From contig CAYGTK010000006.1 of NCBI GenBank assembly GCA_964352775.1, forward strand, positions 1 to 55,117: a stretch of DNA of 55,117 nt, given 5' to 3'. The stretch is from an uncultured Chitinophagaceae bacterium. GTDB taxonomy: Bacteria > Bacteroidota > Bacteroidia > Chitinophagales > CAIOSU01. A program made the translations under genes and the position numbers. Each line of letters opens with the position of its first letter. Position 1 is the first letter of the stretch. This document shows, one piece after another, positions 1 through 55,117 of the stretch. The notes beneath the pieces were generated by a model that worked only from the letters and a program-made list of their open reading frames with translations, made no database searches and was not told the origin of the DNA.

Positions 1-197
1 TCTGTAGGAATCATTTCCACATTACGCTGCTCATGAACATCGTGAAGGGTTGATTTTGGTATGGCATATCTTTCATGATAAAAATTTAATACGATTTCTT
101 CATCATCGTATCGCATACCAAAAGCTCCATTTACATACAAAGGATTATAATCTTTTGAATATTTGTATTTGAATTTGAATTTTTTCTCTTTCGACAT
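1..197 (-). CDS. Hypothetical protein, 5' part (runs off the window)
   Basis: Not in the ORF track. Hand translation from ATG 197 gives MSKEKKFKFKYKYSKDYNPLYVNGAFGMRYDDEEIVLNFYHERYAIPKSTLHD..., open to the window edge. Confidence 0.7.
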   Translation of the reverse strand, partial: MSKEKKFKFKYKYSKDYNPLYVNGAFGMRYDDEEIVLNFYHERYAIPKSTLHDVHEQRNVEMIPT

Positions 198-366
198 TTG
201 CTTATGCAGTTTTCTTTAATTGAAAGTACTTACTGTTTACTAGGTAAACAATAAATACGTGAAAATAGTGTGAATAGTTAATTTTTATTGTCTGCTACAG
301 CATACAACATTCCCCAACTCCCCGCTAGCGCGCATTCTATGATAAATACAAATTTCAGTTGCTTAA

Positions 367-1347
367 TTAAGTAGCAAATTTAGCTAATGGTACAAAAGGA
401 GTTCCTCTGTTAACTACAGCTACTATTCGGTGAAGTAATTTATTCCTGATGGCGTTCATTATCAGCATGCCGTTCTTTCCCTCGGCTTTCTTTCTCTCGT
501 AGTAGATCCTGATTTCGGCGTCGTGCCGCTTGGCATTGAGTGCCCCCATATTGAGTATCGATTTCATCTTCTTATTGGCAAATGGACTAACCCTGCTTCG
601 ACCTTTGATACTGGTTCCCGAACTGTATTCAAAGGGTGCTACCCCACAATAGCAGGCCAGTTTCCTGGCATCTTTGAACTGGGTGAAACATCGTGTTACC
701 ACCAATAGGTTAGCGGCTATCTGTGGCCCAACGCCTGGTACCGAGTTGAGTAGCCTATAGTGCTTGTCTAGTTGCTCATCGCTCTTTATAAGTGCGGTGA
801 TCTTGTTGTCCATCTCCGCTATTTCTTTGTTTATTGCGTTGATGGCCTTTGTATTGCTGGGTACTAGTTTCTTGCTAATGAAGTCGGCACATTCCTTGGC
901 CGGTATCTTTAGCAAGCCCTTAGCCTTGAGGAGCCTGTCGCGGTTGTTTAGCAACAGTTTGAGTTCCATCAGTTTCTCATCGGGCAGAGAATACAGTTCC
1001 AGCTCATCCTTAAATCGAAGGGCGAATCGTGCGATAGAACGGGCATCGGCCTTATCGCTCTTACCCCTCTGTAAGCCTAGCGACCGTTTAATGACCAGAG
1101 CGGGAACTAAGCTGTAGTCGATTTTTTTGCTGGCCAAAAATGTACAGAGTGGCATGGTATAAACGCCTGTGTGTTCCATGCAATAGAGGCTGGGCTGTTT
1201 GCCCACCCACTTGCGTAATAAGCTAAAGCCCTTGCTAGTATTGTCGAACTTGGCATATTCAACACCTTCCGAAGAGCCAGTCATGACACAAACATCTAGG
1301 GTGTTCTTTGATACATCGATACCTACGAACTGGACGTGGTTTTTCAT
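367..1347 (-). CDS. IS110 family transposase/recombinase
   Basis: N-terminal DEDD RuvC-like motifs GIDVSK, MEHTG and KSDKADA. C-terminal Transposase_20 motifs SVPGVG and YCGVAPFEYSSGTS (catalytic Ser region), plus AIRNKL. Confidence 0.97.
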   Translation of the reverse strand: MKNHVQFVGIDVSKNTLDVCVMTGSSEGVEYAKFDNTSKGFSLLRKWVGKQPSLYCMEHTGVYTMPLCTFLASKKIDYSLVPALVIKRSLGLQRGKSDKADARSIARFALRFKDELELYSLPDEKLMELKLLLNNRDRLLKAKGLLKIPAKECADFISKKLVPSNTKAINAINKEIAEMDNKITALIKSDEQLDKHYRLLNSVPGVGPQIAANLLVVTRCFTQFKDARKLACYCGVAPFEYSSGTSIKGRSRVSPFANKKMKSILNMGALNAKRHDAEIRIYYERKKAEGKNGMLIMNAIRNKLLHRIVAVVNRGTPFVPLAKFAT

Positions 1348-1373
1348 ACCTTTAGTTTTAACATTAATAATGT

Positions 1374-1530
1374 GTCGTTCAGCATTAATGCCTTTAATGG
1401 GTCTCTAGCCCGATATTCTATTGAATGCCTGATCGACGAAGTGACAGGGGACTGATGCGCCAGATAGGACTCTATTCCTTGCGAGCGTGTTAGTTCACCC
1501 CTGTCATTTCTTAAGTTAATCTTTTAGCTT
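1374..1530 (-). ncRNA. Putative IS110 bridge RNA: target-binding loop 1439-1509, donor-binding loop 1374-1437; ends approximate
   Basis: Stem aagtgacagggg (1439-1450)/cccctgtcattt (1498-1509) encloses guides gcgagcgtg (1481-1489) and gcgccag (1457-1463). Stem gtcgttcagcatt (1374-1386)/aatgcctgatcgac (1424-1437) encloses guides attctat (1415-1421) and aatgccttta (1387-1396). The guides match the target flanks and the IS ends. Confidence 0.8.
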
Positions 1531-1544
1531 CTGCTAATCTAAAG

Positions 1545-1853
1545 GCGAGCTTGAAGCTCGTGACTACGAAACATAAAAGCCAAGGTTGTAGTGAGCGGGA
1601 GGTTACGACCAGTCGAACTATGGAGTGCCGAGCGATGGACGGTGTTCCCTTCACGGCCCTGCACCCTTCGACTATTCCGCTACGCTGCATGCTCAGGATG
1701 ACCTATGCTTTTTTGTATGTAATAACGAGCACCCCGCGTGAGGGATAGTAGTGGCACCCCACAGCCCTTCGACTGCTGCGCGTTGCTTCGCGCTCAGGAC
1801 GGCAGGCTAAGGCGAGGAGTATAGCGGATAGCCCGACCCCTAGGGACACGCCC
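1545..1853. repeat. Cluster of REP-like GC-rich palindromic repeats
   Basis: Hairpin cgagctt-g-aagctcg at 1546-1560. Two direct copies of cccttcgact...gctcagga (1664-1702, 1765-1800) and one inverted relative gtagtgagc...agtcgaac (~1588-1618). A longer gcgtgagggatag...tatagcggatagcccgacc...cacgccca element spans 1736-1853. Confidence 0.7.
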
Positions 1854-1940
1854 ACCTTTCAATTATAACAGTAACACACGAGTTATTATATTTAGTAACG
1901 GCGATAGAAAAACCGACCATCAAGAAATACAAGATAAGCC

Positions 1941-2459
1941 ATGAGAGTAACTAAACTGATACTGTTATTGGGCATCGTAATAATTGGGTGTACAAACACG
2001 AACGCTAACGAAGTAGAGCAGCAAGAAAGTGAAGCGGTACAAACGGAAAAGGAACCTTCTACAGATCAACAGATAGCTACCTTTTTAACCTTCCAAAAGA
2101 ATGATGCCGAACAGGCCATGAACTTTTACATAAGCTTGTTTGATAACTCAAAGGTTATTTACCTTAAACGCTGGGGAGCTGAAGGCCCAGGGAAAGAAGG
2201 CACCATAATGCATGCCACCTTTGAACTGAATGGACAACGATTTATGTGTAGCGATAGCCCACCTATACACGATTGGGATTTTTCGCCAGCAGTATCTAAT
2301 TACGTTGACTGTAAAGAGGAACGTGAATTGGATGCCTTATTCTCAAAATTGGCTGAAAATGGACAGGTAACCATGCCACTGGGTAATTATGGGTTCAGTC
2401 AAAAATTTGGATGGGTAATTGACCAGTTCGGTGTTTCGTGGCAATTGAATTGGCAGTGA
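1941..2459 (+). CDS. VOC family (PhnB/3-demethylubiquinone-9 3-methyltransferase-like) protein with N-terminal lipoprotein-like signal
   Basis: Motifs TFLTF..NDAEQAMNFY, HATFELNGQRFMCSD and GWVIDQFGVSWQL. The N-terminus ends IIIGC. Confidence 0.88.
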   Translation: MRVTKLILLLGIVIIGCTNTNANEVEQQESEAVQTEKEPSTDQQIATFLTFQKNDAEQAMNFYISLFDNSKVIYLKRWGAEGPGKEGTIMHATFELNGQRFMCSDSPPIHDWDFSPAVSNYVDCKEERELDALFSKLAENGQVTMPLGNYGFSQKFGWVIDQFGVSWQLNWQ

Positions 2460-2523
2460 GCTTCCATCACAAAGCTTAAATTTTCTACTCCTTCATTACC
2501 TAACTATCCCGTAGTTTTAAGCT

Positions 2524-2796
2524 ATGGATAAGCCTAGTATTTGGTTGCGGGGGGTGTTTGCTATGCTGCTGGTGCCAATTTGTTTTGTATTGGCGGCGGG
2601 GTTAAGCCTCTTTTTTATCCCTGATAATGAGGGTTTTGCTGGCGCTGCTACGGTGGCTATGAGTGGTTTGGGGGGGGCGTTTTTAGGCTTGCTTGGGGGT
2701 ATTGTGCTTTCTGCTCAGTTACCTAAAAAGCTTTTGGTACGGGCCAATTACGTACTGCTTGTAGTGGTAATAGTGTTAGTAGCTTTATTTACCTAA
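2524..2796 (+). CDS. Small membrane protein (about 3 TM), possibly truncated by a premature TAA (frame reopens to 2889)
   Basis: Three hydrophobic stretches including GFAGAATVAMSGLGG. A further 30 open codons follow the stop. Confidence 0.65.
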   Translation: MDKPSIWLRGVFAMLLVPICFVLAAGLSLFFIPDNEGFAGAATVAMSGLGGAFLGLLGGIVLSAQLPKKLLVRANYVLLVVVIVLVALFT

Positions 2797-2913
2797 AAGT
2801 ATAACAAAGACAATGCCCATGATGGGAATAACAGCCCAGCCGTGCCGCCTAAGATAATTACCAAACCTGCTGATAAAGTAAAGCTTTAATGGCAGTGAAT
2901 TTTGGGTACTGAC

Positions 2914-3294
2914 CTATTCCTTGTTAAATATCCAACCATTAAGGCCCACTACTTCGCCTATGTCTATGGCCTCTCTAATTTCCACTACTCTGAGTCCAAA
3001 GCCAGGTATCTTTAAGAGTACCTGCAGCATGTTTGCTTTTGGGTATATCTTTATTTTTTTGATGATACCTGCTTTGCCACCACCTCTTTTTTCTAGGTAG
3101 CTTTTGGGTTCGCCGCCTGACCAGATAAACTGAAATCGGCCGTAAGGGGTTTTTCCATAGCCCAGTTTTAGCTCATCGCCGATTTTTATGGTGAACGAAG
3201 TGTCTTTATAGGTTACGGTTACTGAGTCAAGTTTTTCTGCAGCATATATGCCTGTGCTAAGTAGAGTGATAACTAGGATGATAAGTGGTCTCAT
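2914..3294 (-). CDS. Hypothetical secreted protein
   Basis: Signal-like N-terminus MRPLIILVITLLSTGIYA. Alternative start at 3312. Confidence 0.7.
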   Translation of the reverse strand: MRPLIILVITLLSTGIYAAEKLDSVTVTYKDTSFTIKIGDELKLGYGKTPYGRFQFIWSGGEPKSYLEKRGGGKAGIIKKIKIYPKANMLQVLLKIPGFGLRVVEIREAIDIGEVVGLNGWIFNKE

Positions 3295-3343
3295 ATTTGT
3301 CAGTTGATACATAATTAATGTAAAGGTACTATTGTACTTGAGT

Positions 3344-3700
3344 TTATTGATTTTTTTTTGCTTGAGCTAAAGCTTCATCAAGCACCTCTGTTATCACGTT
3401 CACAGGTATATCATTACTTGGGTTAATAGGCAATATCTTCATGCGCTTGCGGCTACCTGCTTGTAGTTGGGGGTGCTGCATTAGGTTGCCATTTACTAAT
3501 AGAATGTAGGGCTGGTTGGTTTTTTTATCCGTCCACAAGTAGCAGAGGGCTTTGCCTTGGTAGCAGAAGCAGGGCATACCGTATTTGGTGCAGGCAGTTA
3601 GTTCGCTATGGTGTGCTAAAATGATGTCGCGCAGGGCAAGTAGGCAGCTTTTATTGAGTTCTGTTTGGTTCAGGTAAAAGTGGTCGGGCTCTTGTGGCAT
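3344..3700 (-). CDS. DUF1801 (YdhG-like) domain protein
   Basis: Motifs CLLALRDII, KYGMPCFCYQGKALCYLW and GSRKRMKIL. ATG 3700 preferred over TTG 3736. Confidence 0.85.
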   Translation of the reverse strand: MPQEPDHFYLNQTELNKSCLLALRDIILAHHSELTACTKYGMPCFCYQGKALCYLWTDKKTNQPYILLVNGNLMQHPQLQAGSRKRMKILPINPSNDIPVNVITEVLDEALAQAKKNQ

Positions 3701-3749
3701 TTGGCTAATGTAGTAAGCTAGTTTCCAATTTACCAATTATCTTCCCAGC

Positions 3750-4349
3750 ATGGATCTGTTCAATCACCAAGCTACTAACTTGCTGCCTTACGATGGCGAG
3801 GTGGTGTATTATGGTATGGTGATGAATAGCTACCAAGCTTCTACCTATTTAGATATACTGCTTAGCACCATTGCTTGGCGAAATGATGAGGCCAAAATGT
3901 TTGGCAAACATTACATCACCAAACGCAAAGTGGCCTGGTATGCTGAAGAAGAATACAGCTATAGCTACAGCAACACTACCCGCCAAGCATTACTGTGGAC
4001 ACCCGAACTGCTAACCTTGAAAAAACTTGCGGAGGAAACCACTGGGGCTACCTACAATTCGTGCTTGCTGAACTTGTATCACGATGGTAACGAGGGCATG
4101 GCCTACCATAGCGATGATGAGAAGGCATTGGCTAGAGATAAGTCTATTGCTTCCTTAAGTTTTGGGGCCGAGCGGCGTTTTCTATTTAAGCATAAGCGTA
4201 CAAGTGATAAGGTAGAAACACTGCTACAAAGCGGAAGTTTGCTAGAAATGAAAGGAGCAACCCAAACCAACTGGCTGCATAGACTACCACCTACTAAAAA
4301 GGTAACAAGGCCAAGAGTCAATTTGACTTTTCGAAAGATGATGGTTTGA
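3750..4349 (+). CDS. alkB: AlkB-like 2OG-Fe(II) dioxygenase (ALKBH2/3 type)
   Basis: NSCLLNLYHDG, H-x-D (HSDDE), second His (WLHRLP) and RVNLTFR. Confidence 0.93.
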   Translation: MDLFNHQATNLLPYDGEVVYYGMVMNSYQASTYLDILLSTIAWRNDEAKMFGKHYITKRKVAWYAEEEYSYSYSNTTRQALLWTPELLTLKKLAEETTGATYNSCLLNLYHDGNEGMAYHSDDEKALARDKSIASLSFGAERRFLFKHKRTSDKVETLLQSGSLLEMKGATQTNWLHRLPPTKKVTRPRVNLTFRKMMV

Positions 4350-4464
4350 AGTAGATAAGGCACTTTAGACCATAACCTGTTGGCGTTTAACGGGTAACAA
4401 TTCGCACTATTTATACACTATTAAGGGGAAGGCTGTGTTCCGAATTCACCCTATCTTTAGGCCG

Positions 4465-5121
4465 ATGAAATGCTTCCTATTTATTATCGCTTTATGGCCC
4501 ATGATACTCTGCGCCCAGTTGCCTGAAAAGGCACTTTGGGTAGAGGTGGCAGGCGGTGGCGGTTCAGGCGTGTGGACGCATAATAAAGGCACTAGCAGCA
4601 ACGGACAATTCAATACCGAAGGCTGGGAGCGTAGCCATAGCAGCGCCTTTGTAAATACGGAGTTCAACGTAGCGTTCAGATACAGAAGGTGGACCGTGGG
4701 GCTGGGCGGAACCTACGACATGTTCTTAGATAGAACCATATACGCAGCCGACCATAGCGACAACAACCCTAACCTTATCTTATTTGCCGAGAATAATTTT
4801 CTACGCTTGAACAGGGTATATCTTATTGGGGGCTACAACATCGTTCACAAGCCTAAATACCGAATGGGGCCACAGGTAAAAATGGGACGCTTTTGGGAGA
4901 ACAGCATTCACCCTGATAAAGCCAATTTTAAACGATTTTTTACTTGGGAAGTGGCTATTGATAATGAAGTACAACTGGCTAAGCGATTTGTGCTAGCCCT
5001 TCGTCCCCATTATGTGAGCTACATTATTTATCCTGAAAACCGAGTAAGCAAAAGCGAACGCCATCGCATTTTCGACTTCGGGATGGTAATTGGTTTACGA
5101 ATCAATTTATTCGAAAAATGA
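4465..5121 (+). CDS. Hypothetical outer-membrane beta-barrel-like protein
   Basis: Signal peptide MKCFLFIIALWPMILCAQ, amphipathic beta pattern, C-terminal FGMVIGLRINLF. Overlaps the apbE start by 4 nt. Confidence 0.7.
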   Translation: MKCFLFIIALWPMILCAQLPEKALWVEVAGGGGSGVWTHNKGTSSNGQFNTEGWERSHSSAFVNTEFNVAFRYRRWTVGLGGTYDMFLDRTIYAADHSDNNPNLILFAENNFLRLNRVYLIGGYNIVHKPKYRMGPQVKMGRFWENSIHPDKANFKRFFTWEVAIDNEVQLAKRFVLALRPHYVSYIIYPENRVSKSERHRIFDFGMVIGLRINLFEK

Positions 5122-6116
5122 GAGGGATACTGCTCATATCGTCCCTCCTGTTCTCCCTAGGTGTTTGGGCAGCTCCGCAGTCTTTCAGCAAGACCTTACT
5201 GCTTATGGGTAGCCGCTTTGACATTACCGTGGTGCAAGAAAACCAAGCTGATGCCGATAAAGCCTTTGAGGTGGCTATTGAAGAAATAGCAAGAATTGAA
5301 AACCTGATTTCTAGCTGGAAAACTACTTCTGAAACAGCCCAGATAAACTACAATGCAGGAATAGCTCCAGTAAAGGTTAGTGAAGAGTTGTTCCAATTAA
5401 TAAGCCGCTGTCAAAAAGTAGCAGCTACCACAAGTGGGGCATTCGACATCACCTTTGCGGGCATGGACAAGCTCTGGCATTTTGATGGCACAATGAAGGA
5501 ATTGCCTTCGGCGGAAGCTATCAAAAAGTCCATTTCTACAGTTGATTATCAGAAGATACAAGTAAACAAAGAACTGATGACAGTTTTCCTTCCTGAAAAG
5601 GGAATGAAGATAGGTTTTGGTGCTATTGGTAAAGGATATGCTGCCAACCAAGCCAAGGTCAAGCTTTTAGAATGGGGTATTGAAAATGGCATTGTTAACG
5701 CTGGTGGCGACTTAATTGCTTGGGGAAGCGATGAAAATGGCGAACCTTGGAAGCTGGCGGTCAGTCATCCCGATGGGCGAGAGAAGGTATTGGCCTGGCT
5801 ACAAATAAGCGGACAGGCAGTAGTTACTTCAGGTAATTATGAGAAATTCGTAGAGTTGGATGGTGAGCGCTACAGCCATATTATTGACCCTAGAACGGGC
5901 TATCCAAGTGCTGGCTTAGCAAGTGTGACCATCATTTGCCCCAATGCAGAATTAGCTGATGCTTTGGCCACTGCCGTATTTGTGTTGGGAGCTGAAGAAG
6001 GGCTTGCCTTAATAGAGCAACTGAAAGGTATTGAATGTATGCTGGTAAAAGCCGATAAGGAATTAAAGAACTCAAGCGGAGTAGCTATGCTGTATTACGG
6101 AAACCAAAAACCATGA
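5118..6116 (+). CDS. apbE: FAD:protein FMN transferase
   Basis: Motifs MGSRF, GAFDIT, GAIGKGYA, VNAGGD, VTSGNYE, YSHIIDPRTG and ADALATA. Confidence 0.96.
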   Translation: MRGILLISSLLFSLGVWAAPQSFSKTLLLMGSRFDITVVQENQADADKAFEVAIEEIARIENLISSWKTTSETAQINYNAGIAPVKVSEELFQLISRCQKVAATTSGAFDITFAGMDKLWHFDGTMKELPSAEAIKKSISTVDYQKIQVNKELMTVFLPEKGMKIGFGAIGKGYAANQAKVKLLEWGIENGIVNAGGDLIAWGSDENGEPWKLAVSHPDGREKVLAWLQISGQAVVTSGNYEKFVELDGERYSHIIDPRTGYPSAGLASVTIICPNAELADALATAVFVLGAEEGLALIEQLKGIECMLVKADKELKNSSGVAMLYYGNQKP

Positions 6117-6322
6117 GGAAGGCAGTAGTAATATTGGTAGTGGTGTTTGGTCTTTCGGCTTGTACGGCAGTTAAACCATACGAGCGTGCCCGTCTTAACG
6201 ATGAGGATATGGAGTTGCGCAACCGCAAGGAAGAGGCATATGAGATAAATGCAGGTACTTATCGTGAAGGTGCATCAGGTGCCAATGGCGGAAAAGCGGG
6301 GGGTGGATGCGGCTGCAACTAA
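6113..6322 (+). CDS. DUF4266 small lipoprotein
   Basis: Lipobox LSAC, VKPYER, C-terminal GGGCGCN. Confidence 0.9.
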   Translation: MRKAVVILVVVFGLSACTAVKPYERARLNDEDMELRNRKEEAYEINAGTYREGASGANGGKAGGGCGCN

Positions 6323-7503
6323 TTATTATTGGCTTATTATTTTATACTGTGGCCTATGGTGTTGGGCCAGATAGTACCGCTGTACCCCAACCCAAAGAAG
6401 GTAAAACACGCCAATCGATAGACATGAATATCTTATTCAGCTATTACGACCAAGACGGCAACAACTCGGCAGTAACTGGCGGAAGGGGTACTGAAAAGTT
6501 GACGGACTACTCTAGCACCATTACTTTTTACGTACCCTTAGATACTGTTACAAGTGTAACTGCGGCGGCTAGCCTTAATTACTATACTTCTGCCAGTTCA
6601 GATAATATTGATACCCGAAAGTCGTCGCCATCGCGTAATGATACCCGCAGTAGTATTGATATGGGCTACAATAAAGAACAACCCCAAAAGCGAACCAACT
6701 ACAGCCTATATGCAGGTGGCTCTATTGAAACAGATTACCTATCCAGTTATGTAGGTTCTGGTTTTGGAAAGATGAGCAAGAACAAGAATAGAAGTATTGA
6801 CCTTACGCTTAAAACCTACTTTGATACCTGGCAAATGATATTTCCAGATGAACTACGAACTACGGGACAAAACTCATTGGGCACAAATAAGCGGCGGACT
6901 TTCCTACTATCTTCCGTATACGAACAGACCTTGACTAAGAACTTACAGCTAGCCGTTATGCTCGACTTGGTTGGTCAACAGGGTTTGCTGTCTACCCCAT
7001 TCCACAGGGTGTTTTTTAATGAAAATGACCTTACCCCACCTGATGAAGTTCGGGTAGAGCGACTGCCTCAATATCGGATAAAAATACCCTTGGGTTTTCG
7101 GTTGAATTATTATCCCTTAGATAGGTTGGTGCTTCGTGGTTACTATCGCTTTTATGTGGATACTTGGGGGGTAATATCCAGTACTATCAGCATTGAAGCT
7201 CCTATCAAGTTAACCCCGCAGTTAAGCATTTATCCTTTCTATCGATTTTATACCCAAACTGCGGCAAACTACTTTGCCCCTTACGCAGCGCATGACCCAA
7301 CCGACGAATTCTACACATCTGATTTCGACCTTTCAGGTTTTAATAGCCATAAAGTGGGTGGAGGAATAAAGTACAGTCCGCTATGGAAATTAGGTAAGCG
7401 ATACGGTATGTTAAAGAGCATAGCCATCCGCTATGCCCACTACCGACGAACCAATGGATTAGTGGCTAATATGGTTACAGGAAGCATCACTTTTAGAATG
7501 TAA
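6307..7503 (+). CDS. DUF3570 outer-membrane beta-barrel protein
   Basis: MRLQL start overlapping DUF4266, with SYYDQDGNNSAVTGG.GTE, LSTPFHRV, ERLP..R and YTSDFDLS. Confidence 0.88.
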   Translation: MRLQLIIIGLLFYTVAYGVGPDSTAVPQPKEGKTRQSIDMNILFSYYDQDGNNSAVTGGRGTEKLTDYSSTITFYVPLDTVTSVTAAASLNYYTSASSDNIDTRKSSPSRNDTRSSIDMGYNKEQPQKRTNYSLYAGGSIETDYLSSYVGSGFGKMSKNKNRSIDLTLKTYFDTWQMIFPDELRTTGQNSLGTNKRRTFLLSSVYEQTLTKNLQLAVMLDLVGQQGLLSTPFHRVFFNENDLTPPDEVRVERLPQYRIKIPLGFRLNYYPLDRLVLRGYYRFYVDTWGVISSTISIEAPIKLTPQLSIYPFYRFYTQTAANYFAPYAAHDPTDEFYTSDFDLSGFNSHKVGGGIKYSPLWKLGKRYGMLKSIAIRYAHYRRTNGLVANMVTGSITFRM

Positions 7504-8782
7504 GTTGGGGTAAGTATAAGTAGGTAGTTACTGTTTCTCCATGCTCATTTTCTCCAATAAGTTGAATGCTATTTGCCAGTTCATTCGCCTGTTTATAAAG
7601 GGCAATTTTATCTTTTCCTTCTGCTTGAATTTCAATGTATCTGTCATACCAATCTGATGGCCCATTCCAATAGTTAGCACTCATTAATGCAGCTCGATCT
7701 ATCTTTGCTTTTCCTCTTTCATCTACCACTTTGGTGATCTTGTAAATAGACTCTTTTGGCGAAGCCCAAAGTACAGCTTGTAGGTTTTCTCCTTTCGTAA
7801 ATGCTGTTCTTCTTTCCGCAAGAATTTGGTAGGGAGAAGTTCCCAAACTAGCAGTTATCAAGTCCATCAACCTATCGCCAGATGGGCGTAGCTGAAATTC
7901 AATTAAGCCTAACTTATTTTTAGGAGTAATGATAAACTCCCAATTGGAAATACAGTTTTGCACCTTCATTTCTAGCAGTAGGTCGACACAACATTTTTCT
8001 ATTTTCCTTTGCCAACTTTCTTCTAGATGAGGACTAGGGAAAACATGGCCTAACTCCACATAACTATTAGGATGAAGCCATTTTTCAGAAATACCTAGTA
8101 GTTGATGCTCGCCATTTACGGACAGTACGTGTGCTGAAAACTCGCTACTTAGGCCCATTTTCTGCCTAGGTATTGCTAGCTCGGCTATCACCCTTTTAGA
8201 GAAGGGAATACCCTTCATCATAGGCACAGAAGCCTCTGCTTCAAGGGTGCTAGTAATAGATCTTGATAAGGCAGGTATAGGCTCTTTATCCTTCTGCTTG
8301 CTTACCCCTATTGACCCAGAATAGCTATTGGGTTTAATAAAGTAAGGGTCGTCATTTTCAAAGAAACTAGCATCCTGCTCCAGAATTTTTTCTCCTTCTA
8401 AAAGAACATAAGGTGTTTGGTATAGCTTGGTGTTTTTCTTGGCATATTCATTCCACAGTTTTCGTCCCAAGTGTTTATGAGTTGATGCCTTGGCAGCTTG
8501 TTGTGGTAGGTAGTTATTCCCAAACTTTTCAGAAAGATTAGCTGCTATTTCAAGGCACATATCATCCAATGCCAAAATACTTACTTCTTCATTCGCAAAT
8601 AACTTGAAGAACTGATCGGCCAGGTCAGTTTCATTACTATAAAGCAGATACGAAAAGGGCAGTTGGCTTATTTCTTCTTTAGTTGAACAAGCCAACCAAA
8701 CCTCATTTCCAAGTTCTTGAAATTGCTTTGCTACTTCTTCTCTACCCCAGCGGTGTGCGCCGAACAATACTACCTTCATCAC
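7493..8782 (-). CDS. ATP-grasp domain protein (amino-acid ligase-like)
   Basis: IKPNSYSGSIGV glycine loop, EFS, ELGHVFP, WEF and IEFQLRPSGD. Confidence 0.8.
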   Translation of the reverse strand: MMKVVLFGAHRWGREEVAKQFQELGNEVWLACSTKEEISQLPFSYLLYSNETDLADQFFKLFANEEVSILALDDMCLEIAANLSEKFGNNYLPQQAAKASTHKHLGRKLWNEYAKKNTKLYQTPYVLLEGEKILEQDASFFENDDPYFIKPNSYSGSIGVSKQKDKEPIPALSRSITSTLEAEASVPMMKGIPFSKRVIAELAIPRQKMGLSSEFSAHVLSVNGEHQLLGISEKWLHPNSYVELGHVFPSPHLEESWQRKIEKCCVDLLLEMKVQNCISNWEFIITPKNKLGLIEFQLRPSGDRLMDLITASLGTSPYQILAERRTAFTKGENLQAVLWASPKESIYKITKVVDERGKAKIDRAALMSANYWNGPSDWYDRYIEIQAEGKDKIALYKQANELANSIQLIGENEHGETVTTYLYLPQLTF

Positions 8783-8810
8783 TGGAAAGAAAAGCTATAT
8801 TTTTAAGCCT

Positions 8811-10904
8811 ATGAAATATCGTTTTCCCCTTTTTCTATTCTTGTTGCTTTTATCTGCTGTAGTCTGGTCGCAACCTCGTACTATTGAATTCAGTAGGGTG
8901 GTTGTTTTCTACAATTATAATGGCGTTACCAAGGCCCTAACAGTATCGCCAAACGAAACGATGGAGGAACCTGAATTGGAGGTAACCTACGGCAAAAATG
9001 CTGAAGGTATCCATATGGTAAAGCTAAGAGCTAGGGAAGAGGTGACCTTAGAGCGTGCAGAGCTTATCGGCTCATTCGACCCTATGTTCGTTAAAAAGAT
9101 ATTCTGCAATGGTTACCAATGCTGGACCAATAGCCGTGAATTTACTTTTACGGAGCAACAAAAGCCTATTAGAGGTATGTTGAAAGGTGCGGCTAAGTAT
9201 TACAGTGATTATACCTTTTACGATTACCCTAGTGAGCCTGGCAGGCTACATGGGTGGACTTATACTTACATGCGAAGAAGTGAGGGTAGAATTGAGTTGC
9301 TCGGTTCGCTGAATGAGCATGATGGATTTACGCGCATTAGTTTCAATATGGAAACCCAGCGGGTGAATATTCATAAAGATTGCGAAGGCGTTGTTATAGA
9401 AGCAGGAGGAGAGTATGATGCACTTCATTTATTCCACACTGTGAATGCAGACACAACCGCATTCAGCGATTACGCTAAGGAAATGAACTATGCCGAGCCA
9501 TTTCATGTAAGCACAGCAAAACCATCTCAAGGCTGGACGAGCTGGTACCACTATTTCACCAAAATTGATGAAGAGATAATTCTAAATAATCTTGCAGCTT
9601 TTGAGGAACGTAAGGTACCCATCGACCTATTTCAGATAGACGACGGCTGGCAGGAAAGCGTTGGCGTTTGGACGAAGACGAACGATAAATTCCCCAACGG
9701 AATGCGGCCCATAGCTGATAAAATTCATGCGGCGGGTTACAAAGCAGGAATTTGGTTAGCCCCCTTTATCTGTGAAAAGAAGTCGGCCATTGCTAAAGAA
9801 CACCCAGACTGGCTATTAAAAACAGAGAAAGACAAACCCTTAGTAGTTGGCTTTAATCCAGGTTGGAGTGGTAAATACTATGCCCTAGATATTTATAACC
9901 CAGAGGTACAAGCCCATGTAAAAGCATCGCTAGATACCATCTACAATGCCTGGGACTTTGATATGATAAAGGTCGACTTCTTGTTTGGTTCGTGTATAGT
10001 TCCTCAAAAGGGGCGGTCTCGCGGTCAAGTTATGGCCGATGCTATTGCCATGCTTAGGCGGTGGAGTGGCGATAAGTGGATATTAGGCTGCGGTGTGCCG
10101 CTTGGTTCTACTATGGGGCAAACTGATTTTTGCCGCATCGGTAGCGATATTCACATGAAATGGGAATATGGGTTCCTAAAGCGGATGAATATGAATGAAC
10201 GCCTTTCTACCTGGAATAGCCTAACAAGTACCATTGGGCGCAGGCAACTTGGCGAGCATTTCTTTTATAACGATCCTGATGCTTTTGTGCTGCGAAGCGA
10301 AGCCAACAAGTTGAACGAAGAAGAAAAGCACAGTACTTTTTTAATCAACAATCTTTTCGGGCAGTTAATACTTACCAGCGATAACATTGGAGAATATACT
10401 CCCGAACAGCTGGAACTCTATTTATCAGGGTTTCCTGCTACGGAGAAGAAAAATGTGATAGTAAAAAAGGAGGGAGAGTTCTATCGTATCCGGTTTATGG
10501 TAGGCGATAGAGAATACTTAGCACTAATAAACTTAGGCGATAAGGAACAAGTAGTGGCCCTAGACGATAGAGATGCCTTTGATAATCAACGTTTGGTAAT
10601 GCACCAAGCCAATAGCTTCATAGAAATACCTGCCCATGGTTCGCGGTGCTACTATTTGCCTAAGTATCCTAATAAAATGCCAGAGTTACTTGGTGGTAAG
10701 GGTCACCTATTCTCAGGAAGCGAGATGGAAAGCATGGATGCACGCGCTAATGTTATCACCTTGAATTACCACCCAGAAGCTCAAAACCGCCCACCAGTAT
10801 ATATACTTATCCCAAGCCAATTTCCATATGCACTGGTAAATGGCGAGAATTTAGAACCTGAGACTATTAGTGGAAAAAGGTGTGTAGTCTATCGGCCAAA
10901 GTAA
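8811..10904 (+). CDS. Glycoside hydrolase family 36 (alpha-galactosidase-like), secreted
   Basis: GWTSWY, FQIDDGWQ, KFPNGM, GIWLAPF, IKVDF, CRIGSD and NDPD motifs. Sec signal ending VWSQ. Confidence 0.92.
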   Translation: MKYRFPLFLFLLLLSAVVWSQPRTIEFSRVVVFYNYNGVTKALTVSPNETMEEPELEVTYGKNAEGIHMVKLRAREEVTLERAELIGSFDPMFVKKIFCNGYQCWTNSREFTFTEQQKPIRGMLKGAAKYYSDYTFYDYPSEPGRLHGWTYTYMRRSEGRIELLGSLNEHDGFTRISFNMETQRVNIHKDCEGVVIEAGGEYDALHLFHTVNADTTAFSDYAKEMNYAEPFHVSTAKPSQGWTSWYHYFTKIDEEIILNNLAAFEERKVPIDLFQIDDGWQESVGVWTKTNDKFPNGMRPIADKIHAAGYKAGIWLAPFICEKKSAIAKEHPDWLLKTEKDKPLVVGFNPGWSGKYYALDIYNPEVQAHVKASLDTIYNAWDFDMIKVDFLFGSCIVPQKGRSRGQVMADAIAMLRRWSGDKWILGCGVPLGSTMGQTDFCRIGSDIHMKWEYGFLKRMNMNERLSTWNSLTSTIGRRQLGEHFFYNDPDAFVLRSEANKLNEEEKHSTFLINNLFGQLILTSDNIGEYTPEQLELYLSGFPATEKKNVIVKKEGEFYRIRFMVGDREYLALINLGDKEQVVALDDRDAFDNQRLVMHQANSFIEIPAHGSRCYYLPKYPNKMPELLGGKGHLFSGSEMESMDARANVITLNYHPEAQNRPPVYILIPSQFPYALVNGENLEPETISGKRCVVYRPK

Positions 10905-10913
10905 TGCGCTAAA

Positions 10914-11042
10914 TTAGCGCCACACTTTACCTTTTTGAGTGGTGTTCTCAAAATAAAAGAAAGAGTTAAACTGCTTTCTTACAATGTTCCAATCCACTTT
11001 TCCGGGATTAAGAACTCTGAAATAATTATTCACTACTGCCAT
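10914..11042 (-). CDS. Putative 42-aa small protein
   Basis: Hand translation: MAVVNNYFRVLNPGKVDWNIVRKQFNSFFYFENTTQKGKVWR*. A-rich leader aactaaaaccatatatc. Fills an otherwise empty gap and converges on the GH36 gene. Confidence 0.45.
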   Translation of the reverse strand: MAVVNNYFRVLNPGKVDWNIVRKQFNSFFYFENTTQKGKVWR

Positions 11043-11279
11043 GATATATGGTTTTAGTTAACCGAACTAGCAAATGCAAAGTAAGGGCAAATAGTTCTAG
11101 TAATCCAGTTAATTTTTCCACATCAACCCTAAAATAGGCATGTAACCTATTGATATTCAGTTGCTATAGGTGAAATCACGTAGGTCTAAATATTATTAAA
11201 CATATTGGGTTTGTATACTATGCTATACAGCTAGATCTTCTAGTACATTTGGACTAAATTGCGGTCGTTTTCGAAGAAT

Positions 11280-12398
11280 ATGAAGCTAAATAGAACACTT
11301 TTCATTGTTTTAGCCCTGCTTTTGGCCAATTCTGCTGTTTTTGGGCAGCTAAGAGTTCCTGCCTGCGATGAAGGCGATGAGCTTTATCAAAAGGGTGAAT
11401 TTGCCCTAGCTATTAAGGCTTTTTCTACTTGCTTAGAGTTCGATAAGTTCAATGGGTTTAATTATTACAATCGTGGGATGGCCTATCTGCAATTAGATAT
11501 TAACGGCCGGGCCATAGTAGATCTTGAAAAAGCGATAGAGCTAGATGAGAAATTCATGCCGTCGTATTATGCCCTGGCCGAACACTACATGGATAAAGGG
11601 GAGGAGGAAAAAGCGATCAATTGGATGAACAGGGCCATTCGAATATATCCCCTTCTAGCATATAATTTTAACCTGAGGGGCTGGATACATTTTCAATTCC
11701 ATAATTACCCAGCAGCTTACAAAAGCTTTGATAAGGCCATACAGCTTGATTCTACTTACGCCAGTGCTTATAACAATAGGGGGTCGGCAACCTATCTATC
11801 TCAGAATATTGCTGATGCGCATAGAAATGACCTTTTGGCAGCTAAGCAAGACTACCTTACCGCTTTATTTTTCGACCCAGATCTGTCAGAAGTATATCGT
11901 AACCTGGGTTACATCCATATTTACTTGAATGAGTTGGATACCGCATTATACTATTTGGCTATTGCGGCAAAGCGAAATCCTAATGACCCCATGGTTCCTT
12001 ATTATAAGGGCTTAGTTTATAAACGGGAAGGAAAAATATCAAAAGCTCTAGAAGGATATAACCGAGCTATTTCAATTTATAACAGACTGGCTGGTGCTTA
12101 CTTTGAACGGGCTGAGATATATGTGAGAAGAAGAAATTGGGAAGAGGCCAAATTCAATTATCAGAAAGCACTAGACTTCGGTCGTGATACTGAAAAGGGG
12201 AGGTGTTATTATGGTTTTGCCTTAATTTCGGCCATCAAAAAGAAAGAAGGGGAGATGTTCAAGCAGCTTGAAAAAGCAAGAAAAGAAGGCTATTTCGATA
12301 GTAGAATAAATACCTTGGCCTTTAAAAAGGATAGCTTCTTTGACTCTTTTAGGGGTAAGAAAGAATACAAAGAATTTGTAAAAAGTATTCTGTATTAG
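11280..12398 (+). CDS. Secreted tetratricopeptide-repeat protein
   Basis: Signal peptide followed by repeated TPR units (YYNRG..Y, AYNNRG, YRNLG). Confidence 0.9.
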   Translation: MKLNRTLFIVLALLLANSAVFGQLRVPACDEGDELYQKGEFALAIKAFSTCLEFDKFNGFNYYNRGMAYLQLDINGRAIVDLEKAIELDEKFMPSYYALAEHYMDKGEEEKAINWMNRAIRIYPLLAYNFNLRGWIHFQFHNYPAAYKSFDKAIQLDSTYASAYNNRGSATYLSQNIADAHRNDLLAAKQDYLTALFFDPDLSEVYRNLGYIHIYLNELDTALYYLAIAAKRNPNDPMVPYYKGLVYKREGKISKALEGYNRAISIYNRLAGAYFERAEIYVRRRNWEEAKFNYQKALDFGRDTEKGRCYYGFALISAIKKKEGEMFKQLEKARKEGYFDSRINTLAFKKDSFFDSFRGKKEYKEFVKSILY

Positions 12399-12766
12399 AA
12401 TAGCTTGAATCTAAGCGTTAAACTTATGGGGACATTTATCTTCAAGCAATCATAACTTGCTTAAAGTTGCATGTGCTGTATCTTGTCTATGATGTGAGCT
12501 TTGAGTTCTGGGTCGGCATTTGAGGTTTCTATCACCTTTATTTCCTTCTCTTCGCTCAGGGTAAATCTAACATCAACACTTACTCCGCTTTCAGCAGCTT
12601 CCATTCTGGGAAATTTCATTCCCTCGGCTATTTGTTGTTTAAGATCGACCGAGCTTTTTTCAAAGCTTAATTCTTCGGCCATGGCCTTTTCTCTCTTAGA
12701 TCCTGGGTCGGCTGCAAATAGTGTTTGCACAGATACCACCAATAACATCAAAACTACACGTATCAT
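12395..12766 (-). pseudogene. Small secreted TonB-C-terminal-like protein with in-frame TAA at 12461-12463
   Basis: Signal peptide and VSVDVRFTLSEEKEIKVIE. After the TAA the frame continues ASYDCLKINVPISLTLRFKLF* to 12395, overlapping the convergent stop. Confidence 0.55.
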
Positions 12767-12826
12767 TCAACTCTTGTTAGGTAGACACAAGTATACGTGC
12801 TAGAAAGATAAAAGTTACGCTATCAG

Positions 12827-13570
12827 CTACTTACGGGTATTCCAGATACGCGTCATCAGTATTTCGCGCGAAACAGTAGTACTATCATTGGTCAAAGTAA
12901 GGATATTCTTGACCATGCCAACTGAGTTATTGAAGTAAATAGTACCCATTATGTTGCCACTTTCAGTAGACTGAGAGAAGACATTACACTCAAATTTTCC
13001 TGCAGGCACTTCCACATTCTCTACTGTACCAAGACTAGTAACGGTAAGCTCTTCTCTAAAGCGGAAAGGCCCGAAATAGCTATACGACTGATAGTAATCG
13101 TAACTAGGGTATTTATCAATTGGAGTAGAGTCGGCTTCAATGATCCAGCTCATCATGGCAGGTGGATTCAGCTTTATAAGGGTATCTATTTTTCTGTAGT
13201 TATCCTTTCCTACTAGAACGTGATCTACATTTTTGATGTGAAACAACTCTTCGTATACCTTTTTGGGGTCTTTCTCATCCAACTCTCTATTGTAGCGCAA
13301 GTTCCTCATCTTCCTAATAGAGTAGTACTGCTTCATGTTGAACAAGTACATGTTCAAAGAGTCGGATGTCTTCAGCATTCCGTCATCAATGGTTTGATAA
13401 TTCCAGTGATTACCCACCCGTAAAAATCTAAATGAATCGCCAACAGGTAAGTACTCTGGTTTTTCTGGCTCTTCTATAACAATAGGAGCTTCTTCTTGGA
13501 ATAGATCACAAGAACTAATGGTGAACACCATCATAACAGCTAGAAAAAAGAGGGAATAGTTGGCTTTCAT
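12827..13570 (-). CDS. Hypothetical lipoprotein
   Basis: Lipobox ISSC; GNHWNY and VEVPAGKFEC...YFNNSVGMVK (beta-rich DUF3108-like pattern). Confidence 0.8.
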   Translation of the reverse strand: MKANYSLFFLAVMMVFTISSCDLFQEEAPIVIEEPEKPEYLPVGDSFRFLRVGNHWNYQTIDDGMLKTSDSLNMYLFNMKQYYSIRKMRNLRYNRELDEKDPKKVYEELFHIKNVDHVLVGKDNYRKIDTLIKLNPPAMMSWIIEADSTPIDKYPSYDYYQSYSYFGPFRFREELTVTSLGTVENVEVPAGKFECNVFSQSTESGNIMGTIYFNNSVGMVKNILTLTNDSTTVSREILMTRIWNTRK

Positions 13571-13631
13571 ATACAGGGCCTAAACTAACAAATTTAGGTG
13601 ATGAACGGCAAGCTAAACTAATATCATTATG

Positions 13632-13976
13632 TTATATGAGGTCATCTACAGTAAGAATTACCGAAAACTCGTTATTACCACTGGTATCCATTTCGCTAAA
13701 AGCAATGTTCATATTCATCAATCGCTCTTTCAACAGAGCATCCATAAATGGTATTTCCGATCGCACACTTATTACTTCCACATCACTGTTTTCTGATCTG
13801 CGCAAAAAAACCTCCACCGTAGCTGATACTGGAGCCAGTTGCTTATTCATAGTATTACTTATAGAGCAAGAGTTATGCTGTAACGACCTAGGGCTTTCTG
13901 CATTAGAAACTGCGCTGGGACTAATGGAAATGATCAATCCCTGAACTATACTGAATATAAGAGTGAACATAGGCAA
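13632..13976 (-). CDS. Hypothetical small secreted protein, distantly similar to 12395-12766
   Basis: Hydrophobic N-terminus. ATVEVFLRRSENSDVEVISVRS...LLKERLMNM resembles VSVDVRFTLSEEKEIKVIETS...HIIDKIQHM. Confidence 0.5.
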   Translation of the reverse strand: MPMFTLIFSIVQGLIISISPSAVSNAESPRSLQHNSCSISNTMNKQLAPVSATVEVFLRRSENSDVEVISVRSEIPFMDALLKERLMNMNIAFSEMDTSGNNEFSVILTVDDLI

Positions 13977-14224
13977 GTGGTTTTCTTGTCTTGAATTTAC
14001 AGAACTACTGTCATATCCTTCTTCTTTTTCTACAAACGCACAAATATTGTCGCTAAGCTATATGTTAGTGATAGACTAACTTATGTAGTTGTTGGCATTC
14101 CATTGGTCTAAGCTAAGCCTCATTCTATCCATAATAGTAGACTTAGCATAGCAGATGAGTTACTTTTATCGTTATAAACAGTGTTCTGAAAGCAGCATTA
14201 CATAACTACCGCCCGCTATTTCAT

Positions 14225-15211
14225 GTGGGTTTTTGGATAGCCTTTATCCTAGCCTTTACTATTCTTTTGGGTAGTAAGTTCGGTTATTTGGAAAGCTTGA
14301 AGGATGTAAGCTTAGAGGCTTTGGTATATGCTGCTATGGTGTATACCAATCTATACCTATTGATACCAGCTACATTGGCTAAGCGTAAGTACCAATCCTA
14401 CTTTACCTTGTTGTTGCTATTAGTACTCTTCTTTATTCCTATTCATGCTGGGGTAGAGTATTTCAATTATTATAGCGACGTTGGTTTTAAGGAGTCAGGA
14501 GAATGGTTGCGCTTATTCGGCTTATCGTTCATTAATTTGTTGTTTATGCTGGGTATGACCACTGGCTTGCATTTAGGCACCGAATGGTATAAGCAGCAGC
14601 AGGAAAAGCAAGAGTTGGAGCAAGAGAATCTTCGATCGGAATTACAATTTCTTCGTTCGCAGATCAACCCGCATTTCTTATTTAACACGCTCAATAATCT
14701 CTATTCGCTCACGCTAAAAAAATCCGATCATGCGCCAGAAATGGTCTTGAAGATCTCGGAAATAATGCGCTATATGCTTTATGATAGTAATGAGCGTTTA
14801 GTTCCCCTTCAGAAAGAATTGACCTACATAGAGAATTACATAGCCCTACAAGAAATACGTCAAGGAGCTAATACCAAAATAGAGATGAACATTAATGGAC
14901 ATGCCAATGGCCATTTGATAGCGCCTCTATTATTCATTCCTTTTTTGGAGAACAGCTTTAAGCACGGGGTAGATAAAAGTGCAGATGAAAGCTGGGTGAA
15001 AATAGATTTGAACATTGAGGGCGATGAACTAGATCTGATTGTTGCCAATAACAAACCCCTAAAGAACGGACAGCCAAAGTCTACTTCAGGAGGAATTGGA
15101 CTGACCAACGTAAAGCGTCGATTGGAATTATTATACCCCGAACGCTACGACTTGTTCATCGATGAACAAGAGAACACATACACCACCTCGCTTAAATTAT
15201 TACTGAAATGA
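14225..15211 (+). CDS. LytS/YehU-type sensor histidine kinase
   Basis: Four TM segments, ELQFLRSQINPHFLFNTLNNLY, ENSFKHG and GGIGLTNVKRRL. The true start may lie slightly upstream. Confidence 0.95.
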   Translation: MGFWIAFILAFTILLGSKFGYLESLKDVSLEALVYAAMVYTNLYLLIPATLAKRKYQSYFTLLLLLVLFFIPIHAGVEYFNYYSDVGFKESGEWLRLFGLSFINLLFMLGMTTGLHLGTEWYKQQQEKQELEQENLRSELQFLRSQINPHFLFNTLNNLYSLTLKKSDHAPEMVLKISEIMRYMLYDSNERLVPLQKELTYIENYIALQEIRQGANTKIEMNINGHANGHLIAPLLFIPFLENSFKHGVDKSADESWVKIDLNIEGDELDLIVANNKPLKNGQPKSTSGGIGLTNVKRRLELLYPERYDLFIDEQENTYTTSLKLLLK

Positions 15212-15924
15212 GTACACATACCTGTATTATAGTAGATGATGAGCCATTGGCTCAAGATGTATTAACCAGCTTTGTTGAGAAAACACCTGGTCTTCAGCTT
15301 GTAGCTACTTGTAGCAATGCATTGGAGGCTATGCAAGCCTTGCAAGAACAGAAGGTAGACTTGATGTTCTTAGACATTCAAATGCCAGAAATAACGGGTT
15401 TAGAATTCTTACGATCATTATCACATCCGCCAGCAGTAGTCTTCACCACGGCCTATTCAGAACATGCTATAGAAGGATTTGAGCTAGATGCTGTAGACTA
15501 TCTTCTTAAGCCTATCGCTTTTGATAGGTATTTGAAAGCAGTGAACAAAGCCATGCATCAAATTGATCTAGAGCAAAGGGGAGATGCTGCAGGTAGTGAG
15601 ATGGAACACATTTTCGTTAAGGCCGATAAAAAGATCGTTAAGATCAGGTTGAAAGACATACTATACATCGAAGGCTTGAAAGATTATGTGATGATATACA
15701 CCAGCGAGGAACGTATCATTACCTTACAGACCATGAAGAATTTGGAAGAATTTCTACCATCGTCAGCATTTATCAGGGTGCATCGTTCTTTCATTGTAGC
15801 TATTGATAAGATAAAAGCCGTTTCGGGTAATTCCGTTGAAATAGCAGATAAATTTATCCCTATTGGCAAGCACTATAAAGATCCATTTATGGCGCTTATT
15901 GAAAAAGACAACCTTATAAAGTAG
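15208..15924 (+). CDS. LytTR family response regulator
   Basis: Receiver motifs IVDDE, FLDIQMP and DYLLKP. LytTR motifs ILYIEG and FIRVHRSFIV. Confidence 0.96.
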   Translation: MSTHTCIIVDDEPLAQDVLTSFVEKTPGLQLVATCSNALEAMQALQEQKVDLMFLDIQMPEITGLEFLRSLSHPPAVVFTTAYSEHAIEGFELDAVDYLLKPIAFDRYLKAVNKAMHQIDLEQRGDAAGSEMEHIFVKADKKIVKIRLKDILYIEGLKDYVMIYTSEERIITLQTMKNLEEFLPSSAFIRVHRSFIVAIDKIKAVSGNSVEIADKFIPIGKHYKDPFMALIEKDNLIK

Positions 15925-15954
15925 TTAGCTATTTAGCTTCTGTTGGGTATTGGC

Positions 15955-15962
15955 TAATTTTG
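15955..15962 (+). promoter_or_regulatory. Bacteroidota -7 promoter element TAATTTTG
   Basis: Matches TAnnTTTG, 8 nt before ATG 15971. Confidence 0.5.
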
Positions 15963-15970
15963 CAAGGAAT

Positions 15971-17092
15971 ATGAAGAAGCGATCGCTATTATTGGTCTTG
16001 TTTTGTGTGGCCTTGTCCCAACTAGTATTGGCGCAGAATGATGACCCTAGCTATAAGCAAGGGATATTTTTATATCAACAAGGAGAGTTCAAAGAATCTA
16101 TAGCTCACTTTAGTAGTGTGCTGAAAACCTACCCTGAATTTGCTCCCGCCCACTTTTTTCGTGGATTCGCACAAATGAATTCTGGAGAGTACGCTATGGC
16201 AGAAGCTGACTTTAAGCTAGCCTTAAAACACGGCTATCCTAAAGCCGATGCTTATAGCGCTTTAGGGAACTTGTATAATCGGGTAGAGATGTATGAAAAG
16301 GCCATAACGAGCTTGAACAAGGCTATCTCTTTAAAACCCAATATGGCCGATGCCTTTAATAACTTAGGCGTAAGCTATCAAAAGCAGGGCGATTATCGCT
16401 TAGCTATGGAATACTTTAATAAAGCTATTGCCTTAGACAGTACGTTTGCTCAAGCATATTGTAATAGAGGTGCGGTAAGGTTTTACAATCAAAATGTAGC
16501 AGGCGCTCACAAAAACGACGTGCTATTGGCTATTAGCGACTTTGACAAGGCCTTACAGTTTCAGCCGAATTTGGCACTTGCCATGCGCAACCGTGCAGCA
16601 GCAAATAGAAAACTGGAGAAGTATGAAGAAGCCATTGCTGACATTAACTCCGCACTAAAGATACAGGCAGATGACCCGCGTTCGTTCATTGAGCGGGCAA
16701 GAGTAAAAACGGATATGGGGAATTACAATTCTGCTATAGATGATTACTTAAAAGCGCTACAGATATACCCATATAACGATAAGGCCTACATTGAAATGGC
16801 CGATGTAAAAACGAAGCTGAAGTACTATGATGACGCTATAAAAGATCACTTTAAGGCTATAGAATTAAGCTACCGTAATGAGGGACTCTCTTACTACAAT
16901 ATTGCTCGCAACTATGCTTTAATGGAAGATAAAGATGCTATGCTATTCTATTTGGGTAAGGCTAGAAAGAAAAAATTCTTTAACCGACGGGAGAATTTTC
17001 AGCACTTTATGGCCAGCGAAGAGTTCAAAGAGTATCGTGCTGATAAAGAATTTCAAAAACTAGCTAAGAAAATTCGAAAGTCAGTAAAATAG
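15971..17092 (+). CDS. Secreted tetratricopeptide-repeat protein, paralog of 11280-12398
   Basis: Signal ending VLAQ, multiple TPRs, and a shared NRG...QN.A.AH.ND segment. Confidence 0.9.
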   Translation: MKKRSLLLVLFCVALSQLVLAQNDDPSYKQGIFLYQQGEFKESIAHFSSVLKTYPEFAPAHFFRGFAQMNSGEYAMAEADFKLALKHGYPKADAYSALGNLYNRVEMYEKAITSLNKAISLKPNMADAFNNLGVSYQKQGDYRLAMEYFNKAIALDSTFAQAYCNRGAVRFYNQNVAGAHKNDVLLAISDFDKALQFQPNLALAMRNRAAANRKLEKYEEAIADINSALKIQADDPRSFIERARVKTDMGNYNSAIDDYLKALQIYPYNDKAYIEMADVKTKLKYYDDAIKDHFKAIELSYRNEGLSYYNIARNYALMEDKDAMLFYLGKARKKKFFNRRENFQHFMASEEFKEYRADKEFQKLAKKIRKSVK

Positions 17093-17233
17093 CTACCGAT
17101 AGAAAATCTTGCTAATTTGTTTTCCCTTTTGTAGCTTTAGAATCCCATTGATATCAATACCATCTATCTGCCTATGGATAGAGCTATCAGATAGCGAATA
17201 AACGCTATTGGAATTTTAGACTTATCGGCCACC

Positions 17234-18301
17234 ATGAAAAACCACCCGCTATTAGCATTGCTAATGCTATTTACTTTAGTAGTGCCTTCACTACAAGCTC
17301 AAGATAATGTTGGAATCGGCACTTTAACACCCGACCCCTCAGCTGTTCTTGAATTAGAAAGCACAGATAAGGGTATACTAATACCTAGAGTAACAACCTC
17401 ACAAAGACAAGCCATACCTACACCCGCAGAGGGTTTAATGGTTTACGATACTGACTTTCAACAGTTCTGGTATTTTGATGGCACACAATGGGTGCAGGCA
17501 ATTGGCCCACAAGGCCCTGCTGGGCCAGCAGGAGCTAATGGAGTAGCAGGTGCAACTGGTGCCCAAGGCATTACTGGCCCACAAGGTTTGATTGGCCCAA
17601 CAGGTGCTCAAGGTATTGCTGGCCCTGCGGGCGTACAAGGGCTTATTGGTCCTACAGGTGTGCAGGGTGCTGCTGGCCCAGCAGGAGCTAATGGAGCAGC
17701 GGGAGCACCTGGTGTTCAAGGCCCAGTAGGTCCGCAAGGCCCAGCTGGTTCTAACGGGGCGCAAGGTTCACAAGGTCCAGCTGGACCACAGGGAGCGCAA
17801 GGTCCACAAGGTCCAGCGGGTTTCGCCAATTCCAATTCATTCGTTTATACTACTACTGCACCTTTAACACAAGCGTACCCTTCAGGCAGTACTATTAGTT
17901 ATCTATCCCTTCCAAATCTATCACACAATTTTACCGTGCCTTCTGGGGCTAACTATAAAGTATTCGTAACTGCAATGGGGTCGGCCAGTAAAACTAATTC
18001 TGATGGCTCTCGCTCATTTATTCAATATGAGATATTTCTAGATGGTGTGGGTACTGGTGCTTATCAGCGGGTTTCTATGGACGATGAAGAGAACAGTCAG
18101 TTTGCCGAAGTGCCGTGGAGTATCAGTTACATCGTAAGTGTTCCGCCAGGTAACCATACCATTCAGATAAGAGGTGCACATGCAGGAGGTGATTGTAGCA
18201 GCGGAGGAATATTTGGTGGTAGCGATTGCCCAGGAGTTGTGCTGTGTTGGACGAATGGTTTCGTTGGTCAAGCCAACATGAATGTATTTGTTCTAGAATG
18301 A
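17234..18301 (+). CDS. Secreted collagen-like fibre protein 1
   Basis: Signal peptide, [28 protein letters not shown] module, about 36 Gly-X-Y triplets, beta-rich C-terminal head. Confidence 0.9.
17504..17827 (+). repeat. Coding Gly-X-Y repeat (about 36 triplets)
   Basis: Uninterrupted [12 protein letters not shown]...GPQGPAGFA. Confidence 0.9.
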
Positions 18302-18600
18302 GAGGGTTTACTATCATAGCAGGGCTGATACTTTCGCTATTGGCTACCAGTTCTTTGCAGGCCCAGAATTCGGGTGGAGATGATACTAAAAAAGTAGTAA
18401 GTCATCTTCGAGTAGAGAAAGGAACTACAGCTGCACCAGTTGCTAATGAGCCACAACTTCAAAAACAACCGCTGGATCGCTTGCAAGTAGTTCCTGATGA
18501 TGGGATTCCTGATAAGGAAAAACAAGAACGCATTACTAACCCTAAGCTTTTAGGAGAAACTCAACAACACCTGCGGGTGGTGAAGCCCAACGACAAATAA
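18298..18600 (+). CDS. Small secreted protein 1 (100 aa)
   Basis: ATGA overlap with the upstream stop. Signal [24 protein letters not shown]. Confidence 0.75.
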   Translation: MRGFTIIAGLILSLLATSSLQAQNSGGDDTKKVVSHLRVEKGTTAAPVANEPQLQKQPLDRLQVVPDDGIPDKEKQERITNPKLLGETQQHLRVVKPNDK

Positions 18601-18665
18601 TTGCATTAAAGTCTTTGTTCATATACCTTGAGAATGGAACAACCAGCTGAATTCAGCTTTATTTT

Positions 18666-19442
18666 ATGAGATCTAACGTACTTAAATTTATTGGTGTTGC
18701 TTTATTGGTTGCTATAATTGCAACTTCTGGTTATGCGCAAAGTAATGTTGGTATAGGTACATTATCACCTGACCCATCTTCTATTCTAGAATTAGAAAGC
18801 ACAGACAAAGGGGTACTTATTCCAAGGGTTGACTCTACTCAAAGGAATGGCATAATTACACCCGCCACAGGTCTTTTAGTATACGATACAGACTATTCTG
18901 AATTCTGGTATTTCGACGGAACTAAGTGGACACCCATAACCAGTGCAGCAGGCTCAGGACCTATCGGCCCAACGGGCTCACAAGGTCCAATTGGCCCGAC
19001 AGGAACACAAGGAATTGCCGGTCCAACAGGTTCACAAGGTCCAGTTGGTCCTACGGGTGCACAGGGAGCTACTGGCCCGACAGGGGCTGATGGTGTTGGA
19101 GAGTTGACTTACGATCAATCTACCTTTTTTGTAAACGATCCTGATCTAGCAACCCTTTCTTCTCAAACCATTACTACTGATGCTGGTGCCAAAGTGTTAA
19201 TATTTGGACAGCTGAATGCTTTGGTAGATGCAAATTCCTTTATCGGTATTCGTGTTTATCGCGATGGAGTGAAACTACAAGAGGTATCACAGTCAGTTGG
19301 TGCCAATGCTGATAATCAGATAATGTTGAATTGGGTAGATGAGCCTACCGCTGGCTCGCATACTTACGACTTGACCATCTATTGGGGTACGGGCAATGTT
19401 TTTTTCTATGGTTATTCATTAGATCTATTAGAAGCACGCTAA
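18666..19442 (+). CDS. Secreted collagen-like fibre protein 2
   Basis: Same N-terminal module ([28 protein letters not shown]), about 15 Gly-X-Y triplets (18957-19091, five GxxGPTGxx units), different head. Confidence 0.9.
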
Positions 19443-19795
19443 TGAAGGGGTTCATCATCATATCATTATTGTTTTGCTCAATGAGTCTATTTGCACAAAA
19501 CGACCCTGTGACTAGCCGAAAAGCAAGTTCAACCAGTACAGTTAAGAAGGGACAACTATACCCAGCAAAGCAATTCGCAGAGCTGAATTCGCAAATGGAC
19601 GAAATGCCTAATACCCGTCTTTCGGCAAAGGATAATAGTTCGGATAAAAAACTATTTCACGTTACTAAAGAACAAGCGATGGCGCTTATGAGGGCAAATG
19701 GAAAAGATAATTATGCTACCACTAGACAACGGATAATCACGGAAGGTGAGCAAATAGAAACGACGAATAGAAAGCTTCAGAAAATAGATAATTAG
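19442..19795 (+). CDS. Small secreted protein 2 (117 aa)
   Basis: TAATG overlap with the upstream stop. Signal [20 protein letters not shown]. Confidence 0.75.
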   Translation: MKGFIIISLLFCSMSLFAQNDPVTSRKASSTSTVKKGQLYPAKQFAELNSQMDEMPNTRLSAKDNSSDKKLFHVTKEQAMALMRANGKDNYATTRQRIITEGEQIETTNRKLQKIDN

Positions 19796-19860
19796 CCTGT
19801 TTCAGGTATAAGTAAAATGCGCATTTTGTTTAATTTTAAGACATCCCAAATCTCATTACC

Positions 19861-22062
19861 ATGAACAGCAGTTCACGCACATCATATTGCCCTACTTTAT
19901 CGCTAGCATTGTTGTTCGCCTGCTTGATAGTCATCCCATCTATTGGGAATGCTCAATTGGTCAATAATAATGGTGCCCTTATTTCCATTACCGACGGTGC
20001 TACGATGATAGTAAAGAACGGCTCGGTATTGAACGGAGTTAATAATAGTGGCTACATCAGCAATGCTGGAGAACTGATAGTGGAAGAAGACATGATCAAT
20101 AACGACACCTCCACCAGTGGCATGGATAAAGGAGTTTATCGTGTTCAGCGCGATTGGATCAACAACGGAGTTTTCATTGCTGACTCTGGTTTAGTGGAAT
20201 TATACGGTGCTGATCAATTTATTACTGGTGATTCAGTTACTGAGTACCACGTATTGGAATTGACAGGCACAGGAATTAAGACTCAAACCCTTGATGCGAT
20301 AACCAATAACGAGTTGCGACTGAACGACCGTGAGCTAGCAACAGACGACAACAAACACTTTATGACCAACACGGCAACTGCTGCCATTACTAGAACAACT
20401 GGTTTTGTAAGTAGTGAAGATGTTGGTCGCTTGGTACGTTTAATGGAAGATAATAGCGATTACTTATTTCCCGTAGGTTCTTCAAACGGCACATTGCGTT
20501 ATCGCCCAATTGAGATACGTCCTACTACGGTAGCTCCACATACAATGGAAGTTCGCATGGCTAATACTGATGCTACTACCGAAGGATTTAACCGCTTAAT
20601 AACTGGGCCCGACATCTGTCAAGTAAATGAATTCTACTATCACCAGATAGATAGAACGAATGGTGTTGACCCTGGACGAATTAACTTCTTTTTCGACCCA
20701 ACTTTAGACGGTCAATTCGTTAGTGTTGCTCACTGGCAGAATCAGCCGCGTTGGGAAGATGTAGGTCCTCCACAGCAAGGTACGAATGGAGCGTTCACTA
20801 CTTTCGCCATTAATGGCTGGAGCTTTGATCCGCTGGAAGCATACGGCTTAGCGCTTACAAATCCTGATGTAGTAGGTGTAGTAACTGACGGTTTATGTTT
20901 TGGTGATAGTACCGGCTCAGTAGATATTACTGTTACAGGTGGTTCACCAGCGTTTACTTATACTTGGAGCAACGGCACTACCTTAGAAGATCTAATAAAT
21001 GCACCAGCAGGAACATATACCCTTGATGTAAATGATATTAACAGTTGTGGTAGAAGCGATCTTAGTTTTACGATAACTGAACCAACTGAAGTGGAAGTCC
21101 TTTCTGACCCTACTAGCCCACCTTGTCATCCAAATAATGGCGGCGGTTTAGGGTCTATTGATGTTACTGTTTCAGGAGGAACACCAGGATATGTTTTTAC
21201 TTGGAGCGACAACTCCACCAATGAAGACCTGATAGATGTGCTTTCGGGTACTTATACCTTAACCATAACTGATAATAATGGCTGCGCAAGCACCATTACT
21301 GAAGATATTGAAGTGCCTGATGAGCTTATTGCCAGTTTAGATTACTCGGATATAAGTTGTTTTGGCGCAGGCGATGGTGGTATTGCCACTACAGTTTCAG
21401 GAGGAACGCCAGTATATACTTATTTATGGTCTAGCGGAGATTTTACCCAGGATCTTATAGATCTTGGTCCAGGCGACTATAACTTACAATTGATAGATGG
21501 AAATGGATGTGTGCTGAAAACTTCTGACCTAGAGATAACCATAATCGAGCCTGACCCATTAGACCTTACCGTATTTGAAGATCAAACCATCTACATTGGT
21601 CAAACTGCCGATCTAGAGGCCTCTAGCATTGGTGGTACAGGAGCTTATACCTATGTATGGGATGATGCTACCACCTTGAGCGATAGTGTTGGTTCATTTG
21701 TTTCGGCTATGCCAGAAGAAACGACCACTTATACCGCAACGGTATTTGATGACAATGGTTGTACTGATGACACATTAGTTACCATAATTGTAAACACCAA
21801 TGCCTTCCAATTCCCTAATGCATTTACCCCAAATGGTAGCGAGGATAATGTTTATGAGCCAATATTGGAGATAAACCACACCTTGAGGATGATGAAGGTC
21901 TTCAACCGCTGGGGGCAATTAGTCTATGAAGGTAATACAGGCTGGGATGGTACCATGGATGGAACCCTACAGCCTACCGATACTTACATTATACAAGCGC
22001 AAGTGTTAGATCCTTTTGGGAAGACCATTGACGTGCAGCAAGAAGTGATCTTGCTAAGATAA
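19861..22062 (+). CDS. T9SS cargo with SprB-like repeats and type B (gliding motility-associated) C-terminal domain
   Basis: Repeats C.G...GS.D.TV.GG.P.Y.Y.WS...AG.Y...V.D.NGC. CTD motifs FPNAFTPNG, VFNRWGQLVY, WDG and terminal LLR. Confidence 0.93.
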   Translation: MNSSSRTSYCPTLSLALLFACLIVIPSIGNAQLVNNNGALISITDGATMIVKNGSVLNGVNNSGYISNAGELIVEEDMINNDTSTSGMDKGVYRVQRDWINNGVFIADSGLVELYGADQFITGDSVTEYHVLELTGTGIKTQTLDAITNNELRLNDRELATDDNKHFMTNTATAAITRTTGFVSSEDVGRLVRLMEDNSDYLFPVGSSNGTLRYRPIEIRPTTVAPHTMEVRMANTDATTEGFNRLITGPDICQVNEFYYHQIDRTNGVDPGRINFFFDPTLDGQFVSVAHWQNQPRWEDVGPPQQGTNGAFTTFAINGWSFDPLEAYGLALTNPDVVGVVTDGLCFGDSTGSVDITVTGGSPAFTYTWSNGTTLEDLINAPAGTYTLDVNDINSCGRSDLSFTITEPTEVEVLSDPTSPPCHPNNGGGLGSIDVTVSGGTPGYVFTWSDNSTNEDLIDVLSGTYTLTITDNNGCASTITEDIEVPDELIASLDYSDISCFGAGDGGIATTVSGGTPVYTYLWSSGDFTQDLIDLGPGDYNLQLIDGNGCVLKTSDLEITIIEPDPLDLTVFEDQTIYIGQTADLEASSIGGTGAYTYVWDDATTLSDSVGSFVSAMPEETTTYTATVFDDNGCTDDTLVTIIVNTNAFQFPNAFTPNGSEDNVYEPILEINHTLRMMKVFNRWGQLVYEGNTGWDGTMDGTLQPTDTYIIQAQVLDPFGKTIDVQQEVILLR

Positions 22063-22072
22063 ACCGACCACC

Positions 22073-23095
22073 ATGAGAGCCATCAAATACATACTTACTC
22101 TAGTTGCTATCGTATGCTTTACGGATGTGGTAGCGCAAGACATTCATTATTCCCAATTCTATAACGCTCCGCTAACTGTCAATCCAGCATTAACGGGTCG
22201 TATAGCTGGTAGTTTCCGAATTGGAATTAATTATAGAAATCAATGGCCTTATTCGGTTAATGGAGCTACTTCATTCTCTACGCCAGCTATTTCGTTCGAT
22301 ATGCCTATCCGCTTTAACAGTAAGAACAACATCTTAGGTGTTGGTGCTTATATTGTTAACGACCGTTCAGCCTCGGGTTTGCTAACTAACCTTACAGCCA
22401 TGGCTTCTGTAGCCTTTCATAAGGGGCTTGGAGCTAATGGGAATCATGCCATATCTATTGGGGTGCAAGGGGGATACATTCAACGTCAAGTTGACCAGAG
22501 CGGTCTAATATTTGGTAGTAAGATCCAAGAAGTTGGGCTTCAGAACCTTGACCCTAGCTCACAACTGTTTAAAGAACTGACGGAAACTTCGATCAATAAT
22601 GTTGACTTGGCGGCAGGTTTTATGTGGAATTCTCGTCTCGGCAAAAAGATCAACATCTATGCGGGAGCATCTGTTTTCCATATCCTTCAACCAGAACATA
22701 GTTTTTCAGGAGGAACTGGCGAATCGGCTTCTTTGCCCCGTAGGTATGGGGTAAATGCAGGGCTAGACTGGAAAGTGGGGAATAAAGTATCGCTACTTCC
22801 ATCCTTTATTTACATGAGGCAAACCACCGCTCAACAATTTAACTTTGGATTATCTACAGCTATTGATTTCAATAGTAAAACCACCTTATTCTTGGGAGCT
22901 TATTATCGCCTTCAAGATGCTGTTATTCCTTATGTGGGTCTTGATTTTTCGCGCTTTCGCCTAGGGGTTAGTTACGATGCGAATGCGTCAGACCTTACCA
23001 GTACCAATGGTGCTTTCGAGGTTTCCTTGTCTTACATGGGCAAGTATGTGGAAGTACCTTCTGCAAATCCATCCTTGTACTGTCCACGTTTCTAA
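22073..23095 (+). CDS. PorP/SprF family T9SS outer-membrane protein
   Basis: QDIHYSQFYNAPLTVNPALTG, NYRNQW, GVSYD, GAFEVSLSY and terminal CPRF. Confidence 0.95.
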   Translation: MRAIKYILTLVAIVCFTDVVAQDIHYSQFYNAPLTVNPALTGRIAGSFRIGINYRNQWPYSVNGATSFSTPAISFDMPIRFNSKNNILGVGAYIVNDRSASGLLTNLTAMASVAFHKGLGANGNHAISIGVQGGYIQRQVDQSGLIFGSKIQEVGLQNLDPSSQLFKELTETSINNVDLAAGFMWNSRLGKKINIYAGASVFHILQPEHSFSGGTGESASLPRRYGVNAGLDWKVGNKVSLLPSFIYMRQTTAQQFNFGLSTAIDFNSKTTLFLGAYYRLQDAVIPYVGLDFSRFRLGVSYDANASDLTSTNGAFEVSLSYMGKYVEVPSANPSLYCPRF

Positions 23096-23118
23096 CCCTA
23101 CCCAAACCCATCTAAACC

Positions 23119-25179
23119 ATGAAGAACATTCTTTTTCTACTACTTGGTACGTTGCTCTTTGGGACGGCATTTGCTAGCCCCGTCGACAGTAGTGACACTG
23201 CCTTTCCTGTAAAGCTCCCTTTCAAAAAGAAGGTGAAATATGCCGATAATCATTTTGAAGTAGGTAACTATTTCGAAGCATTGGAGCTTTACCAAGAACT
23301 TTACGAAGACAAAAAGGAAGATGTATATATAGAACACCAAATGGCGGAATGCTATCGCCTAGCTCGTGATTATAAAAATGGGGTGAAGTATTACAAAAAA
23401 GTAGCTTCAGCAGACGCTGACGATTATCCCAGCTCTCGGTTCTATTATGGAGAATGTTTACAGAAAACAGGAGAGCCTGAACAAGCGAAAAGTCAATATT
23501 CAAAATTTGTAAAAGCAGATCACAAAGGACTAGATGACTTAAGTAGAATAGCGAAAAGCAGAATTAAAGCCTGTGAATATGCCATGTCGTATCAAGCTCC
23601 TGCTGACCCCTCTCACGAGATCATTCACTTAGATGAACCATTGAACCAGCCTTGGACAGACTATGCACCACAAGTGTTAGATCAGAAATACTTGTACTAC
23701 TCCTCTTTAAATAACGATACAGCTACCAACCGTAGATTCATGAAGTACGGGATGTTCCTATCACATATCTACCGTTCAGAATTGCAGACGGATGGTACTT
23801 GGGGCAAAGGCGAAATAATTGACCGCCCTGCTAATAGTGACTTGCTTCATAGTGGGAATACAGCATTTACTCCTGATGGACAAAAAATGTATTTCACGCA
23901 CTGTGAAGACAATGGCAATAACTCCGTAACCTGCAAGATCCTTTTTTCGAAACGCCGTGGAGATGAGTGGAGCACTCCCAAAGAGCTTAGCGAAATAGTG
24001 AACAAACCTGAAACAGATAACACCCACCCAGCAGTGGCACAAGGTCCAGGAAGAAAAGACTTGCTCTACTTCGTCTCAGACCGTGAAGGTGGAAAGGGTG
24101 GTTATGATATATGGCATGTAGAGGTAGATGCTAACGGCCGCGCTAGCAACCTTACTAATCTGGATGCTGCCAATACCGAGGACAATGAGTATACCCCTTA
24201 TTACCATACTAAGCGTAAGCTATTATACTTCAGTAGTGCTGGTTTACCAGGGTTTGGTGGTTACGATGTATTCAAACTACGTGGAAATTCAGAAGACGGT
24301 TGGGATACGCCAATAAACATGGGACAACCCGTTAATTCAACTGTAGACGATATTTACTTTACAGCTGGGGAGAGCAAAAAGCTGTTCTATATGGTATCGA
24401 ACAGGCCTGGTATTATTGGCCTTAAAAGTGAGACCTGTTGTGATGACATCTTTAAAGTAAAAGACCTTTACAAGCCGTTTTTTGCAGTATCAGGTCTGGC
24501 ATATGAAAAAGAAGACTCTATAACGCTCTCAGATACCAAGTTGGATGCTTATACTATTGAGTTGTATGATATTACAAGCGGTACACCTAAGCTAATAAAG
24601 AAAGCTTCTTCAGATGCTAGTGGAGTCTTTTTTGCAGATGCATTATCTGTAGATAGAAAGTATAGTGTGAAGTTTCAGCAGGAAGGTTATTTCTCTGACA
24701 CCCGAACGTTCAATACGATGGGCTTGGAAGAACCAGATACCTTTAGCATAACAGGAGGCTTAGAGCGTATTCGTAAAGACAAAGCTTATACACTGAGCAA
24801 TATCTACTATGCATATAAAAGTACCAAGCTGACCAAAGATTCAGAACAAGCCTTAGATGAATTGTACAGCTTAATGATGGAGAATCCACTGATCATTATT
24901 GAGCTAAGTTCGCATACTGATAGTATTGGTTCCGATGGTTATAACGAACGCCTTTCTCAGAAAAGGGCACAAAGTTGTGTAGATTATCTCACCCTTGTTA
25001 AGAAGGTGCCACTAGACCGCATATTAGCTAAGGGCTATGGAGAAACGCTTCCTGTAGCGCCTAACAGCCTACCTAATGGGAAAGACAATCCCGACGGGCG
25101 TGCGAAGAACAGACGTACCGAATACCGAATTGTTGGTGAATTGGAATTTGGAGGTGATAAGGTGATCATGAAGCCCTAG
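23119..25179 (+). CDS. PorE-like OmpA family protein (TPR + PD40 + OmpA_C)
   Basis: N-terminal TPRs, PD40 motifs LYFVSDREGGKGGYDIW and PGFGGYDVF, OmpA motifs SHTDSIG, NERLSQKRA and NRRTE. Confidence 0.93.
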   Translation: MKNILFLLLGTLLFGTAFASPVDSSDTAFPVKLPFKKKVKYADNHFEVGNYFEALELYQELYEDKKEDVYIEHQMAECYRLARDYKNGVKYYKKVASADADDYPSSRFYYGECLQKTGEPEQAKSQYSKFVKADHKGLDDLSRIAKSRIKACEYAMSYQAPADPSHEIIHLDEPLNQPWTDYAPQVLDQKYLYYSSLNNDTATNRRFMKYGMFLSHIYRSELQTDGTWGKGEIIDRPANSDLLHSGNTAFTPDGQKMYFTHCEDNGNNSVTCKILFSKRRGDEWSTPKELSEIVNKPETDNTHPAVAQGPGRKDLLYFVSDREGGKGGYDIWHVEVDANGRASNLTNLDAANTEDNEYTPYYHTKRKLLYFSSAGLPGFGGYDVFKLRGNSEDGWDTPINMGQPVNSTVDDIYFTAGESKKLFYMVSNRPGIIGLKSETCCDDIFKVKDLYKPFFAVSGLAYEKEDSITLSDTKLDAYTIELYDITSGTPKLIKKASSDASGVFFADALSVDRKYSVKFQQEGYFSDTRTFNTMGLEEPDTFSITGGLERIRKDKAYTLSNIYYAYKSTKLTKDSEQALDELYSLMMENPLIIIELSSHTDSIGSDGYNERLSQKRAQSCVDYLTLVKKVPLDRILAKGYGETLPVAPNSLPNGKDNPDGRAKNRRTEYRIVGELEFGGDKVIMKP

Positions 25180-25250
25180 TGGCATTTATGTACAGCACAC
25201 TACCAACATCATGTCACTATCCTAAGTCCATTAGCACCAGCCGAATTATT

Positions 25251-25258
25251 TATATTTG
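25251..25258 (+). promoter_or_regulatory. -7 promoter element TATATTTG
   Basis: TAnnTTTG match upstream of ATG 25277/25286. Confidence 0.45.
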
Positions 25259-25276
25259 GTTCAACCCCACAAACCA

Positions 25277-27637
25277 ATGATCACAATGAGACCATCGATC
25301 CTATCCACTCTTTGGGTGTTTATATTTTGCCTGCTTTTCACCCCCGCTTTTGCACAGCAGAATGTAGGTATTGGAACATTAACACCTAATGGCAAGGCCA
25401 TACTAGATATGGAATCAACCACCATGGGTTTATTGATACCAAGAATGACCTCCCCTGAACGTGTGGCCATATTTCCTAGCGGCCTTACCGATGAAGGGTT
25501 AATGGTGTATGATAACACCCTTAACCAATTCTACTATTGGGATGGTACCCAATGGCTTCCATTTGGCGGTGGTGGTGCCGATGGCGATTGGACCGTTACA
25601 GGAACTGATATGTTTTCCGCTGTTTCAGGAAATGTAGGTATTGGGGTATCGCTACCAGCGGCCAAGTTCCATACTAATGGCTCTTTAAAATTTGAGAATG
25701 TAGTTCCTGGTGTATCAAATTTCATTTTAGTGGTTGACGGAGCTGGCGATGTTGGTCAGCGCTTTTTACCTGCCAATGTTTGGGATGGTGATGATGTGAA
25801 CGATGCTGATGCGAGTACAACAAACGAGTTGAACACAGCATTTAGCTACAACCCAGGTACCCAGCAATTAAGCATTACTGATGCAGGAGGTACTTTAACA
25901 GCCACTATTAATGTAACAGCTACTGCTGACCTTGATAGTGACACTACAAATGAATTACAAACACTTACTTCACTTTATGATGGAACTGCTGAGGAGGTAA
26001 CGGTAAGTATTAGCAACGGTAATAGCACCACCTTCTCTATAGAAGATGGTGATAGTGATGATAGTAATGAGCTACAGACCTTAACCCTAGTACAAACTGG
26101 AGATTCTGTAAATTGGAACTTGAGCGATGGCGGTGGAAACGGCTCTTTCAGTTTAACAGATGCAGACTGGGCAGGAGCAGGTACAGGGGTGATGTACCCT
26201 GTTACCTTGACGGATAATATCGGTATTTCAAGAAATACTGCTTTTTACGACCTTGATGTGAACGGCGATATTCGTGTGGTCGATCAGTTGATCTTTGACA
26301 CTACAGGTTACTTTATTGAGCGAAATGCAAATAATCTTTACTTCTCTTCTACTAACGATTTCCGTTTTGTTTCTGGCCAAGGGCATAATATCCGCTACTA
26401 TGCACAAGCTGGAGAGGCTATTGTAAATTATCGACTAGATAATGAAGACGTGATGACCCTTAGGGGCGATGATGGTGGCGGCGCTAACCAATTCAATGTA
26501 GGTATTGGTAATACAGCCCCTGTAAGTAAGCTACACGTAGCTGGCGATATTCGTCTTGGGGCTATAAATCCACCTGGGTTCACCAACGGAGGTAGCAATT
26601 ATGGCGACCTACTGTACCTTTCTGGCGCACCTGGTTATAATGCACCAGCTAACCTTGATAGTGAAAACTCTGACCCATTATTTATCAGTAGATATAATTC
26701 TGGGCCAGACTTATCAGAGATCCGCATAAATATTGGAGACAATACTTCTGGCGATAACACGCTTCGTGACCGTTTGAGCATAGGCGCACTAGCTACTGGA
26801 TCTACTAATTTGAATGATTACCAGAGTTTATTCCAATTCGAGATAAACAACTCAAGTACAGATTCTGATGAGCCAATGCTATCTATTAGCCCAGTTGGGG
26901 TTTTGCATTCTACTAATTATCATGGCGCACTATCATTAACCAAACCTGATACATCGAATGGTCAATACATTAACCTTGTTCGTGAAGGTGCAGGTGCAGA
27001 TTGGTCAATAGGTTATCAATACACAAGTAATAACTTCGCTATCGGTCAGTCAACCACAAATAACAGCGCATTTACAAACCCTGAGTTCACCATTTTAGCT
27101 TCAACTGGTTATGTGGGTTTAGGAGTTAACAATCCATCCTATAGGGTTACCTTACCAAATTCACCTTCAACAGCGGGGCGAGGTATTGCCGAAATGTGGG
27201 TTACCTATTCTGATGGCCGATTTAAAACCGATAGAACGGAATTACCTCCCGTATTGGATAAAGTAATGCAACTATTGCCATTGAATTATCATTGGGAGGA
27301 TTTTGACCATGATGAAAATGGTCAGCTAGTTGGTCTGGGTACAGTAAACCCATATACCGACTTAGGTTTTATTGCACAGGATGTGTATGAGCTTTTCCCT
27401 GAGGTAGTAAGCAAGCCTGAGAATGAAGCAACAGCCACTTGGGGTATTGACTATGCTCGCCTATCGGTTGTGTTAACTAAAGCCTTGCAAGAGCAGCAAA
27501 TGATGTTGACCGCTGAAAAGCAACAGCATCAGCAAACCCAAATGGAAGTAGCAGCACTTCAAACTCAAATGCAGCGGGTTTTAGACAGATTAGCTAGTTT
27601 GGAAGGAAAAACAGGCACTACTACAGCCAGTAAATAG
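25277..27637 (+). CDS. Secreted tail-fibre-like protein with peptidase S74 intramolecular chaperone domain
   Basis: Signal peptide, the same NVGIGT..P...LLIPR module, several NVGIG repeats and D.D...NELQTL repeats. S74 motifs SDGRFKTD, GFIAQDV..LFPEVV and IDYARL, then a coiled coil. Confidence 0.9.
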   Translation: MITMRPSILSTLWVFIFCLLFTPAFAQQNVGIGTLTPNGKAILDMESTTMGLLIPRMTSPERVAIFPSGLTDEGLMVYDNTLNQFYYWDGTQWLPFGGGGADGDWTVTGTDMFSAVSGNVGIGVSLPAAKFHTNGSLKFENVVPGVSNFILVVDGAGDVGQRFLPANVWDGDDVNDADASTTNELNTAFSYNPGTQQLSITDAGGTLTATINVTATADLDSDTTNELQTLTSLYDGTAEEVTVSISNGNSTTFSIEDGDSDDSNELQTLTLVQTGDSVNWNLSDGGGNGSFSLTDADWAGAGTGVMYPVTLTDNIGISRNTAFYDLDVNGDIRVVDQLIFDTTGYFIERNANNLYFSSTNDFRFVSGQGHNIRYYAQAGEAIVNYRLDNEDVMTLRGDDGGGANQFNVGIGNTAPVSKLHVAGDIRLGAINPPGFTNGGSNYGDLLYLSGAPGYNAPANLDSENSDPLFISRYNSGPDLSEIRINIGDNTSGDNTLRDRLSIGALATGSTNLNDYQSLFQFEINNSSTDSDEPMLSISPVGVLHSTNYHGALSLTKPDTSNGQYINLVREGAGADWSIGYQYTSNNFAIGQSTTNNSAFTNPEFTILASTGYVGLGVNNPSYRVTLPNSPSTAGRGIAEMWVTYSDGRFKTDRTELPPVLDKVMQLLPLNYHWEDFDHDENGQLVGLGTVNPYTDLGFIAQDVYELFPEVVSKPENEATATWGIDYARLSVVLTKALQEQQMMLTAEKQQHQQTQMEVAALQTQMQRVLDRLASLEGKTGTTTASK

Positions 27638-27727
27638 TCATTCTTCTTAGTAAATTTGTGGTATTGGAATACGTAAGAGGAAATTCGAACGTTCATTCTG
27701 CAAATCTTTATTCATATATCTTACACC

Positions 27728-28207
27728 ATGAAGACTTACTTGATACTTCCTCTTTTAGCAATTGCCCTACTATTCGGTTTTAACTCTTGCGAAGAAACAG
27801 ACGATAGACCGCAGTCGGTGCAAGACGAAGAGGCGATCACCAATTTTTTGGAAGCCAATAATTTCACTGATAGGGCAACCCGTACTGAAGACGGCTTATA
27901 TTTTGTGATAGATACCCCAGGAACGGGAGCAAGCCCTAACCTTAGTTCTACGGTGATAATTCATTACACAGGTACATTGGTGAGCGATGGTACTATTTTC
28001 GATAGCTCGTATGATAACGGACAACCTGCTACTTTGGCTTTGGGCAATACGATTCAGGGTTGGCAAAAGGGAATTCCATTCTTTAAAAGAGGTGCAAAAG
28101 GCTTTTTGGTAATACCATCAGCACTAGCTTACGGCACTAGTGGAAATGGAAGTATTCCTCCAAACGCAGTCCTTTTATTCGAGATACACCTCATCGATTT
28201 CGTATAG
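27728..28207 (+). CDS. FKBP-type peptidyl-prolyl isomerase, lipoprotein
   Basis: Lipobox FNSC; HYTGTL, FDSSY, IQGWQKG, IPSALAYG and IPPNAVLLFEI. Confidence 0.95.
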   Translation: MKTYLILPLLAIALLFGFNSCEETDDRPQSVQDEEAITNFLEANNFTDRATRTEDGLYFVIDTPGTGASPNLSSTVIIHYTGTLVSDGTIFDSSYDNGQPATLALGNTIQGWQKGIPFFKRGAKGFLVIPSALAYGTSGNGSIPPNAVLLFEIHLIDFV

Positions 28208-28245
28208 CTTTCTCCTCTTAGTTAGCATATTGGTAGCTAAGGTTC

Positions 28246-28253
28246 TATTTTTG
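28246..28253 (+). promoter_or_regulatory. -7 promoter element TATTTTTG, implying a near-leaderless thiL transcript
   Basis: TAnnTTTG match 4 nt before ATG 28258. Confidence 0.5.
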
Positions 28254-28257
28254 CGCC

Positions 28258-29310
28258 ATGGCAGAAGTAAAACGCACAGAAATTGGCGCCTTGGGCGAGT
28301 TTGGATTGATCAAAGTATTGACCGCAGGATTTCCTATTCAACATGATAGTACGATAAAAGGCATAGGCGACGATGCCGCTATTCTAGACCTTAGTGAAGG
28401 TAAAACAGTAGTATCTACCGATATGCTGGTAGAAGGTATACACTTTGATATGATGTATGTTCCTTTAAAGCACTTGGGCTATAAAGCAGTAGTGGTAAAT
28501 CTTTCAGACATCTACGCCATGAACGCTACTCCTAAGCAGATCACCGTTTCATTAGCTATCTCCAATCGCTTTTCAGTAGAAGCTTTAGAAGAAATATATG
28601 AAGGCATAAAGCATGCTTGCGATGTGTACAATGTAGACCTTGTTGGTGGCGATACTACCTCCTCTACTTCTGGTTTGATAATTAGTGTAACTGCAATTGG
28701 AGTGGGTGATAGTAAAAAGATCACTTGTAGAGATACAGCTAAACCTGGCGATCTAATTTGTGTGAGTGGCGACCTAGGCGCTGCTTATTTGGGTTTACAA
28801 CTATTGGAGCGCGAAAAGCAGATCTTTTTAGAGAACCCAGATGTAAAACCAGACCTAGATGACCAGACACACTTAGTAGGTCGTCAATTGAAACCAGAGG
28901 CGCGAAAAGACATTATTCAGATATTGGATGACTTGAAAGTTATTCCTACCAGTATGATAGATGTATCAGATGGACTTTCATCAGAGTTATTGCATATCTG
29001 TATGGATTCTGGTGTAGGCGCTAGAATATATGAAGATGCTGTGCCTATTCAGGAAGACACCTACAACCAAGCCCTAAAGTTTAACCTAGACCCTATTACT
29101 TGTGCATTAAGTGGTGGTGAAGATTATGAGCTGCTTTTTACCATCGACCCTAAGGATAAAATTAAACTACAAGGCATTCTTGAATTAAGTCACATTGGCG
29201 AAATATTAGAGAAAGACAAAGGCATTAAGCTGCATACCAAAGGCGGCAACGTTCACGATATTACAGCCCAAGGTTGGGACCCCTTGTTGAAGGCCGCTAA
29301 GCAGGGTTAA
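28258..29310 (+). CDS. thiL: Thiamine-monophosphate kinase
   Basis: GEFGLI, GIGDDAA, DMLVEGIHF, NLSDIYAM, GGDT, DVSDGL and GGEDYELLFT. Confidence 0.97.
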   Translation: MAEVKRTEIGALGEFGLIKVLTAGFPIQHDSTIKGIGDDAAILDLSEGKTVVSTDMLVEGIHFDMMYVPLKHLGYKAVVVNLSDIYAMNATPKQITVSLAISNRFSVEALEEIYEGIKHACDVYNVDLVGGDTTSSTSGLIISVTAIGVGDSKKITCRDTAKPGDLICVSGDLGAAYLGLQLLEREKQIFLENPDVKPDLDDQTHLVGRQLKPEARKDIIQILDDLKVIPTSMIDVSDGLSSELLHICMDSGVGARIYEDAVPIQEDTYNQALKFNLDPITCALSGGEDYELLFTIDPKDKIKLQGILELSHIGEILEKDKGIKLHTKGGNVHDITAQGWDPLLKAAKQG

Positions 29311-29346
29311 TTTCCAGTACTTTTTTATACTAAACACGTTCTCGCG

Positions 29347-30396
29347 ATGATAGACTTTATAGATGCCAATGTAGTAGCTGCATCCGTTCATAGGGTAGGA
29401 AATAAAGGATTAGAAGAAGCCCTAACCACAAGTGAAAATGCTCTTGATATTGAAGACGCGCACTTAAGAGGCTTGCTGTTAAATTGCTTTAAGGCTCAAT
29501 TTAAAGAGCCTGAATTATTCGAATTTCATCATTCTAGCAATAATACGGGGCTTAATCCACTTTTCAATTATTCAGTATCAGCTTTTGATATGCCCGATGA
29601 ATTCCAGAAGTGTTCCGTACATATGGCTAGGCATTTGTATGAGGTGTCAATGCATCCACAAATAAAAGCAGGTGATCTATTTGTAGTCCGCTTATCCCAT
29701 GTTCGTGTACATGGTGAAAGTACGGAGGCTATCGGGCTGTTCAAGTCAGAAGTAAAAGTGCCTTTCCTGAAATTATTGACCGAATCAAAAGACCAATCGC
29801 TTACCTACGAGGAAGGGATAGCAATAGATAAAGTAGATAAAGCTTGTTTGATATTGGATGAAGACCGCGACACGGGATTGAAAGTATGCGTAAAAGACAA
29901 TACCAATAAAGGAAGCGACGCTCAGTTTTGGCGTGATAACTTCTTACATGTGCAGCCTTGTAACGATGAATTCCACCAAACAAAGGAATTCATGGGTATG
30001 GCGAAAAGCTTTATTACCGACAAGCTGCCTGAGCAATATGAAGTGGAACGAACAGACCAAATGGATCTGCTAAATAAGTCGTTGGCTTTCTTTAAAGAGA
30101 ATGACCACTTTGAGCGGGAAGCTTTCGACCAACAGGTATTGCAGAACCCAGCTGTGATAGAATCCTTTAAAGAGTTTGACAAGGAGATGAATGCTGAGCG
30201 CGAAGCGCCCATGGAAGAGGCCTTCTCCATTTCTAACCTAGCGGTAAAAAAAGAATCGAAAACATTTAAGAGCGTTCTGAAGTTGGATAAGAACTTCCAC
30301 ATTTACGTACATGGAGATCGCGACTTAATAGAACGAGGTTTTGATGATGATAAAGGAATGAAGTACTACAAGGTGTTTTACGACGAGGAACGCTAG
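29347..30396 (+). CDS. Nucleoid-associated protein (NdpA/YejK-like, Bacteroidota type)
   Basis: VHRVGNK, HPQIKAGDL, GLFKSE, FWRDNFL and KSVLKLDKNFHIYVHG. Confidence 0.85.
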   Translation: MIDFIDANVVAASVHRVGNKGLEEALTTSENALDIEDAHLRGLLLNCFKAQFKEPELFEFHHSSNNTGLNPLFNYSVSAFDMPDEFQKCSVHMARHLYEVSMHPQIKAGDLFVVRLSHVRVHGESTEAIGLFKSEVKVPFLKLLTESKDQSLTYEEGIAIDKVDKACLILDEDRDTGLKVCVKDNTNKGSDAQFWRDNFLHVQPCNDEFHQTKEFMGMAKSFITDKLPEQYEVERTDQMDLLNKSLAFFKENDHFEREAFDQQVLQNPAVIESFKEFDKEMNAEREAPMEEAFSISNLAVKKESKTFKSVLKLDKNFHIYVHGDRDLIERGFDDDKGMKYYKVFYDEER

Positions 30397-30397
30397 T

Positions 30398-30895
30398 TTA
30401 CACCTGTTCTTCGCCTTCTTGTTCCTCTTCCTCGGCTACGCGCTTTACATCCCATGTATGGTCGTACAGTAACTCTGCAGATGCTACGAAGTGCGAATAC
30501 GGAAATGATCTACCCCATTCTTCAGGGCTTAATAAAGAAAGTGTATCGGTACCATCTTTCTTTTGATACAAGTAATAGGTGTGGCCCATTATAGGGTCAA
30601 AACGCAAACCCACTTTATATATCTGTTCAGATACTTCTACTCGCTTTTGTAATCCTTTAGCTTGATTAGCTAGTGTTCGCATTTGGTCATACAACTGCTC
30701 CATTTGGCGCTCGGTCTGCTGACGCATGGCTCCCATAGCGCGGCCTTTTATCTTTCCTTGATCCTCTGGCTTAATAGCCACCCCACCTACCGTGTGAGCA
30801 TAAGGTAACAGACCAGGGTTCTCCGTTATCTTATCTGGATCGATCGGATTAACGAACTCTTCTTTCGACTCTGTATTTTTCTTGTCTTCGGCCAT
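30398..30895 (-). CDS. DUF2452 domain protein
   Basis: LLPYAHTVGG, FDPIMGHTYYLY, LSLLSPEEW and DHTW. Confidence 0.85.
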   Translation of the reverse strand: MAEDKKNTESKEEFVNPIDPDKITENPGLLPYAHTVGGVAIKPEDQGKIKGRAMGAMRQQTERQMEQLYDQMRTLANQAKGLQKRVEVSEQIYKVGLRFDPIMGHTYYLYQKKDGTDTLSLLSPEEWGRSFPYSHFVASAELLYDHTWDVKRVAEEEEQEGEEQV

Positions 30896-30954
30896 AAGGC
30901 AAAATTATGCATTTGCGTACGGCAATAGTAACGGGAGAGCTTAAAAAAGGTTGT

Positions 30955-32307
30955 CTATTCGCTGTATTCGTCAATAATACCCCCAGTTAGCCGAAGTAGT
31001 TCGATTTCTGCCTCTTTCACGTCGAACAGGGCTTGTAATTGGCCTAAAGCTGCATTTAGGTACTGTAATTGAATGTTACGATAGTCTAGCGAGTTCAATA
31101 TCCCCACTTTAAATCTTTCTTCCGCCAACTGTAAACTCAGTTCTGCGCTTTGTAAGTTAAGTGATGATATGCCTATCAATTGCTTACGGGTTTGATAGGT
31201 TTTGTATTGCAAGCTCAATTCTTGGTTAAGTTGCAATTTCAACTCATCCACTTGAAGGTTGCCAATACGTTCTTGCACCTTCGCATTCTGTATGTTTCGC
31301 CGTACTTGCAAGCCACCGAATACATTCCAATTCAAAGTGAAATTAGCGTAGTAGCTCTGATTAGTAGTGGTTTGGTTGGTTTCCACCGTCCCTTGACTTG
31401 GGTCAAAAAAGCTCACGGGAAAGTCTTGCGCATAGAAGTAATTCCTGCTGAAATTGATACCAGTGATCAAGGATAAGGTAGGTGACTGGGAACGCTTAGC
31501 CAATTGCAATTCCTTTTTAAAAATAGAAGCATTTACAAACTGGTTTCGCAAAGTGGCATTGCTACCGCTCATTTGCTGCTGCAGTTCCAAAAGATCAAAG
31601 TCACGAGTGTTTATGGCAATGCTATCCGTAAGGGTATATACGTCCTTACTTTCATCAGCCATTATTAGCTTAAGGTTATTTAGCGACTGTTCTAAAGCTA
31701 TTTCTTGTAGCAAATAGTTCGTAGAATCGGTCAAATAGGCCGTACGGAATTGTAGGGCTTCAAAAGTAGTGCTTACTCCAAGCTCACGTCGTTCCTCTTC
31801 ATAGGCATATCGGTCTGAGGAAAGGCGCATCAGCTTGGTCAATACATCCAAGCGTTCTTGCTGTAACCGTGCGCCATAGTATGCTAATATAGTGGCCTGC
31901 ACGGTGTTTTCTACTATTATAGTTGCATTGCCCTCGCTCTGTGCTTGAAGCAGTTCTAGTCGGTCTTTATTGACATACATCTGCAGGCCGTTGAACAGTA
32001 CCCAATTGGCCTCTACCACTCCACCTAAAGGAATATTTCTGCTGGGGAAATTCTGAATAGGGTTCAATGGATTATTCGGCACGGAATAATTCACATTGGC
32101 TGAACCTCGCGTGGCAATGCTAGGGGCAATACCTGTGGCCAACCAAGTATTGTTTCGTCCAGCAATATCTACTCGCTCTTGTGCTATTTGTACTTGGTAG
32201 TTATTCTGCAAAGCCATTTCTACCGACTCCATTAGCGATAATGGGGTTTGCGCAGTTAGTACACTGCACAACAGTACTAGTATTGCTATTAAACTATTCG
32301 TTCTCAC
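30955..32307 (-). CDS. TolC family outer-membrane efflux protein
   Basis: LSL...VEMALQNN, two OEP repeats, AEERFKVG; last gene of the RND operon. Confidence 0.93.
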   Translation of the reverse strand: MRTNSLIAILVLLCSVLTAQTPLSLMESVEMALQNNYQVQIAQERVDIAGRNNTWLATGIAPSIATRGSANVNYSVPNNPLNPIQNFPSRNIPLGGVVEANWVLFNGLQMYVNKDRLELLQAQSEGNATIIVENTVQATILAYYGARLQQERLDVLTKLMRLSSDRYAYEEERRELGVSTTFEALQFRTAYLTDSTNYLLQEIALEQSLNNLKLIMADESKDVYTLTDSIAINTRDFDLLELQQQMSGSNATLRNQFVNASIFKKELQLAKRSQSPTLSLITGINFSRNYFYAQDFPVSFFDPSQGTVETNQTTTNQSYYANFTLNWNVFGGLQVRRNIQNAKVQERIGNLQVDELKLQLNQELSLQYKTYQTRKQLIGISSLNLQSAELSLQLAEERFKVGILNSLDYRNIQLQYLNAALGQLQALFDVKEAEIELLRLTGGIIDEYSE

Positions 32308-35300
32308 CTGCCTGTAGTTCTTTTAGTTTACGCATAGTAGGTTCCACTTCTTCAGGTGTAGGCCATTCGCCCTTCATTACCCACCAATTGAATCGACGCA
32401 GATAATTTACACCGATGATGAAAGCAGGGTAATAAGTTAAGATCAAGAACGTGCCTATCAACACTCCATATGCTACCGAAATAGCCATTGGCACTAGGAA
32501 TTGTGCCTGTGTGCTTTTCTCTAGTATCAATGGATAAAGCCCAGCAACGGTAGTCACCGAAGTCAAAATAATAGGCCTAAATCTTGAAATACCCGTGTGA
32601 TATAAGGCATCGCGGAAACCCATACCCTCTTTAAGAGAGGTGTTGAATTTATCAGTAAACACCACAGCATCGTTCACAATAACACCAGCCAAGGCTATAA
32701 TACCATAGGTACTCAAAATTGACATTGGCTTGCCTTCGATAAAGTGCCCGAATGCGGCACAGAAATAACCCAAGATGACCAAGTGAATGATCATATAAGA
32801 TTGCGTAAAGGAATTGAACACCAATGCGATCAATAAGACGATAAGTATCAAGATGATAGGTCCCGCAGTGGCTATGGAGGCTGCCATTTTATTACTCTCT
32901 TGCTGCTGACCCTTAAAAGCGAAGCGCACATTGGGGTAATTGGCAAGAATTCCCGGTAAAATTTCTGTTTCTATCTTATTTAAAAGATCTGGAACGGGTT
33001 CGTTAGGGTCTTTTACATCTGCCTCAATGGTGATCTCTTTCGCAGCATCACGGTGACTGATGGAAACCAGACCCCGCTCAATTTGATAATCGACCAATTG
33101 GCTCAGTGGATACTCTTGTCCCTGTATGGTGCGGATTTTCATATCCTCTAATTGGCCCAGGCTCTTTCTATCTTCTGCAGCATAGCGGGTCCAAACACGA
33201 ACCTCGTCATCTCCTTTTTGCAGACGCTGTATTTCTTGACCAAAGAAACCTTGCCGTATCTGGCGTGCAATATCGTTATGCGTTAAGCCAAGTAGGTAGG
33301 CTTCGTTTTTAAGTTGTATCAGTATTTCCCGTCTACCTACTACGTAGTTATCCGTAATGTTGGTTAGCGCAGTGAAATTCTGAAGATCAGCTTTAAGAGA
33401 GTCTCTTACGGCTAATAGGTCGTCTAAATTTTTGCTGGTAAGTGAGACGTTCACTGCTTTACCAAATATCTGGCGAGTACCTACCACCAATTTATCAGCT
33501 TCTGGTATAAGCCCAATGGCTTCCCGTAGCGCTTGCGAAACGGTAGAGCTTTTCAGCTCACCACGCTGCTCTCCAGTTAATATTTTTACTGTTAACACTC
33601 CAGTATGGCTACCAGATTCGCCCAAAGCACTACCTATATCTCGTTTAATACTTTCAATGACTGACTTATCGGAATTTTCCGATAGTTTCTCATTGGTAGA
33701 CCAGATTTTGTTTTCTAAATCTATCAAAAGGTCTTCCGTAACATTCTCACGAACACCTGGTGGAAGCACCAGCGAAACAGAAATTTCATCACGATCAATA
33801 TCTGGGAATATCACTTGTGTAATCACCCCGCCACTTATCATACCCACTGTAGTTAATACGAATAAGAAGGTAACCGCAATAGTTATCGGCCAATTATTGA
33901 TACAAAGCTTTAAGAACGGCCCAAAAATATTGTCGCGCAAGAAGTTCTGCCATTTCTCAATGAATGCCCTTATGCGTCCAGGTTTTTCTCTTGAAAGCCC
34001 TTTGGAATAAGCTAAGTGACTTGGAAGTACTATTAACGCATCAACTAAGGAGAAGGCCAAACAAGCTATAACCACAATAGCCATTTCACGAACGAATTCC
34101 CCTAACCTACCATCTAAAAAAAATATGAGCGAGAAGGCAAGAATGGTCGTCATTACTGAAGCTACTACCGGTGCAATTACCTCTACGGTTCCGTCTACCG
34201 CTGCCTGAAATCTTGACTTACCTCGTTCGTAGTGGGCGAAAACGTTCTCTGCTACTACAATTCCATCATCCACCAAAATACCTATCACTAGTATCATCCC
34301 GAAAAGGGAAATCATATTGATGGTAACCCCCATTAAGGAGGCCACAAAAAACATTCCGAAGAAACTTAGCGGAATGGAAAAAGCGACCCAAAAAGAAAGG
34401 CGAACACTCAAAAACAGCCCTAAGGTGATAAGCACCATCAAAAGGCCAATAGAGCCATTTTCAATCAACAAGTTCAAGCGCTGCTTCAAAAAGTCTGACT
34501 GATCCTTTTGTACTATTATCTCCATGCTGCTATTTCTAGCATTGAATGTGCGTACATAATCTTTTACGTAATCAGTAATTTGAACGACGTCTTCTTCAGG
34601 TAGCTTCTGAACATTTATGCCCACGGCATTTTCGCCATCGTACATTGTTTTGTTGGGTGTTTCAGAAAAGCGTTCTTCTACTTTAGCTACGTCTTTAATA
34701 CGGATTACGCTACCATCGGTATTGGTGCGAAGTATGATGTTGGCAATCTCCTCGGGAGCATAGCGCTTGGCATTAGAGCGAATAATCACTTCTTCCGATT
34801 CGGAGCGAATAGTTCCTCCTGATATGTCTTGGTTATTTCTACTTACTGCGTTTGAAATATCATCGAAGGTCAGGTTGAAGCGCTTTAACGTGGTTTCATT
34901 AACATCTATCGAAATTTCAAGCTCTGGATAACCCGTTAAGGCTATCTGAGAGATAAAACCAGTACTTAAAAAGTCGTCCTCGGTATTTTCTGCTGTTCGT
35001 TTTAATTCTTGTAAATCGACATCACCTTTTAGTATAAGGCTAATTGCATCCCCAGGTATATCTTGTATGAAGATAACAGGCTTTTCCGCATCTACTGGGA
35101 AAGAATTTATCTTGTCTACTGCGTTTTTTACGTCGGTTAGTTTGGAGTCAACGTCATAATCCTTCTTTACCTCAATGGTAATAATCGCCAAGTTTTCAGT
35201 CGATATGGAGGTTATCTCTTCAATGCCTTCTTCACCAGCTAAGGCGTCTTCCACCTTTAGGGTTACCCCTTCCTCCATCTCTTCTGGCGAAGCACCAGGG

Positions 35301-35581
35301 TACACTACTTGAACTTGTATTATACGAGATGTTAACTCCGGAAAAAAAGACTTTTTTAAGCCTGGCAGCTGAATGCTGGGCACCATATACACCTCTTTAC
35401 CAAACAGGCTGGCTACAGGTTCTTCTAGCCCGTAGCGTTCTTTCTCGGCAAAGTCGGCATCTACTATTTTGGGTAATGAAATATTGAAGCCCGAACTGAA
35501 TAAGCCGAACACCAAAATGATAATAATGACCACATTAGACCAAATGGGATTGCGGACGAAAAATGTCATTAAGCCCCTCAT
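32294..35581 (-). CDS. RND efflux permease (AcrB/AcrD/AcrF family)
   Basis: YPGASPEE, INMISLFG, GILVDDGIVVAEN, RFRPIILTSVTT and PMAISVAYG. Confidence 0.96.
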   Translation of the reverse strand: MRGLMTFFVRNPIWSNVVIIIILVFGLFSSGFNISLPKIVDADFAEKERYGLEEPVASLFGKEVYMVPSIQLPGLKKSFFPELTSRIIQVQVVYPGASPEEMEEGVTLKVEDALAGEEGIEEITSISTENLAIITIEVKKDYDVDSKLTDVKNAVDKINSFPVDAEKPVIFIQDIPGDAISLILKGDVDLQELKRTAENTEDDFLSTGFISQIALTGYPELEISIDVNETTLKRFNLTFDDISNAVSRNNQDISGGTIRSESEEVIIRSNAKRYAPEEIANIILRTNTDGSVIRIKDVAKVEERFSETPNKTMYDGENAVGINVQKLPEEDVVQITDYVKDYVRTFNARNSSMEIIVQKDQSDFLKQRLNLLIENGSIGLLMVLITLGLFLSVRLSFWVAFSIPLSFFGMFFVASLMGVTINMISLFGMILVIGILVDDGIVVAENVFAHYERGKSRFQAAVDGTVEVIAPVVASVMTTILAFSLIFFLDGRLGEFVREMAIVVIACLAFSLVDALIVLPSHLAYSKGLSREKPGRIRAFIEKWQNFLRDNIFGPFLKLCINNWPITIAVTFLFVLTTVGMISGGVITQVIFPDIDRDEISVSLVLPPGVRENVTEDLLIDLENKIWSTNEKLSENSDKSVIESIKRDIGSALGESGSHTGVLTVKILTGEQRGELKSSTVSQALREAIGLIPEADKLVVGTRQIFGKAVNVSLTSKNLDDLLAVRDSLKADLQNFTALTNITDNYVVGRREILIQLKNEAYLLGLTHNDIARQIRQGFFGQEIQRLQKGDDEVRVWTRYAAEDRKSLGQLEDMKIRTIQGQEYPLSQLVDYQIERGLVSISHRDAAKEITIEADVKDPNEPVPDLLNKIETEILPGILANYPNVRFAFKGQQQESNKMAASIATAGPIILILIVLLIALVFNSFTQSYMIIHLVILGYFCAAFGHFIEGKPMSILSTYGIIALAGVIVNDAVVFTDKFNTSLKEGMGFRDALYHTGISRFRPIILTSVTTVAGLYPLILEKSTQAQFLVPMAISVAYGVLIGTFLILTYYPAFIIGVNYLRRFNWWVMKGEWPTPEEVEPTMRKLKELQAGENE

Positions 35582-36714
35582 TACTCTGCTGAAGCATTTA
35601 TAGGTTCTACAGTCATATCTTCTTTGGCATTCACCAGCGGTTCAACCACTACGGAGGTTCCTTTCGGTAGGCCTTTTATAATAGCGGCATCGGGGTTTAG
35701 CTTTACCACATTTACTTTCATAGCTGCTAATGTGGTGTCTTTTACTGTCCAAACTCGTTCGTTAGTGAGTAGGGCCTTTCGCGGTATTTCATAAGCATCT
35801 TCTACGTCTGGTCCAGAGATGTTTACATCTAAGTACATACCTTCATAGAGAGGCACATCGTTACTCTTCAACTCCACGAAAACCGAGATGGATTGGGTAG
35901 CGGCATCTAATCTATCGCCTATTCTTATTACCCTGCCTGTCCATTTTTGTCCTTCTCCATTTTCAGCCGTGGCTACTGCATACCTGCTCAACCATTTCGC
36001 ATCGCTGGCTGGTAAGGGCACTTCTATTTCTAATCCACCTCCTGTTTGTATAATGGTGGCTATGGCTACTCCAGGGTTAGCGGTTGCTCCTACTTCAAAT
36101 TGAACCATGGAAAAAGTACCGCTGAATGGCGCATAAAAAGAGTGTTTACTCAATCGCTCTTCCGCACTCTTAATGGTATAGTATTGGTTTAGAATACTAC
36201 GACTGGCTATAAAGGTTTTCAGCTTGGGGTCGCTTAGGTCAGGTAGTTCGGCAAAGTTCTTTGTTACATCTAATGCATTAAAAAATTGCTGCCATTGGGG
36301 ATATACGCTAGCGTAGTCAATTTTAATATCAGGCAAAGCACCTGCAACAAGGTTCAAGAACTGGCTTTTTTGGGCAGAAAGAGAAAACTTAGCTTCTGTA
36401 TTATCGATACGGAAAAGTAATTGCCCCTTTTTGAACGACCGACCTTTTTTAAGAGGTACTTGACCTTCTAATAGTTTACCCTGTACTTCTGATAATAATG
36501 CTACCGAGCGTCCCGAAACTACTCGGCCACTTCCAAATATCTCTACGGCTACAGTACTAAGTTTCACCTCATCTACTTTAACATACTGTTTTGCCGCCTT
36601 AAATTCCTTTACTGGCGGGTCCGTTTTTAGGCTGGTAAGCCCTTTCATCACGAAAACACCAATAACGATTATAATGACCGCAACAACGGCTCTAACGATG
36701 GATATGGGTTTCAT
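35581..36714 (-). CDS. RND periplasmic adaptor (membrane fusion protein)
   Basis: N-terminal anchor, EVQGKL..FKKGQLL, APFSG and LYEGMY. Confidence 0.93.
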   Translation of the reverse strand: MKPISIVRAVVAVIIIVIGVFVMKGLTSLKTDPPVKEFKAAKQYVKVDEVKLSTVAVEIFGSGRVVSGRSVALLSEVQGKLLEGQVPLKKGRSFKKGQLLFRIDNTEAKFSLSAQKSQFLNLVAGALPDIKIDYASVYPQWQQFFNALDVTKNFAELPDLSDPKLKTFIASRSILNQYYTIKSAEERLSKHSFYAPFSGTFSMVQFEVGATANPGVAIATIIQTGGGLEIEVPLPASDAKWLSRYAVATAENGEGQKWTGRVIRIGDRLDAATQSISVFVELKSNDVPLYEGMYLDVNISGPDVEDAYEIPRKALLTNERVWTVKDTTLAAMKVNVVKLNPDAAIIKGLPKGTSVVVEPLVNAKEDMTVEPINASAE

Positions 36715-36760
36715 AGATTACCGTATCTATTTGTTTATACATGGAAAGTTAGGCTAAGAG

Positions 36761-36836
36761 CAAAAGTAAAGATTTAGTTCACTTCACAGGCCTATTAAAC
36801 TGGCAGTTGGCTGATATGTTCGTACAGTTGGTCGAT
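36761..36836 (-). promoter_or_regulatory. Efflux operon promoter (-7 TACTTTTG at 36768-36761) with upstream 21-bp-spaced direct repeat (LytTR-like)
   Basis: cagttggctgat (36804) and cagttggtcgat (36825). A divergent TACTTTTG for lhgO lies at 36856-36863. Confidence 0.5.
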
Positions 36837-36867
36837 GTTTTACAAGCAAAGCGTTTACTTTTGATAA

Positions 36868-38067
36868 ATGCGGTACGATGTAGTGATAGTTGGTGCAGGA
36901 GCAGTAGGGTTGGCTACAGCCTATTCTTTATTGAAGAACAGACCGAATACCAAGCTAGCTATTATTGAAAAGGAAGATAGAGTTGCTGCCCACCAAACGG
37001 GTAAAAATAGTGGGGTTATCCATTCAGGCATTTACTACCGACCAGGGAGTTTGAAAGCCAAGAATTGTGTGGAAGGTTATGGCATGTTACTTCATTTTTG
37101 TGAAGAGTATGGAATAGACTACGATCTCTGTGGGAAGATCATTCTAGCGACGGATAAATGGGAACTACCAATACTGAATGACATATTAGATAAGGGAATA
37201 AAGAATGGCCTGACCGATCTTGAAATAATAGGCCCTGAACAGATAGCTGAAATAGAACCCCACGCTAAAGGTATTAGGGCTATAAAAGTACCGCAAACAG
37301 GTATTATTGACTATAAAGCTGTATGCAGAAAGCTGCATGAATTAGTAGCGGAAATGGGTGGTGAATTCCACTTTGGAGAAAAAGTGAAGGATATTCAGAA
37401 AGACAGTGAGGGCAATAAGGTGGTTACAGATAATAATACATTCTATTGCCAACTGCTTATTAATTGTGCGGGACTGTATTCTGATCACCTAGCCAAAATG
37501 AGCGGGCAGAAGATCGATTTTCAGATCATTCCATTTCGGGGAGAATATTATAAGTTTAAGGAAGAGCGAAAGCATTTAGTTAAGCATTTAATATATCCCG
37601 TACCTGACCCGAATTTCCCATGGTTAGGTGTGCACTTTACAAGAATGATGGATGGTGCTATGGAGGCTGGCCCCAATGCTGTGCTAGCTTTTAAAAGAGA
37701 GGGTTATGAGAAGAGTGATATAGACCTGAAAGAGTTAAGCGAAATATTCGGTTGGGGGGGGTTTAGAAAAATGGCCTTTAAGTATTGGAAAGCAGGATTG
37801 TCAGAAATGTACCGAAGTTATAGTAAGGGGGCTTTTGTAAAAGCATTGCAACGATTGGTTCCTGAGGTAACAGCAAATGACTTAGAGCCAGCCCCTGCTG
37901 GTGTGCGTGCCCTAGCATGTGGAAGGAACGGTGAATTATTGGATGACTTTTTAATACTAGAAGGTAAAGGAATAATCGATGTGGGAAACGCTCCATCGCC
38001 GGCTGCTACGTCTTGCCTGGCTATTGGTAAAAGCATTATGGAAAAAGCCGTTCGTCAACTCCAATAA
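36868..38067 (+). CDS. lhgO: L-2-hydroxyglutarate oxidase
   Basis: GAGAVG, HQTGKNSGVIHSGIYYRPGSLKA, PFRGEY, IYPVPDP, GVHFT and NAPSPAATS. Confidence 0.95.
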   Translation: MRYDVVIVGAGAVGLATAYSLLKNRPNTKLAIIEKEDRVAAHQTGKNSGVIHSGIYYRPGSLKAKNCVEGYGMLLHFCEEYGIDYDLCGKIILATDKWELPILNDILDKGIKNGLTDLEIIGPEQIAEIEPHAKGIRAIKVPQTGIIDYKAVCRKLHELVAEMGGEFHFGEKVKDIQKDSEGNKVVTDNNTFYCQLLINCAGLYSDHLAKMSGQKIDFQIIPFRGEYYKFKEERKHLVKHLIYPVPDPNFPWLGVHFTRMMDGAMEAGPNAVLAFKREGYEKSDIDLKELSEIFGWGGFRKMAFKYWKAGLSEMYRSYSKGAFVKALQRLVPEVTANDLEPAPAGVRALACGRNGELLDDFLILEGKGIIDVGNAPSPAATSCLAIGKSIMEKAVRQLQ

Positions 38068-38071
38068 AAAT

Positions 38072-38109
38072 AAAACAGGCGCAGTGATGATGAGTCCTGC
38101 GCCTGTTTT
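38072..38109. terminator. Bidirectional intrinsic terminator-like hairpin
   Basis: Perfect 13-bp inverted repeat aaaacaggcgcag/ctgcgcctgtttt between convergent genes. Confidence 0.75.
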
Positions 38110-38157
38110 CGACGAGAGTGCTATGACTATAGCAAGAAATGATGAGTATTCTTTTTT

Positions 38158-39564
38158 TTAGAAATGGAAACGCATTAATGCTGTGTTAGCTGAAATGGTT
38201 GGCCTATCTGGGTTAAAGAACCCAAGCAGATCTCCCGTTCCGATGCCAATTTCAAATGCGGTGTTCTTACCCAATACAAAGTTTATCTGCATAGGAACTG
38301 ATACCTTTTCTGGCGTTCTTCCATCGTTAATAGTAACTCCAGTACGAACCAGAACCCAGTCAAATAGAGATAATTGAGTTCCAACACCTACCATGGCTTT
38401 ATCCAAGTTTCTAGGTGAGTCGTTTAATGGTGCTATAAAGTCAGCATAAAAGTCAATATACTTGTGCGGAGAGTAAGTTATACCCGTTATCATTTTTGCT
38501 GGTAACATCTCCGTTGCATTATTGTCACCTTCGTAGTAGAAGATGCCTTCATGCTCTAAATTGTTCAGGTCAACTAGATCTTGGTAGCTGCTAGCATCAG
38601 TTATTCTATCATTCAAGGTGAAGGGAGTTACTGGCCAATTCATTTTTCCAAGGTCAACGGCCGACATGCTTATTCTTATCTTATCATTATAGTCTATTGT
38701 GAAACCAACGTCGAAACCATAGCCTGTTCCCAGTTTGCTACCGCCATTATCAGCTGGCAGATTCACTATTTCATTAATGGCATCTTCTGGAATGTACTTT
38801 ATATCGGTCATGTACCCCGCTACTTCCCCATTGTTGATACTAAAGCCCATATCGTATTGGGTTAGTATCATTTTGAAACCAACACCACCATATAGCTTCC
38901 ACTTCTTCTTTTCTAATAGCTTTTTAGAATAATTCAAGTTGAACTCGTGGGTCACGCTCATTTTTATGCGTGTGTTGTTCAGTAATTGTAACACTTCCTC
39001 TGAGGTGAACTTATTGTCGTCATCAAGTTGCTCACGTATTAAGCCTACTACAGTATCAATGGCATATATACGTTGCCATTCGTCTACTACCACGTCCGAC
39101 CCGAGTTCATTTAAAACAGCACCCCCGCTAATGTTAGACTTCGCGTTGAAAGCAAATGATCCTGCTTTTTTGGTCTTCAAGCTAAAACCGAAGTAGGTAA
39201 TGTCTAGATTAACTTTCACATCGTCGCGAAATACATCTAATCCTGAAATGTTGTCTTTGGTTATAGGCTCTATATTTTCTCGTTGCGAGAATTCAAGCAC
39301 CTGCCCGTGAAGGTGAGTACGCTTAATAATGCTAGATTGAAGTGTACCAGTAATGTCCATCAAACCGAAAGTGGCTCGTTGGTCTTCTCTGTTGTACAAA
39401 CCAATGTTAGCGGGATTTATCCCAATAGCTTGGTATCCAAAACTTTTTGCTGAAAAGGTCAAGTCTCTATTGACCGGTATAAAATTCTGGGCGGCGGTTG
39501 GCATACCGATACCGATAATGAGACCCACGTAAACGAGGGCTTTGAATTTGCCTATCATCATCAC
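38158..39564 (-). CDS. DUF5723-like outer-membrane beta-barrel protein
   Basis: Signal peptide, AIGINPANIG, GTGYGFDVG, SAVDLGKMNW, LPAK and terminal F. Confidence 0.75.
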   Translation of the reverse strand: MMMIGKFKALVYVGLIIGIGMPTAAQNFIPVNRDLTFSAKSFGYQAIGINPANIGLYNREDQRATFGLMDITGTLQSSIIKRTHLHGQVLEFSQRENIEPITKDNISGLDVFRDDVKVNLDITYFGFSLKTKKAGSFAFNAKSNISGGAVLNELGSDVVVDEWQRIYAIDTVVGLIREQLDDDNKFTSEEVLQLLNNTRIKMSVTHEFNLNYSKKLLEKKKWKLYGGVGFKMILTQYDMGFSINNGEVAGYMTDIKYIPEDAINEIVNLPADNGGSKLGTGYGFDVGFTIDYNDKIRISMSAVDLGKMNWPVTPFTLNDRITDASSYQDLVDLNNLEHEGIFYYEGDNNATEMLPAKMITGITYSPHKYIDFYADFIAPLNDSPRNLDKAMVGVGTQLSLFDWVLVRTGVTINDGRTPEKVSVPMQINFVLGKNTAFEIGIGTGDLLGFFNPDRPTISANTALMRFHF

Positions 39565-39803
39565 TACACTTTAAACGAATTATCGTTTCTGTTCCTTCTA
39601 CACTTTATTCTCAAGAAGACAGGCAGGGATATATACGCAACTACGGGAAAAAGGTTACTATCTCGCCATAAAAACTAAGTAAAAAAGCGTAACTCCTCTT
39701 CTGCCGTGTAATATTCCCCCCTTATCCACACCAAATAAGGTAAAACCTCTGAATTGTATGTTGCCACAGTCTTAAGCCTTTTTAGTAATTTAAAGCTTTG
39801 GTT

Positions 39804-42800
39804 ATGAACTGGGGGAAAACACACGTATTATTACTTCTGTTAATGGGATTTTGCACATACGCAAATGCCCAACAGATACAATTATTCATTGAAGATTTTG
39901 AAGGAGGCAATCAGTTTTCTTTAAACAGTGATACCAATAGTGTGAACACAGGGGATAATCGCTGGATAGTGAATAGAGAATTTGACGGGCAAAATATTTA
40001 TCCCAATACTACTAGGCAAGACTCCGTTACCAGTGGAACCATTAATAATGCTCCTTTCAGCCGTTATCTGCATATTCGTGATAGTAGTTCTTTAGCGCAG
40101 AATGCAAGTTATAATCCAAGTAACGCCTCCGATAATTTTGCGGCCATGTCTAACGGGTTCTGTACACTTGGTTTACGAAATGTATCGCTCTCCTTTTTCT
40201 ATTTGGCAGAAGGAGATGCTGACGCTTATGGAGAAGTATACTATAGCGCCAATAATGGGCCTTGGGTTAAAACAGGAGCTGCAAAATATAACAATCAAGA
40301 TATTTGGCGATTTGTACCAAGCATCTCAGATACTGCATTTCAAGATGTAGAGGATTTGAGGTTTGGGTTTCGGTGGGTGAACGATGCATCTACTGATACG
40401 GCAAGTATTTCATTCTCGTTAGATGAGATACAAGTAGTAGCCAGCTATGATTCATCTGATGCTAATATTGGTATTTCAATCCCTTTGGTGCTAGGTACAC
40501 CAGTTTGTCAAGGCGAAACGTTCTTCTTTCAGTATGCTATAAACCAACCATTATGTAATGGTGTTTATCGCTTAGAAATATCCAATAGAAATGGTGGTTT
40601 TGTAAACCCAACAAACCTAGGAACGGTATCCTTGGGGCCTTTGGATACGCTAGGATTTTTCAGTGTTCCATTGCCGAATGCTATTGTTCCTGATACTTGC
40701 TACCGAATACGACTAATACGAACAGCCCCCTTTTATCAAGTTATTGGTGAGCAAAGTGCGTGCTTTCAGATATTGGACTGCCCAGTATCCGTAGAAACAC
40801 TTGCTGACCCTGTAGTGTTAACCGACCCTGATACAGCCTGTATTTACAGTGCAATTGATGTGCAGTTTTTATCCTTTGGGGTATTCAATCCGGGCAACTT
40901 ATATATAGCCGAGTTGATTGATTCTACCCCAGATTCAAATGGCATGTATCCCCCGCCTCAGCTTTTAGGCCAGCTGCCAAGTGCTGAAACTTTTGATAAT
41001 CCATTTATGCCAGGCAGCGTTTCGGGCTTGATACCATTAGTGCCACCTGGTTGTAACTATTATGTTCGTGTAAATTCTACTAACCCCCCAGCCTTTGGTA
41101 CTATTGTTGGCCCTTATTGCTTAACGGAGTGCGATGTATCTACCAATAATTATTTAGACCTAAGCCTTTGTATTAGCCAAACAGTTGGTATAGATACCGC
41201 TATAGCGGTAGACATCAATACTTTCGATACTACCTGCTATTTCAATGGCAACTCCTTTCAAGCTCAAGTGCTTGATAGAATGACTTTAGCTGTTATAAAT
41301 ACAGGAGAGTTAGGTGTGAAATTTGACACTACTTCAGGTCAGTTGATATTGAGTGTGCCGGGTCGTGATAGCCTTCCTTTCATTGGGATGAAGCCTGGTT
41401 CATTCTATTTAAGGATAGTAACAGATAGCACTTGCGAAGATTGGGATGAAACGGGTACTATAATTCGATTAACCATTGGTGCACCAAATGATGTAGCCTC
41501 TTTAGCTATTCCGAGCGATACTTTCTATTGTAATACAGAAATAGCATCATTCTTAATTCAACCCTATAACCAAGAATCGGATTATGAATGGCTTGCTTCA
41601 TGGATAAATAATGGAGTTGCTTTCGAGTGGCCGAATAACCCATTAAATGTGAATTTGACAGGAAGCCCCCCAGGGTTTTATGGTATTCGAGTGAGAGAGA
41701 ATAACTATGGTTGTTATGGTCCTTTCTCTCCTTTAACGGAGATAGCTATCGGAACAATACCTAGTATTGACATTACTGGCCCCACGGAAGTGTGTCAAGG
41801 AGATAGTGTGACTTACGATGTTCTATTTATTCCTGAAACATTCTATGGCTGGGGGTTGACTTGGGGAACAATAACGGACACATCGAATAACGAAATAACC
41901 ATAGTTTGGGATTCGGTTGGTACAGTAGACTTAAGTCTTACATCTTTAAACCAATGTGGTAATGGTCAAGGTGCCTATACGGTGAATATCAGTAAATTGG
42001 TTGACGTAGAGGCCTTTCAAGATACGGCAGTTTGTGAAGGGGAGCCCGTTAGTCTTACAGCAACAACTTCAGGGTTCCGTTCAGGCTTGACCACTACTTT
42101 TGCTGGAGGGCCATCCAACAGATCAGGTGCAATGTTCGATGTGAAAGCACTTGATGATGTAGTTATTAGGAATTTCTCCGCAAATATCCGAAAGCTTAAC
42201 GCAGCTATCAATACGGCTGACTTTGAGATTTACTACAAAACGGGTTCTTATGCTGGCTCAGAAAATGACCCTAGCGATTGGTCATTGTTAGACACGGCCA
42301 ATAATGTGCTGCTCGCCAATGTTAATAGCCCAACCAATATTCCTGGCGACCTTAACTTACCGTTAACACCTAATCGCACCTATGCTTTTTACATAACTAC
42401 AAGTACTACTAATGTGGTATTTGCTATGACAAATAACACCACAGGTAATAGCGTAATTGCCACCGATGGTATTATCGAAGTAACGGATGGTGATGGGTTG
42501 AATCACTCCTTTATTGACGATGTGAGTAATAGGATATTTAATGGAATAGTGAATTACGACACAGAGGCAGGTTTGCTTTTTGAATGGAGAGCCAGTAACG
42601 ATAGTATATTTAATGGTCGTACCATTACCGTTGAGCCATTTGATACAACAGCATATACCGTTAGTGTATTTGACACCTCTGGCTGTTCTACTCGCGATAA
42701 AGTAGAAGTGGTGACCTTCAAATACCCAGTGCCGGTAGTAGAAGCTAGTGATACACTTGTTTGTCCTGGTGATGTGGTGAGCTTAGTAGCACAAGGTGGG

Positions 42801-43253
42801 GATATTTACGATTGGAGCACTAGCGAGCAATTATCAGACCCTTCTATTTTCAATCCTACGGTAGCGCCAATAGAAAGTGCTACCTATAATGTGGCTATTA
42901 CGAACAGCGAAACTAAATGCACATCTACAGCTGATATTATAATAACTGTAGACGATTGTCAGCTAATAATACAAGTTGCAGAAGCATTTACACCTAACCA
43001 AGATGGCCGTAACGACTACTTTACCGTTTTTGGTGATGATATAGTTGATTACGAGATAAAGATATTTAACCGTTGGGGAGAGTTAGTTTACTACTCTGAT
43101 GATCCAGGCGAGCTGAATGACTTTAATGATGGTTGGGACGGTACTTACAAAGGCGAACCTCAAAAAATGGATACTTATGTGTATTTCATTGTTGCAAATG
43201 GCATCGGTGCGCAACAAACAGAACTTAAAGGTAACTTGACCCTGATAAGATAA
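39804..43253 (+). CDS. Large T9SS cargo with type B C-terminal domain (surface protein, Ig/PKD-like repeats)
   Basis: Signal peptide; CTD motifs EAFTPNQDGRND, IFNRWGELV, GWDG and KGNLTLIR. Confidence 0.92.
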   Translation: MNWGKTHVLLLLLMGFCTYANAQQIQLFIEDFEGGNQFSLNSDTNSVNTGDNRWIVNREFDGQNIYPNTTRQDSVTSGTINNAPFSRYLHIRDSSSLAQNASYNPSNASDNFAAMSNGFCTLGLRNVSLSFFYLAEGDADAYGEVYYSANNGPWVKTGAAKYNNQDIWRFVPSISDTAFQDVEDLRFGFRWVNDASTDTASISFSLDEIQVVASYDSSDANIGISIPLVLGTPVCQGETFFFQYAINQPLCNGVYRLEISNRNGGFVNPTNLGTVSLGPLDTLGFFSVPLPNAIVPDTCYRIRLIRTAPFYQVIGEQSACFQILDCPVSVETLADPVVLTDPDTACIYSAIDVQFLSFGVFNPGNLYIAELIDSTPDSNGMYPPPQLLGQLPSAETFDNPFMPGSVSGLIPLVPPGCNYYVRVNSTNPPAFGTIVGPYCLTECDVSTNNYLDLSLCISQTVGIDTAIAVDINTFDTTCYFNGNSFQAQVLDRMTLAVINTGELGVKFDTTSGQLILSVPGRDSLPFIGMKPGSFYLRIVTDSTCEDWDETGTIIRLTIGAPNDVASLAIPSDTFYCNTEIASFLIQPYNQESDYEWLASWINNGVAFEWPNNPLNVNLTGSPPGFYGIRVRENNYGCYGPFSPLTEIAIGTIPSIDITGPTEVCQGDSVTYDVLFIPETFYGWGLTWGTITDTSNNEITIVWDSVGTVDLSLTSLNQCGNGQGAYTVNISKLVDVEAFQDTAVCEGEPVSLTATTSGFRSGLTTTFAGGPSNRSGAMFDVKALDDVVIRNFSANIRKLNAAINTADFEIYYKTGSYAGSENDPSDWSLLDTANNVLLANVNSPTNIPGDLNLPLTPNRTYAFYITTSTTNVVFAMTNNTTGNSVIATDGIIEVTDGDGLNHSFIDDVSNRIFNGIVNYDTEAGLLFEWRASNDSIFNGRTITVEPFDTTAYTVSVFDTSGCSTRDKVEVVTFKYPVPVVEASDTLVCPGDVVSLVAQGGDIYDWSTSEQLSDPSIFNPTVAPIESATYNVAITNSETKCTSTADIIITVDDCQLIIQVAEAFTPNQDGRNDYFTVFGDDIVDYEIKIFNRWGELVYYSDDPGELNDFNDGWDGTYKGEPQKMDTYVYFIVANGIGAQQTELKGNLTLIR

Positions 43254-43255
43254 TT

Positions 43256-45985
43256 GTGCAACGGCAAATAGTACTGATTTTTGGAGTTATGATGTATTCT
43301 ATATTTGCTCAAGGGCAAATAGTGGGTGGAAGCGAGAATTTTACATCATTCCCAAACGACCGCGTTGAGATAACCCAACAACTAATTGATCTTACTCCCG
43401 CTGAATTATTTGATCATCCTGAATTCGGTACAAAACCTTATCGTACAGCCTGTGATGATTGTGTTGAGCTATTAAATAGAAGAACTTCAAACTCCCGTTA
43501 CTACATTGAGCCAGATGACAGTACTCATTTCTATGCCATGCAGTCATATAGCACGATTCACTATCAAGAAAATGGACGTTGGATAACCATTGACCCGAGA
43601 TTAAAACCTACCTCTACAGCAGGTGTATATACTACTGCCGGACAACGAGTACAGAAACGATTTGATACAAATACAGGTGCATCTGAAATGGTGTTTCAAG
43701 ATGCTTCTTTTAAGATGAATGAGAATTTGAGTTTGTATTTTACTGATGGACAAGGTAATGAAACGTGCATACCAAAAGCTGATAGCGACTACTTAACCGT
43801 TGGTTCCGCTGGAGCTCTACATCGGAACAAATGGAATAACATTGACCTTCAAGTGATCTACAAGGAAAACGCCGTCAAAACGAATATTATACTTAACGAA
43901 AAGCCTGATATTCCCAATACCGCGAAATGGTTTGTTTTAGAAGATATTATTGAAATGCCTGGTGGTGCAAGGTTAGAATTAGGAGATGGTGAGATGACTT
44001 TTTCTGGCGGATTCCAAGGTGAACTTGCAATAGTTAACGAACATGGAGAAAGAGCTATCATTTATGCCGAACCAATAGCCTTTGACAATAATGGAAATAG
44101 CTATTCTGCGTCTTATTCTTTTATAAAACTCGAAGATGGTAGATACGCTATAAGGACTAAGTTTTCAGTAGACCACCTACAAGATATAGGAACCACCTAC
44201 CCCGTAACTCTAGACCCTTTGGTATATGAGCGAGACAGTATAGGCTTCTTCAGCTTCACTGTTCCAGGTAGTGGTATGCCTGTACAAAGCAATGCTGACC
44301 TAAAATACACTCAATTTACATTAGGTAGCTGTGATTATACGGTTGTTGTTAATGTTCCTGCTGAAAGTACTCCCTTAAGAACACTAATAGACTTGGAATT
44401 TAATAATCCATCTACCGCGTGTAGAAATGGGAATGCTACTTGTGAGCGAACAGATATTCGAGTTCAGGTAGAAGGCCCTTGCGGTTCTACTCCTTTTTTA
44501 GCCTGTCAACCCGCTACCGTAGCACCTTTTGTAGGTACCTGCACTACCGACCCCAACAAAGTTCCAGGAGCTTCAGCTATTCCATTTTCTGGAATAGCCG
44601 ATTGTCTTACCCCGCAGTGTCCGCTTAATCCTGTAACTTTTACCCTTAAGAATCAGTCTTTACAATGCATGGAGACTTGCGACAACAACTGTGCGGTAGG
44701 CCGTTTTTGGGCAATAACACAAGAGGGAAGAACCCTTGAAGGGTTTACTACACTAGATAATATTACGACCATAGCTGTAGATGACGATACCACTTGCGCC
44801 GCTGGGCCAGTTCGCTTAACAGCTTTCCCTTCCTTTGGTGTACCGCCTTATTCTTATGAATGGTTTCCTACGGGAAATACAGATTCCAGCTTTTTGGTAT
44901 TCCCCGAAACGAATACTACTTATAAATGTATTATTTACGATCAGTGTGACTCAGTGCTTTCAGCTCAGGTTAATGTAATTGTAGTACCTACTCCACCTGC
45001 AGTTACAGGAGACTCTACGGCTATTTGTGTAGATGAGACTTTGGAACTGGGAGGTAACCCTACCAGCACGCCAGGCGCCACACTAACCTGGACGGCGGTA
45101 GCTCCTGCAAATGTGGGACAACTCTCTTCTACTACAGATCCTAATCCGACGTTTACTCCACCTGTGGGAGTTACAGGAAGCTTCAGTTTTCAATTAGAAG
45201 CTCGTGATAGTAATTGTGTTCGGATAAATACGATCGAAATACAAGTGGTTAACCCTCCAAACCCCGCAATTGTATCTTCTGATTCTACCTTTTGTGCTGG
45301 TACTGCGGTTACACTCTCTGTACCACAATCTTATACGGACTACTTATGGCCCGATGGATCAACGGATAGTACGTTTGTTGTCATGCAAGGTGGTTCTTAT
45401 CAAGCTACTGTTACCGATGGAGCTTGTGAGGGCGTTACAGGAAACCTCACTCTAACGGAGATACCTCCTTTTGAGGTAGATGCACTACCGAACGATACCA
45501 GTATAGAGCAAGGCAATTCTGTTAGGCTATATACTTCTGTACCATTAACCTCTTCTAGGGTCGATTCTTTTGCATGGGCACCTTTCGATTCGTTGACCTG
45601 TACCGATTGCCCTAATCCAATTACAACTCCGCAAGTAACTCAGAGCTATACGCTATATGTAGAGACTCCCGAAGGCTGTATAACTATTGATTCTGCGCTT
45701 GTACAAGTGGTTTTGCCAGATGCCTATTTCATCTATTCTGCATTCAGCCCTAATGGCGATGGTATGAACGATGAGTTCTGGTTATTCTCTGCTAGTGGGG
45801 TCGAGGTGCTCGAGTTTCAAGTATATAATCGTTGGGGAGAGCGGGTTCACGAAGGCGCTACCCCTTGGGATGGCAACTACGATGGTGTGCCAATGCCACT
45901 AGAAACGTATACCTTCTATTTCCGCTTGGCCTTACCTGGCGATAAAGAGGTAGTGGAGAAAGGAACGGTGGTTCTATTGCGTTAA
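43256..45985 (+). CDS. Cys-rich T9SS cargo with type B C-terminal domain
   Basis: Signal peptide, LTCTDCPNP, AFSPNGDGMND, VYNRWGE and KGTVVLLR. Confidence 0.92.
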   Translation: MQRQIVLIFGVMMYSIFAQGQIVGGSENFTSFPNDRVEITQQLIDLTPAELFDHPEFGTKPYRTACDDCVELLNRRTSNSRYYIEPDDSTHFYAMQSYSTIHYQENGRWITIDPRLKPTSTAGVYTTAGQRVQKRFDTNTGASEMVFQDASFKMNENLSLYFTDGQGNETCIPKADSDYLTVGSAGALHRNKWNNIDLQVIYKENAVKTNIILNEKPDIPNTAKWFVLEDIIEMPGGARLELGDGEMTFSGGFQGELAIVNEHGERAIIYAEPIAFDNNGNSYSASYSFIKLEDGRYAIRTKFSVDHLQDIGTTYPVTLDPLVYERDSIGFFSFTVPGSGMPVQSNADLKYTQFTLGSCDYTVVVNVPAESTPLRTLIDLEFNNPSTACRNGNATCERTDIRVQVEGPCGSTPFLACQPATVAPFVGTCTTDPNKVPGASAIPFSGIADCLTPQCPLNPVTFTLKNQSLQCMETCDNNCAVGRFWAITQEGRTLEGFTTLDNITTIAVDDDTTCAAGPVRLTAFPSFGVPPYSYEWFPTGNTDSSFLVFPETNTTYKCIIYDQCDSVLSAQVNVIVVPTPPAVTGDSTAICVDETLELGGNPTSTPGATLTWTAVAPANVGQLSSTTDPNPTFTPPVGVTGSFSFQLEARDSNCVRINTIEIQVVNPPNPAIVSSDSTFCAGTAVTLSVPQSYTDYLWPDGSTDSTFVVMQGGSYQATVTDGACEGVTGNLTLTEIPPFEVDALPNDTSIEQGNSVRLYTSVPLTSSRVDSFAWAPFDSLTCTDCPNPITTPQVTQSYTLYVETPEGCITIDSALVQVVLPDAYFIYSAFSPNGDGMNDEFWLFSASGVEVLEFQVYNRWGERVHEGATPWDGNYDGVPMPLETYTFYFRLALPGDKEVVEKGTVVLLR

Positions 45986-46059
45986 ATTCCGTTAAAGCTT
46001 GCTTAATTAGATACCAATGCTTTGAACCAACACGTTCAACTTGCGTTATCGCATAGCTT

Positions 46060-47115
46060 ATGGATAGTACAAAAGACCTAACTTTGCTAGCTGAAACCAG
46101 CATGATGAACGAAGATCAGGAATCGGCAAGAAAGAAGGACCATATAGACCTGGCCTTCCGCTCACAGATATTAAAGGGACAATTAGACGACCGCTTTAAC
46201 TACGAGCCTATGCTGGCTGGTTTCCCCAATTCAGCCTTACAGCCTGTAAATTTTGCAGGTAAAGAAATGAAAGCCCCCATCTGGATCTCCAGCATGACGG
46301 GTGGAACGGAATTAGCAGGAAAGATCAATAAAAATCTAGCCCAAGCTTGTGCCGAATATGGTTTAGGCATGGGCCTCGGCTCTTGCCGCATCATATTAGA
46401 GGATGACACCTATTTTGAAGACTTCAACCTGCGACCTATAATTGGAAGAGATAATCCATTCTACGCTAACCTAGGTATAGCCCAAGTAGAGCAATTATTG
46501 GCGAAAGGAGAGGGAGATAAGATAGCCTCCTTAGTTTATAAGTTAAAGGCAGATGGACTATTCATTCACGTTAACCCACTACAAGAGTGGCTACAACCAG
46601 AGGGAGACATCATCAAGCGCTCGCCATTAGATACTGTTCAACAATTTTTGGAAGACTATAACATTCCAGTTATTGTAAAGGAAGTAGGTCAAGGGATGGG
46701 CCCTGCTAGTTTGAAAGCTTTGTTACAAATGCCATTAGCAGCAATTGACTTCGCTGCACACGGAGGCACCAACTTCTCAAAAGTAGAATTACTAAGAAGC
46801 GAACCCGAAAAGCAGGAACTGTATGAGTCGGTGGCCAACCTAGGGCATGGTGCAGAAGAGATGGTGAACTTGGTGAATAGCTTGGTACATGAATTAGGCG
46901 ATAAGGTACAATGCAAGCAATTGCTCATTTCTGGCGGTGTAAAAGACTTTTTAGATGGCTATTACCTCACTAGTAAGTCGAGCCTACCAGCTATATATGG
47001 TCAAGGTTCTGCCTTTTTGAAAAGGGCGCAAATTAGTTACGAAGCCGTACAGGCTTATGTTGAAATGCAAATACGAGGATTACAATTGGCCCAAGCCTAC
47101 CTAACGGTGAAATAG
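46060..47115 (+). CDS. fni: Type 2 (FMN-dependent) isopentenyl-diphosphate isomerase
   Basis: RKKDHI, SSMTGG, MGLGS, ANLG, IHVNPLQE.LQPEGD, KEVGQG and GGTNF. Confidence 0.95.
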   Translation: MDSTKDLTLLAETSMMNEDQESARKKDHIDLAFRSQILKGQLDDRFNYEPMLAGFPNSALQPVNFAGKEMKAPIWISSMTGGTELAGKINKNLAQACAEYGLGMGLGSCRIILEDDTYFEDFNLRPIIGRDNPFYANLGIAQVEQLLAKGEGDKIASLVYKLKADGLFIHVNPLQEWLQPEGDIIKRSPLDTVQQFLEDYNIPVIVKEVGQGMGPASLKALLQMPLAAIDFAAHGGTNFSKVELLRSEPEKQELYESVANLGHGAEEMVNLVNSLVHELGDKVQCKQLLISGGVKDFLDGYYLTSKSSLPAIYGQGSAFLKRAQISYEAVQAYVEMQIRGLQLAQAYLTVK

Positions 47116-47146
47116 GGCTAAATTTGTTATCGGATAAAACGACATC

Positions 47147-48484
47147 ATGAAGGTAATTGAAGGATTTTCCAAACTATCAAAACAAGGCAAGCTAGAGTGG
47201 TTGGCGCATGAGTTCTATGAACAGCCAGAAGACATAGTAGAGCAGTTTCAGTCGTATTGGCACGATGACCCCAAGCAACAGAAATTGTTTGATGAATTCA
47301 GCGAGAATACTATTACTAATTTCTATATGCCTTTTGGTATTGCCCCTAACTTCTTGATAAACGATAAGCTGTATGCTCTCCCAATGGTTATTGAGGAAAG
47401 TTCAGTAGTAGCAGCTGCTTCAAAGGCAGCCAAATACTGGAAAGAACGCGGTGGATTTCATGCGGAGATAGTAGGTACGGAGAAGATCGGACAAGTACAC
47501 TTTACTTGGAAAGGCACAAAGCAGAGTTTAGAGAAGTTCTTTTCTGCCATTAAGCCCACCTTGATCAGTAATGCTAAGTCCATCACAGCCAATATGGAGT
47601 CTCGCGGTGGTGGTATATCTAATATTGAGCTGGTAGACATGACGGAGCACGAAGCTGACTATTACCAGCTAAAATGCACTTTTGAAACAGTAGATGCGAT
47701 GGGGGCCAACTTCATCAATTCCCTATTAGAAAGTTTTGCAGGCTCTCTACAAGAAGAAGCCATCAATTTTGAAGGGTTAACAGAAGATGAACGTGATGTG
47801 AAGATCATCATGTCCATCCTATCTAATTACACTCCTAACTGCAGGGTTAAAACTTGGGTGACTTGCCCAATAGCTGACCTTGGTACTTTCGACGGTGGTA
47901 GCGTTGGCCCAGAAGAATTTGCGAAGAAATTTGCCCTAGGTGCTAGAATTGCCGAAGTAGACCCGCACCGAGCAACCACACATAACAAAGGCATCTTTAA
48001 TGGCGTGGATTCAGTAGTGCTTGCCACAGGAAACGACTTTAGAGCCGTAGAAGCATGTGGGCATACCTATGCTGCCCGCAACGGACAGTACAGTAGCTTG
48101 ACCTATTTAGATCTAAGCAACGATACCTTTACCTACACCCTTGAAATTCCATTGGCAGTAGGAACGGTTGGTGGACTCACTACCCTCCACCCCGTATCTA
48201 AACGCTCGCTTGAAATGTTAGGTCATCCATCTGCATCTGAGTTGATGATGATAGCTGCAGTGGCTGGACTAGCTAACAACTTCTCAGCCATCAAATCTTT
48301 GGTAACCGTAGGTATTCAAAAAGGGCATATGAAAATGCACCTCTTGAACATCTTAAAGAATTTTGAAGCTACCGAGCCAGAAGTTGAAGAAGCAAAGGAA
48401 TACTTCAAAACACATGTGGTTTCCTACACCGAAGTACGCAAGTTCATCGAACTAGTTCGTGACAATAAGCCTGAATTTAACTAG
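47147..48484 (+). CDS. mvaA: Class II HMG-CoA reductase
   Basis: EESSVVAAAS, DAMGAN, RATTHNKGIFNG, ATGNDFRA and GIQKGHM. Confidence 0.95.
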   Translation: MKVIEGFSKLSKQGKLEWLAHEFYEQPEDIVEQFQSYWHDDPKQQKLFDEFSENTITNFYMPFGIAPNFLINDKLYALPMVIEESSVVAAASKAAKYWKERGGFHAEIVGTEKIGQVHFTWKGTKQSLEKFFSAIKPTLISNAKSITANMESRGGGISNIELVDMTEHEADYYQLKCTFETVDAMGANFINSLLESFAGSLQEEAINFEGLTEDERDVKIIMSILSNYTPNCRVKTWVTCPIADLGTFDGGSVGPEEFAKKFALGARIAEVDPHRATTHNKGIFNGVDSVVLATGNDFRAVEACGHTYAARNGQYSSLTYLDLSNDTFTYTLEIPLAVGTVGGLTTLHPVSKRSLEMLGHPSASELMMIAAVAGLANNFSAIKSLVTVGIQKGHMKMHLLNILKNFEATEPEVEEAKEYFKTHVVSYTEVRKFIELVRDNKPEFN

Positions 48485-48489
48485 CCCTT

Positions 48490-49410
48490 TTGGAAACCCT
48501 CACATCCTTTTACGCCCACGGTAAATTACTCTTGAGCGGGGAGTATTTTGTACTTGATGGAGCTAAGGCATTAGCTATTCCCACACGCTATGGTCAGCAA
48601 CTGGAAGTAGCTAAAGGAGATAAAACGGGTATCCTTTCTTGGAATAGTATCGACCATACAGGAAATATTTGGTTGACAATAGAAATTTCTTTAGATACTC
48701 TTCAACCTATTGAAAATAAAGGGGAGTCGGAATTACTCATCAAACTACTTCAAACAGCGAAAAGCTTAAATAGCAGCTTCTTAAAAGGAGAAAATGCAAT
48801 AGAGGCGACCACTAAACTAGAGTTTCCTAATGATTGGGGCTTGGGCAGTAGTTCTACCTTAATATCACTTATAGCGCAATGGGCAGCCGTAGATGCTTTT
48901 GAATTGCAAAAAGCCTGTTTAGCAGGTTCAGGCTACGACATTGCTTGTGCCACATCTAAAAAATCCATCCTCTATCATTTGGAAGAACAGCAACCCAAAT
49001 GGGAAGAAAAGGAATTCAAACCACCCTTTCTCGACCAACTCTATTTTATCCATTTAGGTAAAAAGCAGAACAGTCGTGAGGGTATTGAGCACTACCGTAA
49101 ATGGGAGGGCGATAAGCCAAAGTTCACCAAGTGGATCAGCAGTATATCAGAGGAGTTCCTGTTTACAGAGAACCTGGCTGTTTTTGAAGACCTATTAGTA
49201 GAGCATGAAGAACTGGTTTCAGGAATACTTGACCTGAAAATGGCGAAGCAATTACACTTTGCCGACTACTGGGGAGCAATCAAGTCGCTTGGTGCATGGG
49301 GTGGCGATTTTGTGCTGGCTACCAGTGCCGAAAGTGAGCAGAAAACAAAACACTACTTTGAACAAAAGGGTTACAGTACCATTATCCCTTTTCGTGAAAT
49401 GATCGTATAA
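48490..49410 (+). CDS. GYDIA family GHMP kinase (candidate phosphomevalonate kinase)
   Basis: GKLLLSGEY, WGLGSSS, GSGYDIACA and KSLGAWGGD. Confidence 0.9.
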   Translation: METLTSFYAHGKLLLSGEYFVLDGAKALAIPTRYGQQLEVAKGDKTGILSWNSIDHTGNIWLTIEISLDTLQPIENKGESELLIKLLQTAKSLNSSFLKGENAIEATTKLEFPNDWGLGSSSTLISLIAQWAAVDAFELQKACLAGSGYDIACATSKKSILYHLEEQQPKWEEKEFKPPFLDQLYFIHLGKKQNSREGIEHYRKWEGDKPKFTKWISSISEEFLFTENLAVFEDLLVEHEELVSGILDLKMAKQLHFADYWGAIKSLGAWGGDFVLATSAESEQKTKHYFEQKGYSTIIPFREMIV

Positions 49411-49444
49411 TTGAATAAGCAGGGTAAAAGAACTACTTTGAACT

Positions 49445-50530
49445 ATGCAAATGGCTGAAAAACAGATGAAAACGAGCTTAACAACTGAACAAGGAAGGTT
49501 AGCATGGCGGTCGCCCTCAAACATAGCATTGGTAAAGTATTGGGGTAAGGTAGGCCATCAAATACCAGCCAACCCATCTATTAGTTTTACCCTAAAAAAT
49601 GCACATACCAATACCGAGTTCATTTATAAGAAAAAGGAAACTCCTAACGAAAGCATAAATATCGATTTCTACTTTGAAGGAGAACACAAACCCGATTTTG
49701 CTGCCAAGATAGAGAAGTTCTTGACTTCTCTCTCAAAGGTAGAAATGCCCTTTTTAACTGACTACAACTTCGAAATACGCTCTGATAATTCCTTTCCACA
49801 CTCTTCAGGTATAGCCTCTTCAGCCTCTAGTATGAGTGCTTTGGCACTTTGCTTATGTGACATGGAACTGGCTATTCAAGAAAAAGAGAAGGATGAACTA
49901 AGCTATAGAAAAAGAGCATCGCACATAGCTCGCTTGGGCTCTGGTAGCGCTGCACGTTCGGTTTATGGTGGATTAGCCGCTTGGGGCGAAACGAAAGCCA
50001 TTGAAGGAACTGATAATACTTTCGCCTTACCTTTTGAGGAAGCCGATGAGGTGTTCCACTCCTTTTACGACGCTATTTTAATAATAAGCGAAGGCGAGAA
50101 AGCCGTATCGAGCCGAGCAGGCCATGGGTTAATGAATAACAACCCATTTGCTGCTCCACGTTATGCTCAGGCCAATGAAAATATGCTTTTGCTAACCGAA
50201 GCATTAAAAAAAGGTGACCTAGCTACCTTCGGGGAGATAGTAGAGCAGGAAGCCTTGGCACTGCACGCTTTGATGATGGTGTCGAAACCATCATACGTGC
50301 TTTTTAAGGCCGAAACATGGCACATTATTGAGGCCATCAGAACTTTTAGGGCCGAAACTGGTTATCACCTGTACTTTACATTGGATGCGGGGCCAAATGT
50401 ACATATGCTGTACCCTGCAGCCATTAAGGCGGAGGTGGAAACCTTCATTAACGAAAAATTGGTCGTATTTTTGCAAAACGGTCGGTGGATTGCCGATCAA
50501 GTTGGAGAAGGGCCAGAACGAATGCTATGA
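49445..50530 (+). CDS. mvaD: Diphosphomevalonate decarboxylase
   Basis: SNIALVKYWGK, FPHSSGIASSAS, RLGSGSA.RS and FTLDAGPNVH. Confidence 0.94.
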   Translation: MQMAEKQMKTSLTTEQGRLAWRSPSNIALVKYWGKVGHQIPANPSISFTLKNAHTNTEFIYKKKETPNESINIDFYFEGEHKPDFAAKIEKFLTSLSKVEMPFLTDYNFEIRSDNSFPHSSGIASSASSMSALALCLCDMELAIQEKEKDELSYRKRASHIARLGSGSAARSVYGGLAAWGETKAIEGTDNTFALPFEEADEVFHSFYDAILIISEGEKAVSSRAGHGLMNNNPFAAPRYAQANENMLLLTEALKKGDLATFGEIVEQEALALHALMMVSKPSYVLFKAETWHIIEAIRTFRAETGYHLYFTLDAGPNVHMLYPAAIKAEVETFINEKLVVFLQNGRWIADQVGEGPERML

Positions 50531-51486
50531 AAACCAGCATGTTAAACGATAACGAAGCTACTTTCCGTTCAAAAATACTTTTGTTCGGGGAATACGCTAT
50601 CATCCAAGATTCTATGGGACTATCAGTACCATATGATTCTTATGAGGGTAAACTCACCTTCGAGAAAGAGGTGGATGATGAGGTTATCAAAGAATCCAAC
50701 AAAGAACTTCGCAAGTATTACAACTTTCTAAAAAAGCTTCAAGACAACGGGGAACTGCTCGCCGAGCTAGATCTTAAACGCTTGAACGCTGATATGAAAA
50801 AAGGCTTGTTCTTCGACTCTAGCATACCGCAAGGTTACGGAGTAGGAAGTTCAGGAGCTATCGTGGCAGCTATTTATGATAAGTATGCTGTTAGCCGTAT
50901 TTCTTCTGACAACATCACTTCTAAGAAGCTAATAGAGCTCAAGAAGATATTCGGTCAAATGGAATCTTACCATCACGGTAAGAGTTCGGGCATGGACCCA
51001 TTGATTTGTTACTTGAACCTCCCTGTTCTTATTCAGTCAAAAGGAAGTATCGGTACGGTTGATCTTCCCAAGTTGAAGAAACAAGGGCCAGGTGCTATTT
51101 TCTTATTGAATACAGGTGCTCCTGGAAAAACTCAGCCTTTGGTAGAGCTTTTCATGGACAAGTGCACACAGCACGAGTTTTTGGACTTAATGCGAGAGAA
51201 CTTCATTCCTTACAACGACAACTCTATCAAGGCCTTCCTCAAAGGCGAGACTAAGACTTTGTTCCATAACTTATACTTCTTGTCTAAATTCTTGTTAGAC
51301 AACTTATCACCAATGATCCCTCAGTTCGTCCATGATATTTGGAAGAAGGGATTAGATAGCGGCACCTACTACCTTAAGCTTTGTGGCTCAGGTGGTGGTG
51401 GTTTCATACTAGGCTTCACCGAAGATTTCGAGAAGACTCAAAAGTTGTTGAAAGACCACGATCTGCAGGTTATTCGCCGCTTCTAA
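50527..51486 (+). CDS. mvk: Mevalonate kinase
   Basis: KILLFGEY, IPQGYGVGSSGA, HGKSSGMDP and KLCGSGGGG. ATGA overlap with mvaD. Confidence 0.88.
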   Translation: MKTSMLNDNEATFRSKILLFGEYAIIQDSMGLSVPYDSYEGKLTFEKEVDDEVIKESNKELRKYYNFLKKLQDNGELLAELDLKRLNADMKKGLFFDSSIPQGYGVGSSGAIVAAIYDKYAVSRISSDNITSKKLIELKKIFGQMESYHHGKSSGMDPLICYLNLPVLIQSKGSIGTVDLPKLKKQGPGAIFLLNTGAPGKTQPLVELFMDKCTQHEFLDLMRENFIPYNDNSIKAFLKGETKTLFHNLYFLSKFLLDNLSPMIPQFVHDIWKKGLDSGTYYLKLCGSGGGGFILGFTEDFEKTQKLLKDHDLQVIRRF

Positions 51487-51513
51487 GCAATTCCATTTAT
51501 ATTAGCTTTCACT

Positions 51514-52536
51514 ATGAAAGCACAAGTACTGGTTAAAAACGGCCCTTCTGATAAGGCATTTGAGTTGCAAGAACTCCCTACGCCATCTCCAAAACCAAAT
51601 GAGGTACTAGTAAAGTCCGAAGCTTTTGGGCTTAACTTTGCTGATGTAATGGCTCGTTTGGGTCACTATCAAGACTGCCCGCCATTACCAGCCGTAATAG
51701 GTTATGAGAATGTTGGGCGAGTGGTAGAGTTCGGTAGCGAAGTAAAGCACGTTAACGTAGGCGACCGGGTAGTAGCATTTACCCGATTTGGGGGCTATGC
51801 TGACCATGTAGTTGCAGAAGGGGCAGGAGTTGCTAAAATACCAGAAGACATGCCTACGGGCGTAGCAGCAGCCTTAGCCACGCAATATGTAACCGCTTGG
51901 CATGCAGCGGAAGAAGTAGTTCGTTTGCATTCCTTCGATAACATACTGATACATGCAGCAGCAGGTGGAGTAGGTACTGCATTAATACAACTGGCTAAGC
52001 GACACGGCTGTACCATATTCGGAACAGCAGGCTCACCTGAAAAATTGGAGTACTTACGCGAGCAAGGCGTACATCACCCCATCAACTACCGAAAAGAGAA
52101 TTACGAGGATGCCATCAAGAAATTAGGCTACGCTGGAAAAATAGATGTAACCTTCAACCCGATCGGTGGTGACTACGTTAAAAAAGACCACTCCGTATTA
52201 GCAAAAGGCGGACGAATGGTGCTTTACGGCGCATCTAAAATGACGGAGACCAATAAAAACCCACTAAAAATGCTAAGCGTAGCATGGGGATTTGGTATCT
52301 GGAGCCCAATACAGTTAGTCACTAATTCGCAGTCCATTATCGGCATAAACATGTTGCGGATAGCCGACAACAAGAAAGAACACCTAAAGCACGATTTAGA
52401 AAGCGTAATTGCCCTAGCCGAAAAAGGAGAAATAGCACCACACGTTGGTAAGGTATTCAAAGCAGAACAGCTAGCCGAAGCCCACGACTACATGGAATCC
52501 AGAAAGTCAGTAGGGAAGATAGTAGTTGAGTGGTAG
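51514..52536 (+). CDS. MDR-family NADPH:quinone oxidoreductase (VAT-1-like)
   Basis: GLNFAD..AR.G.Y, LIHAAAGGVG and RKSVGKIV. Confidence 0.9.
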   Translation: MKAQVLVKNGPSDKAFELQELPTPSPKPNEVLVKSEAFGLNFADVMARLGHYQDCPPLPAVIGYENVGRVVEFGSEVKHVNVGDRVVAFTRFGGYADHVVAEGAGVAKIPEDMPTGVAAALATQYVTAWHAAEEVVRLHSFDNILIHAAAGGVGTALIQLAKRHGCTIFGTAGSPEKLEYLREQGVHHPINYRKENYEDAIKKLGYAGKIDVTFNPIGGDYVKKDHSVLAKGGRMVLYGASKMTETNKNPLKMLSVAWGFGIWSPIQLVTNSQSIIGINMLRIADNKKEHLKHDLESVIALAEKGEIAPHVGKVFKAEQLAEAHDYMESRKSVGKIVVEW

Positions 52537-52591
52537 AACCTACGGTCAGTTCACTAAGTAAGGTTTAAACGCATTTCACATAAAACCAGAA

Positions 52592-52689
52592 GCGCTAGCC
52601 CGCTAAAAAGCGCAGCCAAAGCCATTGCGGCCTAGCGCATTTTTTTAGCTTGATTTTTTGGCTTCGTTTTTCATCAAGGAAAAAGGAAG
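52592..52689 (+). terminator. Hairpin with T-tract followed by a second palindromic repeat-like element
   Basis: gcgctagcccgc (52592-52603)/gcggcctagcgc (52627-52638) followed by T7. Then cttcgtttttc/gaaaaaggaag (52662-52689). Confidence 0.55.
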
Positions 52690-52832
52690 AGGTAATCGAA
52701 TGTTCCAACGTAAAGCGCAACTTAACTAAGGATAATGATCTCTCCCTTTGAGAAAGCCTTTTGATCACTACAAGCCATCCTTAACCTACTTTCCTTAGCT
52801 TTGCGCCAACAAACCAAGGCAATGCCTGTTTT

Positions 52833-54503
52833 ATGGACATGACTCCAAATTACGATCGACAACTTTCCACACATCATCGTGCCGAGTTACTCCAAAGTTT
52901 TGAAACAGAAGAATATGACCTACTGGTTATTGGTGGGGGTATTACGGGTGCAGGTATAGCGTTAGATGCTGCTTCGCGAGGACTGAAAGTGGCCTTGGTA
53001 GAAAAGAAAGATTTCGGCTGGGGAACCAGTAGTAGAAGCACCAAACTCATTCACGGAGGGCTTCGTTACCTTAAGCAATTAGAGATAAAACTAGTCCGTG
53101 AAGTTGGGCAAGAACGAGCTACTCTTCATAAGAATGCACCCCACTTAGTTATTCCAGAAAACATGCTGCTTCCTCTAGTAGAGGGTGGTTCATTAGGTAA
53201 ATACTCTTCCTCTCTTGGCTTGTATGTATACGACTGGCTAGCTGGCGTTAAGCGGGACGAACGTAGACGTATGTTGTCAAAAGACGAAACCACGGCTATG
53301 GAACCGCTACTGCGCGATGATATTCTAGTGGGTGGCGGTTTATACAAAGAATACCGTACAGATGATGCTCGGCTAGTAGCAGAGGTAATGAAATCGGCCA
53401 CTTGGTATGGGGCTGATTGTTTGAATTATGTGGAAGTTACAGGCTTTGAATACCAAGATGGAAAAGTGAATAAAACGCTCTTGAAAGACAACCTCAGCGG
53501 AAAGGAACTTACCATTAAAAGTAAAAAGATAATTAACGCCGCAGGGCCTTGGGTAGATGCGGTAAGGAAGCTAGACGGCGAGCAACTAAAAGGCAAACGA
53601 CTACACCTCACTAAAGGGGTTCACTTGGTGGTAGATAGAGAGAAATTCCCACTAAAGCAGGCGGTGTATTTTGATGTGCATGATGGTAGAATGATGTTCT
53701 GCATACCGCGTGGAAAGGTGACCTACATTGGCACTACCGATACCAATTACCAAAAGGATATTGACGACCCACAAACCTCTAAAGCAGACCTAGATTATTT
53801 GCTGAAGGCGGTGAGCTATATGTTCCCCGATGTGCAGTTGAATCAAGAGGATGTAACCTCCAGCTGGTCGGGCCTTCGCCCATTGATACACGAAGAGGGT
53901 AAAGACCCGTCAGAGCTGTCCCGTAAGGATGAGATATTCTTCGGAAAGTCGGGCATTGTGTCCATAGCAGGAGGTAAGCTAACGGGGTTCCGTATGATGG
54001 CTAAGCGGGTGGTAGATATTATTACCAAGCAATTAGAGAAAGAAGAAGACTTAGATATTCCTGATAGCAAAACAGAAGATATAGTCCTTTCAGGAGGAAA
54101 CTTTACCGAGACCCTTCCAGAATTAAAAGAGCGACTTTTCGGCGAAGCCAGACAAATAGAAGCATCATCGGCCACTATTAACGACTTGGTAAACAAGTAT
54201 GGCAAGAATGCAGAAACCATTATTGAGTATGCCTACGAGCTGCACAAAACATTTACCGACCCACACGAACGACTACTAGCTGCCGAAGTGAAATATACCA
54301 TCGAGCACGAGATGGTAGCATCGCTTCCCGACTTCTTGATACGTAGAACAGGCAGACTTTACTTCGACCGACCAAATATTGAACAAGACCTTCCTATACT
54401 TGATAAACTCTTCACTCATTTCTTACCAAACTTAGCCGCTAAACAAGCTGAGCTGAAAAAGGAATTTGAAGAAGAATATCAGGAAGTAATAACCTTTGAA
54501 TAA
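52833..54503 (+). CDS. glpD: FAD-dependent glycerol-3-phosphate dehydrogenase/oxidase
   Basis: IGGGITGAG, GTSSRSTKLIHGGLRYL, DDARL, NAAGPW, WSGLRPL and GGKLT. Upstream TAGCTTTG at 52796. Confidence 0.96.
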   Translation: MDMTPNYDRQLSTHHRAELLQSFETEEYDLLVIGGGITGAGIALDAASRGLKVALVEKKDFGWGTSSRSTKLIHGGLRYLKQLEIKLVREVGQERATLHKNAPHLVIPENMLLPLVEGGSLGKYSSSLGLYVYDWLAGVKRDERRRMLSKDETTAMEPLLRDDILVGGGLYKEYRTDDARLVAEVMKSATWYGADCLNYVEVTGFEYQDGKVNKTLLKDNLSGKELTIKSKKIINAAGPWVDAVRKLDGEQLKGKRLHLTKGVHLVVDREKFPLKQAVYFDVHDGRMMFCIPRGKVTYIGTTDTNYQKDIDDPQTSKADLDYLLKAVSYMFPDVQLNQEDVTSSWSGLRPLIHEEGKDPSELSRKDEIFFGKSGIVSIAGGKLTGFRMMAKRVVDIITKQLEKEEDLDIPDSKTEDIVLSGGNFTETLPELKERLFGEARQIEASSATINDLVNKYGKNAETIIEYAYELHKTFTDPHERLLAAEVKYTIEHEMVASLPDFLIRRTGRLYFDRPNIEQDLPILDKLFTHFLPNLAAKQAELKKEFEEEYQEVITFE

Positions 54504-54512
54504 CCCCCCACC

Positions 54513-54947
54513 ATGAACGTTTACTTAGCAGGAGAAATACACAGCAACTGGCGCGAAGAGATAATTAAAGGCGCAGAGGAAAAAGGACTAGACATCAACT
54601 TCTTCACCCCAGAAACTACGCACGCGCTAAGCGACGATGCAGGGGATGTATTGGGCGCAGAGGAAAATCCATTTTGGAAAGACCACAAATCAGCCAAAAT
54701 AAACAGTATCCGTATTCACAATGGTCTTAAGCAGTCTGACTTAGTAATAGTGAAATTTGGAGAGAAGTACCGCCAATGGAATGCCGCTTTTGATGCTGGC
54801 TATGCTGCTGCCTTGGATATACCGTATATCGTTATCCACCCCGAAGAATTCCGCCATGCCTTGAAGGAAGTGGATGCAGGTGCAAAAGCCATCGCCGAGA
54901 ATCAAGAACAGGTTATAGAAATACTAGCCTACTTAGATCGCCCTTAA
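54513..54947 (+). CDS. ytoQ: YtoQ family protein (nucleoside 2-deoxyribosyltransferase-like)
   Basis: VYLAGEIHSNWR, FGEKYRQWNAAFDAG and HALKEVD. Confidence 0.9.
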   Translation: MNVYLAGEIHSNWREEIIKGAEEKGLDINFFTPETTHALSDDAGDVLGAEENPFWKDHKSAKINSIRIHNGLKQSDLVIVKFGEKYRQWNAAFDAGYAAALDIPYIVIHPEEFRHALKEVDAGAKAIAENQEQVIEILAYLDRP

Positions 54948-55117
54948 GCCGAAGCCCGTTCCAATCTATCATTTATAGCTCTGCCGATACCTTTATTGGG
55001 TACGCGCTCTGCTAAAATGTAGTCTATCTTCAACTTGTCAAATTCGTGTAGGTAAGCGAACACATTGTGGGCAGCCTCCACCAAGTCGCCAGTTGGGGAA
55101 AGGATACGATGTGGCAC
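54944..55117 (-). CDS. sua5: L-threonylcarbamoyladenylate synthase, Sua5 C-terminal end (partial)
   Basis: Hand translation: ...LSPTGDLVEAAHNVFAYLHEFDKLKIDYILAERVPNKGIGRAINDRLERASA*. Confidence 0.85.
   Translation of the reverse strand: MPHRILSPTGDLVEAAHNVFAYLHEFDKLKIDYILAERVPNKGIGRAINDRLERASA

Follow-up and report, generated by a model that had tools for sequence, protein, structure and literature searches.

The IS110 insertion sequence IS621 of Escherichia coli encodes a bridge recombinase together with a bridge RNA (Durrant et al. 2024, PMC11208160; Hiraizumi et al. 2024, PMC11208158). Bridge RNAs are predicted for 85.7% of IS110 members (Durrant 2024), and a 2026 preprint describes the clustering of 181,180 intergenic sequences that lie beside IS110 genes. 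Since IS110 bridge RNAs have been known since 2024 and are predicted for most members, an element with readable guides is no discovery in itself, and the element presented here is a real but ordinary new member of the system described in 2024.

The element lies on the minus strand of the window, by which we mean the whole stretch of 55,117 nucleotides that was analysed. It is very probably an intact IS110-group insertion sequence of the IS621 type with a bridge RNA in its left end. An initial annotation of this DNA had proposed the IS621-type order, with the target loop followed by the donor loop, as well as four readable guides, here called the left and right target guides (LTG, RTG) and the left and right donor guides (LDG, RDG), and both the order and the guides are supported by the folds, by a covariance model and by the homologues. 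At least 150 T9SS C-terminal domains occur in the genome, compared to 0 in 14 control genomes, which fits the proposed Bacteroidota host. A full-text literature search returned no paper on GC-core IS110 bridge systems, a result too narrow to mean that GC cores are undescribed; the supplementary tables of Durrant 2024 and of later surveys may list this clade and its cores.

Ends, insertion site and recombinase

The element consists of the following parts, in plus-strand coordinates of the window:

334..1544, minus strand: body of the IS110-group insertion sequence, 1211 bp excluding the flanking GC copies
1545..1546, minus strand: left GC core copy, read from the sequence; LTG positions 8-9 and the core complement of RDG are GC
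332..333, minus strand: right GC core copy, read from the sequence; the core complement of RTG is GC
1547..1553, minus strand: left target flank CAAGCTC, the 3' arm of the hairpin CGAGCTT-C-AAGCTCG; LTG positions 1-7 match it at 6/7
320..331, minus strand: right target flank GCGCTAGCGGGG, where a REP-like repeat ends
334..366, minus strand: right end, 33 nt, with the donor left arm ATAGAAT at 340..334
367..1347, minus strand: recombinase gene, 326 aa, Pfam PF01548 and PF02371

The ends of the element were set in three ways: by the GC common to both junctions, by the end sequences GCCTTTAGATT and CATAGAATGC, which are conserved in relatives, and by solo end remnants within the same genome. The anatomy is directly observed here, with an identical 2-nt core (GC) on both sides of the element and adjoining bases that differ. 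The GC core named in the initial annotation is thus present at 1545-1546 and at 332-333, and the core positions of LTG, RDG and RTG agree with it. The left end is long (197 nt, 1348-1544) and carries the RNA upstream of the gene, and the right end has a length of just 33 nt, an arrangement that assigns the element to the IS110 group and not to IS1111. The sole inverted repeat around the donor arms is a flanking triplet, ATC/GAT (3 bp).

As read from the flanking sequence, the insertion site is placed between the hairpin and the GCTAGCGGGG tail of the REP-like repeat. The assembly has exact G[N]TAGCGGGG matches at 26 places, and several of these come after a hairpin. Two right-end remnants in the genome adjoin GC-GCTAG, to which RTG fits at 6/7 plus one rG:dT pair. 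The ideal target, CACGCTC-GC-GCCAG, has 0 sites in the assembly with at most one mismatch, 6 with two and 92 with at most three. Neither an empty site nor a circle junction was found in the contigs of four DNA sequencing runs, in which the right junction is uncovered, and a DNA search of 17 other genomes of the family returned no close DNA relatives of the element.

The recombinase is matched by PF01548 (DEDD_Tnp_IS110, E 8e-23) and PF02371 (Transposase_20, E 8e-22) of Pfam, as well as by the NCBIfam model NF033542, 'IS110 family RNA-guided transposase', with 183.5 bits against a cut-off of 140. A DEDD RuvC-like domain at the N-terminus is combined with a Tnp domain at the C-terminus, which carries the catalytic Ser. 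The open reading frame is intact and the catalytic residues are observed in place: D11, E58, D98, D101 and S243 align with D11, E60, D102, D105 and S241, the residues listed as catalytic in the IS621 literature. Matching the sequence to known structures gave IS621 at E 6e-29 over residues 1-318 and ISCro4 (PDB 9t56) at E 3.8e-29, the best PDB match. The protein had been described as compact at 326 aa, a description that we do not retain: this is a normal size for the family, as the IS621 chain in the PDB, aligned over 1-318, has 328 residues. The nearest relatives found show 51-56% protein identity. No near relatives came from two single-protein scans, which gave one locus at 35% identity in genome contigs and one at 40% in metagenome contigs.

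Predicted bridge RNA, guides and junction promoter

The fold of the left end has a 5' hairpin and, after it, two stem-loops that contain internal loops:

1524..1537, minus strand: 5' hairpin TTAGC-AGAA-GCTAA, from the minimum free energy (MFE) fold of this element only
1438..1510, minus strand: target-binding stem-loop (TBL), from the MFE fold and the covariance model; its outer and inner stems covary
1374..1437, minus strand: donor-binding stem-loop (DBL), from the MFE fold, the family folds and the covariance analysis

The MFE of 1348-1546 on the minus strand is -57.1 kcal/mol, compared to -39.2 +/- 4.1 for shuffled sequences, and 0 of 200 shuffles were as stable. The check suggested in the initial annotation, a fold of 1348-1544 (minus strand), is covered by this fold, whose z-score is -4.35. 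The two stem-loops with internal loops that the annotation had placed at 1374-1509 are recovered as 1510-1438 and 1437-1374, and their span is exact.

When this element was left out and a covariance model was trained on 28 homologues, the model matched 1363-1511 on the minus strand with 97.6 bits (E 6.9e-19). This score lies within the range of the relatives (41.5-139.6), and all stems are intact. The RNA structure is observed to be conserved and covarying: RNAalifold on 27 sequences gave 21 pairs, with compensatory changes in 20. In 45 model-aligned sequences, an alignment that was fitted to the model and is hence biased towards the model's structure, 95.6% of cells pair, compared to 69.5% in shuffles and at most 58.9% in slid controls, and double changes occur in 19 of 19 pairs. 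For the outer stem of the DBL, single-sequence folds only were used; at least ten enclosing pairs were present in 30 of 37 unique sequences by a looser count, while 13 of 37 passed a stricter scripted test, a low number that is due partly to misplacement by the motif regex. Elsewhere in the window the model matches only 36694-36799 (E 0.072), in front of a DAO oxidoreductase gene, and we took this match to be a chance one. No Rfam family reached its gathering score anywhere in the window, and at E <=1 nothing in 1-3000 covers 1363-1544. From the folds and the model, the left end is predicted to encode a bridge RNA of about 150-190 nt, with the 5' hairpin followed by the target loop and the donor loop.

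The guides and handshake bases in the two loops are:

1481..1489, minus strand: LTG CACGCTCGC, CACGCUC + GC; register from homologues; 8/9 against the left flank and core
1457..1463, minus strand: RTG CUGGC + GC (core complement); register from homologues
1413..1421, minus strand: LDG AUAGAAU, then AU, which mismatches the GC core
1390..1396, minus strand: RDG UAAAG + GC, complementary to the left-end sequence GC-CTTTA
1455..1456, minus strand: TBL handshake AU, which complements the AT at positions 6-7 of the right end
1388..1389, minus strand: DBL handshake AU, which pairs with the donor's own AT and not with the target's TC

All strings named in the initial annotation occur once each in the left end, and the matches of this element to its own guides are observed. 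LTG, CACGCTCGC at 1489..1481, agrees with CAAGCTC-GC (1553..1545) at 8/9, just as had been claimed. Equally, ATAGAAT at 1421..1415 repeats the final 7 nt of the right end (340..334), and the bases that follow it are AT (1414..1413), not the GC core. LDG thus matches the right-end tip at 7/7 and the core at 0/2, and RDG with its core matches at 7/7. Two further claims stood in part. The complementarity of CTGGCGC to GCGCTAG (331..325), with one rG:dT pair, was found as described, but in the canonical register the match is only 4/7. Similarly, TAAAGGCATT (1396..1387) does complement AAT-GC-CTTTA, but the donor guide does not extend past TAAAGGC: of the three further bases, the first two are the donor-loop handshake position.

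In the register of the family, RTG pairs with its own flank at 4/7 (GCGC), and it reaches 6/7 plus one rG:dT if shifted by one GC. The match in the canonical register is this low because the flank of this copy has one extra GC; GCGCTAG begins 2 nt past the right core copy. By homology, the cognate site of RTG is GC-GCCAG, core included, and GC-GCTAG also fits RTG with one wobble. Two relatives, L040 and L012, have an identical RTG and a GC-GCCAG flank, matching at 7/7.

In the TBL half of the handshake, AU pairs with the donor AT, and in the DBL half, AU also pairs with the donor. As reported for IS621, the donor-loop handshake pairs with the target after strand exchange, and its pairing with the donor is inhibitory, so that insertion is reduced. 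Since LDG lacks core pairing and both handshakes pair with the donor, the element could conceivably be a natural variant without a handshake bias between insertion and excision.

Both ends of the element carry promoter-like motifs:

1534..1541, minus strand: TAGATTAG, a -7-box-like motif at left-end positions 4-11; relatives have TAGATTTG, TAGGTTTG and similar motifs in the same place
349..352, minus strand: TTTG in the right end, which in a circle would lie 20 nt upstream of the left-end TAGATTAG

The consensus of the -7 box is given as TAnnTTTG (PMC6847099). TTTG, 20 nt and TAGATTAG are predicted to form a -33/-7 promoter that is split across the circle joint. In 13 of 14 measurable junctions of relatives the spacer between TTTG and the box is 19-21 nt, counting motifs only.

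By analogy with IS621, the element would excise as a circle joined ATAGAAT-GC-CTTTAG. The joint would place the right-end TTTG 20 nt from the left-end TAGATTAG, creating a promoter of the Bacteroidota -33/-7 type from which the bridge RNA and the recombinase would be transcribed. The ideal target would be CACGCTC-GC-GCCAG, with GCTAG tolerated via one rG:dT pair, and a tetramer of the DEDD/Ser recombinase would exchange strands at the GC core. We infer transcription, circle formation and the strand chemistry in this way, and programmability, which the initial annotation had attributed to the recombinase, would be expected from the behaviour of the family.

Points against this main reading are the RTG match of 4/7 in register, the AU at the core positions of LDG, the donor-cognate DBL handshake and the single full copy. 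The contigs that show neither circle junction nor empty site, and the assembly that has no site within one mismatch of the ideal target, also count against it.

Covariation in the family and alternative readings

Covariation between guides and flanks is observed across the family. RTG was compared with the five flank bases beyond the core, and 24 of 34 unique pairs reached at least 4/5, compared to 25 of 1100 non-cognate ones. With LTG and seven flank bases (best of three registers), 29 of 41 unique pairs reached at least 6/7, compared to 16 of 1606 non-cognate ones. The covariation of guides and targets among homologues, which the initial annotation had named as a check, is clear for both guides, as 0 of 10,000 permutations reached the observed sum of matches with LTG (41 unique pairs) or with RTG (34 unique pairs). 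Besides the guides, donor position 7 is the partner of the first TBL handshake base in 53 of 54 unique elements, and the DBL handshake pairs with the target in 31 of 54.

These counts exclude loci with <215 nt upstream. The 34 and 41 guide pairs omit elements in which no end motif was found, and mislocated ends were kept as misses. L012 entered neither A1 nor the guide tables, because 1.2 kb separate its RNA from the gene downstream, and it was examined separately. One locus, L043, comes from an unpublished genome (G492) and contributes one of the 34 RTG pairs, one of the 54 handshake rows and one of the 45 model-aligned rows, as well as one row of the DBL folds and one junction outside the 14 with a measured spacer; no claim depends solely on it.

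Since the nearest relatives found share no more than 51-56% protein identity, the case for covariation at short distance is carried by a single metagenome contig of low depth. This contig of another study covers 1394-1537, and its seven substitutions and four indels all fall within 1460-1489, the region of the target-loop guides and the apical loop. The LTG of the variant contig matches the flank of an overlapping contig at 7/9, compared to only 4/9 for the LTG of our element.

Out of the 20 insertions with both junctions defined, ten have left and right dinucleotides that differ at the first base. All ten differences follow the guides, with LTG and RDG reading the left base and LDG and RTG the right base, and the opposite sense was seen 0 times. 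Searches for empty-site patterns in the genomes of two relatives gave counts equal to the reversed-pattern control. It is conceivable, if somewhat doubtful, that in this Bacteroidota clade the first 'core' base is not shared by target and donor. If so, position 8 would be a third handshake base and the single C the true crossover point. Alternatively, inheritance would be confined to the top strand, and natural sequences would then lend support to single-strand copy-and-paste. Our element is the symmetric GC/GC case.

We consider it unlikely, though worth taking seriously, that the element is of the same family and yet a stranded or weakly active relic, whose bridge RNA no longer supports efficient transposition after an off-register or half-match insertion or after later drift. 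The presence of one full copy compared to three end remnants in the assembly would fit such a relic, as would the in-register match of RTG to its own flank at just 4/7, the loss of both core pairs in LDG and the donor-cognate DBL handshake, which corresponds to a locked or excision-favouring configuration in the IS621 reports; half-match insertion is also reported for IS621. However, the open reading frame is intact with all catalytic residues, all stems are preserved at a model score within the range of the relatives, and LTG, LDG and RDG match well. Moreover, four contiguous RTG pairs are the natural RTG length given for IS621, and the copy number is a lower bound, as a draft assembly of 331 contigs collapses repeats.

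Two further explanations concern the RNA itself. The left end lies directly upstream of the start codon and might thus be a cis-acting leader that only controls expression of the transposase, its complementarity having no guiding role. This is very improbable, since the loops covary with flanks and ends across the family, the stems covary internally, and the homologous IS621 RNA is reported as an experimentally shown guide. Practically negligible is the probability that the four matches are chance similarities spotted by eye in an AT-rich leader. The strings are indeed short (7-9 nt) and many registers are possible, but the registers were fixed independently by homologues, and the permutation tests gave 0 of 10,000. 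Furthermore, the motifs are rare on both strands of the window, where LTG is matched at 8/9 or better in 4 of 110,218 positions, GCCTTTA occurs in 10 of 110,222 and ATAGAAT in 15 of 110,222. The reading as an intact IS621-type element with a bridge RNA in its left end is preferred.

Comparison with known systems

The value of the element lies in being a clean, fully annotated natural example from a Bacteroidota host: its GC core is palindromic, its RTG is 7 nt long, its target is REP-like and a -33/-7 promoter is predicted at its circle junction. It is a suitable candidate when an orthologue is wanted for tests of bridge recombination in Bacteroidota, and the set of relatives prompts a question, itself open to testing, on the first core base and on the strand that is inherited.

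With IS621, the element shares the DEDD RuvC-like and Ser Tnp domains, a similar length and the five aligned catalytic residues. As published for IS621, the long left end encodes a 5' hairpin followed by the target loop and the donor loop, LTG and LDG are read as the top strand, RTG and RDG as the complement with the 2-nt core included, and the target-loop handshake pairs with the donor arm. In both systems the target lies within a palindromic repeat, and an inverted triplet, ATC...GAT, surrounds the donor arms. In contrast, the protein match is distant (E 6e-29), the core is CT in IS621 and GC here, and RTG has 7 nt here compared to the 4 nt reported for wild-type IS621. Unlike in the IS621 reports, LDG lacks core pairing and the DBL handshake is donor-cognate, and at the junction a promoter of the Bacteroidota -33/-7 type is predicted, not one of the sigma-70 type.

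ISCro4, or IS622 (Perry et al. 2025 preprint; PDB 9t56), is described with the same architecture and is the best PDB match. It has a CT core and a Proteobacterial host, and its activity was tested in human cells, whereas our element is known from sequence. The IS1111 group has the same recombinase family and an RNA-guided choice of target and donor, but its RNA is described as lying in the right end, which is long and comes with long subterminal inverted repeats (Durrant 2024). Finally, ISPpu10 of Pseudomonas putida (2026 preprint) is likewise an IS110 element, with insertions at copies of one conserved intergenic repeat; it differs in host, guide set and repeat, and the preprint proposes an added structural layer of target recognition.

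The recombinase and the ends of the element

The recombinase of this IS110-group insertion sequence is a 326-aa protein with the Pfam domains DEDD_Tnp_IS110 (E 8e-23) and Transposase_20 (E 8e-22), and NCBIfam assigns it the name 'IS110 family RNA-guided transposase', with a score of 183.5 bits (cut-off 140). Of the solved structures, the ISCro4 (E 3.8e-29) and IS621 (E 6.3e-29) transposases match it best. Residues D11, E58, D98, D101 and S243 align with D11, E60, D102, D105 and S241 of IS621, which were named as catalytic by Hiraizumi et al. (PMC11208158).

Features of the element and of its target repeat (window coordinates)
334-1544, minus strand: element body, left end 197 nt, right end 33 nt
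367-1347, minus strand: recombinase gene, 326 aa, from ORF and domain matches
1438-1510, minus strand: stem-loop 1, from the fold
1374-1437, minus strand: stem-loop 2, from the fold
320-331 and 1547-1580: REP-like repeat, short hairpin then G(C/A/T)TAGCGGGG, also on contigs C16, C25, C50, C58, C68, C78, C126 and C274 of the same genome

Read in the direction of the element, CAAGCTC-GC-CTTTAGATTAGC spans the left junction and TATCATAGAAT-GC-GCGCTAGCGGGG the right one, and only the GC core is common to both. These ends are supported by the relatives, which keep GCCTTTAGAYTTG on the left and CATAGAA(T/A) followed by two bases on the right, by two remnants of right ends on contigs C130 and C170 of the same genome, which terminate at ATAGAAT-GC-GCTAGC, and by a left-end stub on C50, which begins ACACTC-GC-CTTTAGATTAGCAG. 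All three derive from related elements. The C130 remnant (8951-9117) is a 3' gene fragment plus the right end at 81% identity, the C170 remnant (3185-3217) is a solo right end, and the C50 stub (near 11506-11538) has 20 nt of the left end, followed directly by another REP-like unit.

By the criterion of Durrant et al. (PMC11208160), the long left and short right end indicate the layout of the IS110 group and not that of IS1111. The features that define this group are present as far as they can be compared, with a mixed picture at three points: the right target guide fits the flank of this copy in part, the handshake of the donor loop pairs with the donor, and the promoter is a prediction from motifs. 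RNA binding and activity are predictions from sequence. A 3-bp inverted triplet ATC...GAT (341-343 and 1537-1539), which is ACC...GGT in relatives, brackets the donor arms and resembles the short subterminal repeat reported by Durrant et al. (PMC11208160).

The predicted bridge RNA among relatives

Bridge RNAs were predicted in 85.7% of IS110s (Durrant et al., PMC11208160) and have already been mined at large scale; Rfam holds no family matching the region studied here. The initial annotation had folded the upstream end into two stem-loops and quoted the guide strings within them. All strings are present, once each, at 1489..1481, 1463..1457, 1421..1415 and 1396..1387, and the fold beats 200 of 200 shuffles (z -4.35).

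Protein homologues were gathered from genomes of the same order, where 51 of 401 (own genome counted) match the recombinase at E 1e-40 or better, and of the same class, where 7 of 401 match at E 1e-75 or better. The closest relatives share only 51-56% identity; the relatives are distant. Their upstream regions can be aligned with the left end of the element (27 sequences), and compensatory changes occur in 20 of the 21 RNAalifold pairs.

A covariance model, R1, built on 28 homologues with the element excluded, has one significant match in the window, at 1363-1511 on the minus strand (97.6 bits, E 6.9e-19), and 45 matches in 47 sources. In the alignment fitted to R1 itself, in which locus L043 (genome G492, unpublished) is one row among many, 95.6% of cells pair, compared with 69.5 +/- 1.0% in shuffles. 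Double changes occur in 19 of 19 pairs, and pairing falls to 28.1-58.9% once the partners are shifted 1 to 3 columns. The outer stem of the donor loop aligns weakly under MAFFT; it is present in 30 of 37 unique single-sequence folds counted manually, and 13 of the 37 pass a stricter scripted test. A second, weak R1 match (36694-36799; 17 bits, E 0.072) lies ahead of a gene for a DAO-family oxidoreductase and was judged to be due to chance.

At L012, a relative whose protein shows 52% identity in the tblastn segment, the bridge RNA (61-220) precedes the start of the recombinase gene (1456-2472) by about 1.2 kb, with G+C-rich repeated sequence in between, and the locus is either an expanded element or carries an insertion within the left end. 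At L069 (genome G163), R1 matches 69-216(+) and 2014-2159(-), on opposite strands of a 3-kb locus, correspond to two adjacent recombinase matches, suggesting a head-to-head pair of elements.

Guides, core and target site

The left and right target guides (LTG and RTG, target loop) and donor guides (LDG and RDG, donor loop) are placed by homology at exactly the positions initially annotated. LTG CACGCTC-GC matches the left flank CAAGCTC-GC at 8/9, LDG ATAGAAT agrees with the tip of the right end at 7/7 and RDG TAAAG-GC is the complement of GC-CTTTA at 7/7. The core positions of the LDG are AU, facing the GC core; the second mismatches the core in relatives too, with the sole exception of locus L016. 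A GC core is common to at least five other lineages in the collected set; a full-text literature search found none, and supplementary tables may list one.

The RTG is the exception. The string CTGGCGC is present as annotated, but in the canonical register it pairs only GCGC of its own flank GC-GC-GCTAG (4/7), a number of pairs equal to the natural RTG length in IS621 (PMC11208160). The flank predicted by CTGGC-GC is GC-GCCAG, which is exactly the flank of two relatives with an identical RTG, L040 and L012 (LTG to left flank at L012: 6/7). Both remnants in the same genome adjoin GC-GCTAG, where the RTG of the element fits at 6/7 plus one rG:dT, a pair tolerated by IS621 (PMC11208160). Copies of the REP-like repeat elsewhere in the genome have both the ...GC-GCTAGCGGGG and the ...GCGC-GCTAGCGGGG form, so a target variant with one extra GC is plausible as the pre-existing site; the extra GC may also stem from slippage after insertion or from an assembly error. 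Contigs from four sequencing runs do not reach across this junction.

The insertion site has the hairpin CGAGCTT-C-AAGCTCG on one side and GCTAGCGGGG on the other. G[N]TAGCGGGG has 26 exact sites in the assembly, many with a similar hairpin before them, and these are a REP-like family; the element and both right-end remnants sit at the boundary of hairpin and tail. REP-like repeats are a kind of site used by IS110 elements. No site in the assembly matches the ideal 14-mer target with at most one mismatch. The nearby stretch 1600-1860 is G+C-rich and contains two units that resemble each other; it also matches the Flavo-1 RNA below threshold (22.4 bits, gathering score 42). A piece of it (1664-1700) recurs in many metagenome contigs with differing flanks, and is thus a dispersed repeat.

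Durrant et al. [quoted passage not shown] For the relatives, ends were placed via the donor guides first and target guides then compared with the flanks, with misplaced ends kept as misses. Beyond the core, 24 of 34 unique RTG pairs match 4 or 5 of 5 bases, compared with 25 of 1100 non-cognate comparisons (mean matches 3.74 vs 1.36). For the LTG, the best of three registers gives at least 6 matches out of 7 in 29 of 41 unique pairs (non-cognate: 16 of 1606), and a single fixed register does so in 18 of 41. In either permutation test the observed sum was reached in 0 of 10,000. In genome G079, LTG differences between copies are mirrored by the same differences in the left flanks.

A 151-nt contig from a marine metagenome of another study (run X4) represents a near relative; it covers 1394-1537 and differs from the element by 7 substitutions and 4 indels, every one within 1460-1489, that is in LTG, RTG and apical loop, with identical stems. 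The variant guides from the difference table are LTG GCGCCCC-GC and RTG CTCACGC. An overlapping contig runs beyond the left end into ACACCCC-GC, which fits the variant LTG at 7/9 and that of the element at 4/9. At a depth of ~3, and with the two contigs possibly from different molecules, this is suggestive of natural reprogramming on a fixed scaffold.

Predicted strand exchange and circle junction

The handshake bases of IS621 are the two nucleotides that follow RTG and RDG on the 3' side. Once strands have been exchanged they pair with the other DNA, and cognate pairing at these positions locks the complex or makes excision more likely. Among 54 unique elements, donor position 7 pairs with the first target-loop handshake base in 53 (ATAGAAT with A, ATAGAAA with U), and 31 have a donor-loop handshake that pairs with the target. 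In the element, the target-loop handshake AU pairs with donor AT as expected, and the donor-loop handshake AU also pairs with donor AT, not with target TC. The 10-nt complement of the circle junction initially annotated is therefore arithmetically right, but on the IS621 model it is a guide with a donor-cognate handshake and not a longer guide. The handshakes would then be neutral, with two base pairs before and two after exchange.

Left and right dinucleotides differ in 10 of 20 relatives' insertions with both junctions defined (AC/TC, CC/TC or GC/AC), at the first base only; loci given are L014, L018, L019, L034, L042, L046, L051-L054 and L061. The direction follows the guides in 10 of 10, LTG and RDG reading the left base and LDG and RTG the right, and the opposite sense in 0 of 10. 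If the stagger of the cuts is 2 nt as in IS621, both senses would be expected from a heteroduplex; the bias suggests that the first core base may be a further handshake base or that the crossover may be one base long. Alternatively, it suggests that the top strand alone is inherited in these insertions; a single-strand model has been put forward by Xie et al. Empty sites sought by pattern in the genomes of two relatives were not recovered.

The host genome has at least 150 T9SS C-terminal domains, compared with 0 in 14 control genomes, an abundance which we take to fit a Bacteroidota host. When the right end is joined to the left end, a spacer of 20 nt separates TTTG (349-352) from TAGATTAG (1534-1541) downstream. 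Among the relatives, 13 of 14 measurable junctions have a spacer of 19-21 nt, with boxes such as TAGATTTG and TAGGTTTG, and the Bacteroidetes promoter consensus is TTTG/TAnnTTTG at -33/-7 (PMC6847099). Judged from motifs, this predicted junction promoter parallels the sigma-70 promoter rebuilt by the IS621 circle.

Follow-up and report, generated by a model that had tools for sequence, protein, structure and literature searches.

From these analyses we propose, at a probability of roughly 55%, that a cluster of eight genes in an uncultured biofilm bacterium of the Chitinophagaceae encodes a modular appendage, a plug-and-socket display of trimeric fibres on a T9SS anchor. Judging from gene neighbourhoods and from a modelled complex, the new element looks to be the link between the fibres and the unannotated N-terminal domain of the cargo. 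The cluster spans positions 17234-27637 of the window, that is, of the whole stretch of 55,117 nucleotides that was analysed; its genome was assembled in 331 contigs, with contamination put at 4.55%.

Layout of the cluster and its products

All eight genes lie on the + strand with intergenic gaps of -4 to 106 nt, in agreement with the eight co-oriented genes of the first-pass annotation. They comprise two fibre genes that join a shared module to collagen, each followed by a gene for a small disordered secreted protein, then the cargo, a PorP/SprF barrel, a PorE-like protein and a third fibre in which the module is joined to an S74 domain. Upstream on the same strand are a histidine kinase of the LytTR-partner type (14225..15211; Pfam His_kinase 92.4 bits), a response regulator (15208..15924; Response_reg 83.6 bits, LytTR 71.8 bits) and, directly 5' of fibre 1, a secreted protein with TPR families (15950..17092). 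In relatives, homologues of the kinase were found 5' of the fibre genes in loci L047, L049, L056 and L078-L080, and homologues of the TPR protein near the cluster in loci L024, L035, L044, L047, L049 and L056. The response regulator keeps its position in relatives' loci and is, by synteny, a candidate regulator of the fibre cluster. A gene for a secreted FKBP isomerase is located just 3' of the cluster.

Fibre 1 (17234..18301, +; 355 aa) has a signal peptide, the module and a collagen stalk (Pfam Collagen 60.8 bits) of 36 uninterrupted G-X-Y triplets, and ends in a C-terminal tip of about 155 aa with weak leads to TNF/C1q-like lectin families (scores 0.89 and 0.85, the mark being 0.9). Fibre 2 (18666..19442, +; 258 aa) also has a signal peptide and the module, with 16 uninterrupted triplets (Collagen 28.1 bits) and a tip of about 110 aa. 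Both carry the G-X-Y repeats of the bacterial collagen-like class (Scl, Lcl, BclA type). The NCBIfam SclB, Lcl and SclA models covered the collagen stretch only, at 59-70 bits versus cut-offs of 325-500, which gives no equivalog match; the Scl1/Scl2 models carry "LPXTG-anchored" in their names. Fibre 3 (25286..27637, +) has a signal peptide, the module and a Peptidase_S74 domain (PF13884, 40.4 bits) at residues 652-718, and its start is most likely the ATG at 25286 rather than 25256 because an identical database protein has 783 aa. S652 opens the S74 domain and K657 is present, a spacing that we take to be that of the Ser/Lys dyad in endosialidase work. The stalk contains further NVGIG motifs, and the C-terminal Q-rich stretch looks, from its composition, like a coiled coil. 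No T9SS CTD family was found in any of the three fibres at E <= 0.01 in Pfam and NCBIfam scans, just as the annotation had described them.

The first small protein (18298..18600, +; 100 aa) is encoded by an ORF overlapping the fibre 1 stop by 4 nt and has a signal peptide and a hydrophilic low-complexity sequence, without any family in Pfam, NCBIfam or PHROG scans. The second (19442..19795, +; 117 aa) is likewise secreted and hydrophilic, a small protein of similar type, and is 32% identical to the first. In relatives, eight of nine gaps inspected hold a signal-peptide ORF of 91-117 aa at the place where the first small protein is encoded here.

The cargo, which we call the base protein (19861..22062, +; 733 aa), consists of a signal peptide, an N-terminal domain, three SprB repeats (Pfam SprB, 106 bits) and a type B CTD (PF13585 CHU_C 29.4 bits, cut-off 27; TIGR04131 33.4 bits, slightly below its cut-off of 35). 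The PorP/SprF outer-membrane barrel gene begins 10 nt further 3' (22073..23095, +; TIGR03519 198.6 bits versus a cut-off of 90.55, PF11751 162.7 bits), and its product presumably shuttles and anchors the base protein as its cognate partner. The next gene (23119..25179, +) encodes TPR, PD40 beta-propeller and OmpA_C regions (OmpA 62.4 bits). Because it scores 316.8 bits with NF052230, below the cut-off of 600, we call it PorE-like and not a PorE equivalog; the genome holds at least nine such paralogues (top score 439.5 bits), and this product is one of them, not the core PorE, and presumably serves as a peptidoglycan tether. The genome also encodes core components of the T9SS: SprA_N scored 492.8 bits and the first domain of GldM 114.2 bits. 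These family scores confirm the set of type-B-CTD cargo, PorP/SprF and TPR-PD40-OmpA proteins recognised at first reading.

The shared module and its association with the base domain

Over about 100 columns, 34 of them invariant, the modules of fibres 2 and 3 are 55% and 47% identical to that of fibre 1, so that the three fibre proteins do begin with a common module, as had been noted. A profile built from the three copies recovers each of them in the genome (E 1e-49 to 1e-53) and gives ten matches genome-wide. Seven of these are on other contigs, which rules out a module restricted to this cluster. The module belongs to the Pfam family PF26696 (PTL_trimer, "Phage tail like trimerisation region"): PF26696.1 is precomputed on the database protein identical to fibre 3 and on most relatives, and the fibre 1 module has language-model look-alikes of this family at 0.92 and 0.91. 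The family holds 58,976 representative clusters, and its proteins often carry 3-13 module copies, and often carry them internally. On contig C93 a prophage-like fibre has the module C-terminally, and on contig C321 it follows a collagen stretch. A literature search for the family found no paper. We read the module as a general trimerisation domain rather than a tag reserved for docking, and a plug for a T9SS cargo by way of its N-terminal face is outside what the name PTL_trimer implies.

Residues 31-345 of the base protein are predicted to form a right-handed beta-helix plus a beta-sandwich (AF2, 20-row alignment; pLDDT 91, pTM 0.88). For residues 30-345 we found no Pfam family, in the local scan or in relatives' precomputed annotations, and the domain gave no Foldseek match at E <= 0.001. 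It resembles adhesin beta-helices at Z-scores of about 10 (Awp1 10.4, Hbp 10.1, HMW1 9.5). A search recovered it from all 17 genomes of the same family.

Among 41 related genomes, 25 of 56 base-domain genes (counted at E <= 1e-16) have a listed module match within 8 kb. The chance expectation is about 2.4% (207 module matches in about 149 Mb) and the observed adjacency is enriched about 20-fold, these counts overstating independence because the compared genomes are related to each other. The loci listed by title all come from MAGs or uncultured isolates. In the named MAGs a module gene lies within 1.6 kb at 17 of 34 base loci, at seven more a collagen or S74-like gene directly upstream is truncated where the contig or locus stops, and the remaining ten are without any flanking fibre gene. 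Three module loci that we counted as non-adjacent (L078-L080) are pieces of an HK-LytTR-collagen operon reaching contig ends, and are probably parts of base loci cut by assembly. Pairing of base and module was also seen in shorter paralogues without a flanking PorP gene (L029, L034, L040), for bases whose CTD is of type A (L057, L058) and, in this genome, in a second, diverged pair on contig C110; the adjacency recurs across several orders. In relatives the fibre set varies while the cargo/PorP/PorE-like base is constant. Four other PorP plus PorE-like pairs of this genome (C10, C96, C224, C188) have no module match on their contigs. The co-occurrence check suggested at first reading came out in favour, with the cargo's N-terminal domain occurring beside module genes far above chance; the fibre linkage is to the N-terminal beta-helix of the cargo and not to PorP/PorE-like proteins as such.

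Seen from the module, only 34 of the 150 matches listed have a base-domain gene no more than 8 kb away. Seventeen orphan module genes that we retrieved are laid out like the fibres at their N-termini and have no base gene nearby, so the N-terminal position of the module does not discriminate. In a phylum sample of 301 genomes, the module was present in 61 (E <= 1e-8) and the base domain in four (E <= 1e-15, with only seven candidates scored per genome), and most such fibres must therefore manage without this base. A module that is so widespread, repeated and internal, that is named for trimerisation and that mostly has no base neighbour would fit proteins that are co-regulated and physically independent. 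The base would then be a plain adhesin anchored by its PorP/PorE-like partners, as its likeness to adhesin beta-helices suggests, the module would only trimerise and nucleate the stalks, the fibres would leave the cell, if at all, by an unrelated route and any junction with the base would be a modelling artefact. We regard this as a possible reading and yet a doubtful one, given the adjacency enrichment, which recurs in several orders and in paralogous loci that differ in CTD type.

The predicted junction and its alternatives

The mature fibres would begin with Q-D-NVGIGT (fibre 1), Q-S-NVGIGT (fibre 2) and Q-Q-NVGIGT (fibre 3), and every adjacent module protein with a visible N-terminus opens with a signal peptide followed by Q-x-NVGIGT or a near variant of it, L070 being the sole exception. 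Such strong conservation of the mature N-terminus also speaks against independent proteins. Modelled with the base domain, the three modules reached ipSAE values of 0.92, 0.91 and 0.92 versus 0.18, 0.00 and 0.00 for the controls, at a mark that 58 solved complexes out of 80, and two mismatched pairs out of 110, attained; the job departs from the tool's calibration in its 3:1 stoichiometry and custom alignments, a point on the side of independence. The module trimer with base N-terminal domain, suggested as a check at first reading, thus passed. The runs share at least 95% of their contacts with partner pLDDT of at least 93, and the three module copies were folded together at pLDDT 89-90, only the interface with the base partner being scored. 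To the modelled interface each fibre copy contributes residues 1-12 and 17, and the base residues 1-24, 27, 30, 33, 37 and 43, so that in the model the mature N-termini of all three fibre chains lie on the first beta-helix rung of the base. An interface made of exactly both mature N-termini, with such a distance from the controls, argues further against physical independence. A memorised pass looks unlikely because the module and fibre 3 have no solved relative by sequence search and the base domain has no Foldseek match. Exposed beta-edges, as a general matter, may be stacked by the model regardless of real binding.

In the plug-and-socket display that we favour, homology suggests that the type B CTD would direct the base protein out through the T9SS, that the cognate PorP/SprF barrel would keep it on the outer membrane and that the PorE-like OmpA protein would tie this barrel to peptidoglycan. 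The base protein would project its SprB repeats and end distally in a three-sided beta-helix, the first rung of which would be the mature N-terminus. Each fibre would trimerise through its N-terminal PTL_trimer module, with the S74 domain of fibre 3 perhaps acting as a self-cleaving chaperone, and the three mature Q-x-NVGIGT strands would stack, one per face, on this first rung in a 3:1 end-to-end junction. The variable tips would face outwards as binding ends. The fibres might compete for or alternate on one socket, and orphan fibres encoded elsewhere, for example on contig C27, may use the socket in trans. We infer that the fibres are exposed at the surface and depend on the T9SS. Their export is a more speculative matter: perhaps the CTD-less fibres are carried piggyback, folding in the periplasm, plugging into the CTD carrier, passing the T9SS as passengers and staying mounted, with a few sockets serving neighbours and orphans. 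We offer this only tentatively and think it rather unlikely.

Identical contacts would be predicted if the base domain bound the fibre N-termini transiently in the periplasm, as an assembly chaperone or a cap against premature association and not as the final anchor. The small disordered secreted proteins after each collagen gene could serve such an assembly pathway, as could the FKBP isomerase, although its gene was not found in the relatives' loci compared. Since a T9SS CTD is present in nearly all base homologues examined, the base itself seems destined for the surface, and we consider a transient role improbable.

Relation to known systems and meaning

The C-terminal PF13884 domain of fibre 3, with Ser and Lys five residues apart, recalls the C-terminal intramolecular chaperone of phage tail fibres and endosialidase-type tailspikes and matches phage tail fibres, and all three fibre proteins match PHROG tail-fibre families. 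Together with the module copy in a prophage-like region on C93, this might make the fibres prophage or tailocin remnants lying beside a T9SS cargo operon by chance. We hold this to be very improbable: each of the three fibres carries a Sec signal peptide, the scans of the cluster turned up no further phage gene, members of the family keep the gene order together with a chromosomal two-component system, and only eight phage records match fibre 3, over 9-19% of its length. Fibre 3 further differs from tail fibres in being chromosomal and in having an N-terminal PTL_trimer instead of a virion-binding domain. Membership in a phage or tailocin structural module was ruled out for it on the absence of phage genes, the Sec signal and the conserved chromosomal synteny.

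In the nap of the Bacillus exosporium, BclA is a collagen-like trimer whose N-terminal domain is attached to a basal-layer protein. The proposed display is alike in its collagen-like trimer, globular C-terminal tip and N-terminal end fixed to a base protein. It differs in that BclA belongs to a spore and not to a Gram-negative outer membrane, that the domains are unrelated and that the junction here would be, in the model, a non-covalent stacking of beta-strands on a beta-helix monomer. Monomer-on-trimer junctions are known from PAAR on the VgrG trimer and from gp35 in the T4 long tail fibre, where one polypeptide presenting three similar faces sits as a cap or connector at the end of a beta-structure with three-fold symmetry. 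The likeness is one of arrangement rather than of demonstrated kinship in sequence or fold, and in our case the single chain is a T9SS cargo and its trimeric partner has a Sec signal.

As described in the available text of two papers, type B cargo is anchored through PorP-like proteins and porP-like genes lie beside porE-like genes (PMC9143113), and there are cognate shuttles and static foci (PMC12618676). In the model published there, PorP-PorE-like complexes fasten non-mobile type B cargo to the cell wall (PMC9143113; PMC12618676). Porphyromonas gingivalis PG1035-PorP-PorE and gene groups of Flavobacterium johnsoniae place a type B CTD cargo beside its own PorP/SprF and a TPR/beta-propeller/OmpA protein, as here (PMC9143113; PMC12618676). 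The cargo/PorP/PorE-like triad is thus a known arrangement by the available account (PMC9143113), although the PorE-like protein here is below cut-off and one of at least nine paralogues. The accounts of these systems in the same texts (PMC9143113; PMC12618676) describe no CTD-less client proteins, whereas here fibres accompany the cargo, and genome context and the model would couple the distal beta-helix of the cargo to trimeric fibres.

The first-pass annotation had proposed that the module docks interchangeable fibres on a cargo/PorP base and had known of no characterised system like it. The adjacency, the model and the variable fibres support the docking; the dedicated role of the module did not survive, since it is general. 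The linkage is to the beta-helix of the cargo, and most module genes have no base gene beside them. The novelty was likewise narrowed by the described triad and by PF26696, and it is the link between fibres and base domain that, as far as the available texts go, looks new. If the piggyback reading were true, Bacteroidota would have a plug-and-socket display of interchangeable adhesive fibres, and a surface route would be explained for the very numerous "tail fiber domain-containing" proteins that have no sorting domain. The mounting of fibres on a T9SS cargo would be an undescribed way of surface attachment.

The eight-gene cluster and its presumed anchor

Eight plus-strand genes lie between positions 17234 and 27637 of the window at spacings of -4 to 106 nt, and both the gene layout and the family matches bear out the cluster that the first-pass annotation had described. 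The first and third genes encode fibre 1 (17234-18301, 355 aa) and fibre 2 (18666-19442, 258 aa). In both, a signal peptide and a module of about 65 aa common to the fibres precede a run of G-X-Y triplets (36 and 16; Pfam Collagen, 60.8 and 28.1 bits respectively) and a C-terminal tip of 110-155 aa. Each of them is overlapped, by 4 nt and 1 nt respectively, by a gene for a small protein (small protein 1, 18298-18600, 100 aa; small protein 2, 19442-19795, 117 aa) with a signal peptide followed by hydrophilic, low-complexity sequence. The base protein (19861-22062, 733 aa) combines three SprB repeats with a type B CTD, which scored 29.4 bits with CHU_C (cut-off 27) and 33.4 bits with TIGR04131 (cut-off 35). 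It is followed by a PorP/SprF barrel (22073-23095; TIGR03519, 198.6 bits) and by a TPR/PD40/OmpA protein (23119-25179) that we call PorE-like, its 316.8 bits with the PorE model being below the cut-off of 600. The last gene encodes fibre 3, which ends at 27637 and most likely starts at 25286, because the identical database protein is 783 aa long. It contains the module, further NVGIG motifs, a Peptidase_S74 domain (40.4 bits; S652 at its start, followed by K657) and, at the C-terminus, Q-rich sequence resembling a coiled coil. Searches of Pfam and NCBIfam at E <= 0.01 found no T9SS CTD family in any of the three fibres.

The T9SS core genes SprA and GldM are present in the genome, an assembly of 331 contigs (96.7% complete, 4.55% contamination) from which alone the organism is known. 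Four DNA runs, all from one biofilm-metagenome study, contain 0.10-0.44 of the words sampled from the stretch, and no RNA run was listed. A promoter and terminator scan of the window showed no enrichment using a sigma-70 consensus, which is unsuited to Bacteroidota.

PMC9143113 describes type B CTD proteins as anchored through association with PorP-like proteins, reports six porP-like genes adjoining porE-like genes in F. johnsoniae, and postulates that PorP-PorE-like complexes tie non-mobile type B cargo to the wall; the triad of cargo, PorP/SprF and PorE-like protein in this cluster matches that published arrangement. For one type B cargo, PMC12618676 shows cognate shuttles and static foci. 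The paralogues are greatly expanded in the source genome, with 16-17 PorP/SprF matches, at least nine PorE-like paralogues (none above the PorE cut-off) and PorP and PorE-like pairs on contigs C6, C10, C96, C188 and C224. No module match was found on the contigs of the other PorP and PorE-like loci (C10, C96, C188 and C224). The triad and the module family are both already known.

A widespread module and a restricted base domain

The module copies of the three fibres share 34 invariant columns and belong to PF26696 (PTL_trimer); PF26696.1 is the precomputed annotation of the protein identical to fibre 3 and of most of its relatives, and look-alikes of the module in the protein atlas, scoring 0.92 and 0.91, are named 'Phage tail like trimerisation region'. 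The idea that the module is private to this locus did not hold, as a profile search of the source genome gave 10 copies, among them three in tandem genes on C307, one on C110, one on C27 and one on C321 placed after a collagen stretch. Searched with a profile, a set of 1.84 billion representatives yielded 58,976 matches at E <= 0.001, counted as clusters at 50% identity, of which 39,974 remained at E <= 1e-10. Among the 150 top-scoring module proteins, many carry 3-13 copies at internal positions. On these grounds the module is a general building block of trimeric fibres. Neither fibre 3 nor the module profile gave a meaningful match when searched against PDB sequences, and among phages a tblastn search of fibre 3 hit just 8 records, covering 9-19% of its length. 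The collection of papers that we searched contained none on PF26696 or PTL_trimer, and nothing on phage-tail-like trimerisation in Bacteroidota.

Two other layouts were observed in the source genome. A prophage-like region (C93:11475-15594) encodes a 431-aa tail-fibre-like protein in which the module sits at the very C-terminal end, opposite to its place in the cellular proteins. Other module proteins form a second class: once mature they begin with Q-G-VK(I/V)S, and they finish in a Cys-rich C-terminal domain whose last residues are ...C(F/V)EQ. The 3.2-kb contig C307 carries three of these in tandem over its whole length, and one plus a fragment (C110:12418-14176) adjoin a 559-aa base-domain paralogue with a type A-like CTD.

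No Pfam family was assigned to the base domain (residues 31-345 of the base protein, mature residues 1-315), whether by a local scan or by the precomputed annotations for the 120 relatives listed, among which it is combined with a type B CTD, a type A CTD or, rarely, no recognised CTD. The base domain is restricted in range across the phylum, being present in 4 of 301 genomes of an evenly drawn sample (E <= 1e-15, 7 candidates scored per genome), and the module was found in 61 of the same 301 (E <= 1e-8). The two are adjacent in one (G057) of the three other base-positive genomes of that sample. Closer to the source genome, the base domain is present in 17/17 genomes of the same family and in 28/41 relatives, source genome counted. 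The counts of this comparison, those of adjacency included, overstate independence because the compared genomes are mutually related.

The first-pass annotation had proposed looking for genomic co-occurrence of the module with the type B system, and with respect to the base domain this was found. A module match was listed within 8 kb of 25 of 56 base-domain matches (E <= 1e-16), compared with about 2.4% expected by chance from our own arithmetic (207 module matches in ~149 Mb). The figure of 25 is a lower bound, both because 57 module matches were unlisted and because at least three module loci scored as non-adjacent (L078-L080) are pieces of an HK-LytTR-collagen operon that end at contig ends. 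In a second set of 34 loci from MAGs of Chitinophagales, Flavobacteriales and other Bacteroidia, a module gene lies within 1.6 kb of the base domain in 17; in a further 7 the gene immediately upstream is collagen or S74-like and is truncated where the contig or locus stops, and no fibre gene was found beside the base in the remaining 10.

Thirteen fetched loci contain the full triad, and a fibre gene flanks it in all 13, with varying fibre identity. Collagen genes are upstream in 9/13, two of which end at contig ends with the N-terminal module out of view, and an S74 fibre is downstream in 4/13; among these loci only this window has both. Shorter base-domain paralogues without an adjoining PorP gene (L029, L034, L040) are also beside module genes, as is the paralogue on C110, which is 28% identical and has a type A-like CTD. 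The fibres are thus linked to mature residues 1-315 of the base protein, rather than to the PorP and PorE-like pairs.

This link is not exclusive from the side of the module, since only 34 of the 150 module matches listed lie near a base gene. Seventeen orphan module genes that we fetched, none of them near a base gene, encode a signal peptide followed by Q-x-NVGIGT. As these 17 orphans share the layout, an N-terminal module was rejected as a mark of base-linked fibres.

A predicted junction between three fibre chains and one base

The base domain was folded by AF2 from a 20-row alignment with a pLDDT of 91 and a pTM of 0.88 (a single-sequence prediction of the entire 733-aa protein was discarded at pLDDT 32.8). 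The predicted fold is a right-handed beta-helix from mature residue 4 followed by a beta-sandwich. Comparison by VIA-align returned generic beta-helices of adhesins and tailspikes at Z about 7-10 (Awp1 10.4, Hbp 10.1, HMW1 9.5), and therefore we assign no enzymatic function to the domain. A form without CTD was observed in one MAG (L053:6777-8081, 434 aa), near a 1040-aa CUB-domain protein (L053:9174-12296); both terminate in ...SPL(Y/F)HD, which may be an unrecognised C-terminal sorting signal.

Modelling a module trimer with the N-terminal domain of the base protein had also been suggested by the first-pass annotation, and the outcome favoured a complex. Three module copies (10-row alignment) folded together with one base domain (20-row alignment) scored 0.92, 0.91 and 0.92, against 0.18, 0.00 and 0.00 for the controls, with at least 95% contact agreement between runs and a partner pLDDT of at least 93. 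In the calibration of the tool the mark was reached by 58/80 solved complexes and by 2/110 mismatched pairs, figures that apply only roughly here because of the 3:1 stoichiometry and our own alignments. Memorisation by the predictor is an unlikely source of these scores, because sequence searches turned up no solved relative of either partner and, for the base domain, Foldseek returned no PDB entry at E <= 0.001.

The modelled interface is specific: every fibre copy contributes residues 1-12 and 17, its mature N-terminal strand, and the base contributes residues 1-24, 27, 30, 33, 37 and 43. In the model each face of the first beta-helix rung takes one fibre chain, base residues 4-6 being paired with copy 3, 10-14 with copy 2 and 19-22 with copy 1. 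As both chains were cut at predicted signal-peptidase sites, it is their mature N-termini that meet in the modelled contact. Adjacent fibres with a visible start all conserve the mature fibre N-terminus, except that of L070, and in the source genome four proteins have it, namely fibres 1-3 and the orphan on C27.

Flanking genes and the proposed appendage

The two small, disordered proteins are 32% identical to each other and matched no family in Pfam, NCBIfam or PHROG. In 8 of 9 relatives' gaps examined, a gene of 91-117 aa with a signal peptide and hydrophilic, low-complexity sequence follows the collagen fibre gene; these are positional counterparts only, phmmer having found no sequence homologues in relatives at 1e-4. 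In several relatives among L024-L028, L033, L036 and L037, the small protein ends in an acidic tail (...KKEDE, ...KKDDE). The stretch directly upstream of the fibre genes (14225-17092) encodes a His_kinase paired with a LytTR response regulator, as well as a TPR protein that is secreted. The kinase-regulator pair also precedes fibre genes in L047, L049, L056 and L078-L080, and this synteny makes it a candidate for a dedicated regulator of the cluster.

A putative FKBP-type prolyl isomerase lipoprotein is encoded 90 nt downstream of fibre 3 (27728-28207), a position of some interest since collagen folding depends on prolyl isomerisation and the SprA translocon structure was solved with a bound isomerase (PMC9251779). 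A phmmer search at 1e-4 found no synteny of this gene in the relatives' loci. Further downstream are two more type B CTD proteins (39798-43253, 1151 aa, and 43256-45985, 909 aa; CHU_C 53 and 42 bits) with no PorP/SprF match beside them, followed by a gene for a 351-aa protein (46060-47115) with no Pfam family.

By homology, the base would be a T9SS type B cargo held by the PorP-like barrel and tied to peptidoglycan by the PorE-like protein. The model and the gene neighbourhood suggest that its distal beta-helix receives the fibre trimers end-on, as a socket does a plug, giving a linear appendage in the order anchor, SprB repeats, socket, stalk and variable tip. We put the probability that the fibres dock on the anchored base at roughly 55%. 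Fibres might alternate on one socket, and orphan fibres might use it in trans. Analogous cases may be the BclA nap of the Bacillus exosporium, PAAR seated on VgrG and gp35 of the T4 long fibre.

The T9SS translocates folded proteins (PMC9251779), and therefore the fibres could conceivably be exported piggyback on the CTD of the base, a step that we consider rather doubtful. In the papers that we searched there was no report of piggyback or hitchhiker export by the T9SS, nothing on the T9SS together with collagen-like or tail-fibre-like proteins, no T9SS cargo whose unannotated beta-helix head is coupled to fibres without CTD and no 3:1 end-on junction.

In its predicted 3:1 form, the junction seats a trimer on a monomeric beta-helix with three sides; such an interface is simple and mutable and might be reusable for surface display. 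T9SS cargo is currently defined by its own C-terminal sorting domain. If fibres without a CTD are indeed displayed or exported by docking, the substrates of the T9SS would include non-covalent passengers, and a very large class of Bacteroidota proteins, the 58,976 clusters of PF26696, would gain a candidate route to the surface.
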